A stretch of DNA of 38,873 bases, taken from an uncultured bacterium (lineage in GTDB: Bacteria > Chlamydiota > Chlamydiia > Chlamydiales > SM23-39). Below, piece by piece: positions 1-38,873 of the stretch. The notes under the pieces are model-generated. The model saw nothing but the letters and a program-made list of their open reading frames with translations. It had not been told where the DNA came from and did not search any database. A program made the translations under genes and the position numbers. Position 1 is the first letter of the stretch; each line of letters begins with the position of its first letter. The stretch covers positions 1 to 38,873 of the forward strand of contig CAYOMT010000001.1 of NCBI GenBank assembly GCA_964405125.1, read 5' to 3'.

Positions 1-923
1 CCTTCGGCAGAACGGAGGAGGCGAGGGCAAGAGGCAAATCCAAATTTCTTATTTTTCTTCCATCCGATGCCTAAAAACGCCAAAAGTCCATAATCGAGCC
101 CGGCAATGGGATTGTTGATTTGGCGCACCAGAGCCTTTTTCCGTCCCAAACTTTCAAAAAAAGAAAACATCCCCGATTCGATTGCCAATTTCCAAATGAC
201 CCCATGGCCCCCCGGCTTCATCACCCACTTTAAATCATCGGAAAACATCCAGTCCCCTTTTTCATTGACCACAGGGACAAGGGGCTGGGGGACAATGTGA
301 AACAATTCCTTGGGCCTGCCAAACCACCGATTTTCCTCCAATACCTTGAGGATGTGAAAGTGGTTATTCTTCTCATGCGATGTCATCATCCCGATGGGCG
401 TTAAAATCCGTTTTCCATACCGTTGAAAATAAAGAAGTTCCCGCGCTTGAATATCGGCAATGATCCGCTCCAAAAGAATCTTTCCGGCAAATTGCAATTT
501 TGCGGCGGGAAGTTCGCATCCCGTTACCTCGTCGATCAGATGGAGTCTATCTGCAGCTCCTCCCAAAGGGATGATTTCGGCCATCTCAGGCAGCGCTTCA
601 ATGCCCCACGAAACAGCCTCTTTTGTCTTTTCGTCTTCTTTTGAAATATCTATGAAGGAAGGCGCGTGGTATTGGATAGAAGAAGACGGGGGTTCCTTCT
701 CTTTTTGAAGAAGAGAAAGAATCTTTTGGTGATACCCAAGAATCCCCCCAATTTCCCGATAAAATTCTTGAACGGGAATGAGATCTTCCAGAAGTTTTTC
801 CAAAGATTCCAGCGAAAAAGAAGGGTGTTCAATCAGCCGGTGCAGTTGCCCAATTTCATCCAAGTGAGCCAGTAAAGAGGAAAATTTCTCTCCCAGACGT
901 GTTTTTAAAAATTCAAGAGTCAT
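1..923 (-). CDS. UDPGP-family (UTP-sugar-1-phosphate uridylyltransferase-like) nucleotidyltransferase; the 5' part is present and the 3' end runs off the window start
   Basis: Absent from the ORF track because no stop lies in the window. Reading the minus strand from ATG (921-923) gives an open frame to position 3: MTLEFLKTRLGEKF...AEIIPLGGAADRLHL...MMTSHEKNNH...VMKPGGHGVIWKL...INNPIAG. The LGG..RL and KPGGHG motifs fit the UDPGP family. Confidence 0.6.
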   Translation of the reverse strand, partial: MTLEFLKTRLGEKFSSLLAHLDEIGQLHRLIEHPSFSLESLEKLLEDLIPVQEFYREIGGILGYHQKILSLLQKEKEPPSSSIQYHAPSFIDISKEDEKTKEAVSWGIEALPEMAEIIPLGGAADRLHLIDEVTGCELPAAKLQFAGKILLERIIADIQARELLYFQRYGKRILTPIGMMTSHEKNNHFHILKVLEENRWFGRPKELFHIVPQPLVPVVNEKGDWMFSDDLKWVMKPGGHGVIWKLAIESGMFSFFESLGRKKALVRQINNPIAGLDYGLLAFLGIGWKKNKKFGFASCPRLLRSAE

Positions 924-1093
924 AAAAATCTTCTACCAGGTTCGTGAAATTTGCCAGGAACGGAACAAAATTACAACATCCGATTTTCCATATGGTTGTC
1001 TATATACCTATGTGCTATAGTCTTTCTCGATGAAAAACCGAGGATCTTATTTCTGCAAATGAACTAAAAATATGAAAATGCAAAAAATTTTTT

Positions 1094-1121
1094 TTGACTA
1101 TTATATCTACAGGCAGATAAA
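1094..1121 (+). promoter_or_regulatory. Candidate sigma-70-type promoter for the SWIB gene (TTGACT-N16-GATAAA, preceded by a T8 tract)
   Basis: TTGACT at 1094-1099, a 16-nt spacer, GATAAA at 1116-1121, about 55 nt upstream of ATG 1178. The same TTTTTTTTGACTAT string recurs at 6189-6203. Sequence pattern only. Confidence 0.25.
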
Positions 1122-1177
1122 AGGTTCTTTTGAGCAAAAATATTCATTGTTGAGCTTTTTCAAAGGAGAATGAAAGT

Positions 1178-1438
1178 ATGGCAACAAAACCAAAGACATC
1201 GAAATTCATGCAACCCATGAAACCCAGCAAAGAGCTTGCTGCTGTAGTGGGAGAAGGACCGATGCCGCGCACTGAAGTGACAAAAAAACTATGGGCGTAC
1301 ATTAAGAAAAATAGTCTGCAAGATGCGAAAAATCGAAGAAACATCAATCCAGATGAAAAACTCCAAAAAATCTTTGGAGGAAAAAAAGCCGTGAACATGT
1401 TTGAAATGACAAAATTAGTCAACAAACACCTCTCTTAA
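1178..1438 (+). CDS. SWIB/MDM2 (BAF60b) domain protein, 86 aa
   Basis: KPSKELAAVVG..PMPRTEVTKKLWAYIKKNSLQD...NPDEKLQKIFG is the SWIB-domain signature seen in small chlamydial SWIB proteins. AGGAG at 1164-1168 lies 9 nt before the ATG. Confidence 0.9.
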   Translation: MATKPKTSKFMQPMKPSKELAAVVGEGPMPRTEVTKKLWAYIKKNSLQDAKNRRNINPDEKLQKIFGGKKAVNMFEMTKLVNKHLS

Positions 1439-1450
1439 GTCATGGTCTTC

Positions 1451-1479
1451 GACCCAAAAATGAAAATGATTTTTGGGTC
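1451..1479 (+). terminator. Stem-loop after the SWIB gene (possible terminator or attenuator)
   Basis: Perfect 11-bp inverted repeat GACCCAAAAAT / ATTTTTGGGTC with a 7-nt loop, 13 nt after the stop. It is followed by TATATAT rather than a clean U-tract. Confidence 0.45.
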
Positions 1480-1484
1480 TATAT

Positions 1485-2258
1485 ATGCAGCGATATAAAA
1501 TTCTCATTTCCTACGACGGAACAAACTATTCCGGCTGGCAAGTCCAAAAAACCGGCATCGCCATCCAGCCTCTTTTGCAAAAAGCCATCGAAACGATCTT
1601 GCGCCATCCGATCGATCTCACGGGGTCCGGAAGAACGGATGCAGGAGTGCACGCTCTTGGCCAAGTTGCTCATTTCGACAGTTTTGAACCCTTTGATTTG
1701 CATCGATTCCTCCTTTCTGTCAACGCTCTTTTGCCCCTAGATATCCGAGTCCACTCGATTGAAAAAGCGCCTAAAGATTTTCACGCCCGCTATAGCGCGG
1801 AAGGAAAAATCTACCACTATTATTTGCATCTCAACCGAATCTTCGATCCCTTCACCCGTCTTTATTCCCACCATGTGAAAGAAGCTTGCGACCTTTCCCT
1901 TTTGCAAGAGGGGACCACTTATTTTTTAGGCACCCACGACTTCACCTCGTTTGCCAATCAACCCCACAAAGGGACAGCCAGCTACGATCCGATCAGAACC
2001 TTAAAGCGGCTAGAAATCCATCCGGTTAAAGAAGGGATCTTCCTCTTATTTGAAGCCGACGGCTTTCTCTATAAAATGGTTCGAAATATAACAGGCACTC
2101 TTTTAGATATTGCAAAAGGAAAAATCAAATCTTCCGCAATACCCGATATTTTCCTCGCAAAAGATCGGAAAAAAGCGGGATCTTCGGCGCCCGCGCAAGG
2201 GCTATTTCTTATGGAAGTGAAATACCCTCTAAACTCTCAAAGTGGAGAGTCCCTTTAG
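1485..2258 (+). CDS. truA: tRNA pseudouridine(38-40) synthase TruA
   Basis: MQRYKILISYDGTNYSGWQVQ N-terminal signature and the GSGRTDAGVHALGQV catalytic Asp motif. The ORF-track start 1473 is a TTG inside the upstream hairpin, so I chose the first ATG at 1485. Confidence 0.9.
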   Translation: MQRYKILISYDGTNYSGWQVQKTGIAIQPLLQKAIETILRHPIDLTGSGRTDAGVHALGQVAHFDSFEPFDLHRFLLSVNALLPLDIRVHSIEKAPKDFHARYSAEGKIYHYYLHLNRIFDPFTRLYSHHVKEACDLSLLQEGTTYFLGTHDFTSFANQPHKGTASYDPIRTLKRLEIHPVKEGIFLLFEADGFLYKMVRNITGTLLDIAKGKIKSSAIPDIFLAKDRKKAGSSAPAQGLFLMEVKYPLNSQSGESL

Positions 2259-2874
2259 CAAGACCCATCTCCAATAAAGGGTGGTGGCTAGGGCAAATTA
2301 AAACAGCTTGGGCCGGGGTTTTTTCAAGCGCTTGAATCCCTCGAATGCTATCCTCAAACCCGATCACCCGATCCCCCGGCTTGCCATAAAGATGGATGGC
2401 CCGAAGATAACACTCGGGGTCGGGTTTTGGTTTTTCATAATCTTCTCTTGTAATCCAATGGGGAATCGTCTGCAATACAGCGTGTTGCGAGCGAAGGAGC
2501 GCAATTTGCTCAAAGAGCGAATTGGTCACAACGCAACTCCGAATCCCCTCCCGATGCAAAGCCTCCAAAAGAGGCTTTACTCCCGGCATTAACTCCACTT
2601 TTCCAAGAGCAATTAAATCGAAATAGATCTTCTTTTTTTCTGCATATAACCGGTTCCAATCGGTCTCAAGAAAAGGAAACTCCGCATAGATTTGCTGCTT
2701 TAAAGCCTCCGCGTTCAAATGCGCAAGAGAGCAAAATTTAGAAAAGCTCCAGTCGATATCACAGCCATGCAAAGCCAACATATTTACATACGCTTGATAA
2801 TGAACGTGTTCTGTATTTACAAGAAGTCCATCAAAGTCGAATAAGAAAAGTTGAAATCGGCGAATCCAGTCCAT
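2209..2874 (-). CDS. HAD-superfamily hydrolase (subfamily IA, phosphatase/beta-phosphoglucomutase-like)
   Basis: FDFDGLLVNTE (DxDGxxxxTE motif I), VVTNS (motif II), KPKPDPE (motif III), GFEDS (motif IV). The likely start is ATG 2872-2874 (MDWIRRF) rather than 2907. The 3' end overlaps truA convergently by 50 nt. Confidence 0.8.
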   Translation of the reverse strand: MDWIRRFQLFLFDFDGLLVNTEHVHYQAYVNMLALHGCDIDWSFSKFCSLAHLNAEALKQQIYAEFPFLETDWNRLYAEKKKIYFDLIALGKVELMPGVKPLLEALHREGIRSCVVTNSLFEQIALLRSQHAVLQTIPHWITREDYEKPKPDPECYLRAIHLYGKPGDRVIGFEDSIRGIQALEKTPAQAVLICPSHHPLLEMGLAKGTLHFESLEGISLP

Positions 2875-2925
2875 ATATAATTCGACTAAGTATACTTCAA
2901 AAAGCATTTCGTATACATAGAAATT

Positions 2926-4806
2926 ATGAAGAAAATCAACTATCTATACTTCGGAATTTACTTTCTCCTTCTCGTACTCATGTCTGCAAGCGGCATTTTC
3001 GTTGTGAAGCCACTGGCAGAATCGAGGTTTTTCTTTTTCCTTTATAGTATGGGGCAAGCCGCTTTAGAAACCTGTTTTTTGATTGCGATTGGATATTTCC
3101 TCGAGCGCCTAACGAATCGAACCCTTTTTTTAGCCTATATCGGCGCCACGTTTTTTCTTTTCATTCTTCACGTACTTGATTTTCTCATGAATCGAATCCT
3201 CGATCTTTCTATCTGGGAAACAATCTCCTTTGTTCTCGATGAAACATTTGCAAATTTCCTCTTTCTTCTCGACGCTTCGGGAATCCCCACTTGGCTTTGG
3301 GTCATTCTCTTTACAACTCTCTTGTTACTCCCTTTTCTCGGGATTGCCCTCTATAAAATCACAGAAAAAATCACTCAAAAATATCCCCTCCCTCTTCCTA
3401 AGGAATCTCTTCCTCTCGCCATTTTTTGCATTCCCGTGGCTCTCATGTTTTGGGATTTTTCCGCTTCCCGCGTGATCCACCCCAATACATATACAGCCTT
3501 TCTCCAATCTCTTCCCTGGAAATTCACCCTGTTACAGCCGAAAAACGTCATTCTCGAAACCCCCTATCTACCCACCATATCCTACACAAAAAAAAGCCTT
3601 GAAAAGGCAACATCTGAAATCACCCTCTCTCAAAACCCCAATATTTACCTCTTTGTCATCGAAAGTTTCCGAGAAGATTTCATCACCCCGGAAGTGGCCC
3701 CTAATCTGTTTGCCTTCAAACAATTATGCGCTCCGATCGATCTCACTTTATCCAATGCAAATGCCTCGCACCTATCTTGGTTTTCGATTTTTCATTCCCA
3801 ATTCTCTCATAACTGGCATCTTTTGCAGCAAACCCACTGGAATATGGGGAGCCCCGCTCTCTATTTTTTAAAAAACTTAGGGTATCAAATCCATCTCTAT
3901 AGCTCTGCGCAGCTCGGGTATTACGGAATGGAAAAACTCCTTTTTGGAGAAAATAATTCTCTTCTCTCCTCCTACCAAAAATTCCATCACATCCCTCCTC
4001 TTTCCGCCGCAGAAACCGACGCAGAAGCTCTAAAAACGATGCAAAAGGATCTAAAAGAAAATCCAGCTATGCACAAGGGACAAATATTTCTTATGTTCTG
4101 GGATGCAACGCACTTCGATTATAGCTGGCCTAAAAATTGGGCTCCAAAATTTGTCCCCTTTGCAAGCGAACTGGCTTACTTCAAGGCCTTTTATTCACAA
4201 AAAAGGATCCATCAGATCAAAAATCGATATCGGAATGCAGTCCATTATGTCGATCATCTTTTTGGGGAGTTTATCCAAAATATCCCCAATAAAGAAGAAG
4301 CCATCATCATTGTCACGGGAGATCATGGAGAGGAATTCTTCGAGCACGGCCATCTATTCCATGGATCCCATCTCGTTCAAGAACAAACCAACATCCCGAT
4401 CTACATGAAATTTGGAGAAAAAATCCCAAAAGAAAAAAGAGTCCTGGCTTCGCAAATGGATATTTTTCCAAGTCTAATCGATTATCTCTCAGGAAAAACC
4501 CCCTCTTTCCTCCAGGGACAATCCATATTCCGTGAAACAAAATGGCCCTTCGCCGTGATCTCTCGCTTCAATGCCGGCAGAACCCCTTATGAATTGTGCA
4601 TTCACAATGGGAAAAATAAATGCATCGCGCAATTTATCGACCGAAAAAATATCCTTCAATCGAACGCTTTGCAAATCATGTCTTTACAAAGCTTCAACGA
4701 CAAAACCCTTCCGGAATCGCATAAAGATGTCCAAGCTTGGATAGATCGAGAATTCGGACCTGCTATTCAAGGTCTTTTTTCTCCAAATCGCGCAGAAAAT
4801 GAGTGA
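2926..4806 (+). CDS. Polytopic membrane protein with a C-terminal alkaline-phosphatase-superfamily (PF00884 sulfatase / EptA / LtaS-like) domain, paralog 1
   Basis: The first ~190 aa are strongly hydrophobic, with about 5-6 helices. Then come NIYLFVIESFRED (metal-binding Glu region), NANASHLSWFSIFHS (putative Ser/Thr nucleophile region, no CxPxR sulfatase motif), RYRNAVHYVD and TGDHGEEFFEHGHLFHG. Confidence 0.75.
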   Translation: MKKINYLYFGIYFLLLVLMSASGIFVVKPLAESRFFFFLYSMGQAALETCFLIAIGYFLERLTNRTLFLAYIGATFFLFILHVLDFLMNRILDLSIWETISFVLDETFANFLFLLDASGIPTWLWVILFTTLLLLPFLGIALYKITEKITQKYPLPLPKESLPLAIFCIPVALMFWDFSASRVIHPNTYTAFLQSLPWKFTLLQPKNVILETPYLPTISYTKKSLEKATSEITLSQNPNIYLFVIESFREDFITPEVAPNLFAFKQLCAPIDLTLSNANASHLSWFSIFHSQFSHNWHLLQQTHWNMGSPALYFLKNLGYQIHLYSSAQLGYYGMEKLLFGENNSLLSSYQKFHHIPPLSAAETDAEALKTMQKDLKENPAMHKGQIFLMFWDATHFDYSWPKNWAPKFVPFASELAYFKAFYSQKRIHQIKNRYRNAVHYVDHLFGEFIQNIPNKEEAIIIVTGDHGEEFFEHGHLFHGSHLVQEQTNIPIYMKFGEKIPKEKRVLASQMDIFPSLIDYLSGKTPSFLQGQSIFRETKWPFAVISRFNAGRTPYELCIHNGKNKCIAQFIDRKNILQSNALQIMSLQSFNDKTLPESHKDVQAWIDREFGPAIQGLFSPNRAENE

Positions 4807-6178
4807 TGGGACCTAACCCCACTTTCCGATCTAGCACATCTCCCTGGGCATCGACTAAAAGAGCTGTCGGCATGGATCGAATATTATATGTATCGCTCAA
4901 ACGCTGCAGCTTATCCACATTCACTTTCAAAAATTTCACCTTCCCGCTCAGTTTCAAAGCCGATTCCTCAAAATAGGGAGCAACTCTTTTGCAAGGACCG
5001 CACCAAGACGCATAAAAATCGATCACAATAGGCCCTTCGCTTTTTTCTAATTCCCTTTCAAACTGCTCAAAACTTCGAATCTCAACGACTTCTGCCGATG
5101 CCGCAAAAGATTTTTCTTTCTCCGGCTCTTTTTTAAAAGCAAGTCCGTTCATTCGATCCGATACATATTGCTGTACTTGAAGAGCCGCCTTCGCGCCATC
5201 TCCCGCAGCAGAAATTGCCTGCTTAAAAATAGGATCGACAATATCGCCGACGGCATAAATGCCTTCCACCGAAGTTTGCTGCCCTTTTTCTACGAGAATG
5301 TATCCTTCAGAGTCCATCTTCAATACATCTTTAAAAAGCTGGCTATTGGGCTTGGATCCAATGGCTAAAAAAAGGCCATCGAGAGAAAACATCTCCTTCT
5401 TTTTCCCATCCCTTTTCAGGATAACCGATTGCACATTATTTCCATCTCCCTTAATTTCAGCAACTTGCGTATTATACATAACCCGGACATTGGGTTTTGC
5501 AAGGAGCATGTCGACCCTCTTTTTTTCTCCGGCTCTCAAGTGGTCTTTACGGACAAAAACGACGACTTCTTTGGCGATATTGGATAAATAAAGAGCCTCG
5601 AGAACGGCTGCATCGCCGCCGCCGACAACACCCACCCGCATTCCCTTATACAAATTTCCATCGCAAATCGCGCAGTTGCTCACCCCTTTGCCCCAATAGC
5701 CCCGAGGCCCTGTTTCTCCGGGGATTCCCAAATAATTGGGCGAGGTTCCCATGGCAATCACACAAGTTTCCGCAAAGAAAGATCGAAGAGTCTCTTTTCC
5801 ATCCACGGAGCGCACTTGAATCACAAAGGGGCGCTTTGAAAAATCGACAGCCACCACTTCTTCTTGGCAAAATTGCGCTCCATTCTGGATGGCTTGCCGG
5901 CGCATTTTTTCAGTTAAAAAATGGCCTTCGATCTCCATTTCGCCGGGCCAATTTTGCACGCTATGAGACTGAGTGAGCAAGCCGCCGGGATTTTGCCCCT
6001 CAATCACAACGGGATGCAGCTCCGCTCTGCCGAGATATAAAGAGGCCGTTAAAGCGCCAATGCCCCCACCTAAAACAACTGCTGGATAAATAGGGTCTTC
6101 TTTTTTCTGGATAGAATAACCTTCTCCACAAAAAACACAAATGCATGCACAGAAAAAAAATTTTCGCAAAACAATCAT
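4763..6178 (-). CDS. trxB: Thioredoxin reductase fused to C-terminal thioredoxin, with an N-terminal Cys-rich hydrophobic segment
   Basis: FAD motif VVLGGGIGALTAS, redox CAICDG (aa 169-174), NAD(P)H motif VGVVGGGDAAVLEA and GDIVD. A linker at about aa 345-365 precedes a Trx fold with WCGPC (aa 392-396). The N-terminus is MIVLRKFFFCACICVFCGEGYS. No in-frame ATG or GTG lies between the start and the FAD motif; the only other start codon there is a TTG at codon 4, which still keeps the hydrophobic segment. Confidence 0.85.
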   Translation of the reverse strand: MIVLRKFFFCACICVFCGEGYSIQKKEDPIYPAVVLGGGIGALTASLYLGRAELHPVVIEGQNPGGLLTQSHSVQNWPGEMEIEGHFLTEKMRRQAIQNGAQFCQEEVVAVDFSKRPFVIQVRSVDGKETLRSFFAETCVIAMGTSPNYLGIPGETGPRGYWGKGVSNCAICDGNLYKGMRVGVVGGGDAAVLEALYLSNIAKEVVVFVRKDHLRAGEKKRVDMLLAKPNVRVMYNTQVAEIKGDGNNVQSVILKRDGKKKEMFSLDGLFLAIGSKPNSQLFKDVLKMDSEGYILVEKGQQTSVEGIYAVGDIVDPIFKQAISAAGDGAKAALQVQQYVSDRMNGLAFKKEPEKEKSFAASAEVVEIRSFEQFERELEKSEGPIVIDFYASWCGPCKRVAPYFEESALKLSGKVKFLKVNVDKLQRLSDTYNIRSMPTALLVDAQGDVLDRKVGLGPITHFLRDLEKKDLE

Positions 6179-6264
6179 TGGCGCCCCCTTTTTTTTTGAC
6201 TATATACCCAAGACAAAATTCTATACATATATTATATAGAAGATTGTTAGAGGGTGTCTACAAA

Positions 6265-8121
6265 GTGAAAAATTTCTTCTCCCAAAAAAGACGAGTGAAT
6301 TATCCCTATTTTGCTTTTCTATGGCTCTTCATTCTTACATTGAGCCTCATTCGCTTTCTTTCCCTTGATATTTCATTTTGGTTTTTCTTTTACTCTCTTT
6401 TTCAAGGGGTCTTTGAAATCGGCATTTTTACCCTGGCGGCCCACATTGTCAAAGCATCCATGCCCCGCTTTGTCTATTTCATTTTACTGACCCTCTTTTT
6501 TACATTGCTCTTGGTTCACTACACCAATTTCACAATGGTCCGATTGCTGGATGTTTCCCTTTCCTATCTTTTAAAATTCTTTGCAGGAGAAGGGATCTCC
6601 CACGTGATCTCTGTTTTCCAGGCAATCAACATGAACCAAAACATGATGATTTTCATCGGCATCACCATCTTATTGATTCCCATTTTTGGAATTGCTCTCT
6701 ACCAAATCACAAATTGGCTGGCTCAAAGAAAAAGCCTCTCTCTTTCCCTTTCCCAAATCGTTTACTCTCTTTTTGCTTGCGGAAGCTTCCTTCTCGCTTT
6801 TGAATGGATTGCGATTCCCTCCCTTTCGAATGCGAGTCATGTCAAATACCAAAAAACTCTTCCCCTTGGGACAACTCTATTCGATCCTTCCATCCCCGTT
6901 GTCGCTCTCTCGCATCCGATCCTTCCTCCCCTTTCTCAAGAAGAGGTCTTAAAACATTTTGAATCCCTCTCTTGCTCTTCTAAACCGAATATTTATCTTT
7001 TTGTCATCGAGACATTCCGCAAAGACTTTATCAATGAAGAAATTTCGCCCCATCTCGCCCATTTCGGCCATGAAAATATGGAGTTCCCTTTTTCTTTTGC
7101 AAACGCCAACTCGACGCAACATTCTTGGTTTGCTATTTTCCACTCTCTTTTTCCCTATCATTGGACAAACTCGAGAAATCATCCCGCTCAAGGAAGCATC
7201 CCTTTGCAGCTTCTCAAACAACTCGGCTATAAAATCCATGTTTATTCCTCGGCAGATTTGCGTTATTTCGATATGGATACAATGATCTTCGGCCCCGAAC
7301 GAATTCTAGCCGATCAAATCGTCGAACTCGCGCCCAATCGATCCATAGAATCGTGGGAAAAAGACGCTCTTGCCATGGGAGCTTTTGAAAAAGACATCTG
7401 TCAGGAAAAGGGGCGGGAAGGAAATCTATTTCTCTTCTTTTTTGATGCCACGCACTCTGAATATAGTTTTCCGGAAGAATTTTCCCATAAATTCACGCCG
7501 ATCATCAAACAAATCGACTATCTCACTTTAGACCCTAAAAATATTGAGCCGATCAAAAACAGATACCGCAATGCAGTGGCTTACATAGACTCTCTTTTCG
7601 AAAAATTTATCTCGACTCTCAAAAAAGAAGAACTCTACGAAACATCGATTATTGCGGTTACGGGAGACCACGGAGAAGAGTTTTTTGAGGAAGGGTCTTT
7701 ATTTCATGGAACGCACCTCAATTCAATCCAGACAAACGTGCCTATCTTTTTTAAATTCCAAAATACATCCCCGCCTGTCTATACAAATACCGCAACCCAC
7801 GTCGATATCTTTCCCTCCATACTCCATTTTCTCACTGAAAAACCCCTCGCAAACGTATTCGACGGCCAATCGATTTTCAAAGAAAATAGATGGCCCTATC
7901 GCCTAGCCATTTTACAAAATGGCGCTAAAACGCCCTCTGAATTCACGATTGAAAAAGAAAATTATAAACTGCACGCCCGATTCTCAAATCCAAAAAATTT
8001 ATACAAAGAAAAAGAGATTGAAATTATTTCTTTGACAACAACGCCTACCCAAGAAGCTCTTAACTCCGAGTCTATATCTAAAATCTTTGAATTCTTAAAT
8101 AATCCAGATAGACTTAATTAA
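6265..8121 (+). CDS. Polytopic membrane protein with a C-terminal PF00884 (EptA/LtaS/sulfatase-fold) domain, paralog 2
   Basis: Same architecture and motif series as 2926-4806: NIYLFVIETFRKD, ANANSTQHSWFAIFHS, RYRNAVAYID, TGDHGEEFFEEGSLFHG. The ORF-track start 6145 would overlap the divergent trxB start. I chose the in-frame GTG at 6265, with AGAGGG 10 nt upstream; the start remains uncertain. Confidence 0.75.
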   Translation: MKNFFSQKRRVNYPYFAFLWLFILTLSLIRFLSLDISFWFFFYSLFQGVFEIGIFTLAAHIVKASMPRFVYFILLTLFFTLLLVHYTNFTMVRLLDVSLSYLLKFFAGEGISHVISVFQAINMNQNMMIFIGITILLIPIFGIALYQITNWLAQRKSLSLSLSQIVYSLFACGSFLLAFEWIAIPSLSNASHVKYQKTLPLGTTLFDPSIPVVALSHPILPPLSQEEVLKHFESLSCSSKPNIYLFVIETFRKDFINEEISPHLAHFGHENMEFPFSFANANSTQHSWFAIFHSLFPYHWTNSRNHPAQGSIPLQLLKQLGYKIHVYSSADLRYFDMDTMIFGPERILADQIVELAPNRSIESWEKDALAMGAFEKDICQEKGREGNLFLFFFDATHSEYSFPEEFSHKFTPIIKQIDYLTLDPKNIEPIKNRYRNAVAYIDSLFEKFISTLKKEELYETSIIAVTGDHGEEFFEEGSLFHGTHLNSIQTNVPIFFKFQNTSPPVYTNTATHVDIFPSILHFLTEKPLANVFDGQSIFKENRWPYRLAILQNGAKTPSEFTIEKENYKLHARFSNPKNLYKEKEIEIISLTTTPTQEALNSESISKIFEFLNNPDRLN

Positions 8122-8132
8122 ATACATGGTTA

Positions 8133-8855
8133 TTAAGAAAATTCACGGGTTTTCGATTTCCAAAGCAAATCTCTTGCAAATAACCGATTCAACCTCTCGG
8201 GCAGTTTTTGAGATACGGGAAGAAAAGGGAGTACTTTGCCTTGCAGAGGAATAATGTTTACATCGCAAAAATTGACTTCGAGGGTCTTTTTTAAACGATG
8301 AAAAGAAAACTGGCGCACATGCGTGGGATCGGTTTCATACTCATGCCCAAATAAAAATTTCCATCGATTGCGCATTCGAAATGCGTTCGGCACAGATCCA
8401 ATAAAAAGCCCACCCGGCTTTAGGGTCTTTTTTACGCGGTCAAAAAACGCGTCGATAAAAAAAAGATGCTCCACAATCTCGCAGGCGACAATCACATCAA
8501 ATGATTCTGGAGGAAAAGGCCACTCGCTGTTTAAATCAACCCAGCAAGTTTCAATCGAAAGCTTTTGCTCGACAAGATGGAGCGCTTTGCGATCAATATC
8601 CGCCCCGATGACCTGATTGCCTTCTACATAAAATGCAGTCAGCATCCCATCTCTGCAACCCAAATCCAAGACTCTTTTTCCCTGCCCAATCCATTGTTTC
8701 AAATACTCTCCTCGAGATCCGTGGCAATAGAGATATCCGTAGCGCTTTCCCCTTTCGTGGTGCTTCCGATAGACAGATTCCAACTCATTTTTAAGCATAT
8801 TACTGGGGGTGATTATTTCACGAACGGGATATTGATTACGAGCGAATTTTTGCAT
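8133..8855 (-). CDS. Class I SAM-dependent methyltransferase
   Basis: RVLDLGCRDGMLT (motif I), VIGADID (acidic loop), FDVIVACEIVEHL, PGGLFIGSVPN. ATG at 8853-8855; the track start 8858 is a TTG one codon upstream. Confidence 0.8.
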   Translation of the reverse strand: MQKFARNQYPVREIITPSNMLKNELESVYRKHHERGKRYGYLYCHGSRGEYLKQWIGQGKRVLDLGCRDGMLTAFYVEGNQVIGADIDRKALHLVEQKLSIETCWVDLNSEWPFPPESFDVIVACEIVEHLFFIDAFFDRVKKTLKPGGLFIGSVPNAFRMRNRWKFLFGHEYETDPTHVRQFSFHRLKKTLEVNFCDVNIIPLQGKVLPFLPVSQKLPERLNRLFARDLLWKSKTREFS

Positions 8856-8904
8856 CAAGAAAGATGTAGTCGATTAAATAAAGGGTTTGCTAATCTCAGC
8901 GCAG

Positions 8905-9510
8905 ATGGCGCAAAAATATCCAACAGAACTCGTTTCTCTCATAAATCATCTGAAAAAATTGCCTGGAGTCGGAACCCGTACTGCAGAAAGATTTGCCTTT
9001 GAATTTTTAAACTGGCCCAAAGACCAGCTCGTTTTATTTGCTGAAACAGTGGAAGGCGTCAAGGAGAAAATTCCTCCCTGCAAAATTTGCGGATGCTTAA
9101 CAGACGAGGGCCTTTGCAAATTCTGCGATCTATCAACGAGAAACCATGGGCAACTCTGCTTACTTGCCTCGCCCCGCGATGTATTTTCCATTGAAGAAAC
9201 CAAATCATACAAAGGGCTTTACCACGTCGTCGAACACCTCCTCTCCCCTCTCGACGGCCGCCATGCAAAAGGACTTCGAATAGACAAAATAAAAAATAGA
9301 ATCGAGCAACATAAAATCACAGAAATCATCCTTGCCTTTGATTCTACTTTAGAAGGAGACTCTACAGCGCTTTATCTCAAAAATGAACTCTCTCAAATCG
9401 CTCCGCTATCGATTTCCCGTCTAGCTTTTGGGCTTCCCGTGGGCAGCAGCCTCGAATACATTGACGAAGGCACTCTCACGAGAGCATTTAGAGATCGTCA
9501 AACTTTTTGA
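8905..9510 (+). CDS. recR: Recombination protein RecR
   Basis: LKKLPGVGTRTAERFAF (HhH), Cys4 zinc finger CKICGCLTDEGLCKFC, and a Toprim region ending EGDSTALYL. ATG at 8905; the track start 8887 is a TTG. Confidence 0.92.
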   Translation: MAQKYPTELVSLINHLKKLPGVGTRTAERFAFEFLNWPKDQLVLFAETVEGVKEKIPPCKICGCLTDEGLCKFCDLSTRNHGQLCLLASPRDVFSIEETKSYKGLYHVVEHLLSPLDGRHAKGLRIDKIKNRIEQHKITEIILAFDSTLEGDSTALYLKNELSQIAPLSISRLAFGLPVGSSLEYIDEGTLTRAFRDRQTF

Positions 9511-9561
9511 CTTAATGAACGAAGTATCTTATAATCGAACCTCACCTACGTAGAACACGGC

Positions 9562-12006
9562 ATGAACAACTACAAACTCTCTTCCCGCATTCTTTTGGCC
9601 ATTCTCTTTTCGTGTGCTACAGCGCCGCTTGTCGGATCTGAATTCTACGACGAGAAAAAAGTATCCCACATCGAGATTGTCGTCGACAATCCGGGAGACT
9701 CGCACATAGATCCCCGCCCTATTTTAGCGCGGATGAAAACTCAGGAAGGGGATAATTTTTCCCAACTGACATTCGACAGCGACCTCAAAAATCTAGCAGA
9801 AGACTACGACCACGTCGACCCTTCTGTAAAACTCCAAGATGGCCAAGTCTCCATTGTGATCCACGTCTCGCCAAAACCAACGATCCATCGGATTCAATGG
9901 ATTGGCAATGAACAGATCAAGACATCGACTCTCCAAAAAGAACTCGATATCAAACCCAACACGACCTTCAATAGACAGTCCTTCAATAAAGCCTTCAACA
10001 AAGTCAAAGAATACTACTTTAAAAAAGGGTATTTCGAATCGCAGCTTTCTTATTCGATCCGGCCGATCTTCAACTCCTCGGAAATCGATATCTGCATTGA
10101 AGTGCAAGAAGGGCGCCCGGGCCATATCAAGAAAATCATCCTGAATGGCTTCACAAAAAGCGAAAAATCAGATCTCGAAGAGCAGATGTACTTGAAAAAG
10201 TACAACTTCTTAACCAGTTGGATTACAGGGACAGGAACATACCGGGACGAAGTCTTAGAACAAGATAAGATGACGATCCTCAACTATCTCCACAACAAAG
10301 GGTATGCGGATGCAAGAGTCGATATCCACTTGGATGAAGATCCTGAAAGCGGGAAGCTCATCGTGGAAATCACAGCGCACCGAGGTCAATTGTTCCATTT
10401 CGGATGCATCCACTTTTCCGGGAACACCCTCCTTTCGAATGAAGAGCTCGCGAAACGATCCCTCATTGCCGAAGGGGCCCCCTTTTCTCCCGAAAAAGTC
10501 CGAGATACGGCGCAAGCCATTAAAGATCTCTACGGACAAAAAGGATATATCGATGCAAGCGTCCAGCACGAAACGATCCTCAAAGAAAACGAGCCTGTCT
10601 TCGATGTCGACTTCTTCATCGACGAAGGACAACAATACAAAGTGGGCCTTGTCCATATTTTTGGAAATACTTCGACCCACAATAACGTGATTTTAAGAGA
10701 GTCTCTTCTCGTCCCGGGAGAGACATTTGATTCCCGAAAACTCAAAGCCACCCAAAAAAGACTCGAAGCGATCGGCTATTTCAAGAGCGTCAATGTCTAT
10801 GCCGTAAGAACAGCGGACGATGCAGAACTCGGAGAAAGCTACAGAGACGTATACATCGAAGTCGAAGAGACAACCACAGGAAACGTCAGCCTATTTATGG
10901 GATTTAGTTCCACAGATAGCGTATTCGGCGGTCTCGATCTGACAGAAAGGAACTTCAATATCCGCGGACTGCCGAGAGCCCTTTGCGGATATATCTCCGA
11001 CCTTAGAGGCGGCGGGGAATTTTTCCATGTTCGAGGGACCCTTGGAAAAGCCCAAAGCAGCGTCCTCATCTCCTGGATGAACCCTTATGTTTACGATACG
11101 CTTTGGAGATTCGGGGTAGAGCTAAGCCGTTCCTGGAGCGAACTGCAAGACGACATCAAAGTGATCACATACGGCGGATCTGTTTATACAAATTATCCTC
11201 TCTCCAATTATTGGACAGCGGGAATGCGCCAGAGAATCCGCCACGGAAAAGACAGCCTTTCTATCCATCCTGTCGATCCTTCTGCTATAGCCGCCGCTTC
11301 CGCCGCAAAAGTCAAAAGGCAATTGGCCCAAGACGGCCTGATTTCTGCATTCAGCGGGAATGTGAGCTACGACTCCACAGATAACGTCGTCAAACCGCAT
11401 CGCGGCTGGCGCTCTTACCTGGAAGCCGAAGTGGTGGGCGTGGGAGGCAGTTACACTTTCCTTAAATTCAGCTACCTCAACTCTATCTACTGGTCTTTGT
11501 GGTCGAAGGGAACGCTCAAACTCCGCGGCGATTTCAAATATATCGTCCCCTTTGGAAGCACAACCCGCTATACAGTTCCTTATAGCGAAAGATTTCTCCT
11601 GGGCGGCGAGGGCACTGTCCGCGGATATAAACCCTTTCTTTTGGGGCCTGTCGTAAGACTCCAGAACGCAAATGGGGGCTATAACGACACAGACACTCCT
11701 TACGGAGGCCTTTCCTCGTCGATGATGTCCTTAGAATACAACCAAGAAATTTTTCGGATGCTCGATATCTTTACCTTTGTCGATGTGGGCAGCGTAGAAT
11801 TCGCATCCTTTAAAATCAGTCAAATCAGACCGACCACGGGGATCGGACTTAGGATTGACATTGGAAATAGAACCCCGATTGTGGTGGGATATGGCATTCC
11901 TTTAGTCAAGAAAGATCGCGTTGGCAGGTTAAAACACGATGGTTCGCACGATCGGCATGAAAGCAAGTGGCAAAAAGTCTTCTTTTCCATGGGCGGACAA
12001 TTCTAA
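9562..12006 (+). CDS. bamA: Outer membrane protein assembly factor BamA (Omp85/YaeT)
   Basis: 814 aa with a signal peptide (LLAILFSCATAPLVG). A repeated POTRA-like N-terminal region (e.g. I..I...GN......L) precedes a C-terminal beta-barrel with RFLLGGEGTVRGY that ends in ...FFSMGGQF (terminal Phe). It sits between recR and ompH-lpxD. Confidence 0.92.
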   Translation: MNNYKLSSRILLAILFSCATAPLVGSEFYDEKKVSHIEIVVDNPGDSHIDPRPILARMKTQEGDNFSQLTFDSDLKNLAEDYDHVDPSVKLQDGQVSIVIHVSPKPTIHRIQWIGNEQIKTSTLQKELDIKPNTTFNRQSFNKAFNKVKEYYFKKGYFESQLSYSIRPIFNSSEIDICIEVQEGRPGHIKKIILNGFTKSEKSDLEEQMYLKKYNFLTSWITGTGTYRDEVLEQDKMTILNYLHNKGYADARVDIHLDEDPESGKLIVEITAHRGQLFHFGCIHFSGNTLLSNEELAKRSLIAEGAPFSPEKVRDTAQAIKDLYGQKGYIDASVQHETILKENEPVFDVDFFIDEGQQYKVGLVHIFGNTSTHNNVILRESLLVPGETFDSRKLKATQKRLEAIGYFKSVNVYAVRTADDAELGESYRDVYIEVEETTTGNVSLFMGFSSTDSVFGGLDLTERNFNIRGLPRALCGYISDLRGGGEFFHVRGTLGKAQSSVLISWMNPYVYDTLWRFGVELSRSWSELQDDIKVITYGGSVYTNYPLSNYWTAGMRQRIRHGKDSLSIHPVDPSAIAAASAAKVKRQLAQDGLISAFSGNVSYDSTDNVVKPHRGWRSYLEAEVVGVGGSYTFLKFSYLNSIYWSLWSKGTLKLRGDFKYIVPFGSTTRYTVPYSERFLLGGEGTVRGYKPFLLGPVVRLQNANGGYNDTDTPYGGLSSSMMSLEYNQEIFRMLDIFTFVDVGSVEFASFKISQIRPTTGIGLRIDIGNRTPIVVGYGIPLVKKDRVGRLKHDGSHDRHESKWQKVFFSMGGQF

Positions 12007-12105
12007 AAAAGGGAATTTATTGAAAAAAAGGCTGCATTCATAGACAATGATTGCAGTAGATTACGGCCCTATCCAGGGAATCAATATCAACTTTTAGGAG
12101 AATGT

Positions 12106-12705
12106 ATGGTTAAAAATTTCTTTTCAGCAGCTTTATCAACAGTTCTTATCGCGGGATCTTCTATCGCTGCAGAAAATGTCGTGACTGGCGTTGTGAACTT
12201 CACCACATGCATCACAGATTCTAAGCACGGGAAAAAAGAGCAAGAAAACTTCGAATCGCTGCGCAAGCAAATGTCTTCGATGATTGAGAATACAGAAACG
12301 CAGCTCAAAGAAATCTCTTCTAAATTTGAAGATACAGAGTATCTCGACAGCCTCTCTCCGAAAGCGGAAGAAGAGCTCAAAATTAAATTTCAAACTCTCC
12401 AAGAGGAATTGAATAGATACCAAAATCAATTCTATCAAGTCCTCAACCATGCCAACCATCAGATGGTGCAAAAGATTAGCAGCTCTATTTCTGTTGCCTC
12501 TAAGCAAGTGGCTGAAAAAAATCGGCTCGACTACGTGATCAATAAAGAGGCATGTTTTTACATCCGTCCGGATCTCGATGTGACAACACAAGTGATCTCT
12601 GAAATGGACAAAAAATATGATCTCGACGTGCAGTCCAAGAAAATCTCCGACAACAGCGAAATGGGTGAAACACAGCTCGACGAAATCCCCACTCGAGCAG
12701 GTTAA
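12106..12705 (+). CDS. ompH: OmpH/Skp-like periplasmic chaperone
   Basis: 199 aa with a signal peptide (ALSTVLIAGSSIAAE) and a K/E/Q-rich coiled-coil body. It has the canonical position between bamA and lpxD. AGGAG lies upstream of the ATG. Confidence 0.8.
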   Translation: MVKNFFSAALSTVLIAGSSIAAENVVTGVVNFTTCITDSKHGKKEQENFESLRKQMSSMIENTETQLKEISSKFEDTEYLDSLSPKAEEELKIKFQTLQEELNRYQNQFYQVLNHANHQMVQKISSSISVASKQVAEKNRLDYVINKEACFYIRPDLDVTTQVISEMDKKYDLDVQSKKISDNSEMGETQLDEIPTRAG

Positions 12706-13739
12706 TGCCTGATTATACTTTATCAGAATTGGCGGCAAGAACTGCCGCCACTTTAATAGGCAATCCAAACGCTGTCATCTCCGGTGTAGATACATTGGAT
12801 GAAGCGTCATCAGAAGATATTTCTTTCCTTGCAAACCCGAAATATTCCGAGGCGATGAAAAAATCTTCGGCGGGAGCCATTTGCATCGACCCGTCAACCT
12901 CTCGAATGGAAGACAAGAACTACCTTGTTTCAGAAAGTCCCTCGAGAACATTTCAAATGATTGTAGAGCTTTTGCTATCTACCTCATCGAAATCGGGATT
13001 TACAGGCATTCACCCGACAGCGGTGATCCATCCGAGTTCTACCATCCATCCAACAGCCCATATCGGTCCCTACGCCGTGATTGACAAGGACTGCAAAATT
13101 GGAGAAAACACAAAGATCTCCGCGCACGTATCGATCGGATACGGAGTAGAAATTGGGAGTGATTGCTTTCTCCACCCCTCTTGCATAGTGCGCGAAAAAT
13201 GCATCCTGAAAAACAGAGTGATCCTGCAGCCTGGCGCTGTGATTGGGTCCTGTGGATTTGGATATGTAATGGATCAAAAAGGGACGCACCAAAAACTCGA
13301 GCAGCTAGGGACAGTGATTTTAGAAGACGACGTAGAAATTGGGGCCAACACAACCATCGACAGGTCCCGTTTTAAAGCGACGATTGTCCGTAGAGGAAGC
13401 AAGATCGACAATCTCTGCCAAATTGCCCACAACGTCGAGATTGGCGAAGATAATGTGATCGCCGCGCAGACCGGAATTGCCGGATCTGCGAAAACAGGCA
13501 AACACGTCATGCTAGGCGGGCAAGTTGGGATCTTGGGCCATATTATTTTAGATGACAGAGTGAAGATTGCGACGCGCGGAGGCGCATCGAAGTCTTTGAA
13601 GGAAGGAGTGTACCGAGGCAGTCCGGCGATTCCCATCCAAGAATACAATCGGCAAGAAGTCCTTCTTCGCAAAATCGAAAGCTACGCCAAAAGAATCCAA
13701 GAGCTTGAAAAAAAAGTAAACCAGCTCTTGCCTCAGTAA
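12705..13739 (+). CDS. lpxD: UDP-3-O-acylglucosamine N-acyltransferase LpxD
   Basis: 344 aa. An N-terminal LpxD-type domain is followed by hexapeptide-repeat left-handed beta-helix (IHPTAVIHPSSTIHPTAHIGPYAVI; GEDNVIAAQTGIAGSAKTG) and a C-terminal helix. The start overlaps the ompH stop (TAATG). Confidence 0.92.
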   Translation: MPDYTLSELAARTAATLIGNPNAVISGVDTLDEASSEDISFLANPKYSEAMKKSSAGAICIDPSTSRMEDKNYLVSESPSRTFQMIVELLLSTSSKSGFTGIHPTAVIHPSSTIHPTAHIGPYAVIDKDCKIGENTKISAHVSIGYGVEIGSDCFLHPSCIVREKCILKNRVILQPGAVIGSCGFGYVMDQKGTHQKLEQLGTVILEDDVEIGANTTIDRSRFKATIVRRGSKIDNLCQIAHNVEIGEDNVIAAQTGIAGSAKTGKHVMLGGQVGILGHIILDDRVKIATRGGASKSLKEGVYRGSPAIPIQEYNRQEVLLRKIESYAKRIQELEKKVNQLLPQ

Positions 13740-13753
13740 TCATCGACGACTGA

Positions 13754-16114
13754 TCAGTTCAGCTGATGGATTTCCTGAATGCATCGCACATAGGTATCGA
13801 TCTGGGCGGGATCCAGTCCCAGCGTCAATCGGATCGTCGAACAATCTTCTGCAAAAAGAACTCCAAAATTAGGATGGTAGAAGCCAAAACTCCTCCGATA
13901 AAAAATCGGAAACCCTTCTTGCATCGATCGCAAATAAAGACACCCCCCGACAATCGCAGATGCCCGAATTTTATGGAACGGACCTGAGACTTTAATGTCT
14001 ATAAACGAAGGATCGACATCCTCTGCGACAGGAACAATCCGGTATCTCCTCTTTGCATCAAACAATTCTTTCGGAACTCTTCCGAGCAGCTCTCTTGTAT
14101 TTTGAAAAATCTGCTTTCGATACAAATCCAATTCCAGATAAGCGTTTTGAAAGCTAAGACAAAACCATTGGAGGCTTAAAGGATCTGTTCTCAAAGCCGG
14201 ATCTTCAAGCAAAGCATCGAAATGGGACCAGTAAGGGTTCTTAGCATGGATGGCAAAATAGGGAGCTCCGCTATAATTATCCATTCCAAAAAGATCAAAT
14301 TTTAACCCGCTCCGATAGCACACGACATTCAAAATCCCTTCTTGAATTTCCTCTTGAAACTCTTCGAGAAGATCTTTAATTCGCGAAGAATCAAGAAAAT
14401 CAATCGTCGCATCCAACGCAACTGTCAGCCTTTTTGTCTTTTGCTTGCCTAAAGATCTCCTAATATTCTCGCAAACCCTCTCCACTTGATATTCCAGATG
14501 CTCGGGATTATCTCGTCGCAAAACAGGGTTAAATTGCATGAGTAAAAGATCCGCCTCCTCCCAATCGAGATCTGTGGCCTCTTCCTCCGAACAAGCAAGT
14601 GTTGCTTGCTTAGCAAGATGGATACACTCAAAATAAGAATTCATCCCATAAATCACTCGGGGCGCTTTCCCAACTGTTTTCTTTGCCGCTTTAAAAATCC
14701 CGGATAATCCCGTCATTCCCGATGCAAAAAGACTATAAGAGCTCAAAGGCCTTAAAGATTCTGGAAAAGATAAAACATCCGCGTAAATTCTTGAAAAATC
14801 CTCAAAATCAAAGGGAGAAAAAATCTCCAAAAGAGGCAAAACATGCAGATATATTTGTTCGACAAGCGCTGCAATTTCAAAAAATGAACACGTCTCTTGA
14901 CTTTTTTTCAGTTTAGCAAGGCATTCGAGAATATTTTCCATCGACATTTGCGCGGCAAGCCGCCTGGTTGGGCATAAAATCTCTCCCATAAAATCGGGAA
15001 GAGAATAAAGAATAGAGAGCATCCCCTCGATCATCACGGAGACATCCTCTCTTTCTATATGATTTATTTCTCCCCACCGACGAATAGATTCTGCAAAAGC
15101 ATCGATTTTAAGATTGGGCAGTACACGAGATCCAATCTTCCGAAAATTTAAATCCTCCGGCAGCCGATCCAGCTCTACAAGACTTGCTGTAAACCCGCCT
15201 GTTGAAACCCAAGCAAGCAGCGCTGCATCCTCTTTTTTTAAACAGATTGCATCGTCCAAAGGCAAAATACGCACCCCTCCGATTCCATTTTGCTCCACTC
15301 GCTGAATACAAAGAAGACGCTCTAAAGGGATGTTGTTTTCTTTGCATTGTTTCCGAAGAGCCATTCGATGCATTTCCCACAACTCGAGCCACTCGGATGG
15401 ATCTAAGCTTCGGCTTGGGAAAAGTTCGGTTACATCGACAACTCGACGTTCCGGATCTATCTCAATATATTCGAAAAAGTTGCAAGGCCGCGTTAAAATC
15501 AGAGGATAGGAAGAAGGATGCGGCAACACCTTTTTCCAGGCAGACATCCGATTCTCATAGACCTTCGAAAAATGGGTGAATGGATCTCTTGCGTAACTAT
15601 TTCTTGTGCTAGGGGAGACTTGGACATGAACCCCGAAACAAGGAGCCATCAGATTCACTTCAGAAGAAAAAAAACCATTGGCTTTTGCAAGCCACCTCTT
15701 TTCTAAAAAGGAAAGAAAAGCCGCCTGATCTTCTGTCTCTTTCGGAATCTGAGAAAGACGAAATCGATTCTCATCCCACGAATGGTGGGTCTTGGGGATC
15801 CATCCCCCCTCACAAGATCGAACCCAAGAAGAAGGAGCCTCCATCATCTGCTGGAAAACAATTTGAGAAGAAGAAAAACAAAGTCCGCTTAAAAATCGAC
15901 AATCCTTCAAATGGGCTTCATCCCATCCAATCAAAGAGCCCATGTGGGCCAGGAAAGACCCCATTCCAAGCGCTACACCTAAGCCGAAATATACAATCCG
16001 ATCCACCATCGAATGGAATATATTCACAAGATCTATCCGATCCCTCCAGATCTCCCCATAAGATGTCTTAAAGTGAAGGGCAAGAAAGAAGGAACCTAAA
16101 AAACCACAGGCCAA
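13754..16114 (-). CDS. Large orphan protein (786 aa): N-terminal hydrophobic segments, an unknown central region, and a C-terminal domain with a Cys/Met-metabolism PLP-enzyme-like motif series
   Basis: Long uninterrupted ORF. The track start is a TTG without an obvious SD, so the real start may be an internal ATG (aa 36, 51 or 58). Hydrophobic stretches are ACGFLGSFFLAL and IVYFGLGVALGMGSFLAHMGSLIGW. C-terminal motifs are listed under findings. The product call is inference. Confidence 0.6.
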   Translation of the reverse strand: MACGFLGSFFLALHFKTSYGEIWRDRIDLVNIFHSMVDRIVYFGLGVALGMGSFLAHMGSLIGWDEAHLKDCRFLSGLCFSSSQIVFQQMMEAPSSWVRSCEGGWIPKTHHSWDENRFRLSQIPKETEDQAAFLSFLEKRWLAKANGFFSSEVNLMAPCFGVHVQVSPSTRNSYARDPFTHFSKVYENRMSAWKKVLPHPSSYPLILTRPCNFFEYIEIDPERRVVDVTELFPSRSLDPSEWLELWEMHRMALRKQCKENNIPLERLLCIQRVEQNGIGGVRILPLDDAICLKKEDAALLAWVSTGGFTASLVELDRLPEDLNFRKIGSRVLPNLKIDAFAESIRRWGEINHIEREDVSVMIEGMLSILYSLPDFMGEILCPTRRLAAQMSMENILECLAKLKKSQETCSFFEIAALVEQIYLHVLPLLEIFSPFDFEDFSRIYADVLSFPESLRPLSSYSLFASGMTGLSGIFKAAKKTVGKAPRVIYGMNSYFECIHLAKQATLACSEEEATDLDWEEADLLLMQFNPVLRRDNPEHLEYQVERVCENIRRSLGKQKTKRLTVALDATIDFLDSSRIKDLLEEFQEEIQEGILNVVCYRSGLKFDLFGMDNYSGAPYFAIHAKNPYWSHFDALLEDPALRTDPLSLQWFCLSFQNAYLELDLYRKQIFQNTRELLGRVPKELFDAKRRYRIVPVAEDVDPSFIDIKVSGPFHKIRASAIVGGCLYLRSMQEGFPIFYRRSFGFYHPNFGVLFAEDCSTIRLTLGLDPAQIDTYVRCIQEIHQLN

Positions 16115-16140
16115 ACCAAGGATTCGCTTGATGGATATAC

Positions 16141-17073
16141 CTATTTTGTTCGCGCCTTTGTTGGAGTGCCAAAATGAAACATCGGGTTATCCGGATCTAA
16201 GCGCTTTGTATGGTAATAGGCCGCTTTATGTTCTCCTTCCCTCAACCGATTGTGAGTGAAAAACATCGCTCTTCTCGAAGAAGAACTCCGATTGGGCTCG
16301 GAATAATGGGGCACATAGGAATTGAAAAACACCACATCGCCTGGCTCGGCTTCAATCGGGATCCACGTAATTTTCTCCGACAATTCCGGTTGAATCGATC
16401 CATGAGCGCTCCCTCCTACGACATAAGGAAGGACGGCGGATCCCTTTTCGAGCAATTCAGCATCTACATCCTCGGCAAATGTTTCTTTCCAATTTTTCGC
16501 AATCTGAAGACACCCATTTTCTATCGTAGCAGTATCAATGCAAACCATGGCAGTGATATGTTCGCGAGGCCCAAAAAATTCAAAGGCAGGAAAATCTTGG
16601 TGCGGAGGAAAGGCTCCTCCCCCAGGCCATTTAAAATTGATTTTATCTTTGAAAAGAACATAAGGCTCCCCCAAAAAAGAACTGAGGTAAGTTGTCAAAG
16701 TTCCATAGACAAAATGATCCAAATCGGGATAACAAGCCAATAAATCTTCTGCTCGGCATACCTTCAAAGGATCTTTCGCTTCGGGAACCACAATCAAAGC
16801 CCCGGGCAAGCTCTGTGCAAACTCCTGCAGAGAAATCCCCGTTGTTTTGGAAAGAGAAAGCAAATGCAAAGAAGCTTCGTCGATAGCTTCAGACCAAGCC
16901 CTGAGGAGCATCACCTGCTCCGGAGAATAAAATCCTCGGACCCATAAGTATCCGTCCTTTTCAAAAAGAGCCTTCTGCGATTCCCAATGCGTCTGAGTTT
17001 GTTTCGGAGGAGGAAAATCTGCAAAAACAACCTGAACCACAAGAGAAAACACTAAAATTAAAACATGTTTCAT
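16141..17073 (-). CDS. PhyH-family Fe(II)/2-oxoglutarate-dependent dioxygenase with an N-terminal Sec-type signal peptide
   Basis: MKHVLILVFSLVVQVVFA|D signal, FEKDGYLWVRGFYSPEQV, WPGGGAFPPHQDFPAF (HxD), TATIENGCLQIA, EPGDVVFFNSYVPHYSEPNRSSSSRRAMFF (distal His and Arg). The ATG overlaps the upstream stop (ATGA). GGGAGA is a plausible SD. Confidence 0.85.
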   Translation of the reverse strand: MKHVLILVFSLVVQVVFADFPPPKQTQTHWESQKALFEKDGYLWVRGFYSPEQVMLLRAWSEAIDEASLHLLSLSKTTGISLQEFAQSLPGALIVVPEAKDPLKVCRAEDLLACYPDLDHFVYGTLTTYLSSFLGEPYVLFKDKINFKWPGGGAFPPHQDFPAFEFFGPREHITAMVCIDTATIENGCLQIAKNWKETFAEDVDAELLEKGSAVLPYVVGGSAHGSIQPELSEKITWIPIEAEPGDVVFFNSYVPHYSEPNRSSSSRRAMFFTHNRLREGEHKAAYYHTKRLDPDNPMFHFGTPTKARTK

Positions 17074-17570
17074 CGTTTAAAATCTCCCTGATTGTATCGA
17101 GTAATAATCCTCTGGATAATATCGGTCGAAGAAATGCCCGGTGTATATGGAACCGTTCGAAATAAACCCAATTTTAACGCCACTCCATACTGATCTTCCA
17201 AAAGATCCTCTTTGAAATCATCGCCATGGACGATGTAATCAATTCCAAGCTCTTCCACCATCTCTTCCGTGAGTCTCAAAGGCGGAGCGATCACCACCTG
17301 ATCGACATATTTACATGCAGCAATGACCTTCGCTCTCTCTTCTAAACTCATCACAGGAATTCTTTTGTATCCTTCTACGACATCATCCGCAAGAACGCCC
17401 ACGATCAAATAATTGCCAAAACTTTTCGCTTTTTTTAAAAACTCTACATGGCCTGCATGAAATAAATCTCCCACAATATCCACGTAAACGCAAACACGCT
17501 CTTCCGCGCCATCAAAACGGGCAAATAAAGAAACAAGAAAACAAAAGAAAAACCAATGGAATTTTTTCAT
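17070..17570 (-). CDS. Cytidylyltransferase-family protein (TagD / CCT / ECT-like, HxGH class) with an N-terminal hydrophobic segment
   Basis: VYVDIVGDLFHAGHVEFLKKAK (HxGH), GNYLIVGVLADD, MSLEERAKVIAACKYVDQVV, YIVHGDD, RTVPYTPGISSTDIIQRI (RTxGISTSDI motif). The N-terminus is MKKFHWFFFCFLVSLFARF. AAGAGG SD lies upstream of ATG 17568-17570. Confidence 0.85.
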   Translation of the reverse strand: MKKFHWFFFCFLVSLFARFDGAEERVCVYVDIVGDLFHAGHVEFLKKAKSFGNYLIVGVLADDVVEGYKRIPVMSLEERAKVIAACKYVDQVVIAPPLRLTEEMVEELGIDYIVHGDDFKEDLLEDQYGVALKLGLFRTVPYTPGISSTDIIQRIITRYNQGDFKR

Positions 17571-17630
17571 ACGACAGAGCCTCTTAAAAAAAATATAGAT
17601 AAGAAAGCTACTCTGAGTGGCTATTTTTGG

Positions 17631-21443
<3,813 letters not shown>

Positions 21444-21498
21444 ACGTTTAGCTTTATTAACAACAGATATATAATACCTCAAAAAATAAAGAGGTTTT

Positions 21499-22905
21499 AT
21501 GTCTTTGATTTCATGTACTGATTTTATTACTGACACAGAAATATTGAATATAACCCAACCCCCTGAATCCCAAAAAACGGAAAAAAATTTATACGAGAAA
21601 ATTCAAGAAACCCCAAAAATTTCTGAATTTACCGGATCTATTTTAGGTTCAAGAAAGGTCGCCAATCTGACGGAAGTGGCGAGCCGTGTGGTTCCATGCA
21701 CAGTCAAAATCGAGATCATCGCTACCTCTCAAACCATCTATAATTCTGCGGAATCTGCCTATCCAGCTCATGGATCTGGTTTTTTCATTTCATCGGATGG
21801 ATATATTGTGACAAACCACCATGTAATTGAGGGCGCCAAGAATATCAAAATAATATTGAAAAACGGACAGCATTTTCCAGCCACGATCAAAGGATCCGAT
21901 CCGGAAACAGATATAGCTCTTTTAAAAATCGAAGCAGAAAATCTCCCTTATCTTTCTTTTGCAGATTCAGATTTAGCGCAAATCGGAGAAAGCACTCTCT
22001 TGGTGGGAAATCCATTGGGATTGAGCCACCTCTTAACTTTGGGAGTCCTCGGAGGGAAAGGGTCTGGAAAAAGCACTTATGCAGGACCTTGGATACCGGA
22101 ACATTTAGGTAAGTACGCAGATTATTTGATTGCAGATACGACAACTCTTCCGGGAAATTCAGGAGGCCCTTTACTCAATCGATGCGGAGAAGTCATTGGC
22201 GTATGCACAAGAGCCGCGATGGGCATCGGAATACATATCGCAAGCAATACAGCGCATCAAGTGGTCAATGCCCTGATGACAGAGGGGCATGTAACTAGAT
22301 CTTGGTTTGGGGCTCAAGTTGATTCTTTAGAGGACTTTCCTCCAGTCGAAAACTTCCCTGAAAAAGGACTCGTAATTCTCAACCTCATCGAAGATTCCCC
22401 GGCTATGCAATCTGGTCTAAAAAAGCACGATGTCATTATCCAATGCAACGGAGAAGAAGTTCTGCCACGAGATCAATTCTATCAAGATCTCGCCATGAAA
22501 ATGTCCCCTGGCTCAGAGATGAAATTATCTATCTTGCGAGAAGGACAGCCTATCGAAATCACTGTGATTTTAGGATCCCGCCTTGTCGATATGTCTATCC
22601 CCATTGAAAAATTAGGGATGCGCATTCAAAATTTAAACGACGACAAACTGTTTGAATTCGGCTTCGATACAAATATTCAAGGAGTTTTCATCTCCGAAGT
22701 AGAGTGCAATCTTCCTGCAAACCAAGCGGGATTGCGTCCAACGGATATCATCACCGGAGCCATTGTCATGGGACAGGAAAAACGGATTGCCAATGTGGAC
22801 GATTTTCTAGATATTCTAAAGATGTCGGAAGACAAAACTAATATTTTGTTAACTATCCGCTCATCAAATCGAAGCTGCCAGGATTATCGATACGTTAATT
22901 TCTGA
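21499..22905 (+). CDS. HtrA/DegP-family trypsin-like serine protease with PDZ region and no obvious signal peptide
   Basis: Triad contexts VTNHHVIEGA (His), DPETDIALLKI (Asp), LPGNSGGPLLN (Ser). The C-terminal ~200 aa are PDZ-like (GLVILNLIEDSPAMQSGLKKHDVI; GVFISEV..NLPANQAGLRPTDII). AAAGAGG SD precedes ATG 21499. The N-terminus MSLISCTDFITDTE is not hydrophobic. Confidence 0.8.
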   Translation: MSLISCTDFITDTEILNITQPPESQKTEKNLYEKIQETPKISEFTGSILGSRKVANLTEVASRVVPCTVKIEIIATSQTIYNSAESAYPAHGSGFFISSDGYIVTNHHVIEGAKNIKIILKNGQHFPATIKGSDPETDIALLKIEAENLPYLSFADSDLAQIGESTLLVGNPLGLSHLLTLGVLGGKGSGKSTYAGPWIPEHLGKYADYLIADTTTLPGNSGGPLLNRCGEVIGVCTRAAMGIGIHIASNTAHQVVNALMTEGHVTRSWFGAQVDSLEDFPPVENFPEKGLVILNLIEDSPAMQSGLKKHDVIIQCNGEEVLPRDQFYQDLAMKMSPGSEMKLSILREGQPIEITVILGSRLVDMSIPIEKLGMRIQNLNDDKLFEFGFDTNIQGVFISEVECNLPANQAGLRPTDIITGAIVMGQEKRIANVDDFLDILKMSEDKTNILLTIRSSNRSCQDYRYVNF

Positions 22906-25787
22906 TGGATTTGACTCCTTCTCGAAAGAAAGATATAATCGCCTGCAATTTATCAAGGCGTACTTCTATGACCTCCCTTTCGAAAGCATACGACCCCAAA
23001 TTAGTGGAAGAAAAATGGTACGCCTTTTGGGAAGAAGAAGGTTTTTTTAAAGCGGATTCATCTTCAAAAAAAGATCCTTACTGCATCGTCATCCCTCCCC
23101 CCAATGTGACCGGAGTTCTCCACATGGGGCACGCCCTTGTCGATACAATCCAAGATATTTTGATCCGTTTGAAAAGAATGCAAGGGTATGAAACGCTCTG
23201 GATTCCCGGGACCGATCATGCAGGGATTGCGACGCAAGGAGTCGTCGAAAAGATGCTCTTTGCCAAAACGGGCAAAAGACGGAAAGATTTTGGGAGAGAA
23301 GAATTTTTAGAGGCCGTTTGGGATTGGAAGGAAAAAAGCGAGGCGCAAATTTTAGGCCAGATCAAAAAACTGGGCTGCTCTTGCGACTGGTCTCGTCTTC
23401 GCTTTACCATGGATGAAAAATGCAATAAGGCCGTCCGCACTTGTTTCAAAAAAATGTTTGACGAAAAGCTGATTTACCAGGGCGATTATCTCGTCAACTG
23501 GGATCCTGTCACGCAAACAGCCCTTTCCGATGACGAAGTCGAATATGAAGAAAAAAACTCCTCTTTTTGGTTCATCCGGTATCCTCTTGAAAACTCTCAG
23601 GGCCATATCATTGTCGCCACAACAAGACCCGAAACTCTCCTCGGAGATACCGCCATCGCAGTCCATCCGGAAGATGCCCGATATAAAGCGCTCATCGGGC
23701 AAAACGCAATTGTCCCCTTCATGGGAAGAAAAATCCCCATTCTTGCCGATCCATTCGTCGATCCCTCACTCGGCACGGGCGCTGTAAAAATCACTCCGGC
23801 CCATGACTTCAACGACTTTGAAATGGGGCGCCGCCACAATCTTCCGATGATCAATATTTTAACTCCGGATGCAAAAATCCTTGAAATCGGAGGCTCTTTT
23901 GCCGGTCTTTCCGTAGAAGAGGCCCGCTACAAAATCGTGGAAGCGCTCAAGAAAAAAAATCTGATTGAAAAGATCGAGCCCCATGTACTGCGCGTCGGCC
24001 TTTCCTACAGATCCAAAGCCATATTGCAGCCCTATTTATCGAAACAATGGTTCATCCGGATGGATCATTTCAAAAAAAGGCTCATGTCGGCGGTCTTAGA
24101 AAAGCGGGTCAAACTCATCCCTCCCCACTGGGAAGCAACCTACCTCCATTGGATTGAAAACTTACGCGACTGGTGTATTTCGCGGCAGCTTTGGTGGGGT
24201 CATCGCATTCCCATTTGGTATAACAAAAAAAATCGGGATGAAATCATCTGTTATGCCGGTGACGGAATCCCCCCTGAAGTGAAACAAAATCCAGAATCCT
24301 GGGAACAAGACCCCGATGTCCTCGATACATGGTTCTCGTCAGCTCTTTGGCCTCTCAGTACATTGGGATGGCCGGACAAAACGGCAGATTTTGACAAATT
24401 TTATCCCACATCGACCCTAGTTACCGCCCATGATATTCTATTTTTCTGGGTGGCGCGGATGATCATGATGGGAGAATATTTGACCGATGAGGTCCCTTTT
24501 AAAGAAACCTTCCTCCATGGCCTTATCTATGGCAAGTCGTATTGGAAAACGGGAAGCGATGGATCTGTTGCATATATCACGGGAGAAGAAAAGAAAAAGT
24601 ACGATCTAGGAGAACCTCTTGGTAAAGACATTGAGACAAAATGGGAAAAAATGTCGAAGACCAAAGGGAATGTGATCGATCCTCTCGCCATGATCCAGGA
24701 GTATGGAGCCGATGCCGTCCGTTTTGCCCTTTGCTCTAGCACGACCCACGCGCGCCAAATCGATCTAGACCAAAGACGCTTTGAAGAATTTAAGAATTTT
24801 GCCAATAAAGTTTGGAATGGCGCCAGATTTGTCATGATGAATATCGAATCGATGACATCCGAACAGCTCTCCAGCGGAATCCATCCCCATCTATTGACCT
24901 TGGAAGATCAATGGATTCTATCCGTCTTGAATCGAATGATCCAAGAGATCAATGCCCATTTCGATGCGTATGCCTTCGATAAGGCGGCCACCTGCGCCTA
25001 TGAATTTTTCTGGAATGATTTTTGTTCGGTCTATGTGGAACTTGCTAAGCCTGTTTTATTTGGAAAAGCGGGCACGCCTGAACTTCGTTTAAATAAACAA
25101 AAACTGCTCGTCATTCTCCTCGTAAATACCATGCGCTCTTTGCATCCAATTGCCCCTTTCATCACAGAAGAAATCTTTCAGAACATCAAAAATCTCTTTC
25201 CCCACATCCACTTAAAAGATTCCGATCCATACACGCAAGATGCCATAAAAGCGCTTCTTTCGAAAGCCTGCATAACCGCCCCCTTTCCGAAGGTCATCAA
25301 TGAAGAGGACATCAATGCCCCTATCGAGGCCGATTTCCATTTCATGAATGAACTAGTCCGCACTGTCCGCAATATCCGAACGGAGATGCAAATCCCTCCT
25401 GCCGAAAAAACAGATCTTTACATCATCGGCATGGAAGGCTCGAAAGAAATGGAGAAGGGAGAAAAAAATAAGACAATCCTCCTTTCTTTGACGCCAACAG
25501 CCCAATTGATTTTTACAAATCAAGAGCCCGTAGAATTTGGTTCGAAAGGAGTTGTCGGATCTTTGAAATTGTTCATCCCCATTCCCGCCTCGAGAAAAGA
25601 GAAAGAAAAGGCCCGCCTGAAAAAAGAACAGGAAAAACTCGAAAAGCTTGCGGCAAGTACAGAAGCAAGACTCAATAATCCCGAGTTCAGATCCCGCGCG
25701 CCCCAAGAAATTGTCCGAAATCTAGAAGAGACACTCTCTACCACAAAACAGCAGCTCAAAGAAATTGCAGCGCAAATCCATTCATAA
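22905..25787 (+). CDS. valS: Valine-tRNA ligase
   Basis: PPPNVTGVLHMGHAL (HIGH), KMSKTKGN (KMSKS), WCISRQLWWGHRIP, and a C-terminal coiled coil. ATG 22905 overlaps the upstream stop (TGATG). An alternative start at ATG 22968 (MTSLSKAYDPKLVEEKWY) fits typical ValRS N-termini better. Confidence 0.93.
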   Translation: MDLTPSRKKDIIACNLSRRTSMTSLSKAYDPKLVEEKWYAFWEEEGFFKADSSSKKDPYCIVIPPPNVTGVLHMGHALVDTIQDILIRLKRMQGYETLWIPGTDHAGIATQGVVEKMLFAKTGKRRKDFGREEFLEAVWDWKEKSEAQILGQIKKLGCSCDWSRLRFTMDEKCNKAVRTCFKKMFDEKLIYQGDYLVNWDPVTQTALSDDEVEYEEKNSSFWFIRYPLENSQGHIIVATTRPETLLGDTAIAVHPEDARYKALIGQNAIVPFMGRKIPILADPFVDPSLGTGAVKITPAHDFNDFEMGRRHNLPMINILTPDAKILEIGGSFAGLSVEEARYKIVEALKKKNLIEKIEPHVLRVGLSYRSKAILQPYLSKQWFIRMDHFKKRLMSAVLEKRVKLIPPHWEATYLHWIENLRDWCISRQLWWGHRIPIWYNKKNRDEIICYAGDGIPPEVKQNPESWEQDPDVLDTWFSSALWPLSTLGWPDKTADFDKFYPTSTLVTAHDILFFWVARMIMMGEYLTDEVPFKETFLHGLIYGKSYWKTGSDGSVAYITGEEKKKYDLGEPLGKDIETKWEKMSKTKGNVIDPLAMIQEYGADAVRFALCSSTTHARQIDLDQRRFEEFKNFANKVWNGARFVMMNIESMTSEQLSSGIHPHLLTLEDQWILSVLNRMIQEINAHFDAYAFDKAATCAYEFFWNDFCSVYVELAKPVLFGKAGTPELRLNKQKLLVILLVNTMRSLHPIAPFITEEIFQNIKNLFPHIHLKDSDPYTQDAIKALLSKACITAPFPKVINEEDINAPIEADFHFMNELVRTVRNIRTEMQIPPAEKTDLYIIGMEGSKEMEKGEKNKTILLSLTPTAQLIFTNQEPVEFGSKGVVGSLKLFIPIPASRKEKEKARLKKEQEKLEKLAASTEARLNNPEFRSRAPQEIVRNLEETLSTTKQQLKEIAAQIHS

Positions 25788-27764
25788 TTTCTCTCGGATA
25801 AGGGCTGAAGCTGCATCGGCGCTTGGATCTTTGATTCCATTCAAAATGAAGTTGGCTCCTTGAAAATCATTTCCAATGGGCTCGGCCTTGCCTCCGAGAA
25901 TGTCGGATAAGAATTGTTCCGTCATCGCATAAAACGACAAGCGGTTATCGGGCTTTGCAAAACCATGTCCTTCGGAAGGATATAAGGCGTAAATCACAGG
26001 GATGCTGTTTTTTTCCATCGCATCGACGATTTGATCGGCCTCAGCCTGTTTGACTCTTGGATCATACGCCCCTTGCGCAATCAAAAGGGGTTTGTTGATC
26101 CGGCTTACAAAGGTGAGAGGAGATTTTTCTTTCAATTCGCTGAGCCCTTTTTCTGTATCCCATGTCCCCACCCTTTTTTTCATATCGCTGATGATCGGTT
26201 TCCAATACGGAGGGAAACTCGCAAGAAGGGTCACGAGATTGGAAGGTCCTACAATGTCAACGCCGCAGGCGAAAACATCGGGAGTAAACGTAAGGCCAAC
26301 TAAAGTGGCATAACCGCCGTAGCTGCCGCCCATGATCGCAATTTTCTTCGGATCGGCAATCTTATTTTGGATCGCCCAGTTGACGCTATCGATGAGATCA
26401 TCGTGCATCTTCCGGCTCCACTCCAAATTCCCGGCGTTGACAAATTTTTTACCAAACCCGGTAGAGCCTCGATAATTCACACTTAAAACGGCATAGCCTC
26501 GATTGGCAAGCCATTGATGGGTAGAATTAATGCCCCACGAATCCCTGGCCCAAGGCCCCCCATGGACAAATAGGACAAGAGGCAAAGATTTGTCAGCTTT
26601 TTCAGGAAGAGTCAGATAGCATACGAGATCGAGATCATCCCGCGCTTGAATGACGACAGGACGCATCGGAACGAGTTTATATTTTTCCAGATCCGGATTT
26701 CCGCTGAAAAGAAACTGTAATTTTGATTTTTTTCGATGATACACATAGTAATTCGGCGGCATCATGTCGTCCGAATATGCGACAATCCATGTCTTGTCGT
26801 TGAGACTGCGGGAGACGATATAAAAATATCCCTGATGGAGCGTTTTTAAATGTGCAATCTCTTTTTTGATGGAAGGGTCCAATACTTGAATGGAGGGTTT
26901 GTCGTAATTGACTTCAATGGCCTGGATCGTCTTTTTTGTGGGATGCACCGTAAATGCATTTAAATCGGCTCTCGGATCTTGGGCAATTGTCGTCATTTTG
27001 CCCGTCTTCAAGTTGAGCGATTTCAAAGCCACCGTATCGGTTTCTCGAGAATCGAGTAAGTAAGCAAGGGTGTTATCTTTGTTGAAACCAATAATGTCGG
27101 TACTTTTTGCATCTTCCATCGGCACTTTTGTGAAAAATACCCAGGCATCTTTTTTCCTCTCGAAAATTTCCTGATCCCCTTCTTCATTCACATAGACGCC
27201 ATAGCGGATATCTAAATTATTGTCGGCAATGATTTCAGAGTATTTATGATTTTCCAAAACAAGTTTCAAGCTCGAATCTTTTAAATTGAGCTTATAGACA
27301 TCGAAATATTCTTTATCCCTCTCATTGAGGCCAATTAAAATTTCTTCCGGATGACTGATGCTGGCTGCATAAAGAACTGTTTTTACCCCTCTTTCGGGAG
27401 TGAGCAATTGGCTTTTGTGCGTGTCTAGATTGTAGCTGTAGAGCCTAAAATTTTCATCGCCCTTGAAATCCTGCAGATAGAGAATATGTTTGAGATCGTA
27501 TGCCCAATAGTATTGTCTAATGCCGCGATCGGCATCATGAGTGATCGCCTCGGCTTTTTGCATATCATTTTGAGGGGCAATCCAAACATTCAACACCCCA
27601 TTTTCGGGGGCGAGATAGCTCACATATTTCCCATCGGGACTGAGGCGCACCATCGTTTTACTTGGATTGCCAAAAATGACGGTGCGAGGAATCAATTCTT
27701 CAGAGTGCACATGACAATTCATAAAGATACTCAAAAAGCATGCAAGAAAAAACCTACAAGACAT
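25782..27764 (-). CDS. S9-family serine peptidase (prolyl oligopeptidase / dipeptidyl- or acylaminoacyl-peptidase-like), secreted
   Basis: Signal peptide MSCRFFLACFLSIFMNCHVHS, an N-terminal propeller-like region, and a C-terminal alpha/beta hydrolase with GGSYGGY (GxSxGG), AQGAYDPRV (Asp) and PSEGHGF (His). GAGGA SD. The 3' end overlaps valS by 6 nt. Confidence 0.85.
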   Translation of the reverse strand: MSCRFFLACFLSIFMNCHVHSEELIPRTVIFGNPSKTMVRLSPDGKYVSYLAPENGVLNVWIAPQNDMQKAEAITHDADRGIRQYYWAYDLKHILYLQDFKGDENFRLYSYNLDTHKSQLLTPERGVKTVLYAASISHPEEILIGLNERDKEYFDVYKLNLKDSSLKLVLENHKYSEIIADNNLDIRYGVYVNEEGDQEIFERKKDAWVFFTKVPMEDAKSTDIIGFNKDNTLAYLLDSRETDTVALKSLNLKTGKMTTIAQDPRADLNAFTVHPTKKTIQAIEVNYDKPSIQVLDPSIKKEIAHLKTLHQGYFYIVSRSLNDKTWIVAYSDDMMPPNYYVYHRKKSKLQFLFSGNPDLEKYKLVPMRPVVIQARDDLDLVCYLTLPEKADKSLPLVLFVHGGPWARDSWGINSTHQWLANRGYAVLSVNYRGSTGFGKKFVNAGNLEWSRKMHDDLIDSVNWAIQNKIADPKKIAIMGGSYGGYATLVGLTFTPDVFACGVDIVGPSNLVTLLASFPPYWKPIISDMKKRVGTWDTEKGLSELKEKSPLTFVSRINKPLLIAQGAYDPRVKQAEADQIVDAMEKNSIPVIYALYPSEGHGFAKPDNRLSFYAMTEQFLSDILGGKAEPIGNDFQGANFILNGIKDPSADAASALIREKL

Positions 27765-27843
27765 GAGGGATCCTCTCGGATAAGATAAAGAAACAAATTG
27801 TATAGAAATTTTATTTGAAGCGCAAAGGAGAAAAATTGAATTT

Positions 27844-27872
27844 ACAACTTGCAGTGTAAGGCTGCAAGTTGT
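27844..27872 (-). terminator. Probable terminator of the V-ATPase operon
   Basis: Perfect 11-bp stem ACAACTTGCAG / CTGCAAGTTGT with a 7-nt loop, 7 nt downstream (minus strand) of the atpK stop. On the minus strand it is followed by AAATTCAATTTTTCTCC, so the T-run is not immediately adjacent. Confidence 0.55.
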
Positions 27873-27878
27873 CGTTTC

Positions 27879-28304
27879 TTATGAAAGAAGCAATAGACCA
27901 AAGACGAAAGCAAAAATCGCAAAGCCTTCCACGATCCCAATTGCCAAAAAGGCTTTTCCAAAGACCGCAGGCTGTTTCGCCGTCGCTTGAATGGCGCTGG
28001 CTGCGCATCTTCCTTGATAGGTCGCAGAGACAATCAAGGCAAGGCCCACAAAAAGACCAATCCCAATTCCGCTTAAAGGATCCAAAGTTCCCGTTTTGAT
28101 TGCGTTTTTCATCAAAACCATCAAAACAAATCCGAGAATGGATTGCGTTGAGGGAGCCGCCGACAAACCGATAAATTTTCCATGCCCTTCTTCCACGCGG
28201 GTCATTGCTCCATGCGACGCCATCCCGGCAATCCCGCAGCCAATTGCACTCCCTGTGCAGCCCAATCCCAAAACAATGGCAGGTCCGACCATCTCCATTC
28301 CCAT
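27879..28304 (-). CDS. atpK: V-type ATPase subunit K (proteolipid c)
   Basis: 141 aa of Gly/Ala-rich helices (LGLGCTGSAIGCGIAGMA) with a conserved Glu in AIGIVEGFAIFAFV. AGGAGA SD. It is the last gene of the operon. Confidence 0.9.
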   Translation of the reverse strand: MGMEMVGPAIVLGLGCTGSAIGCGIAGMASHGAMTRVEEGHGKFIGLSAAPSTQSILGFVLMVLMKNAIKTGTLDPLSGIGIGLFVGLALIVSATYQGRCAASAIQATAKQPAVFGKAFLAIGIVEGFAIFAFVFGLLLLS

Positions 28305-28315
28305 ACCTTTTTCTC

Positions 28316-30238
28316 CTATTTTGTCTTATTTAATCGAAGAGGGCTAAAAAGTCGTCCTCCGCCCTCGAAACTATAATGAAACCACTCCAAAAAATTCAAA
28401 CGAAGTCCATGTACGACTCCGCCCATCAAACAGATCAAAATGTTGATCGAGTGTCCGAGCAAAATCAATAAAACGGTGATAAATATCCCCGGGTCAACTC
28501 CCAATGCATCATTGAACGTATGCGCCATGACCATGCTCCCCAAAGCCAGAGCATAAAGGCGCAGATAAGAAAGAATATCGGCAAAAATCTGCACCGAGTG
28601 CAAAAGCTCCTGAAAAGCGCCCCACTTTTCCCGGATCAATGCCGCGATAAAAGCCAAGGAGACTCCCCCAATAATGAGCCACGCGCCCCAAAAATAGGCT
28701 TCTATCTTCGGAATCCAACCCATAAAATTGACGAGCACGGTCGCATGAATGATCGAAGGAAAATAAAGATACCCCCCGATAATAAAGCACACCCAGCCCA
28801 AGCCCGACTCTCTTCTTTTCAAATACCGCAAAAGAGAAAGGCTGATGTGGATGATCCCAATTAAAAAAGAAAATTCGAGAAGGATATTGTCTGAAAACTC
28901 TTCAAAGACAGGATACGTTTTCTTATCCGAAATCATCTGCGTTGCATCCAAAAGCAAATCTTCGCCGCTTTGTGCAGAAGACACCGCTGGATAGTCTTTG
29001 AGAATCTCTTGATATACATCGTCCTTCATCGCGAAATGGTAATCTGCCTTTTTCTCTACGAGAAACCCGAGGAGCGAATATTTTTCAATCGGATGATTGG
29101 GAGCAAATCCGATCCCAAAATAGGATGCCGTCAAAACGCCCCACAAAATCGAGCAAGTGGACAGAATCACGCTCAGTTTGACCATTCTTTTTTTCACGCC
29201 TTGAAGGCTCGGAAATTTCCTCCGAATCCAAAGCGAGATGCAAAGGAAAATCAGCCCATATCCGGCATCGGCTATAATCATCGAAAAAAAGAGGGCAAAA
29301 AAGACGAGGACCCACATCGAAGGGTCTTTATCCTTGTGCGATGGCGTGTCAAAAATATGAAGAATATCTTCGCCGATTTTTGCCAAGCCTGTATTTTCTA
29401 AATGAGTCGGCACAATATCTTTTTTCTCAATCGCAATTTTCTCCGCTTCCACATTGAGTCCGCTGAGCAAGCCTGCAAGAGAAGATTCCCTCGTCTTCGG
29501 CACCCACGCTTCTATGGCAAATAATCCATTGTTCAAACTAAGAACTGCATTGTGCTTAGCTAAACGGAGATGGTATTCATTCAAATCCTCGACAAGACCC
29601 GACTGGAGTTTGGGAAGATAATTGGAAAAAGTGCGGATATCGCTTTCCATTTTCGCGATCTCTTCGCGCAAAACTTGCAAGCGCTCTCGCAATACTCCGA
29701 CCGGACGATCGATCGTGATCTCGATCATTTTGGGGTATTGCTTCCTTTCCTCGTGAATGGCAACGAAATAATCCAAATCATATTCCGTTCCCACATGAAT
29801 GAGCTCAGGCGGCAGCGACATTTCAGAGGCCAAATCGCTTTTCATACAAAAAAATTGGAATACTTTTTTTGTCTCATTTTCCAATTGATTGAGATCCTCT
29901 CTCGAAAAATCTCCAAATGCAGAAATGCGGGAGATCTCCGCAATGAGAACTCTCTCTTCTTCAAAAAGGACTTCCTCCTCAGCTTTCATAGAAACGATCT
30001 TCTCGGCAATTTTTTCTATAGAAAGATCCGTTGAAGGAGCTTCTTGAGGATGCGTTGGGTAATGTTTCGCAATTTTAATCGCCGTAAGGAATGTTCTTGC
30101 GCTCTGGGGAAGCTCTAAAACTCTTTTTCGAGAAGAGCCGATAAACTCTAAAAACCCAGCTCTTTGCGCCAAAGAGAAAAACAAATCCATCTCTTTCCGA
30201 TTGCCAAAAATAAGATACTTTTCAACATCGACAATCAT
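28316..30238 (-). CDS. atpI: V-type ATPase subunit I (a)
   Basis: 640 aa with an N-terminal soluble coiled-coil half and a C-terminal multi-TM half. The latter contains the a-subunit Arg motif ILSYLRLYALALG. The start overlaps the atpD stop (ATGA). Confidence 0.9.
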   Translation of the reverse strand: MIVDVEKYLIFGNRKEMDLFFSLAQRAGFLEFIGSSRKRVLELPQSARTFLTAIKIAKHYPTHPQEAPSTDLSIEKIAEKIVSMKAEEEVLFEEERVLIAEISRISAFGDFSREDLNQLENETKKVFQFFCMKSDLASEMSLPPELIHVGTEYDLDYFVAIHEERKQYPKMIEITIDRPVGVLRERLQVLREEIAKMESDIRTFSNYLPKLQSGLVEDLNEYHLRLAKHNAVLSLNNGLFAIEAWVPKTRESSLAGLLSGLNVEAEKIAIEKKDIVPTHLENTGLAKIGEDILHIFDTPSHKDKDPSMWVLVFFALFFSMIIADAGYGLIFLCISLWIRRKFPSLQGVKKRMVKLSVILSTCSILWGVLTASYFGIGFAPNHPIEKYSLLGFLVEKKADYHFAMKDDVYQEILKDYPAVSSAQSGEDLLLDATQMISDKKTYPVFEEFSDNILLEFSFLIGIIHISLSLLRYLKRRESGLGWVCFIIGGYLYFPSIIHATVLVNFMGWIPKIEAYFWGAWLIIGGVSLAFIAALIREKWGAFQELLHSVQIFADILSYLRLYALALGSMVMAHTFNDALGVDPGIFITVLLILLGHSINILICLMGGVVHGLRLNFLEWFHYSFEGGGRLFSPLRLNKTK

Positions 30239-30843
30239 CGGTTTGCCTTTTTTAGAGCGATTTTTTTCTTTGCGACCTTTGCTTGCGCGACAAGAGAAAG
30301 CTGCTGATCGCTTAAAAAGATCCGAATTTTTTTAATGTTTTCCAAGGAACGGGGAATCAAAATCTTCTCAAATAAATTCACCCGGATGGATACGGATCTA
30401 AGCTCTTTTTCCAAAGCTCTTTTCTTTTCCTCTCCAATGCTCACCTTTTCACGGATCGTCGCAAATTCCCTTAGAATTTCAGTCGCCTGATCCGTCCATG
30501 CGGGAGTATCAAAAAGAGAGTAATCTGCATCGCGAAAGACAATGCTATCAAAAATCGGAATCTCGACGCCCGCGATGTTTTCGTAGCGTTTTTTTACATG
30601 CAAAACATCTGCGTAAATCGTCAAATTCACCGTCACTTTCTCTAAAAGAAAAGAAGCGAACTCCTCTACTTGATGCCGAACGAGCCTCATTTCCTCCGTA
30701 AGCCGAGAAATCTCCAATTGCGCAAGGGAGACCTCGAATTGGAGCATGGCTTTTTTTAATTGCAATGTCGGAAGATACCGCTGAAATTGAGAAAGGCGCG
30801 TCTGCTGATTGCGAAGTTCATTTTTTGTCAGCTTCAGCGCCAT
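30235..30843 (-). CDS. atpD: V-type ATPase subunit D
   Basis: 202 aa. MALKLTKNELRNQQTRLSQFQRYLPTLQLKK resembles the N-terminus typical of V/A-type D subunits. It is a long coiled coil positioned between B and I. Confidence 0.88.
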   Translation of the reverse strand: MALKLTKNELRNQQTRLSQFQRYLPTLQLKKAMLQFEVSLAQLEISRLTEEMRLVRHQVEEFASFLLEKVTVNLTIYADVLHVKKRYENIAGVEIPIFDSIVFRDADYSLFDTPAWTDQATEILREFATIREKVSIGEEKKRALEKELRSVSIRVNLFEKILIPRSLENIKKIRIFLSDQQLSLVAQAKVAKKKIALKKANR

Positions 30844-30846
30844 CCG

Positions 30847-32160
30847 CTATCTCCCTAGAGCCTCGCGAGGCCAGTATTTATCGGCGATCTGTTTTTTCAC
30901 GCCAATTTCTTCCAGTTCAAAGCATTCCGCCAATGTCAGCCAACCCAAATCAAGGGCTTTTTCCAGCGCCAAATTCACCTGGAGATTCATCATCCTCTCT
31001 TCAAAAAGGAATGAATAGCGAAGCAATTTTTCATCCCACCGAGAAAGGCGGAAGCCCATCGATTGTCTTTCCCTTGCTTTCTTCGAATCGGCATAGAGGC
31101 GGATCATCGTATTTGCAAGATCTCCATGATCTTCGCGCGTCACTTTCCCAATCACTTGCTGCTTGAGTCGAGAAAGAGAACCAAATGGATCAATCGATCC
31201 TCCATGCAGATAAAACTGCCCTTCCGTAATATATCCCGTATTATCGGGCACCGGATGGGTGACATCGCCTCCGGGCATCGTCGTCACAGAAAGAACGGTG
31301 ATCGATCCGCTCCCCTCGATGTCGACGGCCTTCTCATAGCGCGCGGCAAGATCTGAATAAAGAGATCCCGGATAGCCCCGATTGGCCGGAATTTGATCCA
31401 TTGTGATCGCAATTTCCTTAATCGCATCGGCAAAAGCGGTCATATCGGTCATTAAAACAAGGACATCTTTGCCTTCGATCGCAAATTTCTCCGCAACCGC
31501 AAGAGCCATATCGGGAACGAGCAAACATTCGACGGCAGGATCCGTCGCTTGATGGATAAACATCACTGTCTTCTCAATGGAACCTGCCCGCTCTGAATTG
31601 TCGATAAAGGCCGCATAGTCATCAAAACGCAGTCCCATCCCTGCAATCACCACGACATCTACATCCGTTTGATTGGCAATCCGCATCATCAAAGCGTTGT
31701 AAGGCTCTCCTGCAACGGAAAAAATCGGAATCTTCTGCGATCTCACAAGACAATTGAAGACATCGATCATCGGGATATTGGTTCGGACGAGCTCTCGGGG
31801 GATAATCCTCTTCGTCGGATTGAAAGAGGGGCTTCCCAAATCAACGAGATCGCCAAACACTTCGGGCCCGCCATCTACAGGCTCCCCCGCGCCATTGAAA
31901 CGCCGGCCTAAAAGGGAGGGGCTAAAACTAGCCTGCATTTGCTTTCCCAAAAAAGTGACATGGTCCCCTGTCGAAATGCCCCGCGTATTTTCAAATGCCT
32001 GACAAGTCACTAAATCATCGTCAAAACGCAAAACAGAGGCGTACGTCGTCGTGCCATTGGATTTGTGAATACGAGCCACCTCTCCCAAACGGACACCCTC
32101 GGCTGCAACGGAAATCAGATTCCCCCGCATATCAATAATTCGATCGTATATTTTTCTCAT
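30847..32160 (-). CDS. atpB: V-type ATPase subunit B
   Basis: 437 aa. [19 protein letters not shown] and ITEGQFYL are typical of V/A-type B subunits. The start overlaps the atpA stop (ATGA). Confidence 0.93.
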
Positions 32161-33908
32161 GTCTTCTTTTTTATCTTCTCTTGAACCTCTGCCATCGCAC
32201 TCAAATAACTCTGCGAGCGGAAGGGAAGAAAATTAATGTTTTTGATTTCGTTTTGTAAATTCAGGAAAAAACTCCTCGCCATATCGTGCGCATCAAAAGA
32301 AAATTGGATATCGAAGATCTTCTGAATCAGCGCAAACATTTCAATTTGCCTCTCTAAAGGACAATAGGCATCCTCTTTATCGAATGCATTTTGCTGGAGA
32401 TAACAAAATTCGTATAGCTCCGACTTCAGATAAACTACCATATCTGAAATCGCAACTCCCTCTTCGCCAACAACTTCCATCCTCTTGCCAATTTCATCTC
32501 CCCGGCGCATAATTTGGGCCCCATTTTTTACTTTATCGGCCCAATGATCGAGTTTGTCATCCAACTGCTTGCCTGCGGCGTCGAGATATTTTGTCCAAGA
32601 GATCAAAGGATCGACCGCCGGATAGCGGCGCGCATCGGATCTGGCTCTAGAAAGACCATGGAAAGCGCCGACAATGGCAAGAGAAGCCTGGGTGACCGGT
32701 TCTTCAAAATTTCCTCCGGCCGGAGAGACGCTGCCGCCGATTGTCAAAGACCCTTCTTTTCCATTTTTCAATAAAATCTCCCCGGATCTTTCGTAGAAAG
32801 CGGATATGCGGGAAGCCAAATAAGCTGGAAAGGCCTCTTCTCCGGGAATCTCTTCGAGCCTTCCCGACATTTCTCTCATCGCCTGCGCCCAACGAGAGGT
32901 GGAATCTGCAAGAAGCAATACATCGAGTCCCATCTGCCGGTAATATTCAGCAATCGCGGCGCCCATGTAAACAGAGGCTTCGCGCGCCGCTACAGGCATC
33001 GAGGAAGTATTGCAAATCATCGAGGTCCGATTCATCAAGGGCTCGTTTGTATGCGGGTCGACCAGATCGGGAAAAGTACGCAAGACTTCGACCACTTCAC
33101 CCGCTCTTTCTCCGCACGCCACAATGACGACGATGTCGACATCGGAATATTTGGAAAGGTGGTGCTGCATCACGGTTTTTCCCGCGCCAAAAGGACCCGG
33201 AGAACAAAAAGTTCCTCCTTTCAACACAGGAAATTGGGTATCGAGAATGCGCAATCCCGTATCCATCATTCTTGTGGGGCGAACTTTTTTTCCCTCCATC
33301 AAAGCGTTTTTTACAGGCCACTTTTGAAGCATTTTAAAGGATACTTTCTGCCCCTTTTCATCTTCCCCTTCCGCAATCGCGGTCTCTATGGAATAAGAAC
33401 CTTGCTTTGCAACGGAAGTGATTCTCACATTCCCGAAAAAAGAAAAAGGAACCATGATCAGATGAGAAAACCTTCCTTCTGGAACAGAGCCTAAAGTATC
33501 GCCGCGGCGCAGCACATCCCCTGCTTTTGCAACGGGAGTAAATTCCCAAAGCCTTTCTCGATCTAAAGGAGGTAAATACACGCCGCGCGAAAGATAAAGA
33601 CCGGTTGCGGCAGCTACTTTTTCCAAAGGATTCTGCAGCCCATCAAAAATAGAGCTAAGCAAGCCAGGCCCCAATTCGGCTTCTAAAAGATGCCCCTCAA
33701 AACGGACAGGGGTATTTAATTTAATTCCGCGCGTATCTTCGAAAACCTGAACTTTCGCTTCATCTCCGGCAATTTCAATCACTTCGGCGAGTAAATGCTC
33801 ATTTTCAACGTGAATGCGAGCCATTTCCCCCTGACGAACAGAACCATCAAATCGAACATGCAGGAGATTGCCAAAAGCCTGCACAACAACACCTGTTGCA
33901 TTACCCAT
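32157..33908 (-). CDS. atpA: V-type ATPase catalytic subunit A
   Basis: 583 aa. Walker [37 protein letters not shown] and GSVSPAGG. Confidence 0.95.
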
Positions 33909-34668
33909 ATTTACTCAACTCTTCGATTGCCATATTTTCTCTTTCTCGATCTGGCGGCAAGATGCTTTCCACAATCAGTAACCTTGCAGCATATGCTAAA
34001 ATTCGATCCAACGTAAAGAATTCATTTTCTTCCCACTCTCCGATTTTCTCGAAGCGGTATTTTAAAAAAACCTCGGATAATTTACGAGGATCTGCAGAAT
34101 GCTCCTCAAAAAGGACTTTTACCTCTTCGTATTCCATGGGAGGGATGTAAGTAGACCCCTCTTTTTGGGCCAATATTTGCGCAACAAAAGGATCTTGCGG
34201 ATCTTCAAACTGCAGCTCCCTCACAATATCCCTGCCTACTTTTTTTGCTCTCAGCGCAGTCAAAACGAGGCGCAATTCGCGCTCGAAAGCGTAGTATTTC
34301 GCTATAAATCCTCTCGTTTCCTGCCGATACATCGCGGCATAAAGAAAGGAAAAATAATGGAGGCGCTCCTCAATGGATTCATAGCGGTCTAAAAAATCAG
34401 AAAGATAGGGAGGCAATGCATCGCGCACTAAGAGAGCCTCTTCCAATTCTTTGCCCGTCATCGTGCCCCGATCATCCATAGGCAATCCGAGCCAGAGGGC
34501 TTTGATGTTGTATACATCGATGGATTCGAGAAGAAGATGGAACTCTTCTAAATCGCGCGGAGTCAAATTCACCGACAAAAGATCGCGCAGCTCCTTAAAA
34601 GACATTTCGGGAGCCGTTTTAAGGGAGAGGGAAGGGAGTGCTGTTGCAAGGAAATAATATTTTGCCAC
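33901..34668 (-). CDS. DUF2764-like protein in the position of V-ATPase subunit C/d (equivalent to chlamydial CT309)
   Basis: 255 aa with a GTG start and TAGGA SD. (M)AKYYFLATALPSL matches my memory of the N-terminus of DUF2764 proteins encoded in V-ATPase operons. It overlaps the atpA start by 8 nt. The family call is from memory and not verified. Confidence 0.6.
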   Translation of the reverse strand: MAKYYFLATALPSLSLKTAPEMSFKELRDLLSVNLTPRDLEEFHLLLESIDVYNIKALWLGLPMDDRGTMTGKELEEALLVRDALPPYLSDFLDRYESIEERLHYFSFLYAAMYRQETRGFIAKYYAFERELRLVLTALRAKKVGRDIVRELQFEDPQDPFVAQILAQKEGSTYIPPMEYEEVKVLFEEHSADPRKLSEVFLKYRFEKIGEWEENEFFTLDRILAYAARLLIVESILPPDRERENMAIEELSKYG

Positions 34669-34676
34669 AAAACGTC

Positions 34677-35303
34677 CTATACGTTAAAAAGCATCTCTCG
34701 AAAATCTCTGCGGATATATCCTGCAATCAGCTCTCTGACTGTAGCGTCTGAAATATCAATGGTAATCTGCTTTCCTTTGAGCTGAATTTGAACGCCTCCG
34801 GCAAAATCTCCCACGACAACAGTTTGTTTCTGCAATCTTTCTAAGATTTTAGCGGCGAGCATTGTATTGATGGAGCGAGGAGAGATATTTTTGGGAATGA
34901 CAGCGACAAACTCCTCCTCAATCCCCTTTTCTTCCATCGACTTCATGAACGCATCGATCAAATGAGCAATCAATTTGGGATCGGCCATTTCGTGCAGCAC
35001 AAGATCGGAGAGCTGCTGATCGAATAATTTTTCCTCAATTTTTTGCTTTAAAAGCTCGACGCCCTGCCTGCACGCAAGCTGCAAAGAAGCGTGAAACACC
35101 TTCCCCTTTTCCTGCATTTCATCTTGGGCGATCTTCCGAAACTCGTCTGCTTTTTTCTGCGCTTCTTTGACGATATCGGCTGCCTGCAGATGGGCATTTT
35201 CGACAATCTCGCGCGCTTCTTGTTTTGCAGGTTCTAATGTTTCATTTTTCAATACATCGCAAATTCTTTGGATCTTGTCTTTGCCTGTCTCTAATCCTTT
35301 CAT
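34677..35303 (-). CDS. atpE: V-type ATPase subunit E
   Basis: About 208 aa with a K/E/A/Q-rich N-terminal coiled coil and a globular C-terminus. It is the first gene of the operon. ATG at 35301-35303; the track start 35309 is a GTG two codons upstream. Confidence 0.85.
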   Translation of the reverse strand: MKGLETGKDKIQRICDVLKNETLEPAKQEAREIVENAHLQAADIVKEAQKKADEFRKIAQDEMQEKGKVFHASLQLACRQGVELLKQKIEEKLFDQQLSDLVLHEMADPKLIAHLIDAFMKSMEEKGIEEEFVAVIPKNISPRSINTMLAAKILERLQKQTVVVGDFAGGVQIQLKGKQITIDISDATVRELIAGYIRRDFREMLFNV

Positions 35304-35415
35304 TGACACCTACATATTTTCTCCAGATTTTACTAGATATCTAACTTTTTGTCGTTGCTATTTTTTTACGAATTTTTCTAGCAAATAATTAAAGAAAAGT
35401 TATGATAACAATTTC

Positions 35416-35429
35416 TTGGCTTGAGCCAA
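35416..35429. promoter_or_regulatory. Short inverted repeat TTGGCT-TG-AGCCAA in the divergent atpE / small-protein intergenic region (possible operator)
   Basis: 6-bp perfect arms with a 2-nt spacer, 34 nt upstream of ATG 35463. Pattern only. Confidence 0.2.
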
Positions 35430-35462
35430 AACTGAGCTTACCACATAAAACAGGAGATCATC

Positions 35463-35678
35463 ATGAAAAAATTCACTATTCTTTTAGCCGTTGTTGCAAC
35501 ACTTGTCGGAAACGTAGCGCAAGCGCAGACAATGGGGAAAGCATCCTCTTCAGCAAAACAAACCACAAAAGACGATTTTAACTGGGGCATTGGCCTGGGC
35601 GCGATCGCAGTCCTCGCTACAGTTGTAGGCCTGACAGCAGCCTCTGCAGCCTCTACTCCCAATACTTATTCTAATTAA
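35463..35678 (+). CDS. Small exported membrane protein (71 aa; signal peptide plus C-terminal WGIG-containing TM helix), paralog 1
   Basis: AGGAG lies 7 nt upstream of the ATG. MKKFTILLAVVATLVGNVAQA|Q is the signal, followed by a polar S/T/K linker and NWGIGLGAIAVLATVVGLTAASAA as the hydrophobic tail. Confidence 0.65.
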   Translation: MKKFTILLAVVATLVGNVAQAQTMGKASSSAKQTTKDDFNWGIGLGAIAVLATVVGLTAASAASTPNTYSN

Positions 35679-35686
35679 TCAGACGC

Positions 35687-35718
35687 GGCGGATACCGAGG
35701 AATCCCTCTGTATCCGCC
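35687..35718 (+). terminator. Stem-loop downstream of small ORF 1 (possible terminator)
   Basis: GGCGGATAC (35687-35695) pairs with GTATCCGCC (35710-35718), a GC-rich 9-bp stem with a 14-nt loop, 9 nt after the stop. No U-tract follows. Confidence 0.4.
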
Positions 35719-35720
35719 CT

Positions 35721-35883
35721 ATACCAAACACAGTAAGTATATTCCTATTTCAGCGCGTCAAAGCGCCGAATTTTCACGATCGTAAATGGCATAGTATTAA
35801 GATAATACAATGCCATTTACGATCGTAAAAATTCGGCAGCTTTCACGCAGCTCAAATAGGAATATACTTACTGTGTTTGGTAT
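35721..35883. repeat. 163-bp near-complete palindrome (foldback inverted repeat)
   Basis: The left arm 35721-35792 (72 nt) pairs with the right arm 35810-35883 (74 nt). The outer 30 bp are perfect and the inner part differs by 3 substitutions and 2 single-nt indels. The centre also pairs (GTATTA-AGA-TAATAC). Confidence 0.9.
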
Positions 35884-35885
35884 TG

Positions 35886-35914
35886 TTGTCAAAAAAATCC
35901 AGTTATGAGATAAG
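35886..35914 (+). promoter_or_regulatory. Candidate promoter for small ORF 2 (TTGTCA-N17-GATAAG)
   Basis: TTGTCA at 35886-35891, a 17-nt spacer, GATAAG at 35909-35914, immediately after the palindrome and 21 nt before GTG 35935. Pattern only. Confidence 0.25.
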
Positions 35915-35934
35915 CCGGATAAGAAGGTTCCTTA

Positions 35935-36150
35935 GTGAATAAGATCGTATTATCCATGTGCCTGATTGCCTGCTCTTTAGTCCACGGAGCGGAAGAGACC
36001 ATGCCTCCCAAAAAACGGTATGGACAAGCTTCGTCCTGCGCGTCTCGAGAAGCCACCGTCGTCTCCATGATGGGCTGGGGCATCGGCATATTCATCGGGA
36101 TTGCAGTTCTCTGCGCGCTTCTCACAAATAATCCAGAAAAAGAAAATTAG
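35935..36150 (+). CDS. Small exported or lipoprotein-like membrane protein (71 aa; WGIG TM tail), paralog 2
   Basis: GTG start with GAAGG 8 nt upstream. MNKIVLSMCLIAC contains a lipobox-like LIAC. The tail GWGIGIFIGIAVLCALL follows. Length and architecture match 35463-35678. Confidence 0.55.
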   Translation: MNKIVLSMCLIACSLVHGAEETMPPKKRYGQASSCASREATVVSMMGWGIGIFIGIAVLCALLTNNPEKEN

Positions 36151-36160
36151 AACGCTATCT

Positions 36161-36856
36161 ATGATTCGGGTGTTATGCCTCTTTTTTTTCGCCTATACAT
36201 TCGCATGGCCTGAGCCTATTGCTCTATTCATCCCTCCGCCGGCATGGCAAGGCGCGCAGCCTAAAAAACCCTCGGATTTCGTACAAATCTGTTTTGTTTC
36301 AAAAGAATCTTTCTCTTTCCGCCCTTCGATCAACCTCGCAACGGAAGAAATCGATGTCTCTTTAAAAGACTATGTCAAAGCAGTGAAGGAAATCCACTCC
36401 AAAGAACCCGGAACAAAATGGCGCGATCTAGGGAAGTTTTCGATGAAAGGAGGTATGGGAAGACTCACTGAAATGACATCCCAAACACCTTTTGGCGACA
36501 CAAAAATCCTTCAAGCAATCCTTGTGAAAGAAAACACGGCCTATCTTCTGACCGCAAGCGCTTTAAAAAAAGATTTTCCCTCTTTGCAAAAAGAAATCCT
36601 TGCCTCGCTTGGGTCTCTGAGCTTGCATGAAAGCCTATTTGCTGCGATTCCAGATGCAATAAAACAGGCCAAAATCGCCGATTTTTTTGCCTCGCTTGGC
36701 TCATGCAATACGGAAGAAAACCCTCTGATTGCAAAACAAAAACAATTAAAAAGCCTTGTCGATACAATTGTAGAAGGGTGCCCGGAAATGGGGAGCCATT
36801 GGCAGTTTCTCGCTCTCAAAGAAGGCGTTTCTAAAATTGAAAAGGCGTTTCCATAA
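36161..36856 (+). CDS. Hypothetical secreted protein (231 aa)
   Basis: ATG at 36161 gives MIRVLCLFFFAYTFAWPEP (signal-like). The track start 36101 would overlap small ORF 2. No motif was confidently recognised; the P..W ... SINLATEE ... pattern faintly recalls PsbP/DcrB-like folds. Confidence 0.6.
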   Translation: MIRVLCLFFFAYTFAWPEPIALFIPPPAWQGAQPKKPSDFVQICFVSKESFSFRPSINLATEEIDVSLKDYVKAVKEIHSKEPGTKWRDLGKFSMKGGMGRLTEMTSQTPFGDTKILQAILVKENTAYLLTASALKKDFPSLQKEILASLGSLSLHESLFAAIPDAIKQAKIADFFASLGSCNTEENPLIAKQKQLKSLVDTIVEGCPEMGSHWQFLALKEGVSKIEKAFP

Positions 36857-37348
36857 ATGAGATACTTTTTGCTTTTGCTCCTTTTTACCGCCTGCACACA
36901 TAAAACCTACTGGACTTTGGATGCCATTGCCGCAGGCGACGCCCGGTATGATTCTGTCCGCCTCAAGTACCAAAACCAAGAAAATTTTTCTCCCCTCAGG
37001 ATCGAATTTTTGAAAATGGGAGAAACCATCGATCTCATACTGAGCCTCACGCAATATTCAATCACTCCTACGCAAGACAATCCCCCCTCCGTGCTCGTCC
37101 GATTTGCGATAGGGAACAACCCTCCGTTTGAAGAAATGATCCCCTTATGCGTGGGCCATATGCGCCTTCGCCTCTCCCAAGAAACAACGGAGAAAATCAC
37201 AAAAGCATTGCAAGAAGGAAATAAAGTCGATATCCTGATCGATGACATCGTAGAGACTATCCAGAGCGATCGTTTTGCGGAAAGCTACAAAAAATTCATG
37301 GGCAAAGACACGTTCTTCAAAAACTTTTTTATAGGACCTTTTCAATGA
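36857..37348 (+). CDS. Hypothetical lipoprotein (163 aa)
   Basis: [13 protein letters not shown] is a lipobox-like signal. The start abuts the upstream stop (TAAATG) and the stop overlaps the tal start (ATGA). Confidence 0.6.
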
Positions 37349-38283
37349 ACCAATTAGATCAACTCAAAAAATTCACAACCGTTGTGGCCGACACAGGCGA
37401 TTTTGCTTCTTTGAAACAATACGCTCCGACCGATTCGACGACCAATCCCTCTCTCATCTACGCTGCAAGCCAAGAGCCGCAATATAAACACCTCGTAGAA
37501 GAAGCCATTCGATCCGGCAAAGGAAAATCCCCCTCCTTTGTCCTCGATAAAGTGTTTGTCAATTTCGGTCTTGAAATCCTCAAAATCGTCCCGGGCCGGG
37601 TCTCGACGGAAGTCGACGCCAGACTCTCTTTTGATGTCGAAGGGAGCATTGAAAAGGCGCGCCAACTCATTTCTCTGTATGAATCTGCCGGGATCGATCG
37701 AAAAAGAGTCCTCATCAAACTTGCCTCCACCTGGGAAGGGATCGTTGCCGCAAAAACCCTCGAAAAAGAAGGGATCCATTGCAATATGACCCTCCTATTC
37801 AGCCTGCCGCAAGCTATTGGCTGCGCAGAGGCCAAAGCCACCTTGATTTCTCCCTTTGTCGGAAGAATCCTCGACTGGCATAAAAAAAATGAAGGGATCT
37901 CCTCTTATGCACCCGCAGAAGATCCCGGCGTAAAATCTGTCACAACAATCTACAATTACTACAAAAAATTCGGATATAAAACTCAAATTATGGGCGCTTC
38001 TTTTAGAAATAAAGAAGAAATTCTAGAGCTTGCCGGCTGCGATCTTTTGACAATCGCACCTTCGTTTCTTGGGGAACTGAAAGCGAGTACATCGCCGATT
38101 GCCAAAAAACTAGATCCGGAAAAAGCGAAACAAGCGCATATCGAAAAGCTCCACCTCGATGAAAAAGCGTTCCGCTATATGCTGAACGAAGATGCCATGG
38201 CAACCGATAAGCTTGCCGAAGGGATCCGCAACTTTGTAAAAGACATTGTAAAACTCGAAAAACTCCTCGCAGCCCAAAACTGA
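37345..38283 (+). CDS. tal: Transaldolase
   Basis: [30 protein letters not shown], and [12 protein letters not shown] with the Schiff-base Lys. Confidence 0.95.
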
Positions 38284-38285
38284 GG

Positions 38286-38873
38286 TTATTTAATATCCAC
38301 TACGTATACCGAAGAATCTCTCATGGGCAGGTCTGGCTGTTTTACAGTTTCTTGAATGAGCTGCTTTGCTCTTTCAACAGAAGATTTGTCTTTCCCCTGA
38401 TCTAAAATTTGAATCACTTTCTCGTCTTCCCAGTAAGCGCTAAATCCTACCGATCCAATCACAACTACATCCCCTCGACGAATGTCTTGGACCGTAATCT
38501 TACATTTATGAATCAAAGGACAAGAGGGCGATTCAAGACTTTTTACAAAAACATCTCCCAAAGCACGCGGCGCAATCAATTCCTTATAAGGGTTCCCACA
38601 ATGCTTTCGATTGGGAGGAAAGATGTAATATGGGTGAACTGTTCTAAATCTCTTTAACTCCTTTGAAATCCCCCAATGCCTCTGACAGGACAAGGGAATC
38701 GCTTTTGTCGTTTCTCCACATTTTCTGTATAACACGGCATTCCCCTCTCCAACGTTTGCCGTAAATATTTTTTTTACTGCAGAATCAATAAAAACGAGTA
38801 CGGCCGAACATCCTCCTCCTACAGCATTTTGTTGATATTCTGATGTAAGATCCTTTTCTAATTGATCGATTGT
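38286..38873 (-). CDS. PP2C-like (PPM-family) protein; the C-terminal part is present and the 5' end is beyond the window end
   Basis: The frame is open from 38873 to the stop at 38286; the track M at 38735 is an internal GTG. GGGCSAVLVFID..KIFTANVGEGNAVLYR, APRALGD, GDVVVIGSVGFSAYWEDEKV and RDSSVYVVDI parallel the PP2C motifs G.TA.., ANVGDSRAVL, SRALGD, SDGLWD and DN.TVVVV, but with altered acidic residues. Confidence 0.6.
   Translation of the reverse strand, partial: TIDQLEKDLTSEYQQNAVGGGCSAVLVFIDSAVKKIFTANVGEGNAVLYRKCGETTKAIPLSCQRHWGISKELKRFRTVHPYYIFPPNRKHCGNPYKELIAPRALGDVFVKSLESPSCPLIHKCKITVQDIRRGDVVVIGSVGFSAYWEDEKVIQILDQGKDKSSVERAKQLIQETVKQPDLPMRDSSVYVVDIK

Follow-up and report, generated by a model that had tools for sequence, protein, structure and literature searches.

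Chlamydial cytidylyltransferase and PhyH dioxygenase genes as a possible exported phosphonate-tailoring pair, with a divergent PLP-type protein as neighbour

We suggest, tentatively, that three tightly packed minus-strand genes between trpS and lpxD of an uncultured chlamydia form a composite locus. Two of them, encoding a cytidylyltransferase and a PhyH dioxygenase, would be an exported phosphonate-tailoring pair. The third encodes an independent Chlamydiota-specific PLP-type protein, which would be a neighbour here by descent. Judging from its relatives, the pair would most likely provide, outside the cytoplasm, a (hydroxy)aminoethylphosphonate-type head group activated with CMP. An earlier note on this DNA had proposed a phospho-alcohol-derived head group, which comes close to the phosphonate-type reading that the evidence suggests.

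The window, that is, the whole stretch of 38,873 nucleotides that was analysed, was re-read and all coordinates were reproduced: the three co-directional ORFs, the ATGA overlap, the 26-nt gap and the distance of 14 nt between the end of lpxD and the convergent end of the large ORF (Table 1). An identical 4-nt overlap is seen in the gene start and end coordinates of L166 and of an ENA contig. Each gene has hundreds of conserved homologues, meaning that all three ORFs are real genes. The group had been described as bounded on both sides. On one side, lpxD is the convergent last gene of a recR-bamA-ompH-lpxD block. On the other, trpS is co-directional, lies only 60 nt upstream and in L165 shares 8 nt with the cytidylyltransferase gene; hence trpS is no transcriptional boundary. 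The hairpin in the intervening region passed a terminator scan in its plus-strand version only.

Table 1. Features of the locus (positions in the window)
Feature	Position	Strand	Remarks
lpxD	12705..13739	+	Pfam LpxD + Hexapep; convergent, downstream of the trio
Large-protein gene	13754..16114	-	786 aa, TTG start; alternative start ATA at 16138
PLP-fold domain	13757..14767	-	~aa 450-786; key residues SGMT465-468, N529-P530, D568, S602/K605, R762
Codon of K605, candidate Schiff-base lysine	14300..14302	-	in 'YRSGLKFDLFGMDN'; invariant in alignment A1
Gap, PhyH stop to TTG start of large gene	16115..16140	-	26 nt
PhyH dioxygenase gene	16141..17073	-	310 aa, ATG start
Predicted Sec signal peptide, PhyH protein	17020..17073	-	aa 1-18, MKHVLILVFSLVVQVVFA followed by D; heuristic
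ATGA stop/start overlap, cytidylyltransferase/PhyH genes	17070..17073	-	reads '...cgATGAaa...'
Cytidylyltransferase gene	17070..17570	-	166 aa, ATG start
HxGH nucleotide-binding motif HAGH (H38-H41)	17448..17459	-	from sequence
Predicted Sec signal peptide, cytidylyltransferase	17520..17570	-	aa 1-17, MKKFHWFFFCFLVSLFA followed by R; heuristic
trpS-cytidylyltransferase intergenic region	17571..17630	-	imperfect hairpin (17606-17622), then T-rich tract
trpS	17631..18644	-	Pfam tRNA-synt_1b 2.3e-59; co-directional, upstream

By homology, the 166-aa protein is an ECT/CCT-type HxGH nucleotidyltransferase domain behind a signal-peptide-like N-terminus. The Pfam scan agrees with the family named in the earlier note (CTP_transf_like, PF01467, 7e-20, 72 bits, cut-off 21). 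The best PDB sequence match is human ethanolamine-phosphate cytidylyltransferase (3elb, 1.6e-43); further matches are rat CCT (8e-24) and the CyTase domain of Fom1 (5x3d, 5e-18). There are 374 homologues at E<=1e-10. In the 118 of the 120 best matches that were aligned, the mature part is highly conserved from 'VYVDxVGDLFHxGH' onward, with the 'FH+GH' pattern at >=90%. The alignment to the PDB matches also reveals differences from CCT. The Trp of its 'APW', which we take to be the choline cation-pi contact, is Leu in the window protein. The Arg of 'RTEGISTS' is Tyr, and this counts against our main reading.

Might the protein instead be an ordinary envelope nucleotidyltransferase for heptose-1-P (as HldE domain II) or for glycerol- or ribitol-phosphate, standing by an unrelated, non-phosphonate PhyH protein with which it shares no chemistry? 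NCBIfam does report rfaE_dom_II (1.5e-21) and g3p_cytidyltrns (1.9e-16), but both scores are far below the cut-offs, and ECT, CCT and Fom1 score 68-87 bits in pairwise comparison versus 47 for TagD and 39 for an LPS-core protein. In L163 and L164 the gene lies, without PhyH, beside Glyco_transf_9 (GT9), a kinase-like gene and an IspD+adh_short fusion, and some two thirds of the PhyH loci in chlamydiae have no cytidylyltransferase gene next to them. Set against this are the recurrence of the pair and the polar residues of the dioxygenase, both described below, and we consider such a chance association improbable.

As far as its relatives tell, the 310-aa protein belongs to PhyH and, within it, to the PhnY* branch of phosphonate alpha-hydroxylases, which are Fe(II)/2-oxoglutarate dioxygenases. 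Here too the family call made before is borne out (Pfam PhyH, 1.2e-25). The NCBIfam model NF052437 (methylphosphonate hydroxylase) gives 4.6e-41 and 141 bits, far below its 500-bit equivalog cut-off, which counts against our main reading; homologues in proven phosphonate contexts reach 102-115 bits. H158, D160, H256 and R267 are invariant in the homologue alignment. Of 57 positions conserved in phosphonate-cluster homologues, 46 are conserved in chlamydiae as well, and the common positions include many K, R, D, E and N residues beyond the iron triad. Outside chlamydiae, where the homologues are 36-43% identical, 19 of 35 informative loci are phosphonate-type neighbourhoods, either biosynthetic, with PEP_mutase, TPP decarboxylase, Aminotran_5, NTP_transferase and CDP-OH_P_transf, or catabolic, with an HD (PhnZ-like) gene.

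The latter gene brings to mind phosphonate catabolism, in which a PhnY*/PhnZ-like oxidative cleavage of the C-P bond would provide phosphorus. The chlamydial dioxygenases are equally similar to both kinds of homologue (mean identity 0.36 to the biosynthetic group and 0.37 to the catabolic, PhnZ-adjacent one, the two groups being 0.39 identical to each other), and some JGI records name homologues '2-aminoethylphosphonate dioxygenase'. However, no PhnZ-type HD gene lies beside any chlamydial copy. The HD protein of L080/L162 is encoded 6 kb away, carries HD_assoc_2 and has 409 aa. Moreover, a cytidylyltransferase has no role in the C-P cleavage route. A catabolic function is thus very improbable.

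The hydrophobic N-termini noticed earlier on all three products are present and conserved. K or R precedes an uncharged run in 97% of cytidylyltransferase, 90% of PhyH and 70% of large-protein homologues, and the median run (16, 15 and 15.5 residues, respectively) has the length of a cleavable signal peptide. Among 120 cytidylyltransferase homologues, a small residue and then acidic residues follow the run. In the window protein an h-region of ~14 residues is followed by a cleavable-looking SLFA before R, so that this N-terminus is probably a cleavable signal peptide, and the enzyme was probably wrongly called anchored. Non-chlamydial PhyH homologues start without a signal segment. If these heuristics (K/R plus uncharged run) are correct, both the cytidylyltransferase and the dioxygenase carry Sec signal peptides, and their place of work would be the periplasm, the inclusion lumen or the host, in line with the extracytoplasmic action proposed before. 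A CTP-dependent enzyme with an export signal is unusual.

One possibility is that these are host-directed effectors, a secreted ECT-like enzyme and a dioxygenase that rewire Kennedy-pathway or phosphonolipid head groups of the host in its cytosol or in the inclusion lumen. Nearly all chlamydial homologues of both enzymes have signal peptides and free-living ones have none; the cytidylyltransferase is nearest to eukaryotic ECT and CCT; CTP, 2OG and Fe are abundant in host cytosol; and the window has no transferase gene. Nevertheless, a Sec signal alone leads only as far as the periplasm, and LicD and LPS-type glycosyltransferase neighbours suggest a bacterial acceptor. We regard effectors as unlikely.

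The cytidylyltransferase and PhyH genes are a recurrent chlamydial gene pair. Of 23 informative loci from chlamydial metagenomes, 7 have them side by side; they also adjoin in L078, L079, L161, L162, L165, L166, L167 and one ENA contig. The adjacent genes can be co-directional or divergent, and their recurrence in both orientations is far above the chance expectation of ~1%. For 36 of the 120 best PhyH clusters the longest contig equals in size one of a cytidylyltransferase cluster; 13 of these contigs are <=6.4 kb. The pair is syntenic with trpS in 7 loci. LicD adjoins it in one relative and lies ~5 kb away in another (L161, L166); there is none in the window.

The situation with the third gene is different. 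Across 77 species-level genomes that encode the large family, a cytidylyltransferase gene never occurs within 10 kb of it, PhyH alone does in two, on the opposite strand, and 75 have neither partner there. Most PhyH and cytidylyltransferase loci do not contain the large gene, and L166 keeps the order trpS-cytidylyltransferase-PhyH...lpxD without it. Only the window's lineage has the trio (the window, L078, L079, L161 and one ENA contig). This survey does not support the trio as one conserved module, so that the single pathway proposed in the earlier note finds partial support at most. The arrangement of the trio between trpS and lpxD looks like synteny by inheritance. Still, those five contigs keep its order while the large proteins have drifted apart to about 42% identity (L079, L161); this persistence and the tight packing could mean that the third gene is functionally linked to the pair.

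What is the large protein? It has no match in Pfam, NCBIfam or PDB sequences. With 42 close homologues and 681 representative clusters, it is a separate, fast-evolving, Chlamydiota-specific family, a very divergent PLP enzyme. One database record has the protein start at M36 (751 aa, P0001). The in-frame codons before the TTG read ISIKRILG, which resembles MSIKRTLS, the N-terminus of 70%-identical P0002; for this reason the true start may be the ATA at 16138-16136, in which case the gap after PhyH is probably coding. The AlphaFold (AF2) model (pLDDT 86.6, pTM 0.87) starts with a hydrophobic N-terminus, continues with an N-domain (~aa 95-325) and a helical linker, and ends in a PLP-like domain of fold type I. 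Foldseek aligns it to PLP enzymes (Asp beta-decarboxylase, SphA, Plu4, HisC, AAT, CGL, MGL) with probability 1.0, E about 1e-6 and a target TM-score of 0.4-0.55. Across 29 sequences the key residues vary little or not at all, and their order along the strands and helices of the model is that of aspartate aminotransferase. K605, mapped by inference rather than by superposition, recurs within 'SGQKFDM' in P0324 and P0381, two distant fusion proteins. The model suggests a class-I-aminotransferase-like domain, a plausible catalyst that probably acts on an alpha-amino acid. The fold of the "PLP-like orphan" was therefore recognized correctly before, but not its Cys/Met subfamily, since the motifs are more those of class I aminotransferases.

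Such an enzyme could make or convert an amine substrate that the dioxygenase hydroxylates and the cytidylyltransferase activates, in one three-enzyme pathway. Its step might be a transamination of phosphonoacetaldehyde, a conversion of HAEP in the manner of PbfA, or the decarboxylation of phosphonoalanine or phosphoserine, which would give AEP or phosphoethanolamine. PLP enzymes for HAEP and AEP have been described, namely PbfA, PhnW and PalB (PMC8154272), and 16 of 35 non-chlamydial loci have a class I/II aminotransferase near the PhnY*-type gene. In L080/L162 a free-standing pentapeptide+C26 protein is encoded two genes from the pair, and Ca. Protochlamydia has these two domains in fusion with the core of the large family. 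The co-directional packing, in which the genes overlap by 4 nt or lie no more than 26 nt apart, and the order kept in five contigs would also agree. Yet we find this pathway unlikely in view of the 75 genomes and of L166 mentioned above. Furthermore, the large gene forms tandem paralogues and its neighbours vary between genomes, some family members have no signal peptide and are fused to peptidases, and the PLP domain has no profile similarity to the aminotransferases of phosphonate clusters.

We return to the proposed phosphonate-tailoring pair. What the analysis demonstrates is the structure of the genes, the families to which they belong, the fold of the large protein, the conservation and the neighbourhood counts. 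In the scheme that we infer, with its substrate, order of steps, compartment, phosphonate source and acceptor, the PhyH enzyme would hydroxylate C-1 of 2-aminoethylphosphonate (AEP), or of a very similar small phosphonate, to give 1-hydroxy-AEP. The ECT-like enzyme would join the amine-bearing phosphonate (or phosphoethanolamine) to CMP, and a LicD-type transferase encoded elsewhere would then transfer the activated head group onto a glycan or lipid of the envelope. As an energy parasite importing nucleotides from its host, the bacterium could have CTP, 2-oxoglutarate and Fe(II) in its periplasm. Neither 1.74 Mb of chlamydial loci nor the window contains Ppm, Ppd, AEPT or PhnZ, and no PEP mutase was found near chlamydial PhyH copies, so it is homology alone that ties the pair to phosphonates. 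PepM in chlamydiae has been reported from only two sponge MAGs (PMC9666466). Given so few reports, and with neither PEP mutase nor phosphonopyruvate decarboxylase nor AEP transaminase beside the pair, the phosphonate would be supplied by the eukaryotic host. Acanthamoeba polysaccharide was the first source of isolated R-HAEP (PMC8154272).

The earlier note knew of no described system of this kind. However, the tailoring of phosphonate head groups is known to follow just this logic, a PhnY*-type dioxygenase with a cytidylyltransferase, with or without LicD or a CDP-alcohol transferase (PMC8942020, PMC6697681). Its known parts include LicD-like genes and cytidylyltransferases of PF01467 (PMC6697681), and clusters of a 2OG oxygenase, a cytidylyltransferase and a CDP-alcohol transferase are predicted to make 1-hydroxy-AEP lipids (PMC8942020). 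The chlamydial pair would be a variation on this logic, and it hints that environmental chlamydiae process a phosphonate head group derived from their hosts.

Judged from the many conserved homologues that each of them has, all three minus-strand ORFs between trpS and lpxD are real genes, encoding a cytidylyltransferase (CT), a PhyH dioxygenase and a large PLP-like protein of 786 residues. Their layout is exactly as an earlier note had described it, from the positions of the ORFs to the ATGA overlap of the CT and PhyH genes, the 26 nt between the PhyH gene and the large gene, and the 14 nt from the end of lpxD to the convergent end of the latter. The interpretation offered with these observations, that the trio is a module encoding a single tailoring pathway, stands only in part: it is the pair of CT and PhyH genes that recurs in relatives, and the third gene has a history of its own.

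Coordinates of the genes and sites discussed, in the window and on contigs of relatives (L numbers)
Feature	Sequence	Positions	Strand	Remarks
CT ORF	window	17070-17570	-	166 aa
PhyH dioxygenase ORF	window	16141-17073	-	310 aa
Large ORF	window	13754-16114	-	786 aa, TTG start
In-frame codons 5' of the TTG	window	16115-16141	-	ISIKRILG
Plausible ATA start of the large gene	window	16138-16136	-	
Imperfect hairpin, then T-rich tract	window	17606-17622		inside the trpS-CT spacer
Sulfatase-domain protein	window	2926-4806	+	626 aa
Sulfatase-domain protein	window	6145-8121	+	658 aa
Fused thioredoxin reductase-thioredoxin	window	4763-6178		
V-type ATPase operon	window	28316-35309	-	subunits I, D, B, A, DUF2764 protein, E
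LicD gene	L161	4368-5591	+	directly upstream of the pair
LicD gene	L166	584-1693	-	5 kb from the pair
Cluster with CT and GT9 genes	L163/L164	8001-11364		PhyH absent
Pentapeptide+C26 protein	L080	5563-7674	+	703 aa
Pentapeptide+C26 protein	L162	10200-12311	-	703 aa
Genes inserted between large gene and lpxD	L078	10278-12852		GNAT acetyltransferase, two small ORFs, HTH protein, Fic protein

On one side the trio is flanked by the recR-bamA-ompH-lpxD block. On the other, trpS is co-directional and lies 60 nt upstream of the CT gene, followed by a divergent Ser/Thr kinase and then by HtrA, ValRS and an S9 peptidase. Base composition over the trio region is not unusual. Promoter-like sites at the locus are no commoner than in shuffled controls, and a terminator scan gave nothing convincing between the trio genes. 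The hairpin in the trpS-CT spacer may act as a weak terminator or attenuator; at the related locus L165, trpS and the CT gene overlap and there is no spacer. The database gene call for the large gene starts at M36. The codons in frame upstream of its TTG align with the N-terminus (MSIKRTLS) of P0002, a homologue 70% identical to the window protein, which makes initiation at an ATA plausible and suggests either an ATA start codon or a recent change from ATG to ATA. In L078, the closest relative, several genes are inserted next to lpxD, and the HTH and Fic genes among them look like a toxin-antitoxin-type pair. Further away in the window we noted a V-type ATPase operon and a gene for a fused thioredoxin reductase-thioredoxin.

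Gene neighbourhoods do not bear out the trio as one module. Among 77 species-level Chlamydiota genomes with the 786-aa family (Rhabdochlamydiaceae, Simkaniaceae, Parachlamydiales and unclassified MAGs), none has a CT gene within 10 kb of the large gene, and a PhyH gene is near it only in L018 and L056, 3-5 kb off and on the other strand. What lies next to the large gene varies between genomes, tandem paralogues are frequent, and no partner emerged from a search across the 77 genomes, where the commonest neighbour cluster is an MFS-like membrane protein (14 loci). The trio itself was found only where the pair sits between trpS and lpxD, and within this syntenic group L166 has a different gene at the large gene's place. 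To our mind the trio is a case of synteny that a single lineage has inherited. A single pathway of three enzymes, the reading that the tight packing in the window had suggested, is in our opinion unlikely.

The CT and PhyH genes, for their part, are adjacent and co-directional in the window, L078, L079, L081, L091, L161, L165, L166 and one ENA contig, and adjacent and divergent in L080/L085/L162, L098, L100, L102 and L167; 36 of the 120 best PhyH clusters match a CT cluster in contig size. About two thirds of the informative chlamydial PhyH loci have no CT gene within 10 kb. In L163/L164 a signal-peptide CT keeps company with GT9 (Glyco_transf_9), a kinase-like gene and a fusion of IspD with a short-chain dehydrogenase that resembles a CDP-ribitol synthase. 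Loci of these kinds are what one would expect if the CT were an ordinary sugar- or alcohol-phosphate nucleotidyltransferase and PhyH unrelated to it; beside the adjacency of the two genes in both orientations, this seems to us quite improbable. In L080/L162 a gene for a LysE-family exporter follows the CT gene after a gap of 3 nt.

The CT consists of one PF01467 domain (72 bits against a Pfam gathering cut-off of 21), whose HxGH motif reads HAGH (residues 38-41) and is kept across 118 homologues. Its best solved relative is human ethanolamine-phosphate cytidylyltransferase (ECT, 3elb; 1.6e-43 over both ECT domains), followed among PDB sequences by CCT (8e-24) and by the phosphonate-specific CyTase domain of Fom1 (5x3d, 5e-18), and similarity to all of these is well above that to TagD and an LPS-core enzyme. 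The segment 'YTPGISSTD' aligns to 'RTQGVSTTD' of ECT, with a conserved Tyr in place of the Arg of CCT 'RTEGISTS' and a conserved 'FRT' four residues upstream. At the Trp of CCT 'APW', which we take to be the choline-binding (cation-pi) residue of that enzyme, the CT has a Leu ('APPL', at least 90% conserved), and on this ground we judge that it is not a CCT. In the alignment of 118 among the 120 best homologues the mature protein is highly conserved from 'VYVDxVGDLFHxGH' on. The first 17-30 residues of the 120 are variable in sequence and constant in architecture, with K/R leading, then some 16 uncharged positions, one small residue and finally acidic ones. Such an N-terminus reads as a predicted cleavable Sec signal peptide rather than the membrane anchor that had been proposed.

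In the PhyH protein the iron triad (H158, D160, H256) and the 2OG-binding R267 are invariant, both across 26 chlamydial sequences and in 19 homologues from phosphonate contexts. A predicted signal peptide, with a linker of variable length behind it, is present in nearly all members from chlamydiae. A weak match to 'chlorinating enzyme' was set aside, as the carboxylate ligand D160, at odds with a halogenase, is present. The sole strong curated match is to NCBIfam NF052437 (the Gimesia methylphosphonate hydroxylase PhnY*, 4.6e-41), and its 141 bits are far below the equivalog cut-off of 500; by this measure the protein is not an equivalog of GmPhnY*. The model is a narrow one, since homologues from PhnZ and PEP mutase (Ppm) contexts score even lower on it (102-115 bits).

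A metagenome scan with PhyH returned two groups, one chlamydia-like with at least 46% identity and one from other bacteria with 36-43%. The neighbours in the former are housekeeping genes or CT. Those in the latter, when clustered and scanned against Pfam, form two sets. The first comprises PEP mutase, a TPP-dependent decarboxylase, Aminotran_5, Aminotran_1_2, NTP_transferase and CDP-alcohol phosphatidyltransferase, and this is the 'CDP-OH' phosphonolipid architecture, whose predicted product is the 1-hydroxy derivative (HAEP) of 2-aminoethylphosphonate (AEP) (PMC8942020). In the second set an HD (PhnZ-like) protein comes together with GntR and HAD genes, the arrangement of the catabolic PhnY*/PhnZ route (PMC8154272). 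Phosphonate marker genes are near the PhyH homologue in 19 of 35 informative non-chlamydial loci versus 0 of 23 chlamydial ones; conserved neighbours of chlamydial PhyH besides CT are housekeeping genes only (cytochrome oxidase subunits, a PhoH-like gene). Identity of the chlamydial clade to the homologues with the biosynthetic set of neighbours is 0.36 and to those with the catabolic set 0.37, and these two sets of homologues are 0.39 identical to each other. At 46 of the 57 positions that are at least 90% conserved in the phosphonate-context homologues, at least 90% of the chlamydial sequences have the same residue. On the NF052437 match, the neighbours of the homologues, the equal closeness to both sets of homologues and the kept positions, we assign the protein to the PhnY* family, and do so with good confidence.

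In tblastn searches Ppm, phosphonopyruvate decarboxylase (Ppd), AEP transaminase (AEPT), PhnZ, PntC and a CDP-OH transferase were found neither in the window nor in 1.74 Mb of chlamydial loci, where a few weak Aminotran matches proved unrelated. Catabolism of the PhnY*/PhnZ type would use a dioxygenase of just this family, and would need the PhnZ that these loci lack; we consider it highly improbable. Genes that could supply the head group (for Ppm/Ppd/AEPT, a choline kinase or a transporter) are absent from the window and all chlamydial loci examined, and the window has no phosphotransferase of the LicD or CDP-alcohol type by tblastn or Pfam. LicD proteins are a family of CDP-head-group phosphotransferases. 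Among the loci searched by tblastn only L161 had a LicD gene, the product of which matches the model of the Mycoplasma cholinephosphotransferase Mf1 (7e-12); L166, outside that set, has another. LicD-like genes are known to accompany AEP clusters (PMC6697681). The window also encodes two proteins with an N-terminal region of ~275 aa and a C-terminal Sulfatase domain (PF00884). They are weakly like phosphoethanolamine transferases (EptA, CptA), YejM and LtaS (~37 bits). Their genes are 6-11 kb away from the pair, and a role in head-group transfer in the periplasm is possible.

Our preferred reading, which we hold tentatively and at slightly less than even confidence, is that outside the cytoplasm the two enzymes produce an amino-phosphonate head group in activated form, for LicD-type transfer to the envelope; substrate, compartment and acceptor are all things that we infer. 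The dioxygenase would hydroxylate C-1 of AEP or of a close analogue, the ECT-like CT would form the CMP conjugate, and a LicD-type transferase encoded elsewhere would hand the head group to an envelope acceptor. CTP, 2OG and Fe(II) would presumably be available in the periplasm of a nucleotide-importing parasite. No genes for C-P bond formation are found with the pair, and reports of PepM in chlamydiae are limited to two MAGs (PMC9666466); the phosphonate would therefore have to come from the host. Acanthamoeba polysaccharide is a known source of both AEP and R-HAEP (PMC8154272). In the literature we found no paper linking chlamydiae with AEP, PhnY* or this CT. A conserved exported pair lacking a C-P bond-forming enzyme would imply that a host metabolite is used for envelope decoration or host manipulation, and also that CTP-dependent chemistry takes place in the periplasm of an energy parasite. 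Export would suit host-directed effectors too; with LicD genes near the pair in two relatives, we regard effectors as distinctly unlikely.

Amoebae, ciliates and many invertebrates, in which environmental chlamydiae live, are rich in AEP and HAEP head groups. A more specific form of our preferred reading is that these bacteria salvage host AEP: an exported PhnY*-type hydroxylase and an ECT-type CT, supplied with host CTP, would yield CMP-(1-hydroxy-)AEP, from which LicD would decorate the envelope, all without PEP mutase. In this full form we consider the proposal unlikely. If it is correct, it would be the first phosphonate metabolism in Chlamydiota beyond two PEP-mutase clusters in sponge MAGs, the only ones described to our knowledge. 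It would, besides, be the first case of nucleotide activation outside the cytoplasm, and would tie these bacteria at the molecular level to hosts rich in AEP and HAEP, Acanthamoeba and ciliates among them.

The 786-aa protein has no match in Pfam, NCBIfam or PDB, whether searched as a single sequence or as a 29-sequence profile; matches to LPD15 (0.007) and eIF3j (0.66) were judged to be chance. An AlphaFold model built with the 29-sequence alignment reached pLDDT 86.6 and pTM 0.87, and with it Foldseek found 192 PDB matches at E<=1e-3. The best 50 listed are all fold-type I PLP enzymes, the matches including Asp beta-decarboxylase, SphA, Plu4, HisC, AAT, CGL, MGL and CGS (probability 1.0, 9-14% identity, target TM-score 0.38-0.55). 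The earlier guess of a PLP-like orphan thus agrees with the fold of the model, and its Cys/Met subfamily receives no specific support. In the alignment K605, S602 and D568 are invariant and SGMT465-468 nearly so; N529-P530 and R762 too belong to the invariant or nearly invariant positions. Mapped to aspartate aminotransferase by motif order along predicted strands and helices, and not by superposition, SGMT465-468 would correspond to S107-G-T, N529-P530 to N194, D568 to D222, S602-x-x-K605 to S255 and K258, and R762 in 'IRLTLG' to R386; S107, N194, D222, S255, K258 and R386 are presumably the key residues of that enzyme. K605, the candidate Schiff-base Lys, and the N-terminus of the putative phosphate-binding helix are at their expected places in this order; for the Lys that place is behind the strand next after the one ending in Asp. 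With the key residues placed as in aspartate aminotransferase, the PLP domain of the model seems fit for catalysis and probably binds an alpha-carboxylate. Homology of the C-terminal half to phosphonate-cluster aminotransferases was rejected (hhalign against Aminotran_1_2 and Aminotran_5, probability <1%). The N-domain (aa 95-324) modelled alone had pLDDT 67.6 and no PDB match in Foldseek at E<0.1. An Inc protein is unlikely, the first hydrophobic segment starting at residue ~3 and the second being only moderately hydrophobic.

A profile search of 1.84 billion representatives gave 681 clusters of this family at 50% identity. Its distant members (P0324, which is WP_068467984.1 of Ca. Protochlamydia, P0350, P0354, P0363, P0381 and P0362; 1,060-1,500 aa) are fused to pentapeptide repeats and Peptidase_C26, as is WP_068467984.1, or to Peptidase_M15_4, and these fused domains may indicate amino-acid, gamma-glutamyl or D-Ala-peptide chemistry. 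P0324 and P0381, the two inspected, have no signal peptide. A free-standing pentapeptide+C26 protein, which matches the N-terminal half of P0324 at 33% identity (3e-74), is encoded in L080/L162 two genes from the divergent CT-PhyH pair. Another homologue, P0003, carries two similar insertions of ~50 aa ('FVNFGGPQNG...NSQNL'; alignment columns ~325-375 and ~710-765), which may derive from a small insertion element that is repeated and read in frame. The family is a large, Chlamydiota-only set of cryptic, putative PLP enzymes, with variable targeting and peptidase fusions, that sequence annotation has missed.

We know other systems with which these proteins can be compared. FrbH of FR-900098 biosynthesis, presumably a cytidylyltransferase fused to a PLP decarboxylase, is the nearest known analogue of the proposed trio, and sets a precedent for one aminophosphonate undergoing both CMP activation and PLP chemistry. 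Its role in cytidylyltransfer is documented (PMC6697681); it differs from the trio in belonging to another nucleotidyltransferase family (PF12804) and in being a fused cytoplasmic protein inside a PEP-mutase cluster. ECT/Pcyt2 (3elb) and CCT (3hl4) of the Kennedy pathway, the best sequence matches of the CT, have HxGH in common with it and align to it over the C-terminal 'G-I/V-S-T/S-T-D' motif, whereas the chlamydial enzyme is one catalytic domain of ~145 aa after a signal peptide. That PF01467 enzymes cytidylylate phosphonates is known, the CyTase domain of Fom1 and PhpF being proof that the fold can do so (PDB 5x3d; PMC6697681). Fom1 is cytoplasmic and fused to PEP mutase, and the CT is somewhat less similar to it than to ECT and CCT.

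The PhyH protein agrees with the dioxygenases of oxidative PhnY*/PhnZ AEP degradation and with GmPhnY* in family, iron triad and 2OG arginine, and in most of the conserved polar residues (NF052437; PMC8154272). Unlike in that route, it has no PhnZ partner, bears a signal peptide, is paired with a CT and scores below the cut-off. Phosphonyl-tailoring (Pnt) and 'CDP-OH' phosphonolipid clusters combine Ppm-Ppd-AEPT with a 2OG oxygenase, the cytidylyltransferase PntC and LicD or a CDP-alcohol transferase (PMC6697681, PMC8942020). The pair resembles them in joining a PhnY*-family dioxygenase, of a family that occurs inside such clusters at 36-43% identity, to a CTP-dependent activating enzyme. It differs in that the chlamydial loci have no PEP mutase, decarboxylase or transaminase, the activating enzyme is of the HxGH type (PF01467, ECT-like) and not LicC/PntC (NTP_transferase), both enzymes have signal peptides, and the bacterium is obligate intracellular.

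The large protein has its fold in common with class I aminotransferases, Asp beta-decarboxylase, Plu4/SphA and Cys/Met lyases, phosphonate examples being PbfA, PhnW and PalB, and likewise the order of phosphate-binding helix, N-P motif, Asp, Ser-x-x-Lys and C-terminal Arg. Unlike these enzymes it shows no detectable sequence similarity, has a hydrophobic N-terminus and ~450 extra N-terminal residues of no recognisable fold, and is confined to Chlamydiota. If our preferred reading is right, the logic is that of known phosphonyl tailoring and the setting would be unexpected: exported enzymes of obligate intracellular bacteria, working without PEP mutase, and adjoining them an unannotated, Chlamydiota-specific family of predicted PLP-fold proteins.

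What the first reader, a model, noticed from the sequence alone, without database searches (positions are those of the whole stretch)
13754..14797. Cryptic Cys/Met-metabolism (fold-type I) PLP-enzyme-like domain at the C-terminus of the 786-aa orphan
Seen in sequence (aa ~440-786): an ordered motif series parallels the CGS/CBL/CGL family. LFASGMTGLSGIF parallels sSGMaAi. DLLLMQFNPVL parallels lv.lE.P.NPll. LTVALDATIDF parallels vvDNTf, the pyridine-N Asp (candidate D568). NVVCYRSGLKFDLFGMDNYSG parallels ivvhSaTKylgGhsD..G, the SxxK Schiff-base Lys (candidate K605). RRSFGFYHP parallels a.SlGgveS. The near-terminal TIRLTLGLDPAQIDTYVRCIQE parallels LvRlSvGiEd.eDLi.DLe.A. The order and spacing of six motifs make chance unlikely, but identity is very low. 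The domain is fused to about 440 aa of unknown sequence that begins with hydrophobic segments. That architecture is not typical for this enzyme family.
Basis: inference. Interest (0 to 1): 0.7.

Follow-up and report, generated by a model that had tools for sequence, protein, structure and literature searches.

The report
Hidden vitamin-B6 enzyme domain in chlamydiae
The C-terminal third of this 786-residue chlamydial protein is predicted with high confidence to be a real but very diverged vitamin-B6 (PLP) enzyme domain, and it defines a large unannotated protein family that, wherever a source organism is named, is found only in chlamydiae.

Summary
All six motifs are at the stated positions in the ORF 13754-16114 (-). 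D568 and K605 are invariant in 42 orthologues and in 167 diverged family members.

Sequence methods detect nothing: Pfam, NCBIfam, PDB sequence searches and an hhalign test against a Cys/Met-enzyme alignment were all negative.

A template-free AlphaFold2 model is confident (pLDDT 90.2, pTM 0.90). Foldseek gives 197 PDB matches at E<=1e-3. The 50 listed are all fold-type I PLP enzymes, led by methionine gamma-lyase, followed among others by cystathionine gamma-lyase, beta-lyase and gamma-synthase.

The strand order places D568 at the end of strand e and S602-x-x-K605 just after strand f, as in canonical enzymes.

The protein is not an orphan. A profile search finds 690 clusters at 50% identity, and every one with a named source is Chlamydiota.

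All share a conserved ~450-residue C-terminal module, and most show at least a weak match to the N-terminal module, which has no structural relative. The orthologue group carries signal-peptide-like N-termini. Some paralogues are fused to C26 or M15 peptidase domains.

Verdict: a new, highly diverged variant of fold-type I PLP enzymes. Substrate and reaction remain unknown.

The parts
13754..16114 (-). Whole gene, 786 aa from a TTG start. A database gene call (P0001) starts at M36, giving 751 aa.
   Evidence: ORF list. There are 42 homologues with E<=1e-150. Residues 9-18, FFLALHFKTS, are conserved in P0002, P0003 and P0005, which supports the long start.
16064..16114 (-). N-terminal hydrophobic, signal-peptide-like segment (aa 1-17).
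   Evidence: Orthologues begin with M-(K/R)-x followed by a 12-16-residue hydrophobic core and then polar residues. A simple hydropathy scan flags this in 53 of 150 full-length family members, essentially the orthologue group. This is inferred; no SignalP run was available.
15923..15997 (-). Second, Gly/Ala-rich hydrophobic helix (aa 40-64). It may be a membrane anchor or may pack against the protein.
   Evidence: Kyte-Doolittle 19-residue mean of 1.6, the highest in the protein. Modelled as part of helix 29-59.
14765..15832 (-). Family-specific N-terminal module (aa ~95-450). It has an alpha/beta part (strands 205-208, 224-227, 267-284) and a helical part (337-447).
   Evidence: Residues R176, Y186, K194, R209, D227, E314 and R317 are invariant in orthologues. 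An nterm HMM (aa 95-336) matches 128 of 186 family proteins at E<=1e-3, weakly in the distant ones. Several motifs (FL..xWLAK, Y-x-R, D227) also recur in the most distant paralogues. Modelled alone it reaches pLDDT 72.9 and gives no Foldseek PDB hit at E<=1e-3.
15581..15601 (-). Invariant SYARDP loop (Y174-x-R176).
   Evidence: Y and R are conserved across the family. This is the only stretch of the full model with pLDDT below 50, residues 173-175. Its role is unexplained.
14195..14761 (-). PLP-binding large domain (aa ~452-640) with seven strands: a 458-463, b 486-489, c 506-509, d 523-526, e 563-568, f 595-600, g 617-622.
   Evidence: DSSP of the AF2 model. Foldseek matches to fold-type I PLP enzymes.
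14711..14722 (-). S465-G466-M467-T468, the putative phosphate-binding loop at the start of the helix after strand a.
   Evidence: M467 is conserved in 134 of 167 members. E. coli MetB G76/M77 align to G466/M467 in 21 of 22 (G466) and 21 of 23 (M467) sub-threshold alignments.
14627..14635 (-). Y494-F-E496. Y494 is the putative PLP ring-stacking residue.
   Evidence: Position 494 is Y in 154 and H in 13 of 167 members. E496 is conserved in 166 of 167. MetB Y101 aligns to Y494 in 22 of 24 alignments.
14525..14536 (-). Q527-F-N529-P530 after strand d. N529 is the putative O3' hydrogen-bond partner.
   Evidence: N is conserved in 138 of 167 members. The role is inferred from general fold-type I knowledge.
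14405..14413 (-). D568-A-T570 at the end of strand e. D568 is the putative partner of the pyridine N1.
   Evidence: D is conserved in 167 of 167 and T in 165 of 167 members. MetB D173 and T175 align to D568 and T570 in 6 of 8 and 6 of 7 alignments.
14300..14311 (-). S602-G603-L604-K605 after strand f. K605 is the putative Schiff-base lysine.
   Evidence: S and K are conserved in 167 of 167 members, G in 166 of 167. D612 (+7) and G616 (+11) have the same spacing as in MetB, where K198 is followed by D205 and G209. Residues 601-610 have pLDDT 63, as expected for a cofactor-free loop.
14084..14182 (-). Long helix 645-677 linking the large and small domains.
   Evidence: DSSP of the model. W650, Y665 and S647 are conserved.
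13757..14047 (-). Small C-terminal alpha/beta domain (aa ~690-786).
   Evidence: Strands 691-693, 705-710, 749-754 and 758-764; helices 714-732 and 771-783.
13817..13831 (-). R762-L-T-L-G766. R762 is the putative binder of the substrate alpha-carboxylate.
   Evidence: R is conserved in 167 of 167 and G in 162 of 167 members. MetB R361 aligns to R762 in 42 of 48 alignments and G365 to G766 in 42 of 47. This is the only segment hhalign aligned.

Best explanation
Residues ~452-786 fold as a genuine, probably catalytically active, fold-type I PLP-dependent enzyme domain. It has diverged beyond the reach of sequence profiles.

Proposed mechanism, with roles inferred by position:
- PLP is held as an internal aldimine on K605.
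- D568 pairs with the pyridine nitrogen.
- Y494 stacks on the ring.
- N529 bonds O3'.
- The S465-G-M-T loop and S602 hold the phosphate.
- R762 binds the alpha-carboxylate of an amino-acid substrate.

The substrate would displace K605 by transaldimination. The chemistry that follows is most likely of the Cys/Met-enzyme type, meaning beta/gamma elimination or replacement. The reaction class is not established.

The domain always follows a conserved helical region (aa ~337-450). In most members a recognisable family-specific N-terminal module (aa ~95-336) with its own conserved residues precedes that region. This module probably shapes the active site or sets specificity.

In the window's orthologue group the protein begins with a signal-peptide-like segment and a second hydrophobic helix. 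It probably works at or beyond the inner membrane.

The gene belongs to an expanded, multi-paralogue family whose named sources are all Chlamydiota.

Shown: the fold, the topology, the conservation, the family size and the fusions. Inferred: PLP binding, individual residue roles, export, and reaction type.
For: - AF2 without templates gives pLDDT 90.2 and pTM 0.90.
- Foldseek against the PDB gives 197 hits at E<=1e-3. The top 50 are all fold-type I PLP enzymes. Best is MGL 9hee_A at E=5.4e-7 with target-normalised TM 0.68. CGL, CBL, CGS, Kbl and Asp beta-decarboxylase follow.
- The N-terminal part modelled alone gives no such hits, so the match lies in the C-terminal part.
- The seven-strand order, the long linker helix and the small domain put D568 and S602..K605 at canonical sites.
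- D568, S602, K605, G744 and R762 are 100% conserved in 167 relatives clustered at 50% identity. E496, Y542, T570, G603, G610, D612 and D644 are 99% conserved.
- Sub-threshold Cys/Met-HMM alignments are register-consistent for G466/M467, Y494, D568/T570 and R762/G766. They are co-linear only for real sequences: r=0.55, against 0.02 reversed and 0.01 shuffled.
- Anchor spacings are similar. MetB G76-Y101-D173-K198-R361 gives 25/72/25/163; here G466-Y494-D568-K605-R762 gives 28/74/37/157.
- The family has 690 clusters at E<=1e-3.
- The 77 genome loci are almost all labelled as chlamydial lineages or left unclassified; the few with other labels are treated here as mislabelled Chlamydiota MAGs.
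- Signal-like N-termini occur in the orthologue group.
Against: - No sequence-profile method gave a significant link to any PLP family.
- The lysine motif itself was never aligned by HMMER.
- Sub-threshold alignments from related sequences are not independent.
- The K605 loop is modelled at only pLDDT ~63.
- PLP binding is untested.
- Export is inferred from hydropathy alone. The window protein lacks a positively charged N-region, and most distant paralogues lack the signal.
- There is no conserved gene neighbourhood to indicate a pathway.
Confidence: 0.8

Rival explanations
1. The domain is a fold-type I PLP enzyme but does not perform Cys/Met-type lyase or synthase chemistry. It could be an aminotransferase, an alpha-oxoamine synthase-like enzyme, a decarboxylase or a racemase. 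It could act on amino acids released from gamma-glutamyl or D-Ala-containing peptides such as peptidoglycan stem peptides.
For: - Foldseek E-values for Kbl (3tqx, 3.2e-6), an acyl-CoA transferase (7v58), Asp beta-decarboxylase (2zy3, 1.3e-6), ALT2 and HisC are in the same range as the Cys/Met enzymes.
- There is no PF01053 hit.
- Paralogues are fused to pentapeptide repeats plus Peptidase_C26 (gamma-glutamyl hydrolase type) at the N-terminus: P0084, P0113, P0117, P0126, P0127. Others carry Peptidase_M15_4 (D-Ala-D-Ala carboxypeptidase type) at the C-terminus: P0138, P0120.
- E. coli MetC itself is annotated with alanine racemase activity.
Against: - The motif spacing K-x6-D-x3-G, D-x-T, and the C-terminal R-L-x-x-G are those of the Cys/Met family.
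- The best single structural hit is a methionine gamma-lyase.
- The fusions occur in a few distant paralogue groups, not in the window's orthologue group.
- There is no Arg at K+8, unlike class I aminotransferases (seen directly in the sequence; the comparison rests on my own knowledge of that family).
Confidence: 0.35
2. The domain keeps the fold-type I architecture but is a non-catalytic pseudoenzyme. It would act as a binding or scaffold module, for example in a secreted effector.
For: - The family is expanded into many paralogues with variable N-termini, tandem copies and added domains, as effector families often are.
- There is no conserved metabolic neighbourhood.
- The divergence from all known PLP families is extreme.
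Against: The exact residues needed for PLP chemistry are conserved in 165-167 of 167 sequences that are otherwise as little as ~30% identical: K605, D568, S602, T570 and R762. Pseudoenzymes typically lose such residues.
Confidence: 0.07
3. The resemblance is chance, or an artefact of the structure predictor, and there is no PLP-type domain.
For: All sequence-profile tests were negative. Individual sub-threshold HMMER scores are no better than for reversed sequences: top score 3.9 against 3.0.
Against: - The model was made without templates and is very confident.
- 197 Foldseek hits at E<=1e-3 converge on one superfamily.
- The functional residues fall at the correct topological sites and are invariant.
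- Co-linearity appears only in real sequences.
Confidence: 0.02

Closest known systems
Cys/Met-metabolism PLP-dependent enzymes (Pfam PF01053): cystathionine gamma-synthase MetB, cystathionine beta-lyase MetC, cystathionine gamma-lyase, methionine gamma-lyase (PDB 9hee, 7ba4, 1ibj, 6ld7, 1gc2)
   Same: - Best structural neighbours.
- Same order and similar spacing of the S-G-M loop, the aromatic stacker, D-x-T, S-x-x-K-x6-D-x3-G and the C-terminal R-L-x-x-G.
- An invariant Arg at the position of the alpha-carboxylate-binding Arg.
   Different: - No significant HMM or HMM-HMM match, and only 11-15% identity in the structural alignments.
- About 450 extra N-terminal residues, including a module with no structural relative.
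- A signal-like N-terminus.
- The D-to-K spacing is 12 residues longer.
- The N-terminal Tyr-x-Arg phosphate clamp of the partner subunit has no equivalent at the usual distance. An invariant Y174-x-R176 lies 290 residues upstream instead.
Other fold-type I PLP enzymes: alpha-oxoamine synthases (Kbl 3tqx, 7v58), class I/II aminotransferases (3ihj, 3ly1), L-aspartate beta-decarboxylase (2zy3, 3fdd)
   Same: Same superfamily fold, with comparable Foldseek E-values of 1e-6 to 1e-5. The decarboxylase and ALT2 also have extended N-terminal regions.
   Different: The long alignments to the decarboxylases have rmsd of 11-15 A, so the N-terminal parts do not truly superpose. The motifs around the lysine and the C-terminal Arg follow the Cys/Met pattern rather than theirs (sequence inspection plus my own knowledge).
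Periplasmic broad-spectrum amino-acid racemases such as Vibrio BsrV (my own knowledge, not tested here)
   Same: A precedent for a Sec-exported PLP enzyme working on amino acids in the periplasm. This would parallel the predicted export and the peptidase fusions.
   Different: Those are fold-type III (alanine racemase fold), so they are unrelated in structure. Export of the present protein is only inferred.

Membership tests
Fold-type I PLP-dependent enzyme superfamily (aspartate aminotransferase fold) | A large alpha/beta/alpha domain with a seven-stranded sheet (strands a-g in sequence), a long connecting helix, and a small C-terminal alpha/beta domain. | tested here: met
   AF2 model with pLDDT 90.2 has seven strands between 458 and 622, helix 645-677, and a small domain at 690-786. 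Foldseek gives 197 PDB hits at E<=1e-3, and the top 50 are all fold-type I.
Fold-type I PLP-dependent enzyme superfamily (aspartate aminotransferase fold) | The Schiff-base lysine lies in the loop after strand f, usually preceded by a Ser or Thr three residues earlier. | tested here: met
   S602-G-L-K605 follows strand 595-600. S and K are conserved in 167 of 167 members. The assignment is by position only; no superposition was available.
Fold-type I PLP-dependent enzyme superfamily (aspartate aminotransferase fold) | An Asp at the C-terminal end of strand e pairs with the pyridine N1. | tested here: met
   D568 ends strand 563-568 and is conserved in 167 of 167 members. MetB D173 aligns to it in 6 of 8 sub-threshold alignments.
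Fold-type I PLP-dependent enzyme superfamily (aspartate aminotransferase fold) | The protein actually binds PLP (absorbance near 420 nm, reducible aldimine). | not testable with these tools
   This needs purified protein.
Fold-type I PLP-dependent enzyme superfamily (aspartate aminotransferase fold) | A homodimer with active sites at the subunit interface. | not tested
   Only monomer models could be made, and no coordinates were returned.
Cys/Met-metabolism PLP enzymes (PF01053) | A significant match to the family profile. | tested here: not met
   No PF01053 hit at E<=10 for the protein, or at E<=1 for any of the 42 homologues. hhalign of a 167-sequence profile against a 14-sequence CGS/CBL/MGL alignment gives E=0.28.
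Cys/Met-metabolism PLP enzymes (PF01053) | The ordered signature residues: S-G-M loop, stacking Tyr, D-N-T, S-x-T-K-x6-D-x3-G, and the C-terminal R-x-S-x-G carboxylate-binding Arg. | tested here: inconclusive
   All have positional counterparts: G466/M467, Y494, D568/T570, S602/K605/D612/G616, R762/G766. Spacing is similar. Sub-threshold alignments are register-consistent and co-linear. None is individually significant, and the Lys motif was not aligned.
Cys/Met-metabolism PLP enzymes (PF01053) | An N-terminal Tyr-x-Arg from the neighbouring subunit clamps the phosphate, about 30 residues before the SGM loop. | tested here: inconclusive
   An invariant Y174-x-R176 exists but lies 290 residues upstream. 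Only 2 of 5 weak alignments pair it with MetB Y46/R48.
Cys/Met-metabolism PLP enzymes (PF01053) | The closest structural neighbours belong to this family and are clearly separated from other fold-type I families. | tested here: inconclusive
   MGL, CGL, CBL and CGS make up most of the top 50, but Kbl, Asp beta-decarboxylase and aminotransferases have similar E-values.

The most novel reading that the evidence does not exclude
A family specific to chlamydiae consists of exported or membrane-anchored PLP enzymes. Their unique N-terminal module supplies in cis, through the invariant Y174-x-R176 loop, the phosphate-clamping residues that canonical Cys/Met-family enzymes borrow from a partner subunit. 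The enzymes act outside the cytoplasm on amino acids released from gamma-glutamyl or D-Ala peptides, for example peptidoglycan stem peptides. This would link them to the unusual cell-wall and D-amino-acid metabolism of chlamydiae.
Probability: 0.1. Interest if true: 0.8.

Novelty: new variant of a known kind. Interest (0 to 1): 0.58.

Why it matters
If confirmed, hundreds of chlamydial 'hypothetical proteins' gain a biochemical class. There are 690 clusters at 50% identity, and they are absent from Pfam and NCBIfam. The family would become a testable target: a PLP enzyme with a defined catalytic lysine.

The combination of features is unusual for this superfamily:
- a fold-type I catalytic core;
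- a ~350-residue module with no detectable structural relative;
- apparent export signals in one subgroup;
- expansion into paralogues, some fused to peptidases of the gamma-glutamyl and D-Ala-D-Ala types.

This could point to unknown amino-acid or cell-envelope chemistry in obligate intracellular bacteria. It also shows that motif order read by eye can pick up a domain that profile HMMs miss and that only structure prediction confirms.

Tried and rejected
- Pfam, NCBIfam and PDB sequence searches, with the single sequence and with a 42-sequence profile, found nothing relevant. The only hit was a sub-threshold LPD15 match at 578-605 (E=0.007, 4 of 42 members), which I dismissed.
- hhalign against E. 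coli MetB+MetC gave E=0.49. Against 14 diverse CGS/CBL/MGL sequences fetched from E. coli and plasmids it gave E=0.28. Neither is significant.
- A database search seeded with MetB to build a deeper template returned only homologues of 86-97% identity, so it was of little use.
- A search seeded with an alignment of distant paralogues returned only 2 proteins.
- Two cluster look-ups yielded one named member: Protochlamydia WP_068467984.1, named after its C26 domain.
- Gene neighbourhood gave no clue. The window's lpxD/PhyH context is not conserved in 77 other loci, and no neighbour family occurs in more than 9 of them. The most frequent are an MFS transporter, an EamA transporter, an SDR and NifS/NifU.
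- The N-terminal module modelled alone gave no structural match.
- Homology of Y174-x-R176 to MetB Y46-x-R48 is not supported.
- Four literature searches found no description of the family; a fifth, for exported fold-type I PLP enzymes in general, found nothing relevant.
- There is no second family member and no canonical Cys/Met PLP gene in the window.
Full report
**The object.** The finding lies in the C-terminal part of one ORF, window 13754..16114 on the minus strand, 786 aa from a TTG start. Residues 440-786 correspond to nt 14797-13757. The gene is real: 42 homologues match over nearly the full length with E<=1e-150. A database gene call starts at M36, but residues 9-18 (FFLALHFKTS) are conserved in the nearest homologues, so the long start is preferred.

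**Genomic setting.** The window is a piece of a chlamydial chromosome. It carries recR-bamA-ompH-lpxD upstream on the other strand. On the same strand it carries a PhyH-type dioxygenase, a cytidylyltransferase and TrpRS. Further on lie a Pkn kinase, HtrA, ValRS and a V-type ATPase operon.

**Sequence-level tests are negative.** hmmscan against Pfam and NCBIfam finds no PLP family for the protein or for its C-terminal part, even at E<=10. A scan of all 42 homologues at E<=1 also finds none. phmmer, and an hmmsearch with the 42-sequence profile, find no solved structure.

I built a Cys/Met-family alignment from real sequences: E. coli MetB and MetC plus 12 plasmid-borne CGS/CBL/MGL genes. hhalign of a 167-sequence family profile against it gives E=0.28. 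Only 'tIRinpGLdP' is aligned, to 'lvRlsvGiE'. By profile statistics the similarity is therefore not demonstrable, and the domain really is cryptic.

**Structure-level test is positive.** AlphaFold2 without templates, run on the 42-sequence alignment, gives mean pLDDT 90.2 and pTM 0.90. Foldseek against the PDB gives 197 matches at E<=1e-3. The 50 listed are all fold-type I PLP enzymes:
- methionine gamma-lyase 9hee_A (E=5.4e-7, target-normalised TM 0.68);
- cystathionine gamma-lyases, beta-lyases and gamma-synthases;
- Kbl;
- L-aspartate beta-decarboxylase;
- aminotransferases.

As a control, residues 93-452 modelled alone (pLDDT 72.9) give no hit at E<=1e-3. The match therefore resides in the C-terminal part.

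**Topology.** The model's secondary structure gives the canonical sequence of elements:
- strand a (458-463), followed by S465-G-M-T at a helix N-terminus;
- strands b (486-489) and c (506-509);
- strand d (523-526), followed by N529;
- strand e (563-568), ending in D568;
- strand f (595-600), followed by S602-G-L-K605;
- strand g (617-622);
- a long helix (645-677);
- a small alpha/beta domain (690-786).

**Conservation.** A profile search of 1.84 billion cluster representatives finds 690 family members at E<=1e-3 and 290 at E<=1e-30. I aligned 167 of the best 150-plus sequences over the C-terminal module. D568, S602, K605, G744 and R762 are 100% conserved. E496, Y542, T570, G603, G610, D612 and D644 are 99% conserved. 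Y494 is Y or H in every sequence (the positions printed there are 2 too low).

This conservation argues strongly for a working cofactor site and against a pseudoenzyme.

**Residue equivalences.** No coordinates were available for a superposition, so I used two indirect tests.

First, the spacing of the anchors. In MetB, G76-Y101-D173-K198-R361 gives 25/72/25/163. Here, G466-Y494-D568-K605-R762 gives 28/74/37/157. K605-x6-D612-x3-G616 copies MetB K198-x6-D205-x3-G209.

Second, I ran the Cys/Met HMM with all filters off against the 167 C-terminal modules and collected the sub-threshold local alignments:

| MetB residue | Family residue | Alignments agreeing |
|---|---|---|
| G76 / M77 | G466 / M467 | 21 of 22 (G466); 21 of 23 (M467) |
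| Y101 | Y494 | 22 of 24 |
| D173 / T175 | D568 / T570 | 6 of 8 and 6 of 7 |
| R361 / G365 | R762 / G766 | 42 of 48 (R762); 42 of 47 (G766) |
| K198 | none | never covered |

Individual scores are no better than for reversed sequences. However, HMM position and sequence position correlate only in the real set: r=0.55, against 0.02 reversed and 0.01 shuffled. The sequences are related to each other, so this is supportive evidence, not proof.

**The rest of the protein and the family.** The module shared by the whole family begins near residue 340, and a more diverged N-terminal module (95-336) is still detectable in many members. In an alignment of 14 distant paralogues the N-terminal motifs FL..xWLAK, Y-x-R (Y174/R176) and D227 (and probably R317) persist. 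The upstream region is thus an integral part of the family and not an accidental fusion.

The only model segment with pLDDT below 50 is 173-175, inside the invariant SYARDP loop. The K605 loop is the other weak block, at pLDDT 63. Both may need the cofactor or a partner to become ordered, but this is unexplained.

**N-termini.** Those of the window's orthologue group look like Sec signal peptides followed by a Gly/Ala-rich hydrophobic helix. Most distant paralogues instead have polar N-termini or a single internal hydrophobic segment.

**Added domains.** Some long paralogues carry pentapeptide repeats plus Peptidase_C26 at the N-terminus. One of these is Protochlamydia WP_068467984.1. Others carry Peptidase_M15_4 at the C-terminus. 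Paralogues can occur in tandem.

**Taxonomy.** All 77 loci found in species-representative genomes are MAGs. Most are labelled as chlamydial lineages (Rhabdochlamydiaceae, Simkaniaceae, Parachlamydiales and similar); others are unclassified or labelled Verrucomicrobia or Acidobacteriota, which I treat as mislabelled Chlamydiota. The search patterns were strict, so absence from Chlamydiaceae is not established.

**Gene neighbourhood.** It is not conserved. The commonest neighbours each occur in at most 9 of 77 loci: an MFS transporter, an EamA transporter, an SDR, and NifS/NifU.

**Interpretation.** The best-supported reading (about 0.8) is a real PLP-dependent enzyme domain. K605 would be the aldimine lysine, D568 the N1 partner, Y494 the ring stacker and R762 the carboxylate binder. 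The domain is embedded in a family-specific architecture and, in this orthologue group, is probably exported or membrane-anchored.

Motif pattern and best structural hits make it closest to the Cys/Met-metabolism enzymes. I do not file it as a member of PF01053, because the profile test failed. The reaction class stays open, and I give about 0.35 to chemistry other than Cys/Met-type. The peptidase fusions are a lead towards substrates derived from gamma-glutamyl or D-Ala peptides. A pseudoenzyme (0.07) or a chance resemblance (0.02) is unlikely.

**Novelty and interest.** Four literature searches found no description of the family; a fifth, for exported fold-type I PLP enzymes in general, found nothing relevant. 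It is absent from Pfam and NCBIfam. I rate it a new variant of a known kind: the catalytic fold is classical, while the divergence, the N-terminal module, the apparent export and the expansion within chlamydiae are new. Interest is moderate to fairly high (0.58). The discovery is testable at once with a spectrum and a K605A mutant, but function and substrate are still unknown.

Noticed in passing
window 16141-17073 (-): A PhyH-type (phytanoyl-CoA dioxygenase-like) 2OG-Fe(II) oxygenase with a signal-peptide-like N-terminus (MKHVLILVFSLVVQVVFADF). It lies 26 nt upstream of the target on the same strand and overlaps the preceding cytidylyltransferase gene by 4 nt, so the genes may form an operon. 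A PhyH homologue is near the target in only 2 of 77 other loci.
   Followed up: partly
window 15581-15601 (-), aa 172-178: The invariant SYARDP loop (Y174-x-R176) is the only part of the full model with pLDDT below 50. It resembles the Tyr-x-Arg phosphate clamp of Cys/Met-family enzymes but lies 290 residues before the SGM loop. Homology is not supported by weak alignments.
   Followed up: partly
P0084, P0113, P0117, P0126, P0127; P0138, P0120 (distant family members): Five paralogue clusters of about 1420-1510 aa carry pentapeptide repeats plus a Peptidase_C26 / GATase domain in front of the family module. Two clusters carry a C-terminal Peptidase_M15_4 (D-Ala-D-Ala carboxypeptidase type) domain.
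   Followed up: partly
L092 4892-7741 and 8001-11165 (GCA_030147755.1): Two distant family paralogues (949 and 1054 aa) sit in tandem. A class V aminotransferase gene lies about 500 nt downstream on the other strand. NifS-like and NifU genes also recur near orthologues in 5 of 77 loci.
   Followed up: partly
window 2926-4806 (+) and 6145-8121 (+): Two large paralogous Sulfatase-domain proteins (626 and 658 aa) flank a thioredoxin-reductase/thioredoxin fusion gene (4763-6178, minus strand). Their domain makes LTA-synthase or phosphoethanolamine-transferase types a possibility, which I did not test.
   Followed up: no
window 33901-34668 (-): A DUF2764 protein is encoded at the head of the V-type ATPase gene cluster (28316-34668).
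   Followed up: no
window 14300-14380 (-), aa 578-605: A sub-threshold Pfam match to LPD15 (large polyvalent-protein-associated domain 15) with E=0.007, seen in 4 of 42 homologues. It overlaps the helix and strand before K605. I judged it to be chance.
   Followed up: partly
L023, L065 and several other loci from genome contigs: Several MAGs that carry the gene are labelled 'Chlamydia trachomatis', 'Verrucomicrobia' or 'Acidobacteriota' in their records. They encode clear orthologues of this environmental-chlamydia protein, so the taxonomic labels are probably wrong.
   Followed up: no
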